Shown here piece after piece: positions 1 to 64,000 of a stretch of 64,000 nt of DNA (within the stretch, counting starts at the first letter, position 1; each line of letters begins with the position of its first letter). The notes below the pieces were generated by a model. That model was not told the origin of the DNA, made no database searches, and saw only the letters and a list, made by a program, of their open reading frames with translations. The DNA is from Nageia nagi. Its lineage: Eukaryota > Plantae > Pinophyta. Location: contig JBITNC010000002.1 in the NCBI GenBank assembly GCA_050084985.1, forward strand, positions 16,182,001-16,246,000, given 5' to 3'. Made by a program: the position numbers and the translations under genes.

Positions 1-760
1 ACACATGTTTTCAAAAGACAAACATATGACTTTTGAAAACGTGTGCTCAAGAGAGGAGTGCCTAGGAAACTGGCACATGATCTAGAAAGACAAGAACATG
101 ACTTTTCAAAACTTGCGCCAAGCTTGGGAAGTCTTCCAGGAGAGTTTGTAGAGGAAAATTGGCTAAGGCATGACTCCAATGGGTTTCGAAATGATTCAAG
201 ATCACACAAAGAGGTTGGCACATGAATTCAAATGACAAAATTTTAACTTTTAGGAACTTGTGCTTATTCCAATAGATGCCCCCAACCATCGCATGTCTCC
301 AAAATACAAAACATGAATTCCTAAAACATGTGCTAGGTTCAAGAGGAGTTCGGGGATTGAGGCATGGTTCCAAAACACTGAGAAGTGACTTAGAATTACT
401 CAAAAGGGCTAGCACAAGAATTAAAAAGACAACATTTTGTCTTTCTAAAACACGCATCCAACATAGAAGCTCCTCAAATTCAAGCACATGAATTAAAAGA
501 TAAAAACATGAATCTCTAAAACATGCGCCAGGTTCAAGGAGAGATCCCAAAGGTATCTAAGTGCAAAAATGACCAAGTATTTGGCTCCAAGATTCCATGT
601 TAAACTCAAAATGACCCAAAGAAGGCGGCATAAGATTCAAAGAGACAAAATTTTGTCTTTCAAAAATGTGCGCTCAAGGAGTAGAGCTATTCGGGCTAGG
701 TGCATGATTTCAAAAGTCATAATTATGACTTTTTGAGACATGCGCTTAGGGTGAGAACAT
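1..760. repeat. Degenerate tandem repeat (core ~AAAAGACAAAATTATGACTTTTCAAAACATGCGC) within the LTR element
   Basis: Motif recurs many times at irregular spacing; the same motif recurs at 16140-17230. Confidence 0.75.
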
Positions 761-2831
761 GAAAATCAAGCGATTGAATTTAGGAAGGAAAATTTCAATA
801 TTTCAAGTGGTGCACACATCCTTAAGTTGGCAACCATATTTAAATCCAGCACTTTTTGGATCAATCTTGGCTGATTGGTAAAAAATGGAGTCTTAATTTT
901 GCTATAAAAGGGAGATGAAAAGGCTCATTTGCAACATCACAAGTCTCATTTAGCTACAACAGTGCCGATGCAAACACATATAAGCCCAGGAGTGCATAAT
1001 CAAACAAATCTTGAAAGACCTCCCCTCTAACTATGTTTGCTTAATATGTTTCTATGTTCTACTATTTATTTTCTTTTAGGGATTAGCCCCTATATTATTC
1101 TTAGACTTCTCATAGTTTGCTTTGAGTGAAGGCTATTGAACTTGTCATGTTGTTTTAGTCTTGTATAATTTCTTTTGGTCACCTATGGACACTAATATAA
1201 TTTTTTTCTTTGTTTCTTTTACAAGTTTGCACATTTCGAGGAGAAGAGTGAAGACTATCTAGGGTGCAAGCTTGGAGCTAGGGCAACCTAGGTGCAAGGT
1301 GTGGGAGACTATCCATTAGTTTGAATTCGTGAAGTACTTCAAGACGGGTGCCTTCGAGAGTGAGTCTTCTTCGAAGTTAAGGAAGTTGTTGAGGGATAAC
1401 ATAGTTGAGATGGACAAAAGAAGATAAACCCTATTGCCAGGAGTGCACTTAAAGTGTGGACTCACCAACATCGAAGACAGATTGGCAACGTGTTCATCTA
1501 ATGAAGATATTCAAGAAGTTATCTAGAGTGGATAAGTAGGAGTTGAGGCGTGATCTCTTATTCTACTTAGGCTTGGTTACTGCCATTGCCATACCTTTCA
1601 TCGTCCTATACCTAGAGTTGTGCATGGACTTAGTGTAGAAGGAATAAGGAAGGCCTTTCAATTGATTGAGGAAGGTGAATATGTCTATTTTAAATACAAG
1701 TCTCTCACTCTTTACAAGAACTCCAAATCAAGCAACTAAATCAAAGAATGGATGTTCATCGATTATCAAGAGTTGAAAGGAACCCATTGATCAACCCCAA
1801 GCGAACATACTTCATCTCCACAATCATTAAGATCATCACCATGTTGTCCCAAGTGATAGGAGAGAAAGATTGACTTAAGTTTTGAAAGGAGTTCTTTGGG
1901 TTCATCATCATGATAAGCAAAAATGGAAGAGGATCAAGTGGAGTAAGGTGATCAGTGACACAATGGTCAGTCAGTTGTTATCCATGGACACCACCAAAAG
2001 ATTCTACATGAATTCATATTTAGTATACTTGCTTCTTGATGGCAAGTATAGACCCCTAGCTTTTGGCGATGAATGCAAGTTGGAGAAAGGAACTTACCTT
2101 ATGTGGTAGTGCTATCCCATGTGGAGGATCGAAAGAAGGTGGAATAACTTCTTCATGAGGAATGATGGATGGGAGTTTGAAATATACAAGGAGATAAAGG
2201 ACAAATGGTCGATGCAAAGAATATCAAACCTTGTGAAAGATGCTCAGAAGGTATGGTGATTTCTTCCTGCAAGATCCGAATATATCATACATCATGATAT
2301 TTGGGTCCATTGTAGCACCATATCTATTACCTCAGTACATCAACAATAGCTTGATCTTGATGGAGATGATGATACAATTGGTCTACATACATGATCACGT
2401 GTGGAATAAGAAGACTATCACCACCATCTTCCCCGTCATAATAGGGGAATATCAATGCTGCCATTGTGTCGAAGTGGAAAGCATGGAATAAGAACTAGAG
2501 CGCTACAAATTTTCAAAGATTGATGGAGTTGACCATTATGGTCTCGATCATAAGATAACACACTTTCTACATGGAGAGAAAGAAAGAATATTGTCATAAG
2601 TCCCTTGGAGAGGAGTCATTTAGGAACATGAGCAATGAAGCAGAGATAGGAATGATTCACCTCTAGTTGCAAAAGAAAGCCAAGGGGAAGTAGAGGTCAA
2701 CACAAGAAAGAGGTCTTAACACTCCTCCCACTGTGAAGTCCAAAGTGTCAGAGAAGTCAAAGCCATCTTCAAGCAAGGATCATATACAATTAGGGCAATA
2801 TGCATCTATGTGTCCAGGACAACTAGTAGCT

Positions 2832-3350
2832 TATTAGAACTAATAATGCATTGCTGTATAAATTATTCTTTAGAAAGGTATCTAAAGAATAATATTCATT
2901 CTTCTTATATAATTCTCTTTTTTATTTACTAGATACTTAAAAGTGCTCCTAAATACCTTTTAAATATTTAGTGAATTTAATAATGAAACTTGTCTCATAT
3001 GTGATTATCCTTATCCTTTGGATAATGGCATTCCCCTTGGTTAAAATGGTGAGCCAAAATGGTATTTTTTCCTATAAATTGAGGCCTCTCCTCAAGCATT
3101 CTTCACTCTAGTTTCAACATTGTAATGCTCTTAGTGTGAAGAAGGATAGGAGAGAATGCTAGTGAAGAATTGTAAGAGTCTTGTATCTTGAGAAGTAATA
3201 AAATTTAGCTTAGAGTGAAGTACTTTCTTGATAAGAGAGGAACCACTATACATGTTTGTCTCACTTGTGTGATTGAGTTATTGAGAGTATTCTTGAGGAG
3301 TTGCTTAGAAGTAGAACACTCAAAGGTGATCTTGGATGTAAGAGCTTTCA
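2832..3350 (+). mobile_element. Copia-type solo LTR nested in the first element
   Basis: Starts TATTAG (decayed TGTTAG) and ends TTTCA; 5-bp TSD TAGCT (2827-2831) / TAGCC (3351-3355); internal TATAAA; homologous to the LTR at 49062-49543. Confidence 0.75.
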
Positions 3351-6300
3351 TAGCCAAGATCATGAGGGGCTTTCAATTGGAGGTAAATGATTTGAGAGAG
3401 GTAGGGTATGACTATCCTATGGACGAGTTGGAAGATGTTGCCTTGGGTAGAAGAGTTACATCTAGTCGAGATAGAATGGAGGAGTCATTTCTTCCTTATC
3501 AGCTTGTAGAGAGGCCACGATAGATCGAAGGATCACAAGCCACCTTCATGTTCAGCACCCCAATGGTCGAATCCATCTTCAAGCTCCAAGTATGGACTAG
3601 ATGCATCTATGGAAGGAGAGGTTAGTACACATGCCACCAACACAGTCAATAATGATGAAGGAGCAAACATCAAGTGTGTCGAGAATAGGGATAATTCAGC
3701 TGAGATAATGAGGAGCAAAGGCCTCTATCATGGAAACAATCTTCATCAACAAGTAAGGAGAAGAATCCAACTCCACGACTAGCAGTCAAAAAGTCACATC
3801 ATGAGAGGTCTCCCATTTAAGAATTATTTGCATATGTTTTAGACAAAGGATGTGATCAAGGAGGTCCAAGTGAAGCCAATGAATAGACAAAGAAAAGGAG
3901 GTTGGACGTCCCACCAACACCCACCACTTCACTAAGTTAGGAAGTAGTAGCCGCTCAAGGTCAGTATACAAAGACACTTCACTCGGGAGTAGATGAAGAT
4001 TGGGATTTTGATGTATATGAATTCCTAGATATTTTGCAAATGAAGCCAGATGATGAATTTGAGGATGGTTATGAGAAACAAAAGCAACATGCTGATGTGA
4101 CATATGTTAAGATAAAAGATAAATCATTCCATATCAACACAATAGTCGCAGAGAAGAATGATCTCCAAAGTGTAGAAGATTTGAGGGTACATACATAGGT
4201 AATAAAGATGACTTCAATTGGGATAGCATGAAGTACACCATTATTGCCAACATTGAGGCCATAGCAAAAGATAGGTTCAAGAAAGGGAAAGAAATTAGGA
4301 GTTTGAAGAAAGAATTGGTCACCCAAAGAAAGCTAACCAAAGAAATCGAGATGGTGAAGATGCAACCTGAAGACATCAGAAAGTACATTACCTTGAATGA
4401 AGGGTTAGCAATCACAAAAGATGACTTGAGGAAAGAAATTGTGGATGCAATGAAACAAATGATATCTTGTCTTCGAAGGTTAGCTAGGACATGGGAGCGT
4501 ATGGATGACATAATAGTCATGATGATTTGCATGTTCGAAGAGTTGGATTAGAACTGCCCAAATATAGGTGACCCTCATAGAAAACTAGCGGATAGACTAG
4601 AGGATTTTACAATTTTGCAAAAAGTATTGGTATAATCATGGTTGGTTACGTACTGCGAAGATTCAATGTCAGAAGTGGATCGAGGCCATTGCAGGTATGA
4701 GGGACTGTTCACTCACAGATAGCAAGGTACAAGTATGATATCAAATTCCTTGATGATGATGATGTGATTAAAGAGCTCAAGGTGGTTGCTACTGAGACAT
4801 AACATATGGTAAAAGACTTGATTTGTACTAATGATGTTAACGTCTGCTGGATGGGGCATCACATTCATCATATGATGGAGATACATGCATCGAGGTCCCA
4901 GATGGAGTGCACCGTTGAGGCAATTGCAAGGTTCATTGATGAGAAGACCCAGATTTATGAGGAGCTTGACTTCATAGTGGAGTTTTGGAATTTACATTTT
5001 TATATATTTTGGTTAAGCCTTACGATGGATGAGGATTTGCTCCCACAAGTGTTGGATTACATCTTATGTGGACATTTGGCATGATTTTATTGAACCATTG
5101 GTAATTTCATAGAATTAGGATTGATTTCAGTTGAATTTAAATTACGGTTAGGGTTAAATATAAAAACTATAAATACCAAAATGGGGCTCATTTGTAAGGA
5201 GGATGATCATTTTGTCAAAAGGGAAAACTATTTCAATTTTGTTGCAGTACTTTGTGACTCTTGTAAGTGAATGTTGTGCATGACTTAATCACATCAAGAC
5301 TTGTTTCACTTAATGGAATATTGAGTTTGAGTACTAATACTTGGTGTTTCCTTGTAGTTATCAGATAAAATCTGAGCATTTTTTGTTAAGTGTAGGCTTG
5401 TAAGAAAGTTAGACGAATATCTTAAGAAGTTGTGTGATTGTTACTTGATGAACATTACTCACTCTTTCACATGCAAATGAGTGTATGTTAATGAAGTTCT
5501 TTCTATATCATTTGGCTTGTGATGTTACACATGTTATTGCTTATGACAACATTGCTATAGGTTCCTTCTTGCATAGAATTTGGACTCAATTATTTGTTAT
5601 GAGATTGGCTAAGTTGGTACACATCTCATAATTAACTCGAGAAGAAGATGATCTAGTGACTACACTATAGTTGAACCTATCCTTGAATGAACTCTTATCT
5701 TATGCCATCATTCCCACTTTTACTTTCATTTGCCTTTTATTATGTTATTTTTCACTTTTTTAACTTAAAAGTTTATCCTCTCAATTGTTGTGAAAAAACT
5801 TTGAGGCCTACAACAAACGTGGTTAGTTGTTATTACCTCTATCCTTCCACTAAACATTCCAAGTATAGCTACTATCACTATCACATATAACATTTTAAGA
5901 TACTAGAAACCTAGGGATAACTAGTTCTTGCAAGTGGAGGCTAATCATGCAGACTGAATCACATGTTTAGATGCCTTTCTAGCTATCACTTAGGTGATCT
6001 TTGTAAAAGGAAGGAAAAACATTTCAACATAGAGGAACCATCATTGAGGCTTAAAATTTAATAATAGAGAATATTGATAAGTTTACAACGATTTAGGAAA
6101 GGCAAATTATGGTGATAACTATTTATGAATACACTGCATAATGATAAAAAGTATACAATGATATATGTTCATCATGAAGATACATAAAAGGGCGAATGAT
6201 GAGGTAATGTTTTACTGCATTTAATGCAATTTTATCTACAGAATTATTAATGCATTTCTTAAGATAATCATATTTTTACCAACAGTCTTGAATAGAACCT

Positions 6301-6752
6301 TAGTAATTCATCCCTCATTATGCACATTCTCCATCATAGAATAAATATTGAAGTAGTACCTCAAAGAGTGTGCCACAAACTCATTGCAATTCTGCAAGTG
6401 ATTACTTCTCCCATGAGTAACCAAATTCTTGCATAAGTTCTTCAAGATCAAGGCAATGATGTAAGCACAAATTCAACCTAAAATTTGCAACTTATAAAAA
6501 AGGAATCCGCATAGTATAATGCATGCATTTGAATGCAATCACCCACCAAAATAATTAAATTTTACTCTACAAGTGGGAGAGACCCTTTGGCTCTTACAAT
6601 ACTAAACAATAAATTTGACTTCAATTTACCAACAAAAAATGTGACATATTTTCATAGATATATTTATGGACTATATATTAAATGTAAGATTAAACTTCAT
6701 TCCATGAATTCCATAATGTACACTACAATTACCCATGCCATGTTAAGAACAA

Positions 6753-7033
6753 ATGTTGAATTGGATAATTTGAAAGCTATCAAACCAAATTTCCTTCTAT
6801 GCTTGACAAATTAATGAACTCTATAGAGATATACAAGCATTATGTATGTTGAATTGGACAATCTAAAAGCTATCAAATCAATTTTCCTTCCATGCTTGAC
6901 AGATCAATGAACTCTATAGAGATATCCAAGCATTATGTATGTTGAATTGGACAATCTAAAAGCTATCAAATCAATTTTCCTTCCATGCTTGATAGATCAA
7001 TGAACTCTATACAGATATCCAACCATTATGTAT
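6753..7033. repeat. Tandem repeat, 3 x 93 bp
   Basis: Unit ATGTTGAATTGGA...CAAGCATTATGT starts at 6753, 6846 and 6939. Confidence 0.9.
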
Positions 7034-8502
7034 GGAGATGGAGGAAGTTTTCATAATAAATCAACTTTGACTATTCTTTAACATGGAACAAACAAAATCT
7101 CCAAATGCATTGTAGTATATTTAGCTTATATGGTTTCATATATATGGTTATATATGGTATTATGTTGTAGCGTGTTGTTTTTTATAGATAAATAAGTATT
7201 TTAGTGTCCTTTTGAACCCAATGGTTCATAGGATCTATCAAAGTTTGTCCAAATGTGAAGATATATCAATTAAGTATTTCAATGGTTGTTTCTCACGTAA
7301 TTAAGTTGTATAATAAAATCATAAAGCTTGTTTTGGTTATCTTGGTTTAAGAATTTGTAGATCAAGTTGTAATTACAAATATCTTTATAGGATTTCTTAA
7401 TATCTTTGGATAGTGGGCAAAAAAAGAGAAAATGAGTCTCATCCTCTATGGCATTTGGGTTACAGATTTTACAAATTATTTTATCTCAAGGTGGTTTTGG
7501 CATTGTTCATCTATTAGTTTTGCTATGAAGATATGTGAGTTAGTTATTAATTTTGCAATCACAAGTTTCTTTTTGAAAAAAATAATCTTATGTGAATAGG
7601 AAGGATGCTCAAGTTTTAGATGTTACAACATAGCAATTAACTATTTTACAATTAGGTGGCTCATCAAGTTAGGATGACATAATTAACTTATGTCATATGG
7701 TTGCATGATAAGGTGGTAGTGTTAAGAACCTAAAAGATCTTAAATAGAAATTTAACGTAAATAACTACAAATTTTAGCTTAATTAGAGAAACAACATAAC
7801 TTGAAATTTAAAAGAGCATAATATTAAGCAAAATGTAACAGAATGCAAGCGTGACATAACAAAAGGGCAAGCACGAAGTATCAGAAGTGCGGATGAATTA
7901 TTTTAGAAGTGTGACAGGTTATTAAGCAAATTATAGCTTAGCAAAGTTGTAATCTTGTCAAAATGCATCCGAAAGATATTCGAAATACGATGAATAAATC
8001 AAGATTGCGACCTGATCCAAAACCTTCAAGGAATGGAAAAGCGTGTTGATGCAAGAAAAACCATTCATAGAGGAGGCAATCGAGATGGTACTCAAGCTTG
8101 AATTCTCTAATGATAAGATTAGTATTATGATTTCAAAAAGTATAACAAAGAAGGAAGAGGAGGGGCTAAAATCAACCCTTATGAGCACTATGCAAAGGAT
8201 TGTCAAGAAAAGAAGAGGGATGAAGAAATGAGAGAAAAAAAAATGAAAAGGAGTCTCAAGATAAACAGAAAGAGCATGAGTGGAAATCAGTTCAAAATAA
8301 AAAAAACTGAAAAAAAAATCAAAAGAATACAACCAAAAAGCAGACAAAACTAACCACGTCAGAAAAACAGTCAACTTCAAAAGAAATCCAACATCAGAAA
8401 TCAACCACAAAAAACCCCTATGTAGTGCTATTAATTTTAGAAAGAATAGACAGAGAAACAACAAATTATAATACAAATTTTTCAAAAGATGAGACAACAA
8501 AA

Positions 8503-10314
8503 ATGGAAGTTGTGGAAGGGGAAGACCTGAAGCTTCTGGGCTTGGGAATCAAGTTCATTCCACGACCACCACCCATGACTGCTGACAGGATGCGTTTGGA
8601 GTTTAGAGCATTTGCTCGAAGACTCAGGCTACGCGTCTTTTTCGGTGATAAAGATGCCAACAGGGAAGCTGAAAATTGTCCAGAGCCGGAATATCATCGA
8701 GAGCTTCTACCTTTCCGCGGAGTATTCCCATTCAGTATGCCAAGGCCATGGTGGCATCCGCAGGAGGTAAATATGGATCTTGAAGAAGTGATCCGGAAGG
8801 GAGAACGTTTGTTCGTGGACCTTCTTTCCCGATGCTCTTTTGTTAAGCTTCCTCCACTTCCGCGCGGACTTATGAGAAGTCTGAAGCTTTTGCGCAAGGA
8901 TTCCAGCATTATCATCAAGCCAGCGGACAAGAATTTGGGCCTTGTAATTCTTGATCGCTCCTGGTATGTTTCAGAAGGATTAAGGCAACTTTCTGATGAG
9001 AAGGTTTATTGCAGGATTGCAGAGGTTCCTTGGAGGTTGATATGGCACAGGCTGAAGTACTACATCGGGCAATCCAAACTCTTCAAAGGAATTGAGGGTT
9101 TCCTTTTGAAGAATCCCATTTCCCGTGCGCGTCCTTGTGCATTCTTTTTATTACCCAAGATCCATAAGCCCGTATTGGTAGGGAGGCCCATCTGTTCTTA
9201 TACGGGTTATCTTCTTGAACCTACTTCTAGACTGTTGCATACACTTCTGTTACCTGTACTCCTTAGCCAGAAATTTCACCTCAAAGATTCTCTAACCTTG
9301 CTCAAAGAAGTCACCACGATTCAAGTCCCGCAGAGTTGCCTCCTCTTTACATTTGATGTTGAGTCCCTTTACCCAAGCATCCCCACACAAGCTGGACTTC
9401 AGGCACTTCGTTTCATGCTTTCTGCTTTCATGCTTCAGAACGGGCTAGACATGGGTTTGTTTGAACTCATCATCAGTTTGGCAGAGTTGGTTCTGACTGA
9501 GCACTATCTGGAGTTTAATGGAGGGATATTTAAGCAAATTCGAGGGACAGCAATGGGAAGTAACTTTGCTGTAGTGTATGCCTGCCTCTTCCTGTGCCAC
9601 TTGGAGATGCAGGTTACCGAAAGTTTTGATGCCTCCAATTTGCTTTATTACAAGAGATATGTGGACGATGCTTTTGGTATCTGGACAGGCTCTGAAGATA
9701 CTTTGCAGGATTTCTTCAGACATTATCAGAGCATTCATGCGGAAATCAAGATTACCCCTGTTGTCTCCTATTCGGAAGTGGATATTCTGGATGTTACTTT
9801 TTTCAAGGGGAGGAATTTTGATGTTACTGGAGTTCTTTCTACGAGGTGCTTTCAAAAGCCATTGAATGCCTACCAGTACATTCCGTACCGATCTTGGCAT
9901 CCTCTACATCAGAAAAGATCATTTGTTATCAACGAGCTACGAAGGTACCTACTCAGAGAGTCAGATCCTGCAGGCTTTCTGGAGCTGAAGAAGAACTTTT
10001 TCCGCAGACTTCGAGCAAGGGGTTACCCGGCCAAGTTTCTACTCTACTGTTTCAGCAAGGTCACATTGGGAGATAAAACGGAGCTTCTCTCTCGTTTGCA
10101 GTCAACTACTCGAGGGAGAAAGAGGACCCCCCTTGTCTTCAAGCTTAACTTTAGCAAATCCGCTAAAGACTTGGACTTGGGGGCCACCCTAAACCCTGAA
10201 CTACATCGGCTCTGCCAACAAGTTCCCGCTCTGCAATCCCTTCCACTCCCGATCGTGTGCTGGCGCAACCCAAGAAAATTGGGTAGTTTTTTGATGAAGA
10301 GTAGATTTGATTAA
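8503..10314 (+). CDS. Penelope-like element (PLE) reverse transcriptase, 603 aa from the ATG, with no GIY-YIG endonuclease domain
   Basis: Uninterrupted ORF with PLE-RT motifs in order: LGLGIKFIP, IKPADKN, LLPKIHK, GRPI, FDVESLYPSIP, QIRGTAMGS, RYVDD (YVDD 9658-9669), ILDV, YQYIPYRSWHP, RLRARGYP, WRNPRKLGSFL, then stop. The ORF track starts at GTG 8425, but the first ATG and the compositional shift are at 8503. Confidence 0.92.
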   Translation: MEVVEGEDLKLLGLGIKFIPRPPPMTADRMRLEFRAFARRLRLRVFFGDKDANREAENCPEPEYHRELLPFRGVFPFSMPRPWWHPQEVNMDLEEVIRKGERLFVDLLSRCSFVKLPPLPRGLMRSLKLLRKDSSIIIKPADKNLGLVILDRSWYVSEGLRQLSDEKVYCRIAEVPWRLIWHRLKYYIGQSKLFKGIEGFLLKNPISRARPCAFFLLPKIHKPVLVGRPICSYTGYLLEPTSRLLHTLLLPVLLSQKFHLKDSLTLLKEVTTIQVPQSCLLFTFDVESLYPSIPTQAGLQALRFMLSAFMLQNGLDMGLFELIISLAELVLTEHYLEFNGGIFKQIRGTAMGSNFAVVYACLFLCHLEMQVTESFDASNLLYYKRYVDDAFGIWTGSEDTLQDFFRHYQSIHAEIKITPVVSYSEVDILDVTFFKGRNFDVTGVLSTRCFQKPLNAYQYIPYRSWHPLHQKRSFVINELRRYLLRESDPAGFLELKKNFFRRLRARGYPAKFLLYCFSKVTLGDKTELLSRLQSTTRGRKRTPLVFKLNFSKSAKDLDLGATLNPELHRLCQQVPALQSLPLPIVCWRNPRKLGSFLMKSRFD

Positions 10315-10442
10315 TTAATTAATTAATTTTTTAATTAATTAATTAATTAATTAATAATTATTAATAATTAATAATTAATAATTTTATTAATTATTAATTA
10401 TTTAATAATTTTTTATTAAATATTTTTATTTAAATATTTATT
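10310..10442. repeat. 133-nt tract containing only A/T (TTAATTAA-rich), starting at the RT stop codon
   Basis: No G or C between 10310 and 10442. Confidence 0.9.
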
Positions 10443-10561
10443 GTAATAGGTTGGCAACACGGTTTTGTAATAAATTGCCAACACGGTTTGTAATGATTTG
10501 GCATTAATGCCAACACGGTTTGTAATAGGTTGGCATACGGTTATCGGTGCCGACACGGTTT
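10441..10561 (+). repeat. Minisatellite of ~5 imperfect units (TTGTAAT..TTG(G/C)CAACACGGTT) in the PLE 3' region
   Basis: ACGGTT core repeated 5 times; contains the perfect 16-bp palindrome TTGGCATTAATGCCAA (10498-10513). Confidence 0.85.
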
Positions 10562-10640
10562 AAGTTGTGGGTTTCAAGAAACCGTAACCCTAATTAGGGT
10601 TTTCGAGTTTCTTCTATAAATGTAAGGTTATGTACGAGTT

Positions 10641-10705
10641 TTCTCATAGAGTGCAACTGATGAGGAGTAAATCTCCGAAACCGGTCTTGCACAGCTCTTT
10701 GAGAA
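10641..10705 (+). ncRNA. Type I (minimal) hammerhead ribozyme
   Basis: Stem I GTGCAA (10651-56) / TTGCAC (10687-92), extended by AGA/TCT and TTCTCA/TGAGAA; core CTGATGA (10657-63); stem II GGAG-TAAAT-CTCC; GAAA (10677-80); palindromic mini stem III ACCGGT; GTC cleavage triplet (cut after 10686). The PLE context supports it. Confidence 0.9.
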
Positions 10706-12889
10706 GTAATTATAGAAATTTCCTTGATTTTTTCTATAATATTGTTCATTTTCCTTACATCCTTTTTGGAAGCTGCCAAGTGTTTTTCTTAATTTTTTAA
10801 GTTACCCTAATTTTTTAGAGTTTCTCATTGGCCTCAAAGGTTGAAGGGACCTCTTGACTCTTTTTTGTCCACTTCTCACTCTTGCACATTGGAGCTACAC
10901 TAGATGCTTCCCTTTTCTTATATGTATTTTTCTATAATCTCATTAACCAATTTTTGTCACCCACAAACATTAATATCGAATTTTAAATTACTCAATTGTA
11001 TTACTTGTGCTGGTATCAGTTGTTATTGTGATACAACTATGACATTGTGTATGATTTTTTTATATTGTATTAGCTGAATAGTAATATAATATCTTAAGAA
11101 AAAACGTATCCATAAACAACCTTGATATATACATCAATCAAACTAACAGGGGTTCATTGATCACTAAGCCCAATCTGATCGATGTGAAAATTTAATTTCG
11201 AAATTTACGAACAATAGGAACATTATAATTGTTAACAAAACACTACAATAGTTTTCAAAACAATCAACCTATGGACCAAGGACAAACGTACAAATCCACT
11301 CTACTGACTCGAGCAATTTGGAATGAATGCAATCAATGTTTGAAAATTTCCAAATGAAGAACTATTCTACACTAACACGGAACGGTTTGCAAACAATAAA
11401 GCGAGTAGAAGAGTGAGGAACAGACAAAATAGCATTGATAGGAGTTTTTTTGTCCAAGGTAGATGCGAAAAGAGAACCAATTATGCCTGCAGCAGAAGTA
11501 CCAATAGACACAGTCTGTTCCTTAATGCTATTCACGAGTTTCTTTAGAGAACAGGATTACAGTTGGAGGGGGTTAGCTTTTGTTGTCTATGGGTGGAGAC
11601 TAGACGGTCCCTGCATCTCACTATAAAATAGGTGGCTCAGTATGGATAATGTTACCATAAACCTGTCATGTGAATCCTTGAACTCACTGGAGGTATGGAG
11701 CAGGTTCCATGCAAGAGATACCTCCAATCCTTGAACTTAGTGGAGTTTTTTATTATATTGAAGTTCTTTAGCCCAACCACTAGGATTGACTATAATTTGT
11801 GATCGAGCCACCCACCAATAGATACAATTACTTTCAATTTCTATGACCTCGATTCAACTTTTATTATAATTTTAGCATTTGGAATCACACCAGAAAGCAT
11901 TAATTCAAGTTCACCAATAGCTTTCTTATTACTTAATTATCCACTTTTAATTCTATATTTGGAATAGGATTATTGATACTACTAGCTTAGATATGTATTT
12001 AAAAAAAGCATCAATCTTAATTCTTGGTAATGTGATATCCAACACAGACATCTCAAGACTGATAGTTCTCGACATTTTTAAATTATATATTTTTAATATC
12101 TATTTTAATAATATTAATTCTTTTAAATCAGTTTTTTGACTGACTAAATTATTATTTTTTAAATGTTCACAACCGAAAACCAGAGTCCAGTGACTATATA
12201 ACACCTCTGGGCATAACTAAAGAGTCCTCAGATTCAATTTTGGAAATGCTAGAGAAATTAGGCACTAAATAATTTACTTCAGTTCTAACTAATTTCAGTA
12301 GTGCAATTTCACTTGTACAGAATATGACTAGTGAATGGTAGAGAGTTTTAAACTTCAAAACATCACATGACACTTTCCTAGCTAACACTTTCAATTGTAC
12401 GACGATAAAATGAACGAGATTGAATGTTCCTTTTCACAAAATTAACCCGTCTGGTAGGTGCTACTTGGCAATCATTACCTTGCAAAAGCTATTAGAAAAC
12501 CAATAAAGCATAAAACCCTCCATAAGCATATAAATTAATTCAACAGTTCAACAATATGAATGCTCATTATATTATAGAGAAAAAAACTAAGTAATTCATC
12601 TGCCTATACGAGGAGAGATTATAGGAATTTAAAAAAAAAGGACTTCAAATCAGATGCATTGCATTCTATTACTCAAGTTCTTTAACTAATTGTGATTCCC
12701 AAAAATATCCTGTGCACGAAAGAGGATTAATAACTGGACTTCGTAGTTCTTAGTAAAGTTAGTACTATCTTAAGATACACCAAAAACATTGAAAGAAGAA
12801 TATCTTTTACAGTCATGCAGAACTTAAATTAGGTCAAGATTTACATTATAACTGCTAAAATTCCTGTGAAATAGATAAGGAACACACAG

Positions 12890-12980
12890 AATATTCGATG
12901 CATAGTTGAATATTTCGGCTAAGCATGTAACATTCCCACCACGTACAATTATTCGATGCATAGTTGAATATTTCGGCTAA
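12890..12980. repeat. Short direct duplication (~31 bp TATTCGATGCATAGTTGAATATTTCGGCTAA x2) downstream of the STT3B stop
   Basis: Copies at ~12892 and ~12950. Confidence 0.8.
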
Positions 12981-13355
12981 AAGTGATATTCAGTATGAAA
13001 AACATTAATTCAGTAAAACAGACATGTATGCTAGACAGTAGGAAAACTCCGCTATTTCCAGGATCACTCCTTCAAAAAACTAAGCCTCAAAATCGAATAT
13101 AGAAAGCATCATCAATCTCAATATTGTTCCAAGTCTACTAAACCCAGCCGATAATATCTAGTGTTTAAATCTCAAATGTACCACACTGGTTTGCTTCAGA
13201 GTGTAGTTTTGCCAGTAAATCCCTTGTCTTAGAGAGACATCAATTGATACATAAGCTGCTCAGGCTTCAGTTGTAAATGTTGACATTTTTTCCTTGATCT
13301 GATCAAGTATTTTCCCACTTGCAATAGACCTGAAATCCAGAGGAAAACTTTTAAA

Positions 13356-13485
13356 TTACCGTCTATTGACTGGTGGCTTCACTTTGTAAATCCTCACTAT
13401 CCAATTTGAGGTTGTGAATGCCTCCTCCAAGAACTCAAGCTTCACATCCTTCTTTCCTATTTCAACACCTCTGGCTCGATCCCAC
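13356..13485 (-). CDS. STT3B: STT3B coding exon 6 (last; G|WDRARGVEIG...KPPVNRR*)
   Basis: AG acceptor at 13487-13486; phase consistent with exon 5; conserved STT3 C-terminus LEEAFTTSNWIVRIYKV. Confidence 0.93.
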
Positions 13486-14585
13486 CTACAATATGACAAA
13501 GTATATAACTCATCAACCTCTATATAAGAAAATTCAAGCACGTGGCATTGGCATGAACAATATTTCCTAAATTACACGTTGTCACATACAGACTTAAATA
13601 ATGAAATGCAGAAAATGATAGCAAATGAAAAACAAAACATATTAACCAACATATGGGTTATAATTTGATTGAGTGGTTCACAAATGCAACAAATACAAAT
13701 AAGAATAGGCCCAAAGATACGAGAGATCCATCAGATGGTCCTTCGTCTTCCAGTTACTGCCTAAACATCAGATTCTTCTACTTAAGCACAGCCATTTAAC
13801 TTTGAGACAGCAATGCCTTTTTATGGATGCCACATATTAACTGAAGAAGTGCAAAAATCAACATTTCCAGTCCCTTCACTTTTAGTAGTGGATATGACAC
13901 AAGTCATGTCGATGACATATGTCATGAGATCTACTTATCCTTCTTATGAAGACTTTGGACAATCTGTTCCATCTATCACTCTGTTTGACATGTCAGTATG
14001 GATAAGACAGATTTGCACATTAGATTAATCCCTTTTATTTCTATTCATATCATACTGGTTTGATGCTTTGAACTCTAATTTAACAACTTTACTCGTACTT
14101 ATTTGGTCCAGAAAGGCAGTAATGGAACTTTGAAACTCTGCAACATGTTACAAATGGTTAATAGGCAGAAGAACATGGAGAAAAAAATGCAGACAATTTT
14201 TTTTTTGTTATGGTGACAAGCAGAGGTAAGAGCAGAAGCACGAATATAGGCAATAGCAGCAAGGGTTCTAAAAACAAAGATCCAAACCCGAAAGTTGAAA
14301 TGGGGAAACGCAGGAGGAATGGCAGCAGTAGAGGAAAGAATGGGGTCGAACAGGCTGTGGAAGCCTTGGGTTCGGACAAAATGGAAGGTGGGTGGCAGAG
14401 GGTTTGTCAATTGTATGACTTTCTCCACGTGAATGACATTGGTTGAAACAAAAAAGGACAGCGAACTTGTACCTGGGACGGTCTCTTCCGTGAAGGCAGA
14501 TGGAGGGGTTTTTGCCAGACTCTAATGGCTGATGCAAATCTGGGTCTGGCTGATGCGCCTATGCCTCACCCAAAGGTACCATTTT

Positions 14586-14968
14586 CCTGTTATCAAGGCC
14601 TCTCTTGGGTGCAGATGATGAATGGAGCAGAGGAGAAAAAAACCTTGGCTACCAACTCGGTCCTAGTGGGGGGCTTGGATTCGTTTGAACACGTAAGTGC
14701 ATTAGAAGCCAGCCTGTTATCAAGGCCTCTCTTGGGTGCAGATGATGAATGGAGCAGAGGAGAAAAAAACCATGGATACCAACTCGGTCCTAGTGGGGAG
14801 ATTGGATTCGTTTGAACACTAAGTGCATTAGAAGCCAGCCTGTTATCAAGGCCTCTCTTGGGTGCAGATGATGAATGGAGCAGAGAAGAAAAAGACCCTG
14901 GATACCAACTCGGTCCTAGTGGGGGGCTTGGATTCCTTTGAACACGTATGTGCATTAGAAGCCAGCCT
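14586..14968. repeat. Tandem repeat, 3 x ~127 bp, in STT3B intron 5
   Basis: Unit CCTGTTATCAAGGCC...TAGAAGCCAG starts at 14586, 14713 and 14839. Confidence 0.92.
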
Positions 14969-15220
14969 CAAGAACCAAATTTTCGGAAAGAGGTCCTATG
15001 GGCTGTGAGAGATGGGGTTTTGGAAACCCTAGTAAGTTGTTCGGGCATCTTTTTCTGTCCACGATATAAAGGGGGAAAAGGAGAAATTCCCTTGCTTCAT
15101 TTGCAAAGGTGCGAACAGACAACCCTCCGCTCAGTTGGTAGCTAGATGCATGTGAGCAGCTTAGCCCTGTTGCGAAAGTTTGGCTGCTCCCTATAGAAAC
15201 GAAGGGTCCCATCTCCAGTA

Positions 15221-15301
15221 GGCGGATTTATCTCCGAAGATCTATAGCTCTAATTCTGAAGGACGGATTTATGTCTGAAGATCTATAGCTCTATCTCTAA
15301 A
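15221..15301. repeat. Tandem duplication, 2 x ~41 bp (CGGATTTAT..CGAAGATCTATAGCTCTA)
   Basis: Two adjacent near-identical copies. Confidence 0.75.
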
Positions 15302-15779
15302 GATAATATTTATTTTTCTAGAGCTGTTAAAAATACAAAAGGAAGGCCTACAGGTTGGGAAGCGATTTCCTGTGCCGAGGATCAGAAGATCTCCAACTGA
15401 AGAAAGGAGATCAGAGGCAGGGTTTAATTTTATGTCTTCAACAAGTCAACAAACGAAGGCAGGCGGTGGGGTTGACGGCCATGTTTGATTAAGGTTTTTG
15501 AAACCCTAAAAGGTCTGCTGATCATTTTCCTCTGCCCACAAGTCTGCCCAAGATCTGAAGGGGAAATACGAAAAATTACATCTCAAATGTCAGTGATGAC
15601 CAGACAGTCCTTCCAGTCAGGGGGGGCTTGTGGGTGGCTGTCCAAAGGCAGGAAAAGGGTTTCAAACCCTGTACATCTCCGGAAACCCATTTTCGGATAT
15701 CTCTTACCGGAGTTCTCCAAATAGCAGAGATCTCTTGAATCGATTCAGATCTCTGGAAACCCTTGTTCCAAGTACCTTT

Positions 15780-18087
15780 TATTGTGCCTTCACAATACGT
15801 CCCAAAATTGACAATTTTGAGGATCAAACTTTTTGCCAAGTCATGATCATCAACAAGCTAGAGTCTCACCTCATCTTATCATACTCATTCGAAACCCCAC
15901 TGAAAACCAAGTATTGTACATTCCTCCCAGTCACAGTGATGATGAACCCATTCTTGAAGATATCCAAAATTGACTAAATATGGAAGATAGGAGAGTCTGG
16001 GGAGCAGTGTTTAGATAGGAGACTAATTCCTAGAACCTGAAAATTTGACTAAGTGTCTCAAGAGGTGCTAGTGCGAAAGTTTAATCTTTTTCTCGGATAC
16101 ACTCAAGAGACAGGGCAAAAAGGAAGGTTGATGCAATTTTCAAAAAGATAAGATTATGACTTTTCAAAGCATGCACCTGGTTAGGAGTAGTCCCCGGATG
16201 GAACAAAGGTGTTCAAACTGCAAAATTTGTGACTTTTAAGAAGAATTTTCAAGCAAGAAAATGGCTAAGGTATGGAGCACATCGGGAAAAAAGACAAGAT
16301 TATGACCTTTTAAAATATGCACTCAGATGAAGAACACCCAGGGAGTGAGCAGTGAGCACATGTTTCAAAAAGACATAATTATGACTTTTTAAAACATGCG
16401 CCTGGCTTGAGGGACCTTCCAAGTGAGTCTGACATGAAAATTTGGCTAAGGCATGACTTCGAAACATCGAAAGTTGGCTCAAGTTTGCACAAGGAGGTTG
16501 GTGCAAGTTTGAAAAGACGAGTATGACTTTTCAAAACATGCGCCCAGCACAAAAGGCTCCCCAATTCAAGTGCATGATCAAAAAATACAAGATCGTGACT
16601 TTTCAATACATACGCCCCAAGTCAGGAGGACACCAAGATGGCATACGACTAAGGCACAACTTTAGGACTTCAAAACGACCTCAAAATTACTCCAAAAGAG
16701 AAGCGCATGTTTCAAAAAGACATAATTATGACTTTTTGAAACGTGTGCTTAAGGTGGAGATGCTCTTAGTCCAAGCACATGATCTCAAAAGACAAAATCA
16801 TGACTTTTTAAAACATGCACTCAAGGCAAGAGAGCTCCAAGACCAATTCAAGTGGCAAAATGACTAAGTATGAGCCTCCGAAGCACCCAAATTGACTCAA
16901 AATCACCCCATGAGATGAGTGCATGCTTCAAAAGGACAAAATTATGACTTTTCAAAACGTGCACCCAAGATGTGGTTATCTTCAGGTCAAGCGCATGTCT
17001 TCAAAAGACAAAAATGTGCCTTTTTTACGCTTGCGCCAAGCTCAAAAAGGTCTCCAAAGGATTCCAAGCTGCAAAATTGGCTAGGTGTTGTTCGAAAAGA
17101 GAGGAGAGCATGGTTCCAAAAGACAAAACTATGGCTTTCAAAAACATGCACTCAAGGTGAAGAAGGCTCCCTAGTCCAAGCGCATGAATAAAAAAGATAG
17201 AATCATGACTTTCTAGAGCGTGTGTCTAGCCAATGAAGTTGCCTAGAGGGGTTTAAAGTGAAAAATTGACTAAGTATAGGTCTCAGAAGTATCAAAACAA
17301 GCAAGAGCCACTTTGTGACTCTTGTAAGTGAATGTTGTGCATGACTTAATCAAATCAAGACTTGTTTCACTTAATGGGATTGTAGCCTTGAGTACTTAGT
17401 GCTTACTTATGGTTGTTATATGATTTGTGTGCATTTCTTGCAAGTGTATGCTTGTTAAAAAGTTGAATGAATATCTTATGAAGTTGTATGATTGCTATTT
17501 GACAAACATTGTCTATTGTTCCGCATATAAATGGATGTAAGCTAGTGAAATTCTTCCTATGTCATTTGGCTTGGAATGTTGCTCATGTTATTGTCATTAA
17601 CAAAACTGCTATAGGCTCCTTCTTACACGCAATTTGGACTTAGTCATTTGTGGTAGGATTGGATGAGTAGGTAAACATTTCATAATTAACCTAGGAAGAA
17701 AGTGATCTAGCCACTACACCATTAGTGAACTTGTCCTTGAATGCACTCCCATCGAGTGCCATCATCCCCAAGTTGCACTTTACTTTACCTTTTAGTTTGT
17801 TATTTTCTTTCTTTTTTAATTCTAAAAATTCTATCCTCTCAATTAGTGTGAAACAACCCCAAGTCCTACAGCAAACATGGTTAACAGTTGTTATCTTTAT
17901 CCTTCCACTGAGTATTCTAAGAATAACTACTATCACCATCACAAAAGACATCTTATGATACTAGAAACCTTGGCCTATCCAGTCCTTACAAGTGGAGGTT
18001 AGTAACGCAACCTCACTCACATGTTGGATGCCCATTCTCGTTATCACCTAGGTGGTCTTCATAAGTGGAAGGAAAAACATCCCACAA
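15780..18087 (+). mobile_element. Internally deleted solo LTR (same family as the 1-6029 element) in STT3B intron 5
   Basis: Same degenerate tandem motif as 1-760 at 16140-17230; 17311-18087 aligns with 5250-6029; flanked by candidate TSD CCTTT (15775-79 / 18088-92); starts TATTG (decayed TGTTG). Confidence 0.7.
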
Positions 18088-18477
18088 CCTTTCAATGCCT
18101 TAAAGACAAAACAAGGAAAAGAAAAGGACCCTACAAGCCCTGATGCTTGTTTGTTCTATTTTTTAGGAACTATTTTATGAACTTTCCTGAAGATCATTCT
18201 AAGTATAACTACTATCACCATCACAGAAGACATCTTATAATAATAGAAACCTTGGCGTACCCAGTCTTACAAGTGGAGGTTAGTAACGCGACCTCACTCA
18301 CATGTTGGATGCCCGTTCTCGTTATCACCTAGGTGGTCTTTGTAAGTGGAAGGAAAAACATCCCACAACCTTTCAATGCTTGGCAGACGAAACAAGGAAA
18401 AGAAAAAGACCCTACAAGCCCTGATGCTTGTTTGTTCTATTTTTTAGGAACTGTTTTATGAACTTTCCTGAAGATCA
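17914..18477. repeat. 282-bp tandem duplication spanning the LTR 3' end and its flank
   Basis: Copies start at 17914 and 18196 (ATTCTAAG...CCTGAAGATCA). Confidence 0.9.
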
Positions 18478-20098
18478 CTCTATGACATTGTAAATGTTTT
18501 TGGGGACACTTACAAAACCCACTCTTTGCACTTATCAAAAAATAAATGCAGTCAAGGAACTTTCACAGTAATCGACACTAGACACCAACATGATCACATT
18601 TGAAAATTGATTCTAAGAACTTGTTCTGCCATTTGAATAGGGTGAATCTTGTTAACAATTTTTCATATTCTTCACTCTATATATGCACATTTAGTGTGGA
18701 TTCCAGCATTCTTTCAACACATCATCAAATAAAACTAGATTCCCTATTTGAGGGTACATATTACCATTTGAAATGACTACTCACAAAACAAAAACAAGCA
18801 TTCCCTACCATACAAATAAATGGATATTTAAGGCTTTTGGCCTCTTCACATAATGTGCAATAATACAAAATAACTACCCAACAGCATGGCTCTTTCTTCC
18901 ATGTTTTGAACCATCAAATATTTCTGCTAAAATACTATTTTCATACAAATTCCAATCAAAATAGCATTGACTTGAGAAATCTAACTTGATAAGGAATTTC
19001 TTACATACCATTCATCCTTGCTTCATTTAAAGGTGAGCCTCTTGTGAATGCATAGTATTGTGCCATGTGTAGTGTTTTACCCTATGTGAACACATTATCA
19101 ACTATCCATGGATGAGATTAACATGGTTCTTCCCTAGAAAACCATGTAGGCAATATTGTTTTCTAAGATAAGAAACCACCATGTGTGCAAGCAAACTATT
19201 TGTATTGCTGTGTATGTGATGTGAATAGTCTGAATGCTGAAAGCTATATACCTATTTCATGAGCAACCAGTAAATTAAATGAAGAATGGATTTAACCTTC
19301 CCCCAAGATGAGACTATTTGTCATCACTGGCAACCAATAAATTGGCTATACCTCCAGATGCTTGTATATTTAATATTACATAAAAATCATCAAGATTGTA
19401 CGTTAACCGTATAATCTTAAAAGGCATAGTTTACAAAATGTTGATGGGAAAAATACCCCAATGGAAAATATGGAGATTCTTCATGAACGTTTGTATAGCA
19501 ACATAATCAGGTTACAAACTCTTTCTTTCAAATAATATGCCATTGTCAGGAATTTTCTCCATGAAGCCAAGAAAGTTAATCGAATACAACATGAACACTG
19601 GCTGAAACACATGATTAAATGCTAAAAATGAGTGACCAATATTTGAGTGTGGCCATGGAGTTTACACATTCACATCTTCAATCATAAAAAAGCGATATTT
19701 TTCCACTGGTGCATGTTCGATGCACTAGGATCCACCCACCCCTCTAACAGAAGAAGAGTTGGAAGTGATGTGAGCAATAAGATGCTATTTGGTTGGCATT
19801 TTGTTTCTCTCCACTAGTTGTCCTAATGGATGTCAAATTTGACAAGGATAGTCAGCATTAACTAGTTAAGTTGTTATTTATTGTTTACCATCCAGGCCAC
19901 TTTGATTAGGACAGTTAATGTGAGGTCTGGTTATCTCCTACTCTATTTAGCTGATACAACCAGAGGTACCTTAAAAGATTCATACTTTCAATCTTTTTAT
20001 TCACTCATATTTAATACAGGTTTATTAATGTATCTGGCATTTCTAGCTCAAGTAACACAATTATGCTCTGTTAATATTAATATGACCTATATTTTCAA

Positions 20099-21157
20099 TG
20101 GAAAATTACTAAAACAACCCTCACAAAATCAATTTTTACAAAAATGACCCTCTTAAATTGTATATTACAAAAGTAACCCTGTGGTCAACCTGCCAATATT
20201 TTTTTGGGTCTCACTCAGTATTATTCAGCGCAAGAGAACATATCTCATGAAGTTTTGATGATCACTTGATGTTCTTTGCAGAGCTGAGGCTGAACGACAT
20301 AGCCCCTGCAAAGTGCTCTTTTTCCACTGCCCTCCACAACTGACATTGCTTCGGAAGAGAAGCTCCTTTACATTAACAATAGATCTCTCCAAACCCACAA
20401 TCGTCTTGATACTTCGTAGGAATGGTATCACATGGTGTGGTATACGAACCATTCTCTTCCATACTAGAACAATCAAATAAATCATGTGTAAACGTTTATT
20501 GAAGCATCATGGAATTGCGAATGGGGTTTGTATTTAGGATGAACGCTTGTTTGAAGATGATTTCATTCAGCATGTTGCTTATCTCTACTGTAGGCTGATA
20601 AACATTTCTAAGCTCTGTCATGAACCTTCTAGCAATCAGCAGTTAGTGGGCAACATCAACAAGAGCGAGTCACTGATCTCTTTCTCCACCTTGATAATAT
20701 GACCTGCACTATAGTTAAGAAGCAAATTAAAGGTCCCAATATTATCACATTTCTTGATCAGTCTGCAGGTCTGATAAGCGTATTGTACAATTGATGAACA
20801 AGAGCAATTTCTGTATCTTTGGGCTATTGCAGATCCATTACGCAAATCTCACAAATAGTCGGGTTAGGGCAGTGAGCAGGGAATTGACTCTAGCAATTTG
20901 ATTTCAATATCTTTTATCTTCGCAGTAAAAGATATTGTTTCCTATCTCCATATAAAGGTTTTGCCAGATTTGGATGAAAGACTTGCTACCACACGTTTTG
21001 ATTACTTGAAGAGTATGAAAATCAAATTACATCGAGTTAGGTAAGGAGCTATGGCGTTCAGCCTCTGCTCTACTAAGAAGTCATTTTTGTAATTAACAAT
21101 TTAAGAGCGTTATTTTTGTAAATATTGATTTTGTGAGGGTCATTTTAGAATTTGCTC
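20099..21157. mobile_element. Mutator-like non-autonomous element (Pack-MULE) in STT3B intron 5
   Basis: ~80-bp imperfect TIRs (20099-20180 vs 21078-21157, sharing ACCCTCACAAAATCAAT...TTACAAAAAT...CTCTTAAATTG) and an exact 9-bp TSD TATTTTCAA (20090-98 / 21158-66). Confidence 0.88.
20300..20910 (-). pseudogene. Captured fragment of an RPW8-NBS-LRR (ADR1-like RNL) gene: RPW8 domain, linker and start of NB-ARC
   Basis: Minus-strand translation with frameshifts: PTICEI; LIKKCDNIGTFNLLLNY..HIIKVEKEISD (RPW8-like); MLNEIIFKQ..NSMMLQ*..DLFD (linker); IVGLERSIVNVKELLFRSNVS..EGSGK (pre-P-loop and broken P-loop). Confidence 0.72.
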
Positions 21158-21650
21158 TATTTTCAACCCGATTACCTGGTAAGGATTTTTAGCGATTCTT
21201 AGAAGTTATAACTATGTAGTGTGCATATCCAATGCATGAGAATCAAACAAATGCTAATGGAAAGTCAACTGTCTTGGAGATAAACAATTTAATTATCAAC
21301 TGACGGAATAAATGTTGATGGCAAGTAAATACATAGTAGAAGCTGGCCTAAGATATCAATAAGTTTTCAAAGAGGGCAATATGAATAGGTGTAAGTAAAT
21401 TACCTAAAATAATTCAATAATGGGGTTAAGTAAGTAAGTTAAAATTGTAATACCTCAAAACATTGGGGCAACAGATAATGAACTCAATACAAACCTACAA
21501 ATTAACTAATAATGCATGCAGAAGACAGACAAAAATAAAATATCTTTCTTGGCATGCATTGAACAACACTTTTTGCAATTCAATAAGAGTTATAAAATAT
21601 CTTTCCGTTTCCAAATTTACAATACATAAAAAATAAACGATAATGCTTAC

Positions 21651-21710
21651 CCAGGCGGCCTTCCATATTCTGTAGTAAGTTCCCCAAACCTATAGTAGCA
21701 TAATTTATAC
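21651..21710 (-). CDS. STT3B: STT3B coding exon 5 (YKLCYYRFGELTTEYGRPPG)
   Basis: CAG acceptor and GTAAG donor, phase consistent; missed by the ORF track. Confidence 0.92.
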
Positions 21711-21858
21711 CTGACAATAGAAACAACAAGAGTTAACAAGGATTTAAATTGTAAAAACCTAACCTGAAACTGAACAAGCACTGTAGACCCAATAATATGT
21801 GTGGTACTTTACTAGATAAAAACACATGCAAATTATTATTTGAAGCTAAATTACTTAC

Positions 21859-21981
21859 ATGAGACAGTCCAGCATTTTGGGAGCTGCCCCTTTGTCAACA
21901 CGATACTCTCCGTTAACAAGGTAATCAGATTCCTTGATAACAGGAAAGACTCCACCTCCAATACGAACCATCCACAAAAAT
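21859..21981 (-). CDS. STT3B: STT3B coding exon 4 ([41 protein letters not shown])
   Basis: CAG acceptor and GTAAGT donor; completes the DINKFLWMVRI motif. Confidence 0.93.
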
Positions 21982-22175
21982 CTGAAGATTAAATTGTCAG
22001 TTAGAACTAGCCAACATACTAACAGTGGACGTCATGTTCAATGACAGAAAAATGAAGACCCAGAATATCATATTGAAAATGTTATATTTAAGCAAAAATC
22101 CAAAAATAAAAAAGCAAGCACAGAAATGGCATTCACAACTCAAACAGGAAATATAGCAAGTGTTTATTAATATAC

Positions 22176-22630
22176 TTGTTGATGTCATCAGAAGAATAAC
22201 CAGTAACTCCTCCAAATACAACCAACACATAATCCACATCAAGTGATTGCATGATGTCATATGCTTCATGCTCATATGAAGACATAGCCCGCCCAACTGT
22301 GGCAATATGTGTGTTATTCCATGTGTTGTTGTCTACAATAACAGTTCTGTTTCCCATAGCTGTGATTTGATATCCATAATCCCACCATGACATCACTTTG
22401 GCATCAGGAGCAGTATTTTGCCGCAGCCAAAAGTATGCTTCACGATAATCATCAAAAATAACCCTGTCCCCATGTGCACCCCTAGCAGCCAGAACAATAG
22501 AAGGAGATGAATATGCCTCTGAAGTCACCCAGGTACAGTGGGTGACATAACTTGTAAGCAAGTAAAGCATTCCTAAGATCAAGATACCAGCACCATTTCT
22601 CTGGAAAGGTAAACTCTGATCTACCAAAAT
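22176..22630 (-). CDS. STT3B: STT3B coding exon 3 (contains WWDYG)
   Basis: [10 protein letters not shown] and DNNTWN motifs; CAG/GT boundaries. Confidence 0.96.
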
Positions 22631-22715
22631 CTGAAAATAAAATAGTCTTCCTCAATAACTATGCCACTTTCATAGTTAGTAGATGATACAAATAAGGTCT
22701 AATAAATTACCAAAT

Positions 22716-22871
22716 AAATACCAGATTATAAAGGGCATAGTAAACATGATATATTTCCATAAAAACTTCTAGATAGTACCAGTTCCAAATACCAAAAAAA
22801 TACCAGATTATAAAGGGCATCGTAAACATGATATATTTCCATAAAAACTTCTAGATAGTACCAGTTCCAAA
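22716..22871. repeat. Tandem duplication (period 82 bp) in STT3B intron 2
   Basis: AAATACCAGATTATAAAGGGCAT...CCAGTTCCAAA at 22716 and 22798. Confidence 0.88.
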
Positions 22872-24273
22872 ATTATTTGGAAACATTCAGCGAAACAGAT
22901 GCTGTGAATATTAAAAATTTTAAAAATATGATGAATTCAAGAAGTTCTAACTAACTTACTTTTACAGAGCTTTGGTCTAAATGAATAACTACATTAATAT
23001 GTCTAGCAATCATTTCATGAATATGTAGGTTTTATTAAATGTATGAACTTCTTGCAATTACACATCAATCAGAACTAGAAACATGAGAAAGACCAATTTC
23101 AAAACCAATCAACTAGTTATCATCCATCTAATTATAAATAGTTTTCATTGCAGGCCAAATGCAGAAAAAAACATCTCTCAAAATTTCGTGCTCAGGTCTC
23201 TCTGAATAAAATCCAAAAGTAAGGAAAGCAGGTCCTATTCATAAAGATGATTACCATGTAATTGCTAGAATAATAGACAATGAAAAAGAAAACACAGAAG
23301 AATAATAGTCTAGGCCTATATATACATAAAAATTAAAAACATAACTATTGTTATTTTACTAAGAATTTTATTTCATTGTTCAAACTTCATAACAACATGT
23401 AAACAGGAAAATTATATACAACATGTGAGAAACATCCTAGTGTGCACTGGATTTGTTCGCACTTGTCCTATTCTCTTTAACTGTGTAATTTGATGTAGCA
23501 AATATATTAATGATTTAATTATACTAGAAGTGACACTGCAGAATTCTGCAAGATGATCAATAACTAAAGAGAAAAATACTTGTCATGTGAAGTTATGTTT
23601 TGGGCAGTAATAAATTTTGATTGGGAAACAAATTCAAACTCATTATTCTTCAAATTACATTACTAGGAAAACCTCAACGGAAAATTTAAACATCTTACCA
23701 CTCCAATAGACAAATTAGATAGAGTTTGCTATATGCAATCACACAGGAATAATCTGCAACATTTCATTCAAAAACTTTTCTGAAAGTCAAGAGTTTACAA
23801 AGAGAAATATGAAACAGCAATATATCTAAATCTAGATGATATTAACTGAATAAAGGGAAGAGAAGTTTTGGATATCAAGGACCTAGACAAAGTACACAAA
23901 AGATTTCGATGAAAATTAAGCAAGTGTGTCAGTCAACACAAATAGACTGTATATGTGGGCAAGAACTGCTAAAAAAAACTTATGAGGCAAATGAGAACAT
24001 TAAGAAGGATGAAGTCTTAACATGAACATGCTACAACTTGTACTTTGTAAATACACAAGGTTACGAAAAAACCAAAAAAAACATTCTACGTGCTTGAAAC
24101 TTTGGAAAGACTACATTGCAGTAAAAAAGTTGTTTGAACAATGAAATGTCACTCCTATGGATGGGTTAATATTACGGTTATTAATCCTCCAAGCAACTTC
24201 AAATTAGTCAGCAATCACCAATGAAAACTCTATTTAATGTTTGACAATTAAATTTAAAATCATTTTTCATTAC

Positions 24274-24810
24274 CTTTGCAGATGCTTTCACATTACTTGA
24301 ACCTTTACTTGCAACTGTAGATGGGGTTTTTGGCTTGCTACGAAATAGAAGAGCCAAGTTCTTCACACTTGCAGATATTGCAATGGCACTAATAAGGCAA
24401 ACAGCAGGTGTTGCCACAAGGATCAAACGAACCATCACTCCAGCAAAATATAAACTAGTGAGACCATATAGAACAATAAAAATGGTGGCATCTGTTAATC
24501 GTCGGAAGCAAAAGTACAACCCTGCTGGAAAGAAAATTAACAATATGTGAAAGTCGAACATAAAAGATGACCAGGCTGTTGGTTGATGCTCTGAGACAGA
24601 TGCAATGATTGGGATATGGTCCTTTGCATATGTCGGATCAAGAAGAGAATAGAAACGACCAGTCCAGGGAGAAATGTAGCCGGATGCCATGCCCAGTCCA
24701 AGTGCTAGTGCACCTACACCCACTGCACTTGACACAGTTATACTAAGGAAAGTCTGAAATAACTTCGGGTCATCAAGCTGGTGTTTAACCCAATCTACAA
24801 AGTAAAATAC
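24274..24810 (-). CDS. STT3B: STT3B coding exon 2 (contains SVSEHQP)
   Basis: VFYFVDWVK...IIASVSEHQPTAW...; CAG/GT boundaries, phase 0. Confidence 0.95.
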
Positions 24811-26115
24811 CTGATATCAGAGAAAAGCTACATCAGTATTATATTGAGTATCTGCTTAGTCGCTGACAAAAGATAATGTAGAAAAGAACTCAACATTATC
24901 ACTCACATAATACTTCATATAAAGGCAGAAAGTACATAAAACCAGTGCTCCAAGAAAAGAAAATGTTAATGAAGGCATTACTGGTAGTCCTTAAAGGTCT
25001 AGGAGACCAGGAAAAAATAAAGTAGTTAGTGCATTAACTTTTCCATAGGAGCAAAGATGAAGATCAAGATTTGAGAAACAAAACATCAGTGAAAAAGAAT
25101 TTTACTAAGTATGGGACAATATAAAAATTTCCCTTCCACTCGAGACATGTTCTAAACACGTATAATTTGTATGTCAATATTAAATGCATGAGGTCATATG
25201 GGAACACGCTGGGACTGTACCATGTTTCTCCTTGCATAAATTAGACAAAACTACTGGCTAATACATGCAAATAAAATGTAAATGTTACCTTTCAAGAATA
25301 TAGATATATGTTGGATGGAAAACAAAAAGTGGTAAAGAATACGAACAGTACTCTAAATCATGTGTTGGAATCTAGGCATAGAGATTAATGATAAATTGTT
25401 GAATTTGCACTACGTAGTTTAGCTGTGGAATGCAAAATCAAATGATTGACATGTTGCTACAGGAGGTTCACCAAATCATTGTTGATAATTCAAGAAAACC
25501 GTGAAAATAATTGTAAAATCACCATTATCGCCTGAAAAGCCAGAGCATGTCATCTTGAAAGATTTCTTTTAAACTTCTAGGGAATTTTAAATAAGTCAGT
25601 TCACGTTATCTGTTACATAGGAGCTTGGCCTCCCATGGTTTGTATTAAGACTTAATTTGATGGACAGCATATAAAAGAATAACCCCAACCAGTTATTTTT
25701 AATAATCAGAAAACAGAATAGCTCAAGAGAGTCATCATTCCATATCATTTCAATACAGTTTCATACCACCCAGCAGGGTTCAATTCTAAGGCACATCTGC
25801 CTTGCCCCAAATGACATTTGAACAAAATGGACGACAACAGAAGCAGGATTCAGGTACTATAACATAGTACGAATCCCACAGACATGACATCTTCAAAAGA
25901 AAAGTTTTATTCTAGGTCAAAACTAATCAACACAACCAGAGATGCACAAGACTCCCTTGATGTACTACACTTTAGAGTGATTCGCTCAAAGTAGCATCAC
26001 AATTGATTTTATCCCTTTTACTGAGTTTTGGTTAATCATGCATCTACCTATCTAGAAATCCATTTGATGCAATGCAGTCCCACTTAAATGAATTAAAAAC
26101 AATTATTGAACTCAC

Positions 26116-27018
26116 TTGCAACAAAAAGAAGACCCCCATGGCAGCCATGTGCTCCCCTGACTGTACATGCTGAAAACCCACAAACCGGATCTGCATGGCC
26201 AGCAACATTCCCAAAATGTACATACAATTGTAGGCAATGTACAATCTCAGCGAATATCTTCCGGTCACAAGAAGCACCAACACATATATCGGGATCAAAT
26301 TGATAATAAAAATATACCCTCCCCAAGCAGAAACCATGTAGAAGTATCCAAAAGCAGAGGCCACAGACCAAGCCAAAGATCCAGTATTGACAGCCTTTAC
26401 AAACATGTAAAATGTCAAAAGCAGCGCAAAGATTGCCACTCCTTCGTTGTCATAAGATCCGGCAACTGATCGTGAAATATATCCCGGGCAAATGGCAATC
26501 AAGGCTGCTGCAACAAGTCCAGCACCAGAATCCCAGAGCTCCTTCCCAAAAAAGTAAGCAACAACCGTAGTATTTGAAGCGAAAAATGGCGCTGTCAACA
26601 CACAGACTTCCCTAATATGTACTGCAAAGCTGAAGAATCTGAGAATCCAATAAATCAGGGCTGCAGTTACCATAAGACCGGGGTAAAGAGTTCCTCCAAT
26701 GATTCTTCCCAAAGGATACCAACTTTCATAGTCAAACCAGTTCCAGAATTCATAAAACCCTTTTTCTGTTAAATAGAGGGTTGTTCTGTAATTGAAATAG
26801 GGATCAAATTCATGGATCATGCTTTCATAACGAAGAACACTGAAGAGTCTTGTAATAAATGCAAGCACGTAGATGAGACAAAGAACCCCCACACGCAATA
26901 GAAGCTCTTGCTGTTTAGTTTTTAGCCTTAAACTCTTCATGGAAAGCTGAAGGCTTTCCATTTTCAGGCTCAATGGCGCAATTATTGAATTCAACGTGTT
27001 TTCTCCTTTTCCCGTCAT
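26116..27018 (-). CDS. STT3B: STT3B coding exon 1; dolichyl-diphosphooligosaccharide-protein glycosyltransferase catalytic subunit (spliced CDS 2208 nt, 735 aa)
   Basis: IHEFDPYFN and AGSYDNEG motifs; donor CAA|GTGAGT. The six exons join in frame with no stops; the compact six-exon structure and length fit plant STT3B rather than STT3A. Confidence 0.95.
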
Positions 27019-27380
27019 TGGAAATCCTTAAATCAAATTGTTGCCACAGAAATGGATTGCTGCTCAGCGGATCTTGATCTTCTTCATATGCAACAATGTT
27101 GAAACCCTACGTGATCCGCAAATTTAGTTACAGATAATGAAATTGATGGGAGGGAAACGCGAATCGCCATTGAGGATAAAAGGTGTGAGAAAATCTACAG
27201 ATCTAAAGATTTATTTACCTGAAAATTGCAGCTTGGGCTTGGGTTGAAGCTTCGAACCCTCGTTAAACCCTGGCTCCTCGGAGTGCTGTGAGGTCGTCTA
27301 GATCCATTGTTTAACTCAGTTTAAGGTTAGAGACAAAAAGTTTATAATGGGAAATACACTGGACTAAATGTAGGGTTTGC
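27019..27380 (-). promoter_or_regulatory. STT3B 5' UTR/promoter with a probable 5'-UTR intron and telo-boxes
   Basis: Candidate donor CAG|GTAAAT at 27219/27218; telo-box AAACCCTA at 27102-09 (+) and 27371-78 (-). Confidence 0.45.
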
Positions 27381-27829
27381 ATCTATCGAGTCAAATGTTT
27401 ATTTAAATGTGTTTTATCCAAAAAGTGGATCCTCTGGACCTTAATGGATTAGTCATTTTCAGTTAAATTATGTAATAGATAAATTGATTTAGATATCTTA
27501 AATATATAGGTATTGATCTTGAAATATTCTTCCAAAAAATATAAATATATATTTTAAAATTGATATCTTTTGATATTTTTAGATATATATCAAAGATATA
27601 GAAATTAGTTATATAGTTTTGTATGTTATTTATTTTATTTTTTTGTGTTTAATCTAATATTATTTTTAAAATAAATTTTTAAAATTTAGTTGATATATAT
27701 TTATGTTATACATATGTGGGTTCTCTTCACCTCATTTATATATTGTTGTAGGATTGTTTTAGGCATAATCAATAAATGATAGAGAATTGAATAATTTAAT
27801 TAAATTGTAATTTAGAATTTTTATGAGAG

Positions 27830-28120
27830 ATTACCATTTGCAGGGTATCTTTTTAGGTTAAGCTGGAATGAGAGGGGCATCTATTCCATCAAATTCATTT
27901 GAGGTTCACACCTACTCTCATTTGCACTTAACATCAAACACGATTTACAATTATATCCACTTGTTAGAAGGAATGGGATTTGAACATGGATCCTTCACAT
28001 TTTAGTGGAGAGTTTTAGCTACCCAAATATGTATACTTGTTAGAGGGAATGGGATTTGAACATAGATTCCTCACATTTTAGTGGAGAGTTTTAGCAACCT
28101 TATACCCACCCACCCCTTTA
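27830..28120 (-). mobile_element. Probable tRNA-derived SINE with a duplicated head
   Basis: B-box GTTCAAATCC occurs twice on the minus strand within a ~76-bp tandem duplication (27959-28096), with an A-box-like GGTTGGTGGGTATAAGGTTG upstream and an A-rich end. Confidence 0.4.
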
Positions 28121-31100
28121 ACATGTTCACATAATTATAATTTAGATTTTGATATTATATTCTAATTATTTTAATTATTAGAAGATAAATATTTTAAAAT
28201 AAAAGTATTTGAAGTTCTTCAAAAGAGATGTGATGTTGATATAGATCAAATGATATATGATGTCTCAACAATATGTAGTAATTCCATTTTAATACATGAA
28301 TTCAGCACAAGCAATTATGGAAATGTAATGCAAGTGTAAAGAAGATGGTCTTTGATAAGTTATGATAAATAAATTAGTAGCTTAATAAATTAACTAATGA
28401 TGAGTGTGTTATAAACAATGATGATCATAGTAACCTATTGGTTGTTAAAAATAATTTATTGTATGATCATCATCATGTTTGTAGCAAGTGGATTGTGCTA
28501 TAATCCAATTATTTGCAAATGGCTATATGTTCTCCTTTTATATGAGATTAAATTAATGTCATTTGAACTTTTAGATTTTCTCCCATGTATGTGAGATATA
28601 TTAATTAACATAATAGATAATTTTTTATCTAAAAATTAACAAGTAATAAAACTTGACTAATCAATGAAATATACTATAATGATGATAAATAATCAATATT
28701 GATGCCAATGGGGTCCTCGTTGAAAAGTTAAAACACTTACATGATCATGTCTAAATCAAGGTTCAAACCTTGATGATGCCCAATGACAAAAATGTCAAAA
28801 TGAAATTAATCAATAGTAATGATAAATGTTAGATCAAATGATGATAATAATAATAAATAACCTTAATACCAAAGTGAAACTAATAGAAAGCAATGATAAA
28901 TGCTAGATCAAATCAATGGTCATAATGTCAAGGGTGGGTGACTTGCATACAATCCTTGGTAACCATACCAAAACAATGAATAACAAATAATAATGATAAA
29001 TGATATAATAGGGTGAGGCATAAAGTAGCAAAAGTGAGAATAGGCAAACAACTTAGTATTAAATAGAATTTCTCTAATTGGCACCTTACAAATTTAGTTA
29101 AAACTTATTATATAAGTTATAGAAATGCAATGATATTTGAAATAACACTAAGACAATTTGTAAGTGATGATATTTTACCTTCAAAAATTTGGATTTAAGT
29201 TCTCTTACTCAATATTTATTGTCGACTTAACTTACAAAATGGTAATCAAAAGGTTTATTTAAAGCTCTTTAAAAGAGGAAGCTTTATTTAAGTGGGTGAA
29301 ATCTCCTTATTAATAGTTAAATCCCAATAAGTAAAGAATAATTTCCAATGTCTTTAATGGGTGGATTTTGTCATGTGTTGTTAAATATTCAAAAAGAGTT
29401 GTAATTTTTTATGAATCATAAGATTATGTTATTCTTAAATCAAATGATTTTCAAATAAAATATTATATTTGTGTTAATATATTTTGGTTTATCTTAATAA
29501 GTGTCATTGACGATATTATTTTAAATAAAACAAATAATGGAACAATAAAATAGATTGATAATTGTATAAGAGAATGTGATACTCTTTTTGAATTTTAAAA
29601 TATTGGCAAACAAGGAACATGGTACATTTTATAGACTAAAAAGGAATGTGATAATATTTCCTAGGTTGACGAAGAACATGTCATTTTTTTGTAAATAATG
29701 CAAGAACTACAAGAACCTCCATTTAAACTCGTATAGTGACCTAATCCTATTTCTAATCATTTATTTTAAAATTAAATGAATAGCATGGTAATTGTTAATG
29801 GATGTGGTTATCCTCCCACCAAATTTGGTCATAAACGCTCAGGGTATATGGTTTAAATCCAATTCAATTATCCATCAAATCAACAAAAACTATATATGTT
29901 GGACGAATCAAGACCAAAATCAGCAAGATTCAAACACCCATTACCAATTTAAGCATTTTCCACCAATTTTCAACCCATTTTGTATGCAACCCAAAGAGCA
30001 TAAATGCCCAATGTTTATTGTTGACTTTGGAGGGTGGATAGCCTTTTGCATTGTTGATAAGGAATATCATACCTCAATCTAAATAATCATGTTAGAATAT
30101 GGTAAAAAAGTCAAAAGTGACTTTACATATAAGAAAAAAGATGGAAATAGCTACAATAATGATGTTATTTTTAGATCTCTAGATTATGCCCCTCTTGAAA
30201 TGTGGTATATGTGAGTGTTGACATATATCTTGAGAAGAAAATGAAAGAAATAAAAATATGACAAAGAGGAATACAAAGGTGTGAGGTACCCTTAAGGTAA
30301 GGAGAAAAAAGACTCATACTTTGTACAACCTCAAAATTATATATTTGATATTTTCAAAAATAAATATATATGCATAAGATTTTTAATTTATTTTAATAAT
30401 TTATTTTTAAAGTATTTTTTATGGTGTTTAGAGTAAATAATATGAAGAAAGGATATCATACATGGTATCAACAAAATTTAGCATAATAAACAAATGGAAA
30501 TTTGAGTAACATACTAATTTCCTAAATCCCAAAGATCCCTTGAAAATACTCAACTCCAACATAACATAAACACAAACTCAATGCAAGTAATCTCACAAAT
30601 TAACACAAGAGACACCAATGTAAAGTGGTTCCTCCTTCCTTGGGAGTACATCTCCTAATCTAAGATCTTAGTTGTTTAAAATGCACTCTCTCCTACAATT
30701 CAATTCCTACTTCTCATATCATCGAACTAAGAACATAACTTTGCTCAAAAACTTGTTGTTGAAACCATTAGGGAAGGCCCTCTATTTATAGGTAAAATCT
30801 CTTTGTTGGGTCACCCTATTATCCAGGTACACACCAAGACCAAATGGACATGCTTTATCTTTTATCCTTGTGAATAAGCATGACCTTACAAGTGGGTGGT
30901 GTGTGGGGGCAAGTCTCCTTAATTCTTTATTCACTTAAATATTTTTTAAATTAAAGTATTTAAGTGGATAATATTAAGGAGGTAATATTTCTTTTTGTAG
31001 ATACCTAACACAATATGCATTATACATTTTAACACTCCTCCTTAATGCAATTTTGGGGTAGAGCGAAGAACAAGAGAGGAAAGAGAGAGTTCTCCTACAT

Positions 31101-33532
31101 ACATACAACCGAAGATGAGAACATTTACATTTTGAGAAACAATAGAGATCTTAGATTGAGACTCACTACTTTTGACCAAATGGTTTACAATACTATCATT
31201 AATCATAATTGGTTTCACTATATATAGTCATTCAACAATACATTGACATGGTGAGTCTTCATGAGCTTGCCCACTTGAAGTAAGTAGCGTGCATTAAGAA
31301 GAAACATGCATGCTACAAGCAACTTATAAATAAGATCAATTAGATGCATCATATAAATATTCATATCAACATAAGATAAATGAATCAAATAATGTCATCC
31401 ATAAATTGATCAATGGTACATTATAAGTCATCACAAAGATGCCAAGCCCTACTCATAATCACCTATTGTATACAAATATGTGTTGATTATCATCACAAAA
31501 TAGAGCATAACAAAATGCGCATACGAGTTTCTCACACATGGATAATTGAACAATGCTAAAAGATACATAAGAGTTCCTCACATATGGATAAGTGAACAAT
31601 GTAACAAACAAAGATCTATCAAATGCACATACAAGTTCCTCCTACATGGGTAATTGAATAGTGCTAATGATGGTTAATCATATTCTCAAAATGTACTACA
31701 AGTTTCTTATGCAGAGCAAACTTACCACAAAGGTGTACAATAAAATCAACACTATACAACTATACAATCTTCCTAGGGATGAAGTTATCATCATATACAT
31801 GAATTCAATTCAACAAGAATTCAATCTTCACTCCCTTTGAGGATAACTTCACCAACCCAATAGATTACCTAAGGCTACTAAATTGAGCTTCAAGAAGGGG
31901 CTTAGTGAACAAATCAACGAAGTTTAGGATTGATGGATAATATTGTAGTCATAGGATACCATCCAGAACCTTCTTTATGATAAAATGGGCTTAGATTTAT
32001 ACGTGTTTTATTCTTTGATTTAATACAAGGTTCTTTGCTAAATCAATGGTCAATTGATTATTTGAAGAAATCTGATACGGATAAGCCTGCTCATACCTAA
32101 TTTCTTTTAGAAGATGCCTTAACCAAATGACTTTCTAGGTTGTAACTAACATGGCATAATATTATACCTCTATGGTGGAGAGAGCAATAGTAAGCTACTT
32201 CTTAAAAGCCCAAGAGATAGCACTTGAACCAATGCTAAACACATATGTAGAGGTTGATTTCTTATCATCTTCATCACCCCCATAATCAAAATTTGAGATA
32301 ACCCTAAGAGAACAAGCAAGGAAAACTTGGAATACTTGAGAGTAAGATATTTTATTCTCATAACATATATCAAGATTTTTTTAATAACATTAAGGTGCTC
32401 CACATATGATTTTTGCATAAATTGTACCAATAGATTTATTATAAAGGTAATATATGGCCTAAAGATAGTCAAATATAATAGATTGCTAATTAATTACCTA
32501 TAGGTCATAGCATCTACCAATTGAGATTTAGAGATAATAGACAAATTGATTCCAGAAGATACTAAGATCGTAGTAGGTTTGCACTCTTCCATTCCAAATT
32601 TTTACAAAATATCTGATATATACTTAGATTGATTAAGATAAGTATAATCTTTATATTGGTATACTTGCATTCCAAGGTAGTAGTGCAAGAGACCAAGATC
32701 AGTCATTTCAAAGGTTGCCTTAAGCTTGGATATGCACTATTAGATGATTATGATATTAGTTCTTGTGATTAGAAGATCATCCACATAAAGCATAATTAAT
32801 ACCACATCTTGTCCTTTATTAAGCACATAAAGATTTGTATCAAATAAGCATTTAGAGAATCTAATTTCTGTAAAGTATCCTGAAATCTTTTTGTACCAAG
32901 ATTTGCATGCTTACTTAAGTCCATAAAAGGACTTCTTTAGTTTACACACAAGTGACTCTTTTCTTTTCACAACAAACCCTTTTGGTTGATTCATGTAGAT
33001 TTCAATATCTAAGTCACCATTGAGAAAAGCACTCTTGACATTAAGTTGAAAACATTTCCATCCCTGAGCTACTATAAGAGAAAGGATTATCCTAACTATG
33101 GGCATCTTTGTCATAGGATCAAAGGTTCCTCATAATCAACTTCGTATTTCTAAGCAAAACCTTTGGCCACTAACCTTGCCTTGTACTTTGCAATCTTCCC
33201 AATTGAATTGTATTTATCCTTGTAAATCCATTGTTGCCAATCACATTTCATTCATTAGGATAGAGAACCAAATCCCAAGTTTCATTTTTCATAAGCACCT
33301 CATGCTCTCCTTTCATAGATTCCATCTAGCACTCATGTTTTGAAGCTTCTTTGAATGATGAGGGCTCATTATTGTTAACAATTTTTGCAAATAAGGATTT
33401 ATTTAAGGTCATACTTCTTATTATCATTTATGTTGGAAAATTTTGCTCCTAAGGTGACTTATCTACACTGATATCCAACCAGTTAGGTGCAACAGAAGAG
33501 TCATCATCATCGTTTAAGTCCTCATAAGAAGC

Positions 33533-33795
33533 TGTTAGAATTTGTAATGAAATATTGTGAATATCTAAACTCCTTGTAAATTCAATTAATCACTTAAGGG
33601 TATGTAGATACCTTAAGAGATTAATTGAATTCTTTAATATGTAAACTTTAACCTACCAACTAACCACTTGGTAAAGTCAAAGTCTACATATTAAAGAATT
33701 CAATTAATCTCTTAAGGTATCTACATACCCTTAAGTGATTAATTGAATTTACAAGGAGTTTAGATATTCACAATATTTCATTACAAATTCTAACA
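33533..33795. repeat. 263-bp palindrome (111-bp perfect arms) made of two head-to-head LTR 5' ends
   Basis: 33533-33643 is the exact reverse complement of 33685-33795; imperfect pairing continues to an ~8-nt loop. Confidence 0.95.
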
Positions 33796-34281
33796 CTTCC
33801 CCTTAATGCAATATTGGGATAGAGCATAGAAGAAAGAAGAGAGAGAGTAAGAGAGAGTTCTCCTCCATAGAGATACAAGTGGAGATGAGAATATTTACAT
33901 ATTTGAAAATCTTTTTGAGAACTAGTATGAGACTCACTACATTACCATTTGACAAAAAATGGTTTACAATACAATCATTAACCACAACTGGTTTCACTGT
34001 ACATAGTAGTCGATCAACTTTAAGCTGACATGTGAGTCTCCATGAGCTTGCTTTCACAAGGTGAGTAACCTGCATTTCTGAAGAAGATCCTGCATGCTAC
34101 AAGCAACTCATGAACAAAATCAGTTAGATGCATCATATATTCAAATAAGAGAATCAAATAATGCCATCTTATAAATAACTGATCAATGGTGCACTATAAG
34201 TCATCACGGAGATGCCAAGCCATCACTCATAGTCACCTATTGTATGTAGACATGTGTTGATTTTTAATAGAGCATAAAAAT

Positions 34282-34570
34282 TGTACAATGAGTTTCTCAC
34301 GCAGAGCAAACTCACCACGGAGGTATAGAATGTACAACAAGTTCCTCACGTAGAGTGAACTTACCACAGAGGTATATTAATTATATGCTCAAAATTTGTA
34401 CAAGTTTCTCATGCAGAGCAAACTTACCATGGAGGTATAAATGTACAACAAGTTTGTCACGCAGAGCAAACTTACCACTGAGATATAAAATAATCAACAC
34501 TCTATAACAACAATTGTACAACAAGTTTATCACGTAGAGCAAACTTACCACGGAGGTATAGAATGTACAA
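34282..34570. repeat. Tandem array (~5 units, TGTACAACAAGTTTCTCACGCAGAGCAAACTTACCACGGAGGTATA) in the 3' UTR of Copia B
   Basis: Units at about 34282, 34332, 34398, 34442 and 34516; related units in element A at 31520-31740. Confidence 0.85.
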
Positions 34571-34615
34571 TCAAACAGGCCTCTTAGAGGTGAAGTTGTC
34601 ATCACTAACAAAAGT

Positions 34616-37600
34616 TTAAACTTCACTCCCCCTTGAGGGCAACTTCACCAACCCGAGAGAATCCCTAAGCTTGCAGAACTGAGCTTCAGGAAGGGGCTTA
34701 GTGAATAAATCAGCGAAGTTTTCAGTAGATGGACAATACTGCAAGTGTATGATGTCATCTAGAACCTTCTCCCTGATAAAATGGGCTTGGATTTCCACAT
34801 GTTTGGTTCTCTGATGGAACACAGGATTCTTAGCCAAAGAGATAGCCGATTGATTGTCTAACGAAATAAGAGATGGGCCATTTTACTTATACCTAATTTT
34901 GTTCAAAAGATGCCTCAGCCAAATAGCATCATGGGTAGCAACAGACATGGCTCGATATTCAGCTTTGGTGGTAGAAAGAGTCACAGTAGGTTGCTTCTTG
35001 GAAGCCCAAGAGATAGCACCTGAACCAATGCTAAACACATATGTAGAGGTTGATTTTTTGTCATCTCTATCTCTCCCATAATCAGAATCTGAGAACCCTG
35101 AGAGAACAATCGAGGGCACTTTGGAATACTTAAAAGCAAGATCCTTTGTCCCTGTGACATACCTCAAGATTTGCTTAACAACATTGAGGTGTTCAACATA
35201 TGGTTTTTGCATGAATCGTGCCATTAGATTCACTGCAAAGGTAATATCAAGACGAGAGATAGTCATATACAGAAGACTACCAATCAATTGCCTATAAGCT
35301 GTAGCATCAACCAACTGAGAATCTGAGCTAAGTGATACAATGATTCCAGGAGAAATAGGTATTGCAGTATATTTACACTCCTCCATTCCAAACTTTTGCA
35401 AGATGTCTGATATATACTTAGATTGACTAAGATAAGTACAATCTTTGTGTTGGTATACTTGCATCCCAAGATAGTAATGCAATAGACCTAGATCAGTCAT
35501 TTCAAATGTTTCCTTCAGTTTGGATATGCACTCTTGGATGATTTCAATATTATTGTTAGTTATGAGAAGATCATCCACATAAAGGAGAATTAAGACCACG
35601 TCTTTTCCTTGATTGAGTACATAGAGATCTGAATCTGAGAAGCACTTGGAAAAACCAATATCTACAAAGAATCCTAAAATTTTCTTGTACCATGCTCTAG
35701 GTGCTTGCTTAATTCCATACAAAGACTTCTTTAGCTTACACACAAGAGACTCTTTTCCTTCTGGAATAAATCCTTCTGGTTGATTCATGTAGATTTCAAC
35801 ATCCAAGTCACCATTGAGAAATGCACTCTTGACATCAAGTTGAAAAGCTTTCCATCCTTGAGCTACAGAAAGAGCAAGGATTATTCTGACAGTAGGCATC
35901 TTGGCCACAGGAGCAAAGGTTTCCTCATAATCAATACCATATTTTTGAGCGAATCCTTTGGCCACTAGCCTTACTTTGTACTTTTCAATTTTTCCATCAG
36001 AATTATACTTGACCTTGTATATCCATTTATTGCTAATCACTTTTTTCTCATTGAGATAAGGAACCAAATCCCAAGTTTCATTTTTCATGAGTGCCTCATA
36101 CTCAACTTTCATAGCTTCCATCCAACACTCTTGCTTGGAAGCTTCTTTGAAGGTTGATGGCTCATGCGTATTATCAATTTTGGCAAATAGAGTTATTCAA
36201 GGTCATACTCCTTGTAATTCTCTATGCTGGAGAATTTTGCTCTTGTGGTGACTTCTCTACATGATCATCCAACCAGTTAGGTGCAGGCGAAGAATCATCT
36301 GAATTAGACACCTCAGCATGAGAGGTCATATCCTCAGATAGTTCATTGAACTTGACATCCCTAGAAATAAAGACTATTTTATGGGATGAGGAGTAGAGCC
36401 TGTAACCTCTATGCTGATTATCATACCCCATAAAGATACATTTTTCTGATCATTTGTCCAACTTCTTTCTTTTCTCTAAGGTAATGAAGGTAAATGCATC
36501 ACAACCGAAGACCCTGAAGTGTGAGAGGTTAGGTTTCTTTCCTATCCATGCTTCATACGGAGTTTTACCTTCAACTGCTTTAGTAGGACACATATTTAGA
36601 GTGTGAATAGCAGTGTGAACAACTTCTCCCCATAAGAAACTAGGAAGGTTACCCAACATGCATCTTGCCATTTCCATAATGGTTCAATTCTTCCTTTCAG
36701 CAACTCCATTTTGCTGAGGGGTGTAAGGGATTGTGAATTACCGCTTGATCCCATGTTTAACACAATAGTCATTAAACTCATTGCTATTATACTCACCCCC
36801 ATTATCAGATCTTAGCATCTTGATCTTAAAATCAATTTGATTTTCAATAAGTGCTTTGAAGTCTTTAAACCTGTCAAAAGTTTGATCCTTGTGCTCAAGT
36901 AGATAACCAAATGTCATCCTACTGAAGTCATCAAAGAAGGTCAGAACATAAGAAGCTCCCCCTAGAGACTTAGTCTAAAATGGACCCATCAAATCTGAAT
37001 GCACAAGCTGAAGAGGACAAGTAGCCCGAGTTGCCTTATCTTTTTCAAACTTTTGCCTATTCATCTTTCCTATAATGCATCTTTCACAGAGACCAATTGT
37101 GGGTGAAATATTAGGTAAACCTTCCATAAGTTCTTGAGTTTTCATATCTTGAATACTCTTGTGGTTAAGGTGCCCTAATCATTGATGCCAAAGATTACCC
37201 TTTGAACAAACATTTGTAGCAAGACAAATCTTTGAAGGTACTTGATCCACAATATAAAGGTCATCCTTTACTGATCCTTTCATCAAGGTGGCAAGTCCTT
37301 TCTTAACACACCAGGATTATGAGGTAAACTCAAATGAGCATCCTTTCCTTGTAATATGAATTACGGAGATGAGATTCATCCTTAGTTTAGGCACATAAAA
37401 GACATTATCAAGAGTCTTTCCATGAATCTTCACACTCCCTATTCCTTGAACATCAAGGACTGTATTATCACCTATCACAACTGCATCATTTTTGTACTTA
37501 TGAAAGTTTTCAAACTTATCCTTTTCATAACACATGTGATTAGTGCATCTTGAATCAACAATCCAATCATTTGAAATAGTTTGAGTCATTGAGTAGTAGG

Positions 37601-38531
37601 CAACAGTAGCAGTATGCTTATTCTTCTTTCTATTATTGAAATTTCTCACATTTGCATTTCCTTTGCCTTTTTGAGCAAATTTCTTTTTGCAACAATCATA
37701 CTCTTTGTGCCCAAAGATGCCACAAAAGTTACAATTTCCATCAAACTTTTCCTGAGGTGTTGGATTGCTTGATCCAACTTTGTCATTATTTTGCCTGTAG
37801 TTGCCATGATTGTTGCCCTTTTTCTCATACTTCCTGAAGGTAGATGAGGACTTGTTATCTTTGAATTTATAATATATGAACTTTTTCTTGAAAGGAGTTT
37901 TGGTTGCTCCTAGAGCAATGCTATTGTCCTTTGGAGAAAGGTTCAACATTTTCTTGTTCAAAGTTTTCTCATGCTTCAGAAGGAGTCTAGAAAGGTTATC
38001 AAGTGAGATGACATCTTCTTCATCATCGAGCCTTGTTTCCATAACCGTGACAAAGTTACTGAACTTTGTAGTAAGGCTTTGAAGAATGATGAAGACCATG
38101 AACTCATCATTGATCCAGTTGCACCCACAACCAACCAGTTGTGTCCTGAGGTCAATGATTTTGTTCAAGTAGATAGAGGCACTTTCATCTTCACTTTGTC
38201 GATATTGCAATAACTTTTGTAGAATGGTGAACCTCCTTGAAAACTTGGACCCAAGGTAAATTTTCTTTAGCCTATCCCAAGCTTCCTTTGCTGATGTTGA
38301 TGAAGAAATCATGAGAAGGATGTCATCTGAAACTGCAAGATAAATCATTGAAGTTGCTAACTCATTCTTTGAGTTGTATACTTCAAGAGCCTTCTTATCG
38401 GTAGGAGCAACCAAGTCTTCAGTAACTGTCTACCATAGCTTCCTTACTTGTAACTCAGCTTTCATATGAGGTTCCCATATTCCAAAGTTGGAACCGTCGA
38501 GTATATGCTTGGGAACGAAGGTTTCAACCAT
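34616..38531 (-). pseudogene. Copia gag-pol of element B (a few stops and frameshifts)
   Basis: ATG at 38531; zinc knuckle CNFCGIFGHKEYDC, protease WIVDS, integrase LVHSDLMGP/LRSDNGG, RT FQLDVKSAFLNG/LYVDD, RNaseH RTKHVEI; INT-before-RT order identifies Copia. Confidence 0.93.
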
Positions 38532-39162
38532 TGCTACAAAAAAGAGTAAATATGCAATAAGAATGCAAACTTTTACAATTTTCCATCTATACATATAAAA
38601 CATCTAATAAGTAAACATGTCCCACATGTGCAAACTTATTAACCACGATCCATAGAAGGATAAAGTTGGGGTTGTTTTCTTGAATAGAATTAGGCCTTTA
38701 CCTGGATGCCCGCAAGGTGGAGCCCAAGTACTACCAATCCTCAACCAGTTCACCTTGGTCAGTAATATACTCTCACTAGGAGAAGTACTAACTATTTTTC
38801 AAGGATCCGATGTATCTTGGACCGGCCATTTTAATTATCTTGATTAAGGTTTTCAGTTTTCCTCCTAGGTTATCAGGATAATCCTTGAATGGATGTGCGG
38901 ACATGTGGTATCACTACACACATGCCTATCCACCTAATAGAGTTATGTCCAATCCAACAGAGGTCTTAGGGGCAATTAAGATGAACTTACCACCACTTGG
39001 GTCTTCGGACTAAAAAGGCTCCAGTCTGCCCTGTCCTCACCTCGTGGCTCCCCAAATAAGTCATGTTGTGGAAAAATACATGCGGATGTATTCATTTTAG
39101 GGGTTACTTTCGATATTTTGTGTATTTGCAAGTATAAAGAAAATGTGCAAAAAATATAAAGT

Positions 39163-39294
39163 AAAGTGAAAATACTCCATCCACATGAACTTGAAACCTT
39201 AAGAGTCCAAAATCGAGTCCAATGGGTTAAAGTGAAAATACTCCATCCACACGAACTTGAAACCTTAAGAGTCCAAAACTGAGTCCAATGGGTT
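39163..39294. repeat. Tandem duplication, 2 x ~65 bp, in the Copia B leader
   Basis: AAAGTGAAAATACTCCATCCAC...GAGTCCAATGGGTT twice. Confidence 0.85.
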
Positions 39295-42200
39295 TTGTAC
39301 TAACCCCTAAAGGACTTTTACATTTTTCATATTTTTGCTCAAGTTCAAAAATAATGAATTTTACAAAGGCTAAGTCCTACTTAGCATTAATCCATAACTT
39401 AAACATGTATTATTCCATGACTTAAAATTAAGTAATAAACATGCATCATGCATTATTTAACTTAAAATTTTAAGTACTAAGCATGCTCTATTCCTAACAA
39501 GGTTAAGAGGCATGCATTTTAAACTTAGCATGCAAGATCCATAAAGATTTAAGTAAAAAATTATAAAAATCCCCCCGTTTTTACTTAAAGTGCTAAAACT
39601 TGGATGCTAAAAAATTGTGTTTAAGTATGGTTCCTCCTCGTGTTTTTCAAGTAATGTGTGATCCCTAAAAACTTAGATGCTATAATTGGGCTTTGAAATA
39701 AAGTAAATAGGGCCTTTGTTTACTTAAAAAAGACTTAGGGAAAAAAAATTTTAAATATTTAATTTTGACCAAGGCAAAAAAAAATCAAATCCCTGCATTA
39801 AGGCTCAATAACTATTGTTGAAAAAAAATAGGGAAAGTGGCCAAGGTAAGCTGCGTGGAGGTTGAGAGGCTAGATAGAGGTGGCAGGAGCCAAATTCGAC
39901 GAGGAGGAGGCCACGTAGGGTGGTGGAGGTCGCGTGAAGCGCATGGGGTGGCTATTGACCAACCCAGTCGCGAAGAGGTAAGAGAAAGAGGAGGAAGGGG
40001 TGCGTGTATAAGCCTGCGATCAGTGTAATCCATAGGAGGAGGCTGCGGGGGAGGTGTTCAGTTCTAAAAAACACGTGAAGAGAATTGGCTTACAAGGTGC
40101 ATCCGAAGCAGAACAGAAGGGAATTATGCATGGTTTGTAAGATGTTTCTATTGGTGTTGCCAGCAATGGAAATGGAACCATTACGGATGAACTCTCCATA
40201 GCAGTAGATCCTTAACTTCGTAGAGCCTGCCACCGTTCAATGCTCTATTTTATGCATATCCGATGATCATCGCAATGAACGAGTCGGCATCGAGAGGAGG
40301 CAAAAAATAATTTACAGGTCCTTTTAGCGTATCCAATTTATGCATATCCTACGAGCACTTACAATCCATGCAACTCTATCTGCAGCATGCATCGTTGTAA
40401 ATAATTCGCTACCATGGTGGGCATATCCTGAAACGTAGCCATCTGATGCATATCTTGCGATGAGGAGAGGTCAGAAGATTGCTGTTCGGGGAGGTATTTT
40501 AAACAATTCATAGGTCCTTGTATCCGTTTGGTGTAGAGCCTACAATCGAGACTACGTTGTGCAGATTCGATGATCATTGCAGGCCATGGAACGGGGCCTG
40601 CATTGTGTGTGTGGAGGTGGAGGCAGGCGGGAGGAGCCACCACCACTCTGGAGGTGGTCGTGCGCATCTATCTTCGATTTATTTGACCCCCCTAAATATA
40701 ATAATTTTTATATGATTTTAATTAACCGTGACCCCCAAATATTTTATAATATATATTTTTTTGATTATATTTTAAACAAATTTAAAAAATATATATATAT
40801 ATATATTTGATTAGATTTTAAACAAATTTAAAATAAAATATATATATATATATATTATGGTGCCTTTTTGTAGTAGACCAAAAAACAATTATCCTCCTCT
40901 CAAATTTTTTTGTAAATGTTCATGCCTCACTAAAAATACCATTAACATAAAAAATGGTAGTATATGTAGGAGAAATTTCACAATAATATATTACTATTTT
41001 TTAAGCAAATAGTAATAACATAATACTACTAACATAAAAAAATGTTAGTATATATTGCAATTTTTATCATATATTGGTATTTAAGCAAATGTTGTGACAA
41101 ATTGAACCAACACATACATTTAATTCCAATATAATATGTAAAAAAAAATTTGTATACTAACCCTTCTTAAAAGAATTATAGCAATTTAAAATTGCAAGTA
41201 ACATAGAGGATTAGTAAAAAAAATTGCAACTTGTTAATCATAATTTAAAAGGACTAGGTTAGTTGGTAGGTTAAAGTTAGGTGATACATTTATTGTAACC
41301 TTAACCTTACCCTTGGGTTAAAGGGAGGTTAGGGAGGTGATCTCAAGCTATAAATGGAGGGCCTCTCCTCTTGTAACATAACTAAGTTTTTGGAGTAAGA
41401 TTACTCTACTAGTTGTGTAGGAGAGGAAGAGAATAGTTGTAAGAGGGGCATACTTGAGAATTGAGATACTAGTTGTGGATGTACTCCCAAGGAGGGAGGA
41501 ACCACATTACACTTGTGTTATCTTGTGTATGATTGAGTTTCCTAGTCTTGGTCCTTGAGGATTTGTTTAGATCTAGTCTAAATCCTTCAGAAGCAACTTC
41601 CTTAAGTAGTTCATTGAAATTTACATTCCTCAAGACAAGCACTGCTTTATAGGATGGAGAGTAGAACTTGTAACCTCTATGCTCATTGTCACAACCCATA
41701 TGCAATGTTCATATCTTTTATCTAGTTTCTTTCTTTTCTCAGAGGTAATGAAGGTATAGGCATCACAACCAAAAATCCTAAAGTGAGCGATGTTGGGTTT
41801 TTTCCTGTCCATACCTCATATGAGGTTTTACCTTCAACTGCTTTCATAGGACACCTATTTAGGGTGCAAATTGTAGTGTTTATAACTTCACTCCATAAGA
41901 AATTGGGGAGATAACCCAACATGCATCTTGCCATTTCCATAATGGTTTTGTTCTTTCTTTTAACAACACCATTTTGCTAAGGGTGTAAGGGATCATAAAC
42001 TGCCTTTTAATCCCATATTTGGAATAATAGTCATTAAATTCATTATTGTTATATGCACCCACATTATTTGATCGTAACATCTTAATTTTAAAATTAGTTT
42101 GATTTTCAACTAGGGATTTGAAGTCTTTGAACCTGTCAAAGGTTTGATCCTTGTGCTTGAGCAGATAACCAAATGTCATCCTACTAAAGTCATCAATGAA

Positions 42201-42605
42201 AAGCAAGATATAAGATTCTCCCCTTAGAGACTTAGTCTGAAATGGACCCATAAAATTTGAATGCATAAGTTGAAGAGGTTGTGTTGTCCTTGTTGCCTTA
42301 TCTTTTTCAATTTTTTGCCTATTTATTTTACCTAGGATGCACTTTTCACATAGACCAATTGTGGATGATATATTAGGTAAACCTTCCACAAGTTTTTGGT
42401 TTTTTTATATATTGAATGCTCTTATGGTTAAGGTGACCTAATTAATGATGCCAAAGATTTCCCTTAAAGAAAATATTCATAGCAAGGCATATCTTTATTG
42501 AAACTTGATCCACTATGTATAGATCATCCTTCATTGATCCTTTCACCAAGGTTGCAAGTCCTTTCTTAATGCACTAGGAATGTGAGTTAAATTCAAATGA
42601 GTAAT

Positions 42606-43999
42606 TGATCCGTAAACCCTACTTTAGAATTTAATTTGGATTTTCGCACTTTTTTCATTTTAGTGCTTGTAAAAATAAAAATGCACACCAAATCAAAAAC
42701 ACACAAAATGATGTACAAACATAGTTACCTTGGTTCGATCGATGTATTCTACATCCATCAAATAGCAATCCATTATTGTAGATTCCATTTTATAATATCA
42801 CTTGTATGATCCTTCTTGATTCACTCTTTTATTTATTGAAATTGAATCACATGATCACTGTAGGCTCTCCACTAAATCCCTTTCTCGAAGATGACTCTCT
42901 TTTTAATGAAAGTCCTTGAGCATAGTTCCACGCTCTTATCCTAGGATGACATATTTAGAACTACTCTTTGTCTTTTTTCTTTCCATTATCATGGCAATTA
43001 TGTTGTTCACTTATTTCTCCATGGTAATAATCTTATCCATGTTCTTTTTCTTCTTCTATGCAAGCTCGAAATGCACCTCCTATATTACTCTCATGGTTTT
43101 ATTATTTTCCATGGAGTTTAAATTAAAATGGATTATTCTACATTATTTTCAAACCTACACCAATTCACTCCCCTTGGAAGGAAATCCACACCAAAGGACT
43201 TAACATTTTTTCACACTCCATGTTCCCTTTTATAACATTAAGGGATTACAAATTTGGAGTTTATGGTTACATGGTGATAAGATAATATTTGTTATTTTTC
43301 CTCCTTCATAATATGATCTCTCATCCTCACAACAATAATCTCCCTAATTTTTATTCTTGTATCATTTTTTTGGCCTCATATGGTTATATTCTCCTATCTT
43401 TTTGGATCTTGCAAAACTATCAAAACAGCTTCTGGTGCCATTTTAGCATGACCACAACTTCATGACCATAATTCTAAATGTCACTAAATTTCATCCAAGT
43501 GTCCTTATACATAGTATATTAACTTTTTCAAATTTCATGTTGTAAATCCTTATTGGTAGCTCTTAGCATCATCATCAAGTTGGCCTCCAACATAGATTTG
43601 CACCTGGCAACTATCAAAACTGACTGTCATGAATGCAGAATGATAATTTACCATTTTGTGAGCACCATAACTTTTAAGTATTTAATCCAAATGACTTAAA
43701 ATTTTAACCACATGTTTACCATAATACAAGATACCAATGATTTAAATTTCAATCTATGAATCAACCCAAGCTACTACTGATGAGTTCGTTAATAGAACCT
43801 TCTATGCATATTTTGTATTTTTTTATATTTAACTTCAAATTTTGAAAAGCCATAACTTACAAAACACAGCTCCATTTTATTTATAGTTTAAAGCATTATA
43901 ATCATGGTGGAGAGCTCTTTAATATGTAAGAGAATAATTAATAAAATTATAAAGTTGAAATCACCTTTTTTTTAAAACTCTAAAATCCATTTCGAATCA
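42606..43999. mobile_element. Solo LTR (1394 bp) inserted in pol of Copia A
   Basis: Inverted termini TGATCCG...CGAATCA; TSD GTAAT/ATAAT; the pol sequence resumes across it (compare the uninterrupted copy at ~37330 in B). Confidence 0.8.
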
Positions 44000-46900
44000 A
44001 TAATCTTTCCTTGCAACTTGAATTACAGAAAGAAGGTTCATCTTGAGTTTAGGAACATAAAACACGCTTTCAATAACCTTCCTATGAATCAACACACTCT
44101 TAATCCCTTGTACATCTAGGATTGAATTATCACTTATAATAGCTACATGTTTCTTATACTTAGCTTTTTCATAACACATGTGATTAGTGCACCCAGAGTC
44201 AACAATCTAATCATTCAAGAAATCACGAGACTTGGAATAGAAAGCACAAACAAGACCATTTTTCATATTCTTCTTCCCTTTGAAGTTCTTCATATTTTTA
44301 TTTATCTTATTCTTTTCTTCCTTTTTCTTTTTGTAGCAGTCAAATTCTTTGTGACCATAGTCACCACAAAAGTTATAATTATTGTTGAATTTGACCTTTG
44401 TATTTGGTTTGTTTATCTTGCCTTTTCCACCTCTTTGCTTGTAGTTTTCATTTTCCTTCTTTTAAAACTTCTTAGTAGTATTAGGAAATGACTTCTTTTG
44501 ATGCTTGAACTTCTTCTTGAAAGGAGGTTTGGTTACTCCAAGAGTAACATTATTTTCTTTTAGATAAGAGACCAACATATTTTTATTAAGAGTTTCTTTG
44601 TGCTTTAGAAGGAGCCTTGAAAGGGTCTTGAGAGAGAGAATAATTCTTCTTCATCATCAAGCCTAGTCTCAATAATTATCACTCAATACTCCTTCTTCAT
44701 CATCAAGACTTCTTCTTCATCATCAAGACCATAAACTCATCATTGATCCAATTACACCCATAACTAACAAGTTGGGTCTTAAGGTTAATGATCTTGTTTA
44801 AATAGATAACAACACTTTCATCTTCCCCTTGATGATATTGAAGAAACTTTTGTAGAATAGTGAATCTTCTCAAAAATTTGGATCCAAGGTAAACTTTCTT
44901 GAGCCTATCCCAAGCTTCTTTTACAAAGTTTGATAAGGATATCATAAGCAACACTTCGTCTAACACCACATAAAAAATCATCAAGGTTGCTAGCTCATTC
45001 TTGGAGTTGTAAATTTCAAGTACCTTCTCACTTATGGGAGTAACTTGGTTTTCAATCATTATTTACCATAGTTTCAATGCTTGGAGCTTTGCTTTCATCC
45101 TAGGTTCCCAAATGCTGTAGTTGGAATCATCTAGGATGTGCTTGGGTATAAATAAGTCTTCTAGTTGCTACAATTAAACAATGTAAACATGTTGAAATTT
45201 TCAACCAAACTAATCAACCATGTTGAATTTAATCGATTATACATGTTGAATTTGAACAAAATACATGCTTAAATTAATTAATAAGAGCGAGATGTTTTCA
45301 ACCAAATCCCATATATCCAACATATTATCAAAAACATATTGTAAAGGGGGTAAAGTTGAGGCTTATTTTCTTATCTAAAATTAGGCCTTCACCTGAATGC
45401 TCGCAAGGTGGAGCCCAGGTCCTACCAATCCTAAACCAGTTTACCTTGGTTAGTAATATACTCTTATAAGGAGTACTAGTTATTTTCCAAGGTTATGACA
45501 TATGTTGGATTGATCATATTATTATCTTGATTAAGTTTTCAATTTTTCTCCTAGGTTATTAGGATAATCTTTGAATGGACAAGCGTACATGTGGTATCAC
45601 TACACACATGCCTATCCACCTATATGGAGTTATGTCTAGACCAACCAAGTATTTAGAGGTAATTAAGTAGTATGTACTTTTCACCACTTGGATTGATGAA
45701 CTAAAAGGCTCCACTATGTCTTGTACTCACTTCATGGCTCCTCAAACAAATGTTATTGAATAAAACATGTAGATGTGTCCATTTTAGGGAGAAGCACTTT
45801 TCAATATTTACGATTTTTATAAAAATATAAAGTAAAAGTGCATAAAGTAAATTGCTTAAAATGAAACATCATTCAATCATCATCCATAAGAATGAACCTA
45901 AGAGTCCAATGGGTTTTGTCACAACCTCTATAGGATCTCTTTACATAGGTTCATTATTTTTAAGTAACAACAAAAAGAAGATGAACAATACCCCTTTTTT
46001 ACTTAAAAATTACACTTAGTAAAATATTTCCTTATTTGCAATTTATCTTAAAAAATTGCTTAATACTAAGGATACAACATCATAGGCAAAATTATCTTAA
46101 GTGAACATTTATTCATCCACATGTGTTCACAATAATAGGCATTAATTATGCATTTATTAGAAAAGAAATCATTTAATCATAGGATGCATTCATTTTTCTA
46201 GTTTTCAAACCCTAGCTGGTGCCCAAAGGGCTATGTAGCCTAGCCTTCGCCTTGGGCTACATGGCCTAGCCCACACCCTAGGGGTGGTGTGACTTCTGTC
46301 GCCACCCTAGGGGTCACGTGGCTAGATGGCCCGCACCTTGGTGGGCTCTAAAACACATTAAAAATTAAATTTTTTTATTATACTATTTTATTTCAAAAAT
46401 ATATTCGTTATTTTTTAATTTTAAAATAATATAATATATTTTTAATTATATTATTTTAAAGATAAATAAACACTATATATATATATATATATGTATAAAC
46501 AAAACAATATAAACCCTTCATTTTATTTTAAAATAATAATATAATATTTTTGAATTATATTATTTTTATTTAAAGGATAAATACACCCTTCATAGCAATC
46601 TAATATTGTTTAGCAATGAAAAAAATTAGAAAATTCTCCATGCCATAAACTATGTTCATCAATTTATTTTTGCAAGCAATAAAGTTATAAGGCTTGCAAA
46701 AATTAAAAAAAATTGCAAATGCATTAAAATTTGCTCTAATATATTATTGCTTCACAACTAAAAAAACTCTTACTAACACAAAATTATTAGTATAACCCAA
46801 AAATAGCAATAATATATTATCTACTTTAAAATTTTTTTGCTAAAAGTGGACTAAATTAATCAAAGAAAAGTGTTAGAAATATAAGCAAAATTTGAAAAAA

Positions 46901-47710
46901 ATCAAGATGGTAGGAAGGAGATTATACTTTCAAACCTCTTTTACCTCACAAAAGGCAATGGAGAGTGGGGATTATTCTTCAAGTTGAAGATGAGGCCTCC
47001 AACTAAAGCTCTTAATATGCCTTGATGGAAATTTGTGTAACACACTAATTTTTTAAATCCCAAGATCCCTTGAAAACACTCAACTCTAACATAACATAAA
47101 CACTTAACTCCATGCAAGTAAAATTACAAATTAACACAAGAGACACCAATGTAAAGTGGTTCCTCCCTCCTTATGAGTGCATACACTAATATAATACCTC
47201 AATTATTTAAAATGCACTCTCTCTTACAACTCAATTATATTCCTACTTCTCCTATAACCGAACTAAGAGCATAACTTTGCTCCAAAACTTGTTGTTGCAA
47301 CAATGAGTGAAGGCCCTCTATTCATAGGTAAAATCTCTTCATTGGGTCACCCCATTGTCCAAGGTACACACTAAGATCCAAATGTAACAATAGTTAATGC
47401 CCTATATTTTAGATGCAAATTCCAATGCAAAAATTGAAATAAATTTTGACATAAAATTTGTGTCATATTTCACTAGCAAAAATTAAAATTCATTTGACTT
47501 GTTCATTGATCCATCAATCGACAACTCACATTCACTTTATCCTCCATCAATACTGAAAGTGATTATCCAATAGCCAAGTACCCTCTTCGAACTATATATA
47601 TCAATAAACCCTCCCTACAATTATCACATTTCACAAGCTTCAACTAATTTATTTTCTTAGATCTTTGCTTTGTATTTGAATTCCTTATATTTTAGGTTTT
47701 GATTGTAGTC

Positions 47711-47846
47711 ATGTCACCTAAGGCAGAGAAGAAGCCCATTGAGAAGAAAACAATGGTGGAGATATCTCTGGTTGCAAAAAAAGAAAAACTCCTTTGAAGG
47801 TTGATAAGAAATTGCCCAAAGAAGCAGGTGATAAGAAATGGAAAAT
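47711..47846 (+). pseudogene. H2B: Histone H2B 5' fragment (N-terminal tail only)
   Basis: MSPKAEKKPIEKK... then, after a frameshift, KVDKKLPKEAGDKK, matching the plant H2B tail; upstream TATATATA (~47593) and CCAAT; no histone fold follows; absent from the ORF track. Confidence 0.75.
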
Positions 47847-49061
47847 AACATCAAAATCTTTATTGTGTTATTTAGGAAAAATATATACAATAAATTTAAG
47901 TTTTCAAACCAATGTCATTCCCCATTCCTAAACTGGTTTAACGAACCAATGTCATTGCCACAAAGACCTATTAAACAAGGAACTCTAAAATACAAAGCAA
48001 ATCATAGAAGTGGATCAAAAATTGAGCGATTATTTTAATAAAATATATACATCATCCCATTTACTAGAAATATAGGTGAAATGTGGCATGTTGCATTATT
48101 ATAAAAATTATGTATCTTGTAGAGGCCATAACTTTTGATCCTGATATTGTTTTGTGCTCATTTTTATAAATTATGCAGAATTAAAAGATACATAATTTTG
48201 TAATATCTCCTACAAAAAGAGATGCAAGATCTAACATAAAAATTTGATAATACAGTGCAAAATCCAACATAAAAAACTAATAATTTGATGTAAAATATGA
48301 CACAAAAACTTTTGGGTGAAATGCATCAAAATTTACGTCAATTTTTGTTGTCTAAATTTAAAAAATATTGCTCTATGTTTCGATGCAAATACAATAGTTC
48401 CTAGTTGTGTATTTACATACCCACATGTCCATGCGGATCCCTCAAATGCTAATTATGTGATTCTTTGTATAGATCCTACCTTCTCCCTATTACCTTCCAT
48501 GTCCTTAAGAATGTTGGTTAGTATTTTGAAAACCGACGAATCACATCAACCAATTGACTTAAAATGAAATTGAAAGTTTTATTTAAATTTCAATAACTTA
48601 AATTAAATAATATAGAAATTTTTATCAAAGCTTTTACTTAGATTTTATTTCTAATATATAAAAGAAAAGGTAAAAAAATCAAATACAAAACCTTGCTTCC
48701 TTTCCTCTTAAGGAAGTTTATAAAGACTTTATTTATACCCTCAAAGTTACCAAAGGGTTTTCATACCTAATTCTATTTCTCCTCAACTAAATATTATTGC
48801 ATTCTTCCTCTATGACTAGCAACTATTTTTATCAAGGATCAAGGGCCTAAAGTGCACTAGATTTAAAAATATATATTACCCTCCAACATCAACAAGTATG
48901 ACCCCAAAAATGAAAAATAGAGATGTTGATGGTGTTCATCTCATAAATAGCTTAAACCTTATAGAACAAGAGCTCACATCAAGTTTTGAGGATCTCGTTA
49001 TGGATGGGGAGGATGGACTTGAAAAGTTGTTCAAACTAAGAATTGACTTGCTTGAGTTATT

Positions 49062-52000
49062 TGTTATGACTAATAATGTATTATTGTATAAATTATTCTT
49101 TAAATAGTATCTAAAGAATAATATCTCTTCTTTATATTTAAGTCACTATTTAATCCACTTAATACTTAAAAGTATCCCCAAATACCTTTTAAGCATTTAG
49201 TGAATTAAATATTGTGAGAGACTTATCCTTCACTAAAGCTAATGTGCATATCCATCCATGGGAATGGACATCCCATGAGCATGAGTTCTTTTCTTATAAA
49301 TAGAGGGCTTCCTTTATGCATTATACACTTGTAGAAAATATTGTTATGCTTGAGTCTATAAGAGAGTTTTTATTCTTTAGAAGTAATAGAATTTAGATTT
49401 AAGAGTGGATGTTTCAATGAGATTACTCCAATGATTTTACCACTATAATCCTTGTGCCTACTTTGTGTTATTACACTTAAGTTTTTAGTTTAGAGAAGGA
49501 TATTTCAAGTAGATCTTAGGTAGAGGCAATCTAGTCTCCTTCAATTGGTACCATAGCCATTTTGGAGGCATTTTTCTTCTTCTTTTCTTCATCTTGAGAG
49601 GTAAAATCCACCAAAAGCATAATCTTCTCACTATCTCTCTTGTGTAACTTTTTTTTGTTAATTTTAGCTCTTCTTTGCTAACTTCTTTTATACATAAGCT
49701 TTCTTTTTACATGAATAAGTTTATGCTTGATAGCTTATTGTTGTAAAAAACTTATTGTGTAGAAAAACTCAAAAAATAAAGAGTATTTTTTCCTTTCTTA
49801 CTCATATTTTACCATTTTTATTTTGGTAATAAGATTTTTTTTTAAGAAATTTTTTTTTTTGCCAAAATTTATAGAATACTCTAGTTTTGTTAACAAATTG
49901 GAGTACACCCATTAAGTTTTTTGATAAAATATTTGTTTTCTCTTAAAATTTACTAATTGAATCATTTTTGCAAAGAAAAATGGTTTTCTAATAATTTTAT
50001 TTTTTAGAAAAAGAGGAAAACTTAAGATTTTCCATATGAGCTTCATCATGGAGCTCAAATCTCAAAGTTTTCATTTACTTGTAAAAAATACTAAATTTTG
50101 CTTACAATAAATTCTTTAGTTGCTTACCCATTCTTCTCGCAAGAAAGTCTATGCTTCATTAATTTTTAAATATACAAGCATATGCATTTTTGAGATTAGT
50201 ATAATACAATAATAACTAAAATAATTTTTATTATTTTTATTATTAAAATAATTTTTTTTTTATTTGGGGGGAAGAGGCTTTGTGGTTGTGGCCCCTAACC
50301 CCCACCATCGGCCCGACCTAGCCACCCCATAGGGGTGGTACCATGGCCCCTGTTGGGCGTAGACCCCTCCTTTAAGAGTGGCATGTAGCCCCTATGAGCG
50401 TTGTCTTCCCTTTGGGGTGGGCATGACCCCCTCTTGGGGGTGGTGTGCAACCGTAAAATTGAAATTAAAAAAAAAACTTTTATTGTATATATATATAAAC
50501 CAAAAAAAAATTAATATTAAAATAATATTATTTAACATATTATTTAATACTAACAAAATAAATACTTTTTTAAAGGAAAATAAGAGGAATTTTTCCCTTT
50601 ATAAAAGGGGAGGAGTAAAATTGTAATAAAGTTCTTTCTTTACTTAATTTTCTCCTTTAAGATGAATAATTAAATTTTATTAAAAATAGTTCTTTTTTTC
50701 TTATTTATCCTAACAACTTATCTTTTATCTCTTAACTAACTTTGTCTTGAAAATGTAATAGGATCTTTTAAAATGTCTTATAAACATAGGAAAAGAAACC
50801 TTATTGCACAGATAAAGGCAATTGAAAGGGAGGAAGGTCATCTTTGGAAGGAAGCCAAGAGGAGGAAAAAGATAGCAAAACTCAAGAAGCAGAAGATACT
50901 TAAGAAATAAAAGCTTAAAATTATTTATCATTTTAAGCGATTTGAGAACTTCATAACCTTGCTTGCTCCAAGTGTTATAAGTGATTGCATGGGGTTATGA
51001 TGAGTCTTCTTTAACAAGTAATATGCAAGTTTCTTTATTTTTGTTTCTTTGCTAAGTCTCTTGTGCTGGATAAACAAGAGTAAAATGTAAAAATCTCCAA
51101 AGCTCTTAGAGCATTTTGTAACTAACCACTAACTCTAAAGAAACTACTAGCTTATCTTATGTGGTTACTTTCATTAATTGTTAAAATAATTTGATAAATG
51201 TATAAAATGCTCAACTCATTACAACTAGGTTTATGAAAAGAAAAAAGTGCACTAACTTATAAACGATCAACAAATACTAACCAAATGTGGTTTAGACTTT
51301 ACTAACCTATAGTTTTTTGGTTTTTAAATACTAATCAATGTGGAATAGGTTGCACTAACAATTACAATCTATGACTTACATAACTTACAAATCTACATAA
51401 TTAATTTACAATTTGTAAAAGCTACAAATGCATAATTTTCCCTTTCTACAATGTGTCTACAATTTGCAACATTAACTTACAATTGGTACAAGTGCTTTAC
51501 AATTGCAAAAATGTTGGTTCACAATTGAAAATTTTGCTTAACAATCGGATAATTTGCACACTAACACACAAATTGTAATTATTCTTTCCACTTAAAATTG
51601 GTAGTGTAGATTACAATCTCACTTAAGTTTTTTTTTTATGCTTTAATCTAAAAACCTTATTTCTTGTAGCAAAAATAAGAGAACCTACCTTCACTCCAAA
51701 ACACATTCTTGATGGCTCCAACTTTAAAATTTGGAAACACAGGATAAAGGCAGAGCTTCAAGCATGAAAGATTTGGCAAATTATAAACGGTTAAGAAGTT
51801 GTTCCATCTTAAGGAACTATGGAACTTGAAATCTACAGCAATGAAAATGAACAAGCCACTTCCATGATCTTTCATGCAATTTATGATGAGATTCTTCTTA
51901 TGATAACGCTCTTCTACTACCAAAGAAGCTTGGGATCAACTCAAAAAGATCTACCTTGGGTACAACTTTTCAAGGAGGTTCACTATCCTTAAAAACTCTT

Positions 52001-52518
52001 AGATATATGTCAAGGGGAGGAATAAAGTGTGAAACTCTACCTAAAAAAGATAGTGGAATTGAGGACCCAACTTGTGACTTGTGAGTGCAATTGGATAAAT
52101 GACTAGTTCATGGTTTTCATCATTTTGCAAAGTCTTTCATCCAAGTTTTGTCTCTTTGTGATTGTTATTGAAACAAGACTTGATGATGAGGAAGAAACAT
52201 TCTCCTTATAGAACCTTTCAAGACTTCACTTAAAGCATAAAGAAACCCTCAACAAAAATATGAAAATGGTAACTCCGAAGGAGGAAAACTTGGCTTTAGG
52301 AAATATCAAGACTCCTTTTTAGAAGTACAAAAATCAAAAGAAGCATTCTAATGTTTCTTTCAAGAAAAATGAAAAGAATGGGAATACTCAAAATGGAGGA
52401 AAAATCAAAGCAAAAAACTCCAAAGGCAAGGGGAATTTTATGGAAATTGTAACTATTGTAGCTTCTAAAAGCAAAAAGAAGAAAAAGGTTAAAGAAAGTG
52501 AAACAACTTCAATAGTGT
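49062..52518 (+). mobile_element. 3'-truncated Ty1/Copia element C (5' LTR, PBS, leader, decayed gag)
   Basis: LTR TGTTATG...CCTTCA 49062-49543; PBS TGGTACCATAGCC (decayed tRNA-iMet PBS) 49546-58; gag remnant ~51650-52510 (EAWDQLKKIYLG, ETRLDDEE) homologous to A/B gag. Confidence 0.82.
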
Positions 52519-53286
52519 TTTAGATTGGGGGTTAGTGTTAGGGTTTAAGGGTTAAGGGTTATATTTAGGGTTTAAGGGTTAGGGTTATGGTTAAAATTTA
52601 GGGGTTAGGGTTTAAGGGTTAGGGTTTATTAAAATGTATAATGCATTATTGAAAGGTCTTTTTATGTAATTCACTTAAGAGTATTCCTAGATACCTTAAG
52701 TATTTAGCAAATATGATAATGTAAATTGATGATACTTAAAATTATCTTTATATACCTTTTAAGTATTTGCAAATATGATAATATAACTTATCCTAATCTC
52801 ATGAGCATGCCCCTTGGGTAAAAGGGTTATGCATGTCATGATATTGTACAATGGTTAAAAAGGTGATCTAAGGGAAGATTTTGGTCTATAAATATAAGGT
52901 CCTCTCATTGAGATTACTCACTCGAGTTTGTAAAAAAGTTATCCTCTTGTTTAGGTTATAGGAGAAGTGAAAAGAGTTATTGTAAAAGAGTGCTTTTTAA
53001 GAATAAGATCTTAAATTAGTGGATGTACTTCCATGGTTGGAGGAGCCACTTTATATTGGTGTCATCTTATGTGAATGCTACTTTAAGTGTGTGTTCTTAA
53101 TGCTTAAAGATTTGGAAGAGTCTTCATGTGATCTTAGGTAATTAAGGATTTAGTCTTGTTGGCTTGTTCCTTTAGGGGTTAAGGTAAGGGGTTAAAGGTT
53201 ATGGGGTTGTGTTTGGGTTAAGGGTTAGATTTTAAGGGTTATAATTAAGGTTTAATGGTTGGGAGTTTAAAATATTTAGGGTTAAG
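52519..53286 (+). repeat. Degenerate interstitial telomere-like array (TTTAGGG/TTAGGG/TTAAGGG) split by a solo LTR
   Basis: G-rich repeats at 52519-52626 and 53175-53286. Confidence 0.75.
52627..53174 (+). mobile_element. Copia solo LTR (related to element A LTR) inserted in the telomere-like array
   Basis: Starts TATTAAAATGTATAATGCA, matching the A LTR start TGTTAAAATGTATAATGCA; ends CCTTTA (decayed CCTTCA); GGGTT/GGGGT flanks. Confidence 0.75.
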
Positions 53287-56188
53287 ACTTTGTACAAATA
53301 TCCTACAATTATTTTTATTATATACTATTATAAAATCTGCAAGATTAATTATGAGTAATCATGGGTGATATTGATATAAAACTACCAACAAAACTAAAAT
53401 ATGGAAAAGATACATGTAATAACTACAACAAAAACCATGAAATAAAAACTCAAACAACCATGTAAAACTCTATAATAGTCTAAGCTTGTTATAACCAAAC
53501 ATCTCAATACTCAAACTAGGAAGAGATTCTTTCAAAACTCTTACAAAATTTCAAACATGCATACATTAAAGAAAGCATCTTTTAAATCTAAATTTTAGAA
53601 TACAAATAGTTACATTACAAATTCATGTACCAAATACTAAATATTCTTACCAACATGAGTCTTCTTGACAACAACAACCACCATCCAAAATAATAACCTT
53701 GCCTACTATTTACTATCTTACAACATTCTTTTCTCAAATACTAACATCATAATTATAAAAAATTGAACATTTTACCAACATCTAAATAGTTTTCTCCTAA
53801 CCAAAAGTCTAGCTTTATTTTGAAAAAAAAGAGCACCACATTTAAACTACAATCTTCCTATTGAATCCAAGAGAGATCTATTCTTGAAAAGATATTTGTC
53901 CAATAATATTTCAATTGAATAAAAGATATGCATGGGCATAGTCTTTGACTCAACACTTTATCTACAAATTGGATGAATTATGGGTCAAGATGGTAAGAGA
54001 TTTATTAATGTCATATTAGTTGTTGTTATTGCATTAGATATACCCCCTACATGCCATGTTATAAATAGGAATCGTTGATAATATGAAGTGTAGAGAGGAG
54101 AATGTCCCTACAGATGGTATATACTAATCAATCCATCATTTTATTATCTTGTACTCCACCATCATTCAAAGAACTAGAGCTTTGGGATTTTTTATTGTTG
54201 ATAATATAAAGTGTAGTGCAGAGAATTTCCATACAAATGGTATATACTAGACTAATCCATTAAGGAAATATAATTTAGAAATTCATTAACAATCAAATGG
54301 ATAACATAATTATATTATGCATGGTAGAGGACATTGAGTAAATATTGTACAAAAACAAAAATTACAATTTCAATTAGAGATCATTCAAAATGTGACTTTT
54401 CCATACATAATTTTGAACTAATAAATTGATTGCTTAATACTTGTAAGATTGCATTTTAAGTTAGAATGTCCAAATATTTGAAGATTTTATACAAGTTATT
54501 GTGAATCTTAATTTTATTTACAATATGTGTATACGATAATTTTATGTAAGAGCCCATTCATATGCCATGTTTTCATTGATCTCTTACATATGCCAAATAA
54601 AAATGCAAGAAAAAATAACTTTGGATCATAAAGTAGAAAGCAAAAATAAAAATATTTATTGAAAGACAAAAAAAAAATTTATTTCTTAAGCTATGAAATT
54701 GATTTTATTAAACTAGATAAACATATACACCAATCATTAAAAAAATAATATTTCATCAAGCATAAATTGTTTAAAAGATCTCATCATCTCCCTAAAGTTC
54801 CTATATTATGTAGATTATTACATGGGAGGCTTAATTGTCTCTTGAGCACCTCTACAAATCTAGGTTTTGCAACATTCAAGAAATAAAAAAGATAAGTTAT
54901 TTCAAATTCATTATTGCAAAAAGACATCTAAAAGCAAGAATCTAAATAGCATGCTTTTATCTTTTTCCCAAATGCAATGAATCTAAATGTTATCTTCTTT
55001 TTCAAAAATCAAATATACTAAATAACCAAATGATAATCCATTCTCATACATACACAATTTACTCAAATAAATCATACATAATTCAACAATAATTTAATAG
55101 CATGAAAAATGTTGTATCAAGGATCTCAATGAAGTAAACCCTTAAAAAAAGTTATCAAAATAAAAATTAAAAAAACATATGTAATTAAAAGCCCATTCCA
55201 CCAAACCATAGGTACTTAGTCATGGAACCCACCCCTAACTTTTTATGTGCATTATTATAGTGAAATTTTAAGATAATGCTCAAATTAAGTGTAGTTTCCT
55301 AAAAGCAACTTAATTTTCTCTTTACCTCAAACTAACTAGCTTTGATATACTTCTTATATATCAAGGAAACATCAAGAGATATCATTCCCTATACATCTAT
55401 CTCATTTCTAATGTAACAATTATATTTTATTTAATATTATCATTCCTTATACACCTATCTCATTTCTAATGTTATAATTATATTTTTCAAACAAACATTA
55501 TTTTTTTCATAATAAAATATATTCATTTTTTTTAAATATTGAAATCAACATTTAACAAACAAACCAACATATGATATTTTGACTCTTCAACTTACTCCAT
55601 GCTAGAGCCAAATAACACCTTTCAGCATTAACAAATTACATATCAAGAATGTCACATACATAAAAGGAAAAATTTCTATCTTGTACCTTTAACAATCATT
55701 CTTTTAAAGTCCTTGTCTTGTAACATATCACACGAAAAAAAGACATTCCACAAAGTATTCAAAGCTAAGAAAATCTATTGTTTACGTCTATTAATATCTA
55801 AAGAACCAAGATGACCTTGCATACGTGTAAATCACGAACTTCATTATGTCTATATTTAAGATATATCAACTATGTTTTCATTGTATATCAATGAGCATTA
55901 AAGCAATAATATTTTAAATGTTATAATATGATTAAAAATTCGTGCATATCTAAGGATATACAATGACTTTATTATAATATTTTAGTCAGTGTTGAGATCA
56001 AATTCAATTAAACCCTACATGGCGACGACGACAGAAGGACTAAAATATATGTAGGCAAAGATAAAACCACAAAATCGCAAGCCTGGCGGACACAGCAGAG
56101 AAATGAAAAGCGCAGGCCACTTCATCCCCATGAAGAAGATGGTGGTGTGGAAACACACCGTAATAGAAATAAAGCAGCAAGAAAGTTT

Positions 56189-56602
<414 letters not shown>

Positions 56603-56713
56603 TCACTGGTTGTAGAAAACCGAAAGACTATTGTAAAACAGATAACTCGTAAAGAAATGAGAACTATGTCTGCAGAATGAGAGCGATGAGATGAAGGAGG
56701 GGGAAGTGGCGGC

Positions 56714-56817
56714 TTTATATAAGCACCTCATTTTGAAATTTGGGGACGGTGAGGAATCCCCGCCCTTCAATGTTGATGGTTTATCAACGGCCGACAATGG
56801 CATTCGCTTGATCCGTA
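56714..56817 (-). promoter_or_regulatory. Histone H3 proximal promoter
   Basis: TATATAAA 56721-56714; TCAACGG (nonamer/MSA-like) 56784-90; octamer-like TACGGATC (consensus CGCGGATC) 56817-56810. Confidence 0.6.
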
Positions 56818-57555
56818 TCGTTTCCATTGAGGTCATTTACACATCTAGATTTCGAATCAGTATGTGCACGATATTTCTTTCATAGAGTATGGTGAATTTG
56901 TTTTTTTTAATTAATATGGTATATTTTGCTTATGTTTGTAGGATTTAATTGTAAATAAATATACAATCCGTAATTAAAACTGGGTTATTGATATTAAATT
57001 GAATTTCAATGTTACAAATTATCCAATAATTAATTGTATAAGTAAAAGTAATAGTAATGTATTTTTGTAACATTCTAATATGATTTTATTTTAAGATTTT
57101 TTTTTAGTTTTTAAACTTGTTCAATATTGGTTAATTTATGTAATGTATTTTTAATTTTAGCATATTGTATGGATCATTATTAGGGGAGTTAAAAGAGTAT
57201 AGGTGTTGAAATCTCTTGAATTTAGGAGAATTAATTTCAAATCTCATTGACACTAGAACATGAAAAAAATAATAATTCATGTTGAGTTTTTGCATATGCA
57301 AATAGTGTAGGTGTGGGAGATTATGATGGAAGAAAAAAGAAACCTTGATTGTAACAACTTAGTTGGGTGTAGCTTATCTATAAGGTTGGCTTCCAATAAA
57401 AAATCATAGCAAGGTTATTTTCATTTTTTAAAGATGTTATCTTTAGATTTCAAAGCTTCTACATTTGGGTTGGTTATTAAATTTGTAATTTTATATTATA
57501 TGGTCAAGATCTTTAATTGTTATGCTCACGTCCATCCTTACGAGTGATTTTGGAT

Positions 57556-60140
57556 TTTTTTTTTATGAAAAATACTTTATATTACTAAAACTTTTTCATA
57601 CAAAAGGATGGATGGGATTAAGCACACCCTTTGGTACCCCACAACACAAATAAGTTCTTAGTGGTTAGGAAAGGAAAACAACACCACCAAACCACAAAAA
57701 ATCGAAGACATCATCCCAATTAACAAAAATTCTCAAAGAATTGAACGTCTCAAAAACCAAAGGTTAATCATTAGCTATGCATAAAATAAATCAATCATTA
57801 GAGGGGGGAGGGTGGAAATTATCCACGAAGTGTATATGCTCCCAACCAGGGTTGAAATTTGATGTTTACACATGCTTGTTAATAATTTTTTTTATGACGG
57901 TTTCAATACTTTAATGCCCATCAATATACATTTAATTTTTTTTATGTCCATCTAAATACATTAAAAATATAATAAAATCATCTTTTGTCTAGATTAAATA
58001 TAAATATTTTTAATTATACAAAAAATATTGTTAAACAAAAAATATATATGAATATCAATATCATAAATGAATTTATATTTTTTTACTATTATATATTTAT
58101 TTTTTATGATAATAAAAAATATTTACCCTTCTTATGTAACAGTAAAAAAGATGGTTGTAAAAAATATTTAAAATGCCTAAAAAAGTTCAATACAAGCTTC
58201 AAATTTCAACCCTCCTCCGAACCACCACCCTCTGTAGTAGTATTCCACCCAATGATCGAGCAAGTTATGTAAGTATTGAACATCCACATTAACTTTTTCC
58301 ACTTGAACAATAATTTGCAATCAATAGTCATAATAATATCATATTTATCATAAAGAGTGAAAGTTGTCGAAACCTCTTCTCGACCAAATACAATATTGTT
58401 TCTAGTTTTCCACAAATGGTATAGGATACTAATTCTAAAATATGTCAAACTTCACTTAAGGGTTTTGAAAAAGCAAGAGGATCCCCTATAATGGCATGAA
58501 CCCAAGTGCAAGGAAAGGCTATAAAGGGATTAAAAAAGGAAAGAATCCAATCTCGAGATTACCAAGCTTTACCATAATACCAAAAAACATAAGTAAAATC
58601 TTCAGCTTTATGATAACAAGGGCAAGTAGGATTAACAGTTCACCTAAGTAGGTACACCTATGACTAATAGGGAGACCCTAATGAATGAGACTTCAAGTAA
58701 AGAAACTTTGTTTAGGTTTAATATACTTAGCCCAGGCAATAGAGAAACGTAAAGACCACCTTGATCAAGAAGACATAAGATCCCACCATATATTAAGCAT
58801 TGTAAACATATGAATATTAGAAAAAAGCCAATGGTAGCCATGGTGTGGTTTGTATTTAACAAGATTCATTTGCTTGGATCAAAACCACGTAAACCACCAA
58901 GTTTTTTGAAAATAAGTACCAGTTTTACTTCAAATGGAAAATGGAGTTCTATCCACTACTACATCAAAGGTAGCTTTATCATCTTATTTTAGACCATAAG
59001 TACATTTAAAATTATCCCAAGTGTGCCAATTATTGGTTTGGTGATAAAACAATTGTTGAATAACACCAATTCCATTCTTGTGAAAACATAATTCTCGAAC
59101 CCATTGAACCTTGGCCAATGGCAACCCTTAAAGAGAGAATGTAGGTGACCACCATACATTGAGAGACTTAAGGGATGTACCTATTGATTTGCTTTGAATA
59201 TGCCAAGGAAGCCAAGGTGTAAAGGTATCCCAGACTTTCAAGATGCTCTTGATGATAAAGGAGCCTAAAATATTGATACTGATTGGAGTTGTGAGGAGGA
59301 TTTAAAAACTAATCCCCTTCAAAGCCTTTTTTCCTAGTGGAAGACCCTACAAAACACAGTGTTAAACCATAAACTTCTAATCTTCATTCCCCTCCAAAGC
59401 TCTCAAAATCCACTTAGCACATAAAGCAAATCCCTGAAATTAATAATCAAATAATCCCATACCACCAGCAGAGTGAGGGAGACAACAGATATCTCAGGCC
59501 ACTTTGTGAAAAACTCTTTTATGAACATAAGAAGCCTAAATAAATTCCCTTAGAAGCTTATAAAGCTTTTGATAATAGGTCATTGAGGGTACCCAATAAG
59601 AGGAATAGTAAACATGCATCAAAACAATAATTTTAGAATATATTTAAAACTTTTTAGCTACTGAGAGCTTCTTGGTAGACTGATAACTTTATTTTTTTTC
59701 AACCTTTTGAACCATAAAACTCCAGAGTCAAGTAAGAGAAGCTTGGAAAGCAAAGGGAATACCTAAGAATTTAAACATCTCCCCATTTTGAATATATTTC
59801 TAAGGGAATTGAGTAAGCAAGCAAGGACAGGATGCATAAAATGCCTATAGCAAGAAGTTATTTTACCAATGAACAGGATAAAATAATTCCTTTGGACCAA
59901 GTCCCTAAAAATCAATTTGTTGGCATCAAATTGAATTTTAAAATTACAAATGATATGATAAGAAACCATAGAAATAAAAATGACACTACAACACAAATCA
60001 AGTTTAGCCTCAAGGTGGGTGTGAGCATCAAAAATCATACAATGGTCTCTAAAGAAACCACGTTGCAATGTCTAAAATATTGCTTGAATTAGATGTGATA
60101 GGATGGAAATACGATAAAATGAAGCAAGATCTTAAAGAGT
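57556..60140 (-). mobile_element. Degenerate L1-type LINE, 3' part
   Basis: Minus-strand zf-RVT-like remnants (FFT*SLIH*GLP..R; NPTCPCYHKAE; LWKTRNNIVF) and a poly(A) tail at ~57556-65; boundaries approximate. Confidence 0.6.
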
Positions 60141-60148
60141 TTTCCTTT

Positions 60149-63100
60149 CATAAGATGCACTCCAAATGCCAAATAACCTGCAAAAGATAAAAGATCTAAG
60201 AAGGCTTCAAAATCCTAGGTCCTTGAGACCTTAGGATCTAGTAAGATATGACTAGTTTGCTTGTAAGCCTCCTAGCCTTGAATCAACAAGGAACCCAAAA
60301 ACAAATCGATGCCTACAATGCAACCTAACATAAAACAAAACTGGATATAAGCAAAATAAAGCCTACTCTAACCTAGATCTAAGATCCAAGCTAGAAAAAT
60401 TAAGATGCAACCATGCATAAGTGTGTTAGCAATAAACCCCAAAAGGATACTTGGTTGAACACCCATTGGATATGATCTTAAACCTATAAAACCCTCAAAA
60501 AAAGATCAATACCACCAAAAACCACATTTATGAGCTAAACTCACATTCCCTTGCTAGATGTAGATCCAAAATAGGATTCTTCTATGCCTTGGAGTGATTG
60601 GAGGAACTCAAAATGGAGTGTGGACATGGTAGGCAGTGGATGTGGTTGAGTGGATTCACGAGGAAGTTTGATTTCATGTGAAAGCACGTGTTCTTGAATG
60701 AATCAGAGGGGACTATTTTTAAATTTTATTTTATATAGGATTAACCAATGGGTCGGTTAGGTTTTAATCCTAACTGATCCATTGGTCAGTTGATCCCTCT
60801 AATCAATGGGTCGATTAGCAGCAAGGATGAAAATTTGGTAACAAAGGATTAAGTTACCAAAAATGACCAAACGAACCATGTCAAGGCATGATAGGAGGCT
60901 AATGTGATCAATGTGGGCTATGAATAGGGATCAAAATGTAATGAATTGCATAAGATAAATGATGATTTTTAGGTATCTACAAATGCCCCTTTTATGTCAA
61001 TTTTTGTGAGATATGAAATGCGGTACAAAAATAGGCGAAGTGTGTGCGATGTGTTATGATACAAGCAAGCCGATATGGTGGGACCATAATTGATCAAGAT
61101 GAGAGCTAGTTTTGGCACATGTTAAGTCATATAAGATCATTTAGAATAATCATAAATAATGTGACAAAGTATAGTACATGATTCTGCTTTGTCCTAGTAG
61201 TCGAAGGGTAACAAGAAAGAAAATGATCTCTACTTTTCCCCAATAGTTGAAGGGTGAAGGATAAAATAATCAAGATGAGAGTTAGTTTTAGCACATGATA
61301 GGCCACATAAGATCATCCTAAACCTCATGATAATTTGATAAAGTCCAGTTTTAGCGTATGATAGGCTGTATAAGACAAAATCAGATTTCATGCTCAAGAC
61401 TCGATCAAGAGTGGGAGAATTATAACAAATAATCAATAAATAAGATATGTTTTTTAATCCAAATGCTAAAAAGGAAAATGATCTCTGCTTTGCCCTAGTA
61501 GTTGAAGGATACTATCATACATAATCAATCAAGATGGAACCTGGTTTTAGCCCATGATAGGCCTTATAAGGTCATCCCAACAAAACAACATGGTGAAACA
61601 GTCATAAAAAATGATAAATTATCAAAGTGTAATGGTATGATAAATTGATACAATGGGACTTACCACATAACATGAATCAATCAGGATGAGAGGTGGTTTC
61701 AACACATGAAAGGCCATATAAGATCATCCTACCGAAACATCATGATGGAATAAATGTAAAACATGACATATGATACATGAGAAATGATTATGCTTTGCCT
61801 TAGCAGTCGAAGGGTGACTATGATACAACCAAGATGAGAGCTGGTTTCGACACATGATAGGCCATATAAGATGATTCTGAGCACAACATCATGATGGAAT
61901 AATCACCATAACAATAAAAATGGTAATTGATTCTACTTTGCCCTAGTAGTTGAATGGTAATAATGATCAATCAAGATGAGAGCTAGTTTCGACACATGAT
62001 AGGCCATATAAGATCATCTTGAACACTCGACCCGAGTTTGGTTTTGATGCATGATAGGCCATATAAGATTGAGTTGAGGAAAAGATCATAGGCTCGTAGA
62101 CCTACTAAGTGTTATGTCATAGCACATAGGCATATGCCACTTGATAATATGCTAAATGATAAAATTGATCATGATGATATTTGAATTTTTTCATTGATAA
62201 TCAATCATGTTGAGCTAAAACAAGTTTGTTACTATGCATAATAACACAATAACATAAATTAAAAATTATTTGACTGTACAACATACGATAAGAGACCAAG
62301 AATAAAGTGATGACAGGCGAATTTGGGATAATAGTGAATAAAGAAGAACACATGTATTAACATTTATCAAGATTTTTACCAACATGCTTAGCTGAATAGC
62401 AGATAGAAAATAAAATAAAGGCAAAAATGCCAATAATGATAAATACAACAAATCCCATCGATAAGCTTGAATGAATGTCCAAATAAAAGATAATAATATA
62501 CACTATACTAAAGATTATGTTGAATCATTAATGGGATCCAAAGAGTTAGAGTTGGAACTCCCACACTCAGATACGGGTGAACTCAACGAGTTGATTAGCA
62601 AGCTTGACTGATTGAAAAGGGTCACATGCATGATTAGCAAGAAGTGACACATGATGTCAAAGTATGGGTAGAATACCCATTGATCATTCTCGTCAACTAG
62701 CTACATTTGGAAGGTAGACTCCTAGTGCAGATCATGATGCTAAACTATGTGTGCAATAATGAATGGGTGATAGTGATCCTCATGATGGACCACCAATGAA
62801 CCAGCAAATTATAGGAAGTGAAACACGAGCATGTTCCATGGGTAGTAAAGGATGATCTTCCATGTATAGTATGGCCAACAGAGAGGGGCAAAGATGATGC
62901 ACAAATGATAGGAATCATCCAACCGATGCACAAAAACGATGGTATACCAATGATTATTATGATCTATTTGAATGTGCATGATGCCAAGATGAAGGGTGAT
63001 CTACAACATGAGGCAGACATGTTGAATGACTCACCCATAGATCTAACGATGAAGATCCTCCTAAGGAAGATCAAGATGCAGACCTAGGAAGAGGGCTTGA

Positions 63101-64000
63101 TCCATTATTGCAATACAGCGGGAAAGAAGAGAATGAAAGGATTGAATCATAGTTAATAGACTAAAAAGGATGACATGGATGAAGGGGAAGAACTAAAGCT
63201 ATTACGGAACTAATAGAGTTTCCCAAAAGAAGCTAAAGGTGAATGACAAAGATAAGAGATGAGAGGAGAACATATAATAACATGAAGTAATCTGGATTAT
63301 TGATCATGAATAAAAATGAACGATACAAATTAAATGATAGTGATGCAAAAAATAAATGGGACTCGACACTTGATCGTTTGATTGAATAATCAAGGAGAAT
63401 AAAAATGTAATCATAACAAGCAGATATGATATAAGGAATGATCATTATATTATATTAAAATAAGCAGATTCCCATTGATAAGCCTGATTGGGTGGCAAAA
63501 GCAAAAAGAAAGATTCCCATTAATAAGCCCAGTGGATAGCCATGATGGTGCATCTGATGCACGGTCAAGTGACTAAGTGTCTGAGTCAGATGAGTTGATG
63601 TCATAACTAGAAGAGGTAGAATCGAGCAGCTATAGTTGAAGAAGCCAATGATGCAATAATGGTAAGAAATAACACATGAAATAGAAGCAATGATGATGAA
63701 TCCAATGTCTGCCATGTCAAATCAGATGAAATGGATAAGCAAATGACCATTGCAATCAAAATTAACATATTGACCAAGCCACAATAACTGTATCAAAGTG
63801 CTCTTATATATGAAGAGCTATTGGGCCAACATAATGCATAAATTATAGTAAGAAGGGATTGAACGAGGTGTACACCATGACATGCCATGTCCAATCAGGA
63901 TGACTCAACTATAACAAAAATAAGTGAACATGATTAGCATGTTTGAGGTGATAGATCATATAAATCCTAAAGTGATTTTTAGGTCGAGGGACTCAGTAAT
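60149..64000 (-). mobile_element. 3' portion of a Ty3/Gypsy (Tat/Ogre-like) element: LTR, PPT and repeat-rich 3' region
   Basis: Minus strand AAGGGGCATT (PPT, ~60982-91) directly precedes TGTAGATACC (60981); tandem repeats upstream of the PPT; left LTR boundary approximate. Confidence 0.55.
61090..62070. repeat. Dispersed-tandem array (~8 copies of CAAGATGAGAGCTGGTTTCGACACATGATAGGCCATATAAGATC)
   Basis: Copies at about 61095, 61271, 61345, 61530, 61682, 61830, 61972 and 62035, with a second motif (GCTTTGCCCTAGTAGTTGAAGG) interleaved. Confidence 0.85.

What the first reader, a model, noticed from the sequence alone, without database searches (positions are those of the whole stretch)
8503..10705. 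Intact endonuclease-less Penelope-like RT coupled to a hammerhead ribozyme and telomeric seed: an Athena/Terminon-like system in a seed plant
Seen: a complete PLE RT (N-terminal LGIKFIP motif through thumb, YVDD intact) stops right after the WRNPRKLG motif, where endonuclease-containing PLEs continue into a linker and GIY-YIG. No GIY-YIG is recognisable upstream either. Downstream lie an AT tract, a minisatellite, an AACCCTAA palindrome and a hammerhead ribozyme. Known: conifer Dryad PLEs carry a C-terminal GIY-YIG and Chlamys/Naiad carry an N-terminal one. EN-less PLEs (Athena/Terminons in bdelloid rotifers, Coprina in fungi) prime on exposed chromosome ends and carry hammerheads and telomeric repeats near the 3' end. 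Inference: this may be an undescribed EN-less PLE lineage in seed plants that copies itself at telomeres or DNA breaks, or a domesticated RT.
Basis: partly seen in the sequence, partly recalled or inferred. Interest (0 to 1): 0.92.

Follow-up and report, generated by a model that had tools for sequence, protein, structure and literature searches.

The report
Endonuclease-less Penelope-like retroelement copy, plant genome
This is a real, head-truncated copy of a Penelope-like retrotransposon that has no endonuclease and carries a hammerhead ribozyme; it belongs to an old plant lineage of such elements whose relatives sit at telomere repeats, a kind so far reported in plants only from the spike moss Selaginella.

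Summary
An open frame at 8311-10314 (+) encodes a full Penelope-like reverse transcriptase (RT) that stops after WRNPRKLG. No GIY-YIG endonuclease (EN) exists in any frame of the window. A minimal type-I hammerhead ribozyme (HHR, 10651-10692) lies 337 nt after the stop.

"Intact" needs a caveat. The family's N-terminal motif is degenerate, there is no in-frame ATG before 8503, and there is no ORF1 or 5' hammerhead. The copy is 5'-truncated, solitary and interstitial, about 2.5 kb beyond the 3' end of an STT3B gene.

The RT falls in an all-EN-less clade: Closterium, then Selaginella, then Ginkgo, Picea and Cryptomeria plus this window. The C-terminal-EN clade lies on the far side of the tree, so this is not a Dryad or a truncated EN+ element.

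In 54 of 80 related metagenomic loci the same hammerhead follows the RT on the same strand, with covariation and an always-palindromic loop 3. A TATA box sits 36-42 nt upstream of it. Some relatives form head-to-tail chains, carry CCCTAAA stretches after the ribozyme and abut (CCCTAAA)n arrays.

This copy's own telomeric seed is only 7-9 nt, which is not significant.

Verdict: a new, seed-plant member of the known telomere-associated EN-less PLE kind. Other windows of this genome carry unchecked notes of similar elements.

The parts
8311..10314 (+). Stop-free reading frame holding the Penelope-like RT. Homology to relatives starts near 8419. There is an in-frame GTG at 8425 and the first ATG is at 8503. 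The stop is at 10312-10314.
8419..8502 (+). Degenerate N-terminal part of the RT. The family motif RIxNxxIHNLS reads RIDRETTNYNTNFS here, with a 5-6 aa insertion, and no ATG lies in front of it. This is the 5'-truncated or decayed head of the element.
8545..8556 (+). GxKF/Y motif (GIKF), a PLE-specific N-terminal motif.
   Evidence: motif named in PMC8557442
9658..9669 (+). RT catalytic motif C (YVDD).
10186..10197 (+). A 12-nt C-strand telomere-like stretch inside the ORF, encoding the conserved peptide TLNP. Locus L001 has 14 nt at the same place.
10261..10284 (+). C-terminal WRNPRKLG motif. The protein ends 9 residues later, as in the EN-less relatives.
10307..10440 (+). AT-only tract of (TTAA)n type directly after the stop. 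L001 has a comparable AT tract in the same position.
10441..10561 (+). Minisatellite of 4-5 units of 24-32 nt with core TGCCAACACGGTTT, able to form hairpins.
10576..10613 (+). Imperfect palindrome centred on AACCCTAA/TTAGGGTT. This is 8-9 nt of plant telomere repeat, not significant alone.
10615..10621 (+). TATA box (TATAAAT) 42 nt upstream of the ribozyme core. It is conserved at 36-39 nt (51-54 nt in a few) in related plant-clade elements. It is a predicted outward-facing core promoter.
10641..10705 (+). Minimal type-I hammerhead ribozyme. The core is 10651-10692, helix III is 1 bp with the palindromic loop CCGG, and the predicted cleavage is after C10686.
10801..10825 (+). Second copy of the segment GTWACCCTAATT..TTTTMGAGTTTCT that also stands at 10584-10612. 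It is a short terminal redundancy bracketing the TATA-plus-ribozyme module and is the likely 3' limit of the element.

Best explanation
The stretch from about 8419 to about 10825 (+) is a 5'-truncated, solitary, interstitial copy of an endonuclease-less Penelope-like retroelement. Its family is an old, apparently vertically inherited streptophyte lineage, seen in Closterium, Selaginella, Ginkgo, Picea and Cryptomeria.

A full unit in relatives reads: hammerhead, then short C-strand telomere stretches, then ORF1, then RT, then a tail of 0.1-1.1 kb with a TATA box, then hammerhead. Units form head-to-tail chains and abut (CCCTAAA)n arrays.

Inferred mechanism:
- The RNA carries C-strand telomere-like stretches next to the ribozyme.
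- These anneal to a G-rich 3' overhang, or to another free 3'-OH at a break, which primes reverse transcription without any endonuclease.
- Copies therefore end up 5'-truncated.
- The TATA box in each tail starts transcription at the ribozyme and reads into the next unit.
- The ribozymes, which have a 1-bp helix III and a palindromic loop, probably cut only as dimers and trim transcripts to unit length.

This copy keeps the RT and the 3' module. It has lost ORF1, the 5' ribozyme and its start codon, so it is probably not mobile on its own.

Shown here: the anatomy, the absence of EN, the clade, conservation of the ribozyme and TATA box, and telomere junctions in relatives. Inferred: the priming mode, promoter activity, cleavage and the age of the copy.
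For: The ORF is open and the motifs are present.

No GIY-YIG occurs in six frames of 64 kb or in upstream segments by Pfam. Of 250 relatives, 196 have neither an N- nor a C-terminal extension.

FastTree on 225 rows and IQ-TREE on 54 rows both place the window with Cryptomeria (99-100*). That group sits inside Ginkgo plus Picea (98*), then Selaginella (99*), then Closterium (99*). The C-terminal-EN clade is on the other side of the tree. A Picea glauca protein, KUM45112.1, belongs to the cluster of P0009.

A covariance model of the ribozyme hits 54 of 80 related loci, and all 58 hits are on the RT strand. Forty-three of them lie 128-1077 nt after an RT end (median 359); in the window the distance is 337 nt. 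Covariation is present in helices I and II, and loop 3 is self-complementary in 17 of 17 sequences.

A TATA box lies 28-50 nt upstream of the core in 21 of 30 distinct plant-clade ribozyme regions, against a 2.6% background, and in 0 of 10 distant loci.

In relatives, CCCTAAA stretches follow the ribozyme. L037 ends in 11 repeats, L038 starts with about 15 repeats, and in L009 the same tail runs into the next unit's ORF1. L018, L019 and L022 each carry two units.

CpG observed/expected is 0.55 in the ORF and 1.3 in the tail, against 0.33 for the window, which fits a younger insert.

No second copy, ORF1 or 5' ribozyme exists in the window.
Against: - This copy is not at a telomere. Its telomere-like motifs are only 7-9 nt, which is not above chance.
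- Its 5' and 3' limits are not fixed, because no second copy of the same family was available.
- No reads or RNA data could be obtained, so copy number, expression and cleavage are untested.
- No labelled Athena, Coprina, Neptune, Dryad or TERT sequences could be put in the tree. Membership of a named EN-less clade rests on architecture, not on phylogeny.
- The related loci with telomere junctions come from unidentified organisms in metagenome assemblies, and they are only 38-47% identical to this RT.
- The related loci are not phylogenetically independent, so the TATA P-value overstates the evidence.
Confidence: 0.8

Rival explanations
1. A domesticated host gene: a PLE-derived RT kept by selection for a cellular function, with the ribozyme and tail as relics.
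For: The frame is open over 667 codons among decayed transposons and has less CpG loss than its surroundings. NCBI lists the Cryptomeria homologues as 'uncharacterized protein LOC...' genes.
Against: Cryptomeria has at least five diverged paralogues. The whole 3' module (AT tract, TATA box, ribozyme) is kept as in mobile relatives, which form chains and telomere junctions. The N-terminal motif is degenerate and the family's start codon is missing. Synteny could not be tested.
Confidence: 0.07
2. A truncated or rearranged endonuclease-containing PLE (conifer Dryad with C-terminal EN, or Chlamys/Naiad type with N-terminal EN) that lost its EN in this copy only.
For: 5' truncation is real, so an N-terminal domain could in principle have been lost. 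Dryads are known in conifers (PMC8557442).
Against: The protein ends at the same residue as 196 of 250 relatives. Relatives with complete N-termini have no EN: their N-extensions gave no hit to the EN model and none in Pfam. There is no CxC motif. The spacing between RT motifs A and B is 63 aa, like canonical PLEs (median 60), so there is no IFD. The C-terminal-EN clade is separated by starred branches.
Confidence: 0.02
3. Contamination or misassembly: the segment is foreign DNA, or was joined wrongly to plant sequence.
Against: The nearest relatives are plant proteins from Cryptomeria, Picea, Ginkgo and Selaginella. A plant STT3B gene ends 2.5 kb away and plant transposons surround the element. 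Base composition shows no abrupt foreign block beyond the coding region's higher GC.
Confidence: 0.02

Closest known systems
Telomere-associated endonuclease-deficient PLEs of the Coprina type, including the Selaginella moellendorffii elements (Gladyshev & Arkhipova 2007, as cited in PMC12477314, PMC4209133 and PMC8557442)
   Same: There is no GIY-YIG and the RT ends after the thumb. A hammerhead lies near the 3' end. Copies are 5'-truncated. Relatives carry short C-strand telomere stretches next to the ribozyme and abut telomere-repeat arrays. A Selaginella protein (LOC112343723, 42% identity) is the basal named member of the same clade.
   Different: The host is a seed-plant-like genome, and the nearest kin are in gymnosperms. 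This copy is interstitial. The ribozyme is the minimal, dimer-type form with a 1-bp helix III, whereas PMC4209133 reports canonical hammerheads for Selaginella PLEs. A TATA box sits at a fixed distance from the ribozyme. Placement with labelled Coprina sequences was not tested.
Athena elements and Terminons of bdelloid rotifers (Arkhipova et al. 2017, as cited in PMC8557442 and PMC12477314)
   Same: The RT is EN-less. The ribozyme is adjacent to reverse-complement telomere stretches. Relatives form head-to-tail chains at telomere repeats.
   Different: Terminon units are giant (over 40 kb) with many ORFs and captured genes. Here relatives have units of about 5 kb with ORF1 plus RT, and the window holds only an RT and a tail. 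The host kingdom differs.
Dryad, the EN+ Penelope/Poseidon subclade of conifers (Lin et al. 2016, as cited in PMC8557442, PMC9370799 and PMC10473749)
   Same: Both have a PLE RT, and PLEs in general carry hammerheads. The host group is the same as that of this RT's closest named relatives.
   Different: Dryads carry a C-terminal GIY-YIG, insert genome-wide and are thought to come from arthropods by horizontal transfer. This RT has no EN and lies across the tree from the C-terminal-EN clade. Its relatives follow the streptophyte species tree, which suggests vertical descent.
PLE-X, EN-less offshoots of Chlamys in Selaginella and Chara (PMC8557442)
   Same: Both are EN-less, occur in the green lineage and have hammerheads.
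   Different: PLE-X keeps the CxC motif, the IFD and an N-terminal extension behind an intron, and in spike mosses it targets 28S rDNA. Here there is no CxC, no IFD and no sign of rDNA.

Membership tests
Penelope-like elements (RT) | RT with the PLE N-terminal motifs (GxKF/Y, DKG-type), RT motifs through the thumb, and thousands of PLE homologues | tested here: met
   GIKF is at 8545-8556, the DKG-type motif reads ADKNLG, and YVDD is at 9658-9669. HMMER found 17,662 hits, 1,904 of them at E<=1e-30. Pfam RVT_1 is only weak.
Penelope-like elements (RT) | Hammerhead ribozyme in the flanking repeat | tested here: met
   The ribozyme at 10651-10692 scores 39.9 bits with a model built from relatives. 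The same motif follows the RT in 54 of 80 related loci.
Penelope-like elements (RT) | Pseudo-LTRs or partial tandem structure | tested here: inconclusive
   Only a 25-29-nt redundancy is present (10584-10612 and 10801-10825). There is no 5' repeat or 5' ribozyme in the window. Relatives such as L004 and L067 have ribozymes on both sides.
Endonuclease-deficient PLEs (Athena/Coprina kind) | No GIY-YIG endonuclease in the element | tested here: met
   The EN model gave only noise on six frames of the whole window. Pfam found nothing in upstream segments. The protein ends where 196 of 250 relatives end.
Endonuclease-deficient PLEs (Athena/Coprina kind) | Location at telomeres, with the 5' end capped by telomere repeats | tested here: not met
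   This copy has no telomere array at either side. It sits about 2.5 kb from the STT3B stop codon, more than 14 Mb from either end of the piece according to the scan's index. Relatives L037 and L038 do meet this feature.
Endonuclease-deficient PLEs (Athena/Coprina kind) | Short reverse-complement telomere stretches at or near the 3' end, next to the ribozyme | tested here: inconclusive
   The window has ACCCTAA-type motifs of 7-9 nt at 10586-10602 and 10804-10810, flanking the ribozyme, which is not above chance. Relatives L008, L009, L010 and L037 have 4-6 stretches of 12-15 nt after the ribozyme.
Endonuclease-deficient PLEs (Athena/Coprina kind) | RT groups with labelled Athena or Coprina sequences in a tree rooted with TERT | not testable with these tools
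   No labelled reference sequences could be brought in. Cluster look-ups gave names only for plant members.
Dryad (EN+ Penelope/Poseidon of conifers) | C-terminal GIY-YIG with a CCHH motif, and an RT inside the C-terminal-EN clade | tested here: not met
   No EN is present. The C-terminal-EN clade (99-100*) lies on the other side of both trees.
Chlamys / Naiad / PLE-X | N-terminal GIY-YIG or its remnant, a CxC motif before GxKF/Y, and an IFD (about 20 extra aa between RT motifs A and B) | tested here: not met
   No cysteine occurs in the open frame before GIKF. The A-B spacing is 63 aa here, 58-63 in the clade and 60 (median) in canonical EN+ PLEs. N-extensions of relatives do not match the EN model.
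Terminons | Giant composite units with many ORFs around an Athena RT | tested here: not met
   The window holds only the RT and a 0.5-kb tail. Relatives have units of about 5 kb with ORF1 plus RT.
Hammerhead ribozyme, type I, minimal PLE form | Conserved core (CUGAUGA, GAAA, UH cleavage site), helices I and II, and a short helix III with a small palindromic loop | tested here: met
   The core and helices can be read directly. Pairs covary across 17 sequences and the loop is palindromic in 17 of 17. The form is described in PMC4209133. Rfam's own models do not reach any threshold.
Hammerhead ribozyme, type I, minimal PLE form | Self-cleavage | not testable with these tools
   This needs in vitro transcription of monomer and dimer constructs, or RNA end mapping.

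The most novel reading that the evidence does not exclude
Seed plants, at least gymnosperms and this genome, may keep an active, vertically inherited lineage of endonuclease-less Penelope-like elements that add themselves to chromosome ends or breaks. Each unit's tail would carry an outward TATA promoter that fires directly into a dimer-dependent hammerhead. Chains of units would then transcribe one another and be cut to unit-length, possibly circular, RNAs. That would be a plant counterpart of rotifer Athena chains and of the 3'-promoter logic of Drosophila telomere elements.
Probability: 0.3. Interest if true: 0.8.

Novelty: new member of a known kind. Interest (0 to 1): 0.6.

Why it matters
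EN-less PLEs are the closest retroelement relatives of telomerase. In plants they have been documented only in Selaginella, and a 2025 review still calls telomere-associated transposons rare in plants.

Three things follow if the same lineage runs from a charophyte alga through a lycophyte to Ginkgo, spruce, sugi and this genome:
- PLEs in seed plants would not be only the horizontally acquired Dryads.
- Seed plants would become usable for study of endonuclease-independent, telomere-primed retrotransposition.
- There would be a concrete, testable RNA module: a TATA box at a fixed distance from a dimer-type hammerhead.

Tried and rejected
- Rfam, at the gathering threshold and at E<=10, did not report the hammerhead. 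The motif was confirmed by hand and with a model of my own.
There are no data on copy number, expression, RNA ends or misassembly.
- Gladyshev & Arkhipova 2007 and Lin et al. 2016 are not held in the library. They are cited only through papers that are held.
- Two IQ-TREE runs with the mixture model on 95 rows did not finish. An LG+G4 quick tree on 54 rows was used instead.
- Cluster look-ups gave no names for the EN+ clades or the other unnamed clades, so named PLE clades could not be mapped onto the tree.
- The RT gave nothing in a PDB sequence search. A profile search gave only a group II intron RT at E = 0.47.
- ORF1 proteins of relatives have no match in the window and no Pfam domain.
- A second hammerhead-like hit at 43770-43819 (E = 0.014) lacks the GAAA core and was rejected.
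- The STT3B exon-1 search showed a land-plant gene, 89-90% identical to angiosperm fragments, but could not name the species or separate gymnosperm from angiosperm.
Full report
**What is there**

The ORF listing finds one long ORF on the + strand, 8425(GTG)-10314, of 629 aa. It is the longest stop-free segment in the window. The frame is open from 8311.

The protein has the Penelope-like (PLE) hallmarks: a GxKF/Y motif (GIKF, 8545-8556), a DKG-type motif (ADKNLG), RT motifs A, B and C (YVDD, 9658-9669), a thumb, and WRNPRKLG at 10261-10284, nine residues before the stop. Pfam gives only a sub-threshold RVT_1 match. A full HMMER scan finds 17,662 homologues, 1,904 of them at E<=1e-30.

Downstream lie an AT-only tract (10307-10440), a 24-32-nt minisatellite (10441-10561), and an imperfect palindrome centred on AACCCTAA/TTAGGGTT (10576-10613). 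Then comes a type-I hammerhead: helix I is 10651-10656 with 10687-10692 (extendable to 10641-10705), followed by CUGAUGA, a 4-bp helix II, GAAA, a 1-bp helix III with loop CCGG, and cleavage after C10686.

**Two corrections to 'intact' and 'telomeric seed'**

Alignment with 14 relatives and tblastn with relatives' RTs show that homology starts near 8419, upstream of the only in-frame ATG (8503). The family's N-terminal motif RIxNxxIHNLS is degenerate here (RIDRETTNYNTNFS, plus a 5-6 aa insertion). The RT is complete from GxKF to the end, but the head of the gene has no start codon.

The telomere-like palindrome is 8-9 nt. The window holds 28 matches of at least 8 nt to the plant telomere repeat, so this motif is not above chance by itself.

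**No endonuclease**

I built an HMM from the C-terminal extensions of 29 EN+ relatives; it shows the GIY-YIG core with its flanking cysteines. I ran it with all filters off on every stop-free segment of all six frames of the 64-kb window, and nothing scored better than E = 1.3. Pfam finds nothing in the upstream segments.

Of 250 relatives, 196 have neither an N- nor a C-terminal extension and end within a few residues of this protein's end. The N-extensions of 26 relatives, including the 400-480-aa Closterium extensions, do not match the EN model, and the subset scanned (three Closterium proteins among them) has no Pfam domain there.

There is no cysteine in the frame before GIKF, so no CxC motif. 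The spacing between RT motifs A and B is 63 aa, against 58-63 in the clade and a median of 60 in canonical EN+ PLEs, so there is no IFD. This rules out a truncated Dryad and a Chlamys, Naiad or PLE-X element.

**Where it belongs**

The best hits are proteins of about 600 aa from the following organisms:
- Cryptomeria japonica, 56-61% identity, at least five loci.
- Picea glauca, KUM45112.1, in a 46% cluster.
- Ginkgo biloba, two gene models.
- Selaginella moellendorffii, LOC112343723, 42%.
- Closterium, 36%.

FastTree on 225 rows and IQ-TREE (LG+G4) on 54 rows agree. The window groups with Cryptomeria (99-100*), then with Picea and Ginkgo (98*), then with several unnamed lineages (97*), then Selaginella (99*), then Closterium (99*). 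The C-terminal-EN clade lies on the other side of the tree.

The order follows the streptophyte species tree. That suggests old vertical descent, unlike the horizontally acquired Dryads (PMC8557442). I could not add labelled Athena, Coprina or TERT sequences, so the name of the clade stays open.

**The ribozyme and a promoter-like box are part of the element**

A scan of metagenome contigs returned 80 loci encoding relatives. A pattern search found the same minimal hammerhead in 24 of them. A covariance model built from 17 distinct examples found 58 hits in 54 loci, all on the RT strand. Forty-three hits lie 128-1077 nt (median 359) after an RT end; the window's distance is 337 nt. Others lie about 2.9-3.2 kb before an RT start, with an ORF1 in between.

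Across the 17 sequences the four inner pairs of helix I and helix II are 98-100% paired, with many double changes. My search required pairing, so that figure is biased. Loop 3, which was not selected for, is self-complementary in 17 of 17, with six different tetranucleotides. This fits the dimer-type minimal hammerhead of PLEs (PMC4209133). That paper reports canonical hammerheads for Selaginella PLEs, so the minimal form seen here differs from that report.

A TATA box lies 28-50 nt (mostly 36-39) upstream of the core in 21 of 30 distinct plant-clade ribozyme regions, and at 51-54 nt in five more. The background is 2.6%, and none is seen in 10 distant loci. In the window it is at 10615-10621, 42 nt upstream. 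The loci are related, so the P-value is inflated, but the sequences around the box are diverged.

**Telomere link in relatives, not in this copy**

In L008, L009, L010 and L037, four to six C-strand stretches of 12-15 nt follow the ribozyme by 250-500 nt. L037 then runs into 11 perfect CCCTAAA units at the contig end. In L009 the same tail runs into the next unit's ORF1. L038 begins with about 15 units in front of an RT. L018, L019 and L022 each carry two ORF1-RT units in a row. This is the arrangement described for Athena and Coprina (PMC8557442, PMC12477314).

The organism behind these contigs is unknown. Its RTs sit inside the plant clade.

In the window, ACCCTAA-type motifs flank the TATA-ribozyme module, at 10586-10602 and 10804-10810. 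They are part of a 25-29-nt direct redundancy (10584-10612 and 10801-10825) that probably marks the 3' end. No array is present.

The window has no second copy, no ORF1 and no 5' ribozyme.

**Context**

A plant STT3B gene lies on the minus strand: exon 1 at 26116-26961, the WWDYG exon within 22136-22651, and the last coding exon within 13359-13571. The element is about 2.5 kb beyond its stop codon, in convergent orientation.

By the positions in the scan's index, the window is more than 16 Mb from one end of the piece and more than 14 Mb from the other.

CpG observed/expected is 0.55 in the ORF and 1.3 in the tail, against 0.33 for the window. This agrees with a younger or less methylated insert.

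**Interpretation**

The best reading is a 5'-truncated, probably immobile copy of an EN-less PLE family that elsewhere attaches to telomere repeats. How an EN-less element reached an interstitial site is inferred only. Priming at a break, or at an interstitial telomere-like tract, is the usual proposal.

The outward TATA box suggests that each tail drives transcription through the ribozyme into the next unit. From my own knowledge, this resembles the 3' promoter of Drosophila HeT-A. Unit-length RNAs cut at two ribozymes are a further inference.

Domestication, a truncated EN+ element and contamination are each unlikely, for the reasons given under the rival explanations.

**Literature**

Papers in the library report EN-less PLEs in plants only for Selaginella (PMC12477314, PMC4209133). 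PLE-X is reported in Selaginella and Chara (PMC8557442). PLEs of conifers are treated as EN+ Dryads (PMC9370799, PMC10473749). Four searches found no report of EN-less PLEs in gymnosperms or other seed plants. The library is not complete.

**Limits**

The host species was not identified. The STT3B exon shows only that it is a land plant, 89-90% identical to angiosperm fragments. Other windows of this genome carry unchecked notes of EN-less PLE chains with telomere repeats. I could not read those sequences.

Noticed in passing
window 13359-27027 (-): A plant STT3B (oligosaccharyltransferase) gene with long introns. Exon 1 is at 26116-26961, the WWDYG/DNNTWNN exon lies within 22136-22651, and the last coding exon within 13359-13571 ends ...WIVRIYKVKPPVNRR. 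The PLE lies about 2.5 kb past its stop codon, on the other strand.
   Followed up: partly
window 56192-56602 (-): A stop-free segment whose first 59 translated residues read as canonical histone H3.
   Followed up: no
window 52520-52630 (+): A degenerate interstitial telomere-like array of about 110 nt, in G-strand orientation (TTAGGGTTTAAGGG... variants). No PLE RT homology lies nearby.
   Followed up: partly
window 10186-10197; L001 2149-2162: The conserved RT peptide (A/T)LNP, about 40 residues before the C-terminus, is encoded by 12-14 nt of perfect C-strand telomere repeat in both the window and L001. This may be chance, or an internal telomere-complementary site. An unchecked note on another window (s1-846863) describes telomere capping at such a motif.
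   Followed up: partly
window 43770-43819 (+): A weak match (16.3 bits, E = 0.014) to the hammerhead model. It has CUGAUGAG and a helix II but no GAAA core, so it is either chance or a decayed relic.
   Followed up: yes
cluster of P0009: A 612-aa member of this EN-less clade is deposited as Picea glauca ABT39_MTgene4059 (KUM45112.1), a locus tag that reads like a mitochondrial-genome annotation (not checked). One 24-kb JGI contig holds six members of the same 90% cluster, which suggests a chain of units.
   Followed up: no
L004, L008, L018, L019, L022 (related loci): Relatives carry an ORF1 of 520-880 aa upstream of the RT, with no Pfam domain. The units stand head to tail.
   Followed up: partly
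P0024, P0028, P0032, P0034 (Closterium): Closterium members of the clade have a 400-480-aa N-terminal extension. It has no Pfam match in the proteins scanned and no match to the GIY-YIG model.
   Followed up: partly
window 33100-42400 (-): Copia-type polyprotein fragments, matched by copia ORFs of loci L033, L057 and L058.
   Followed up: no
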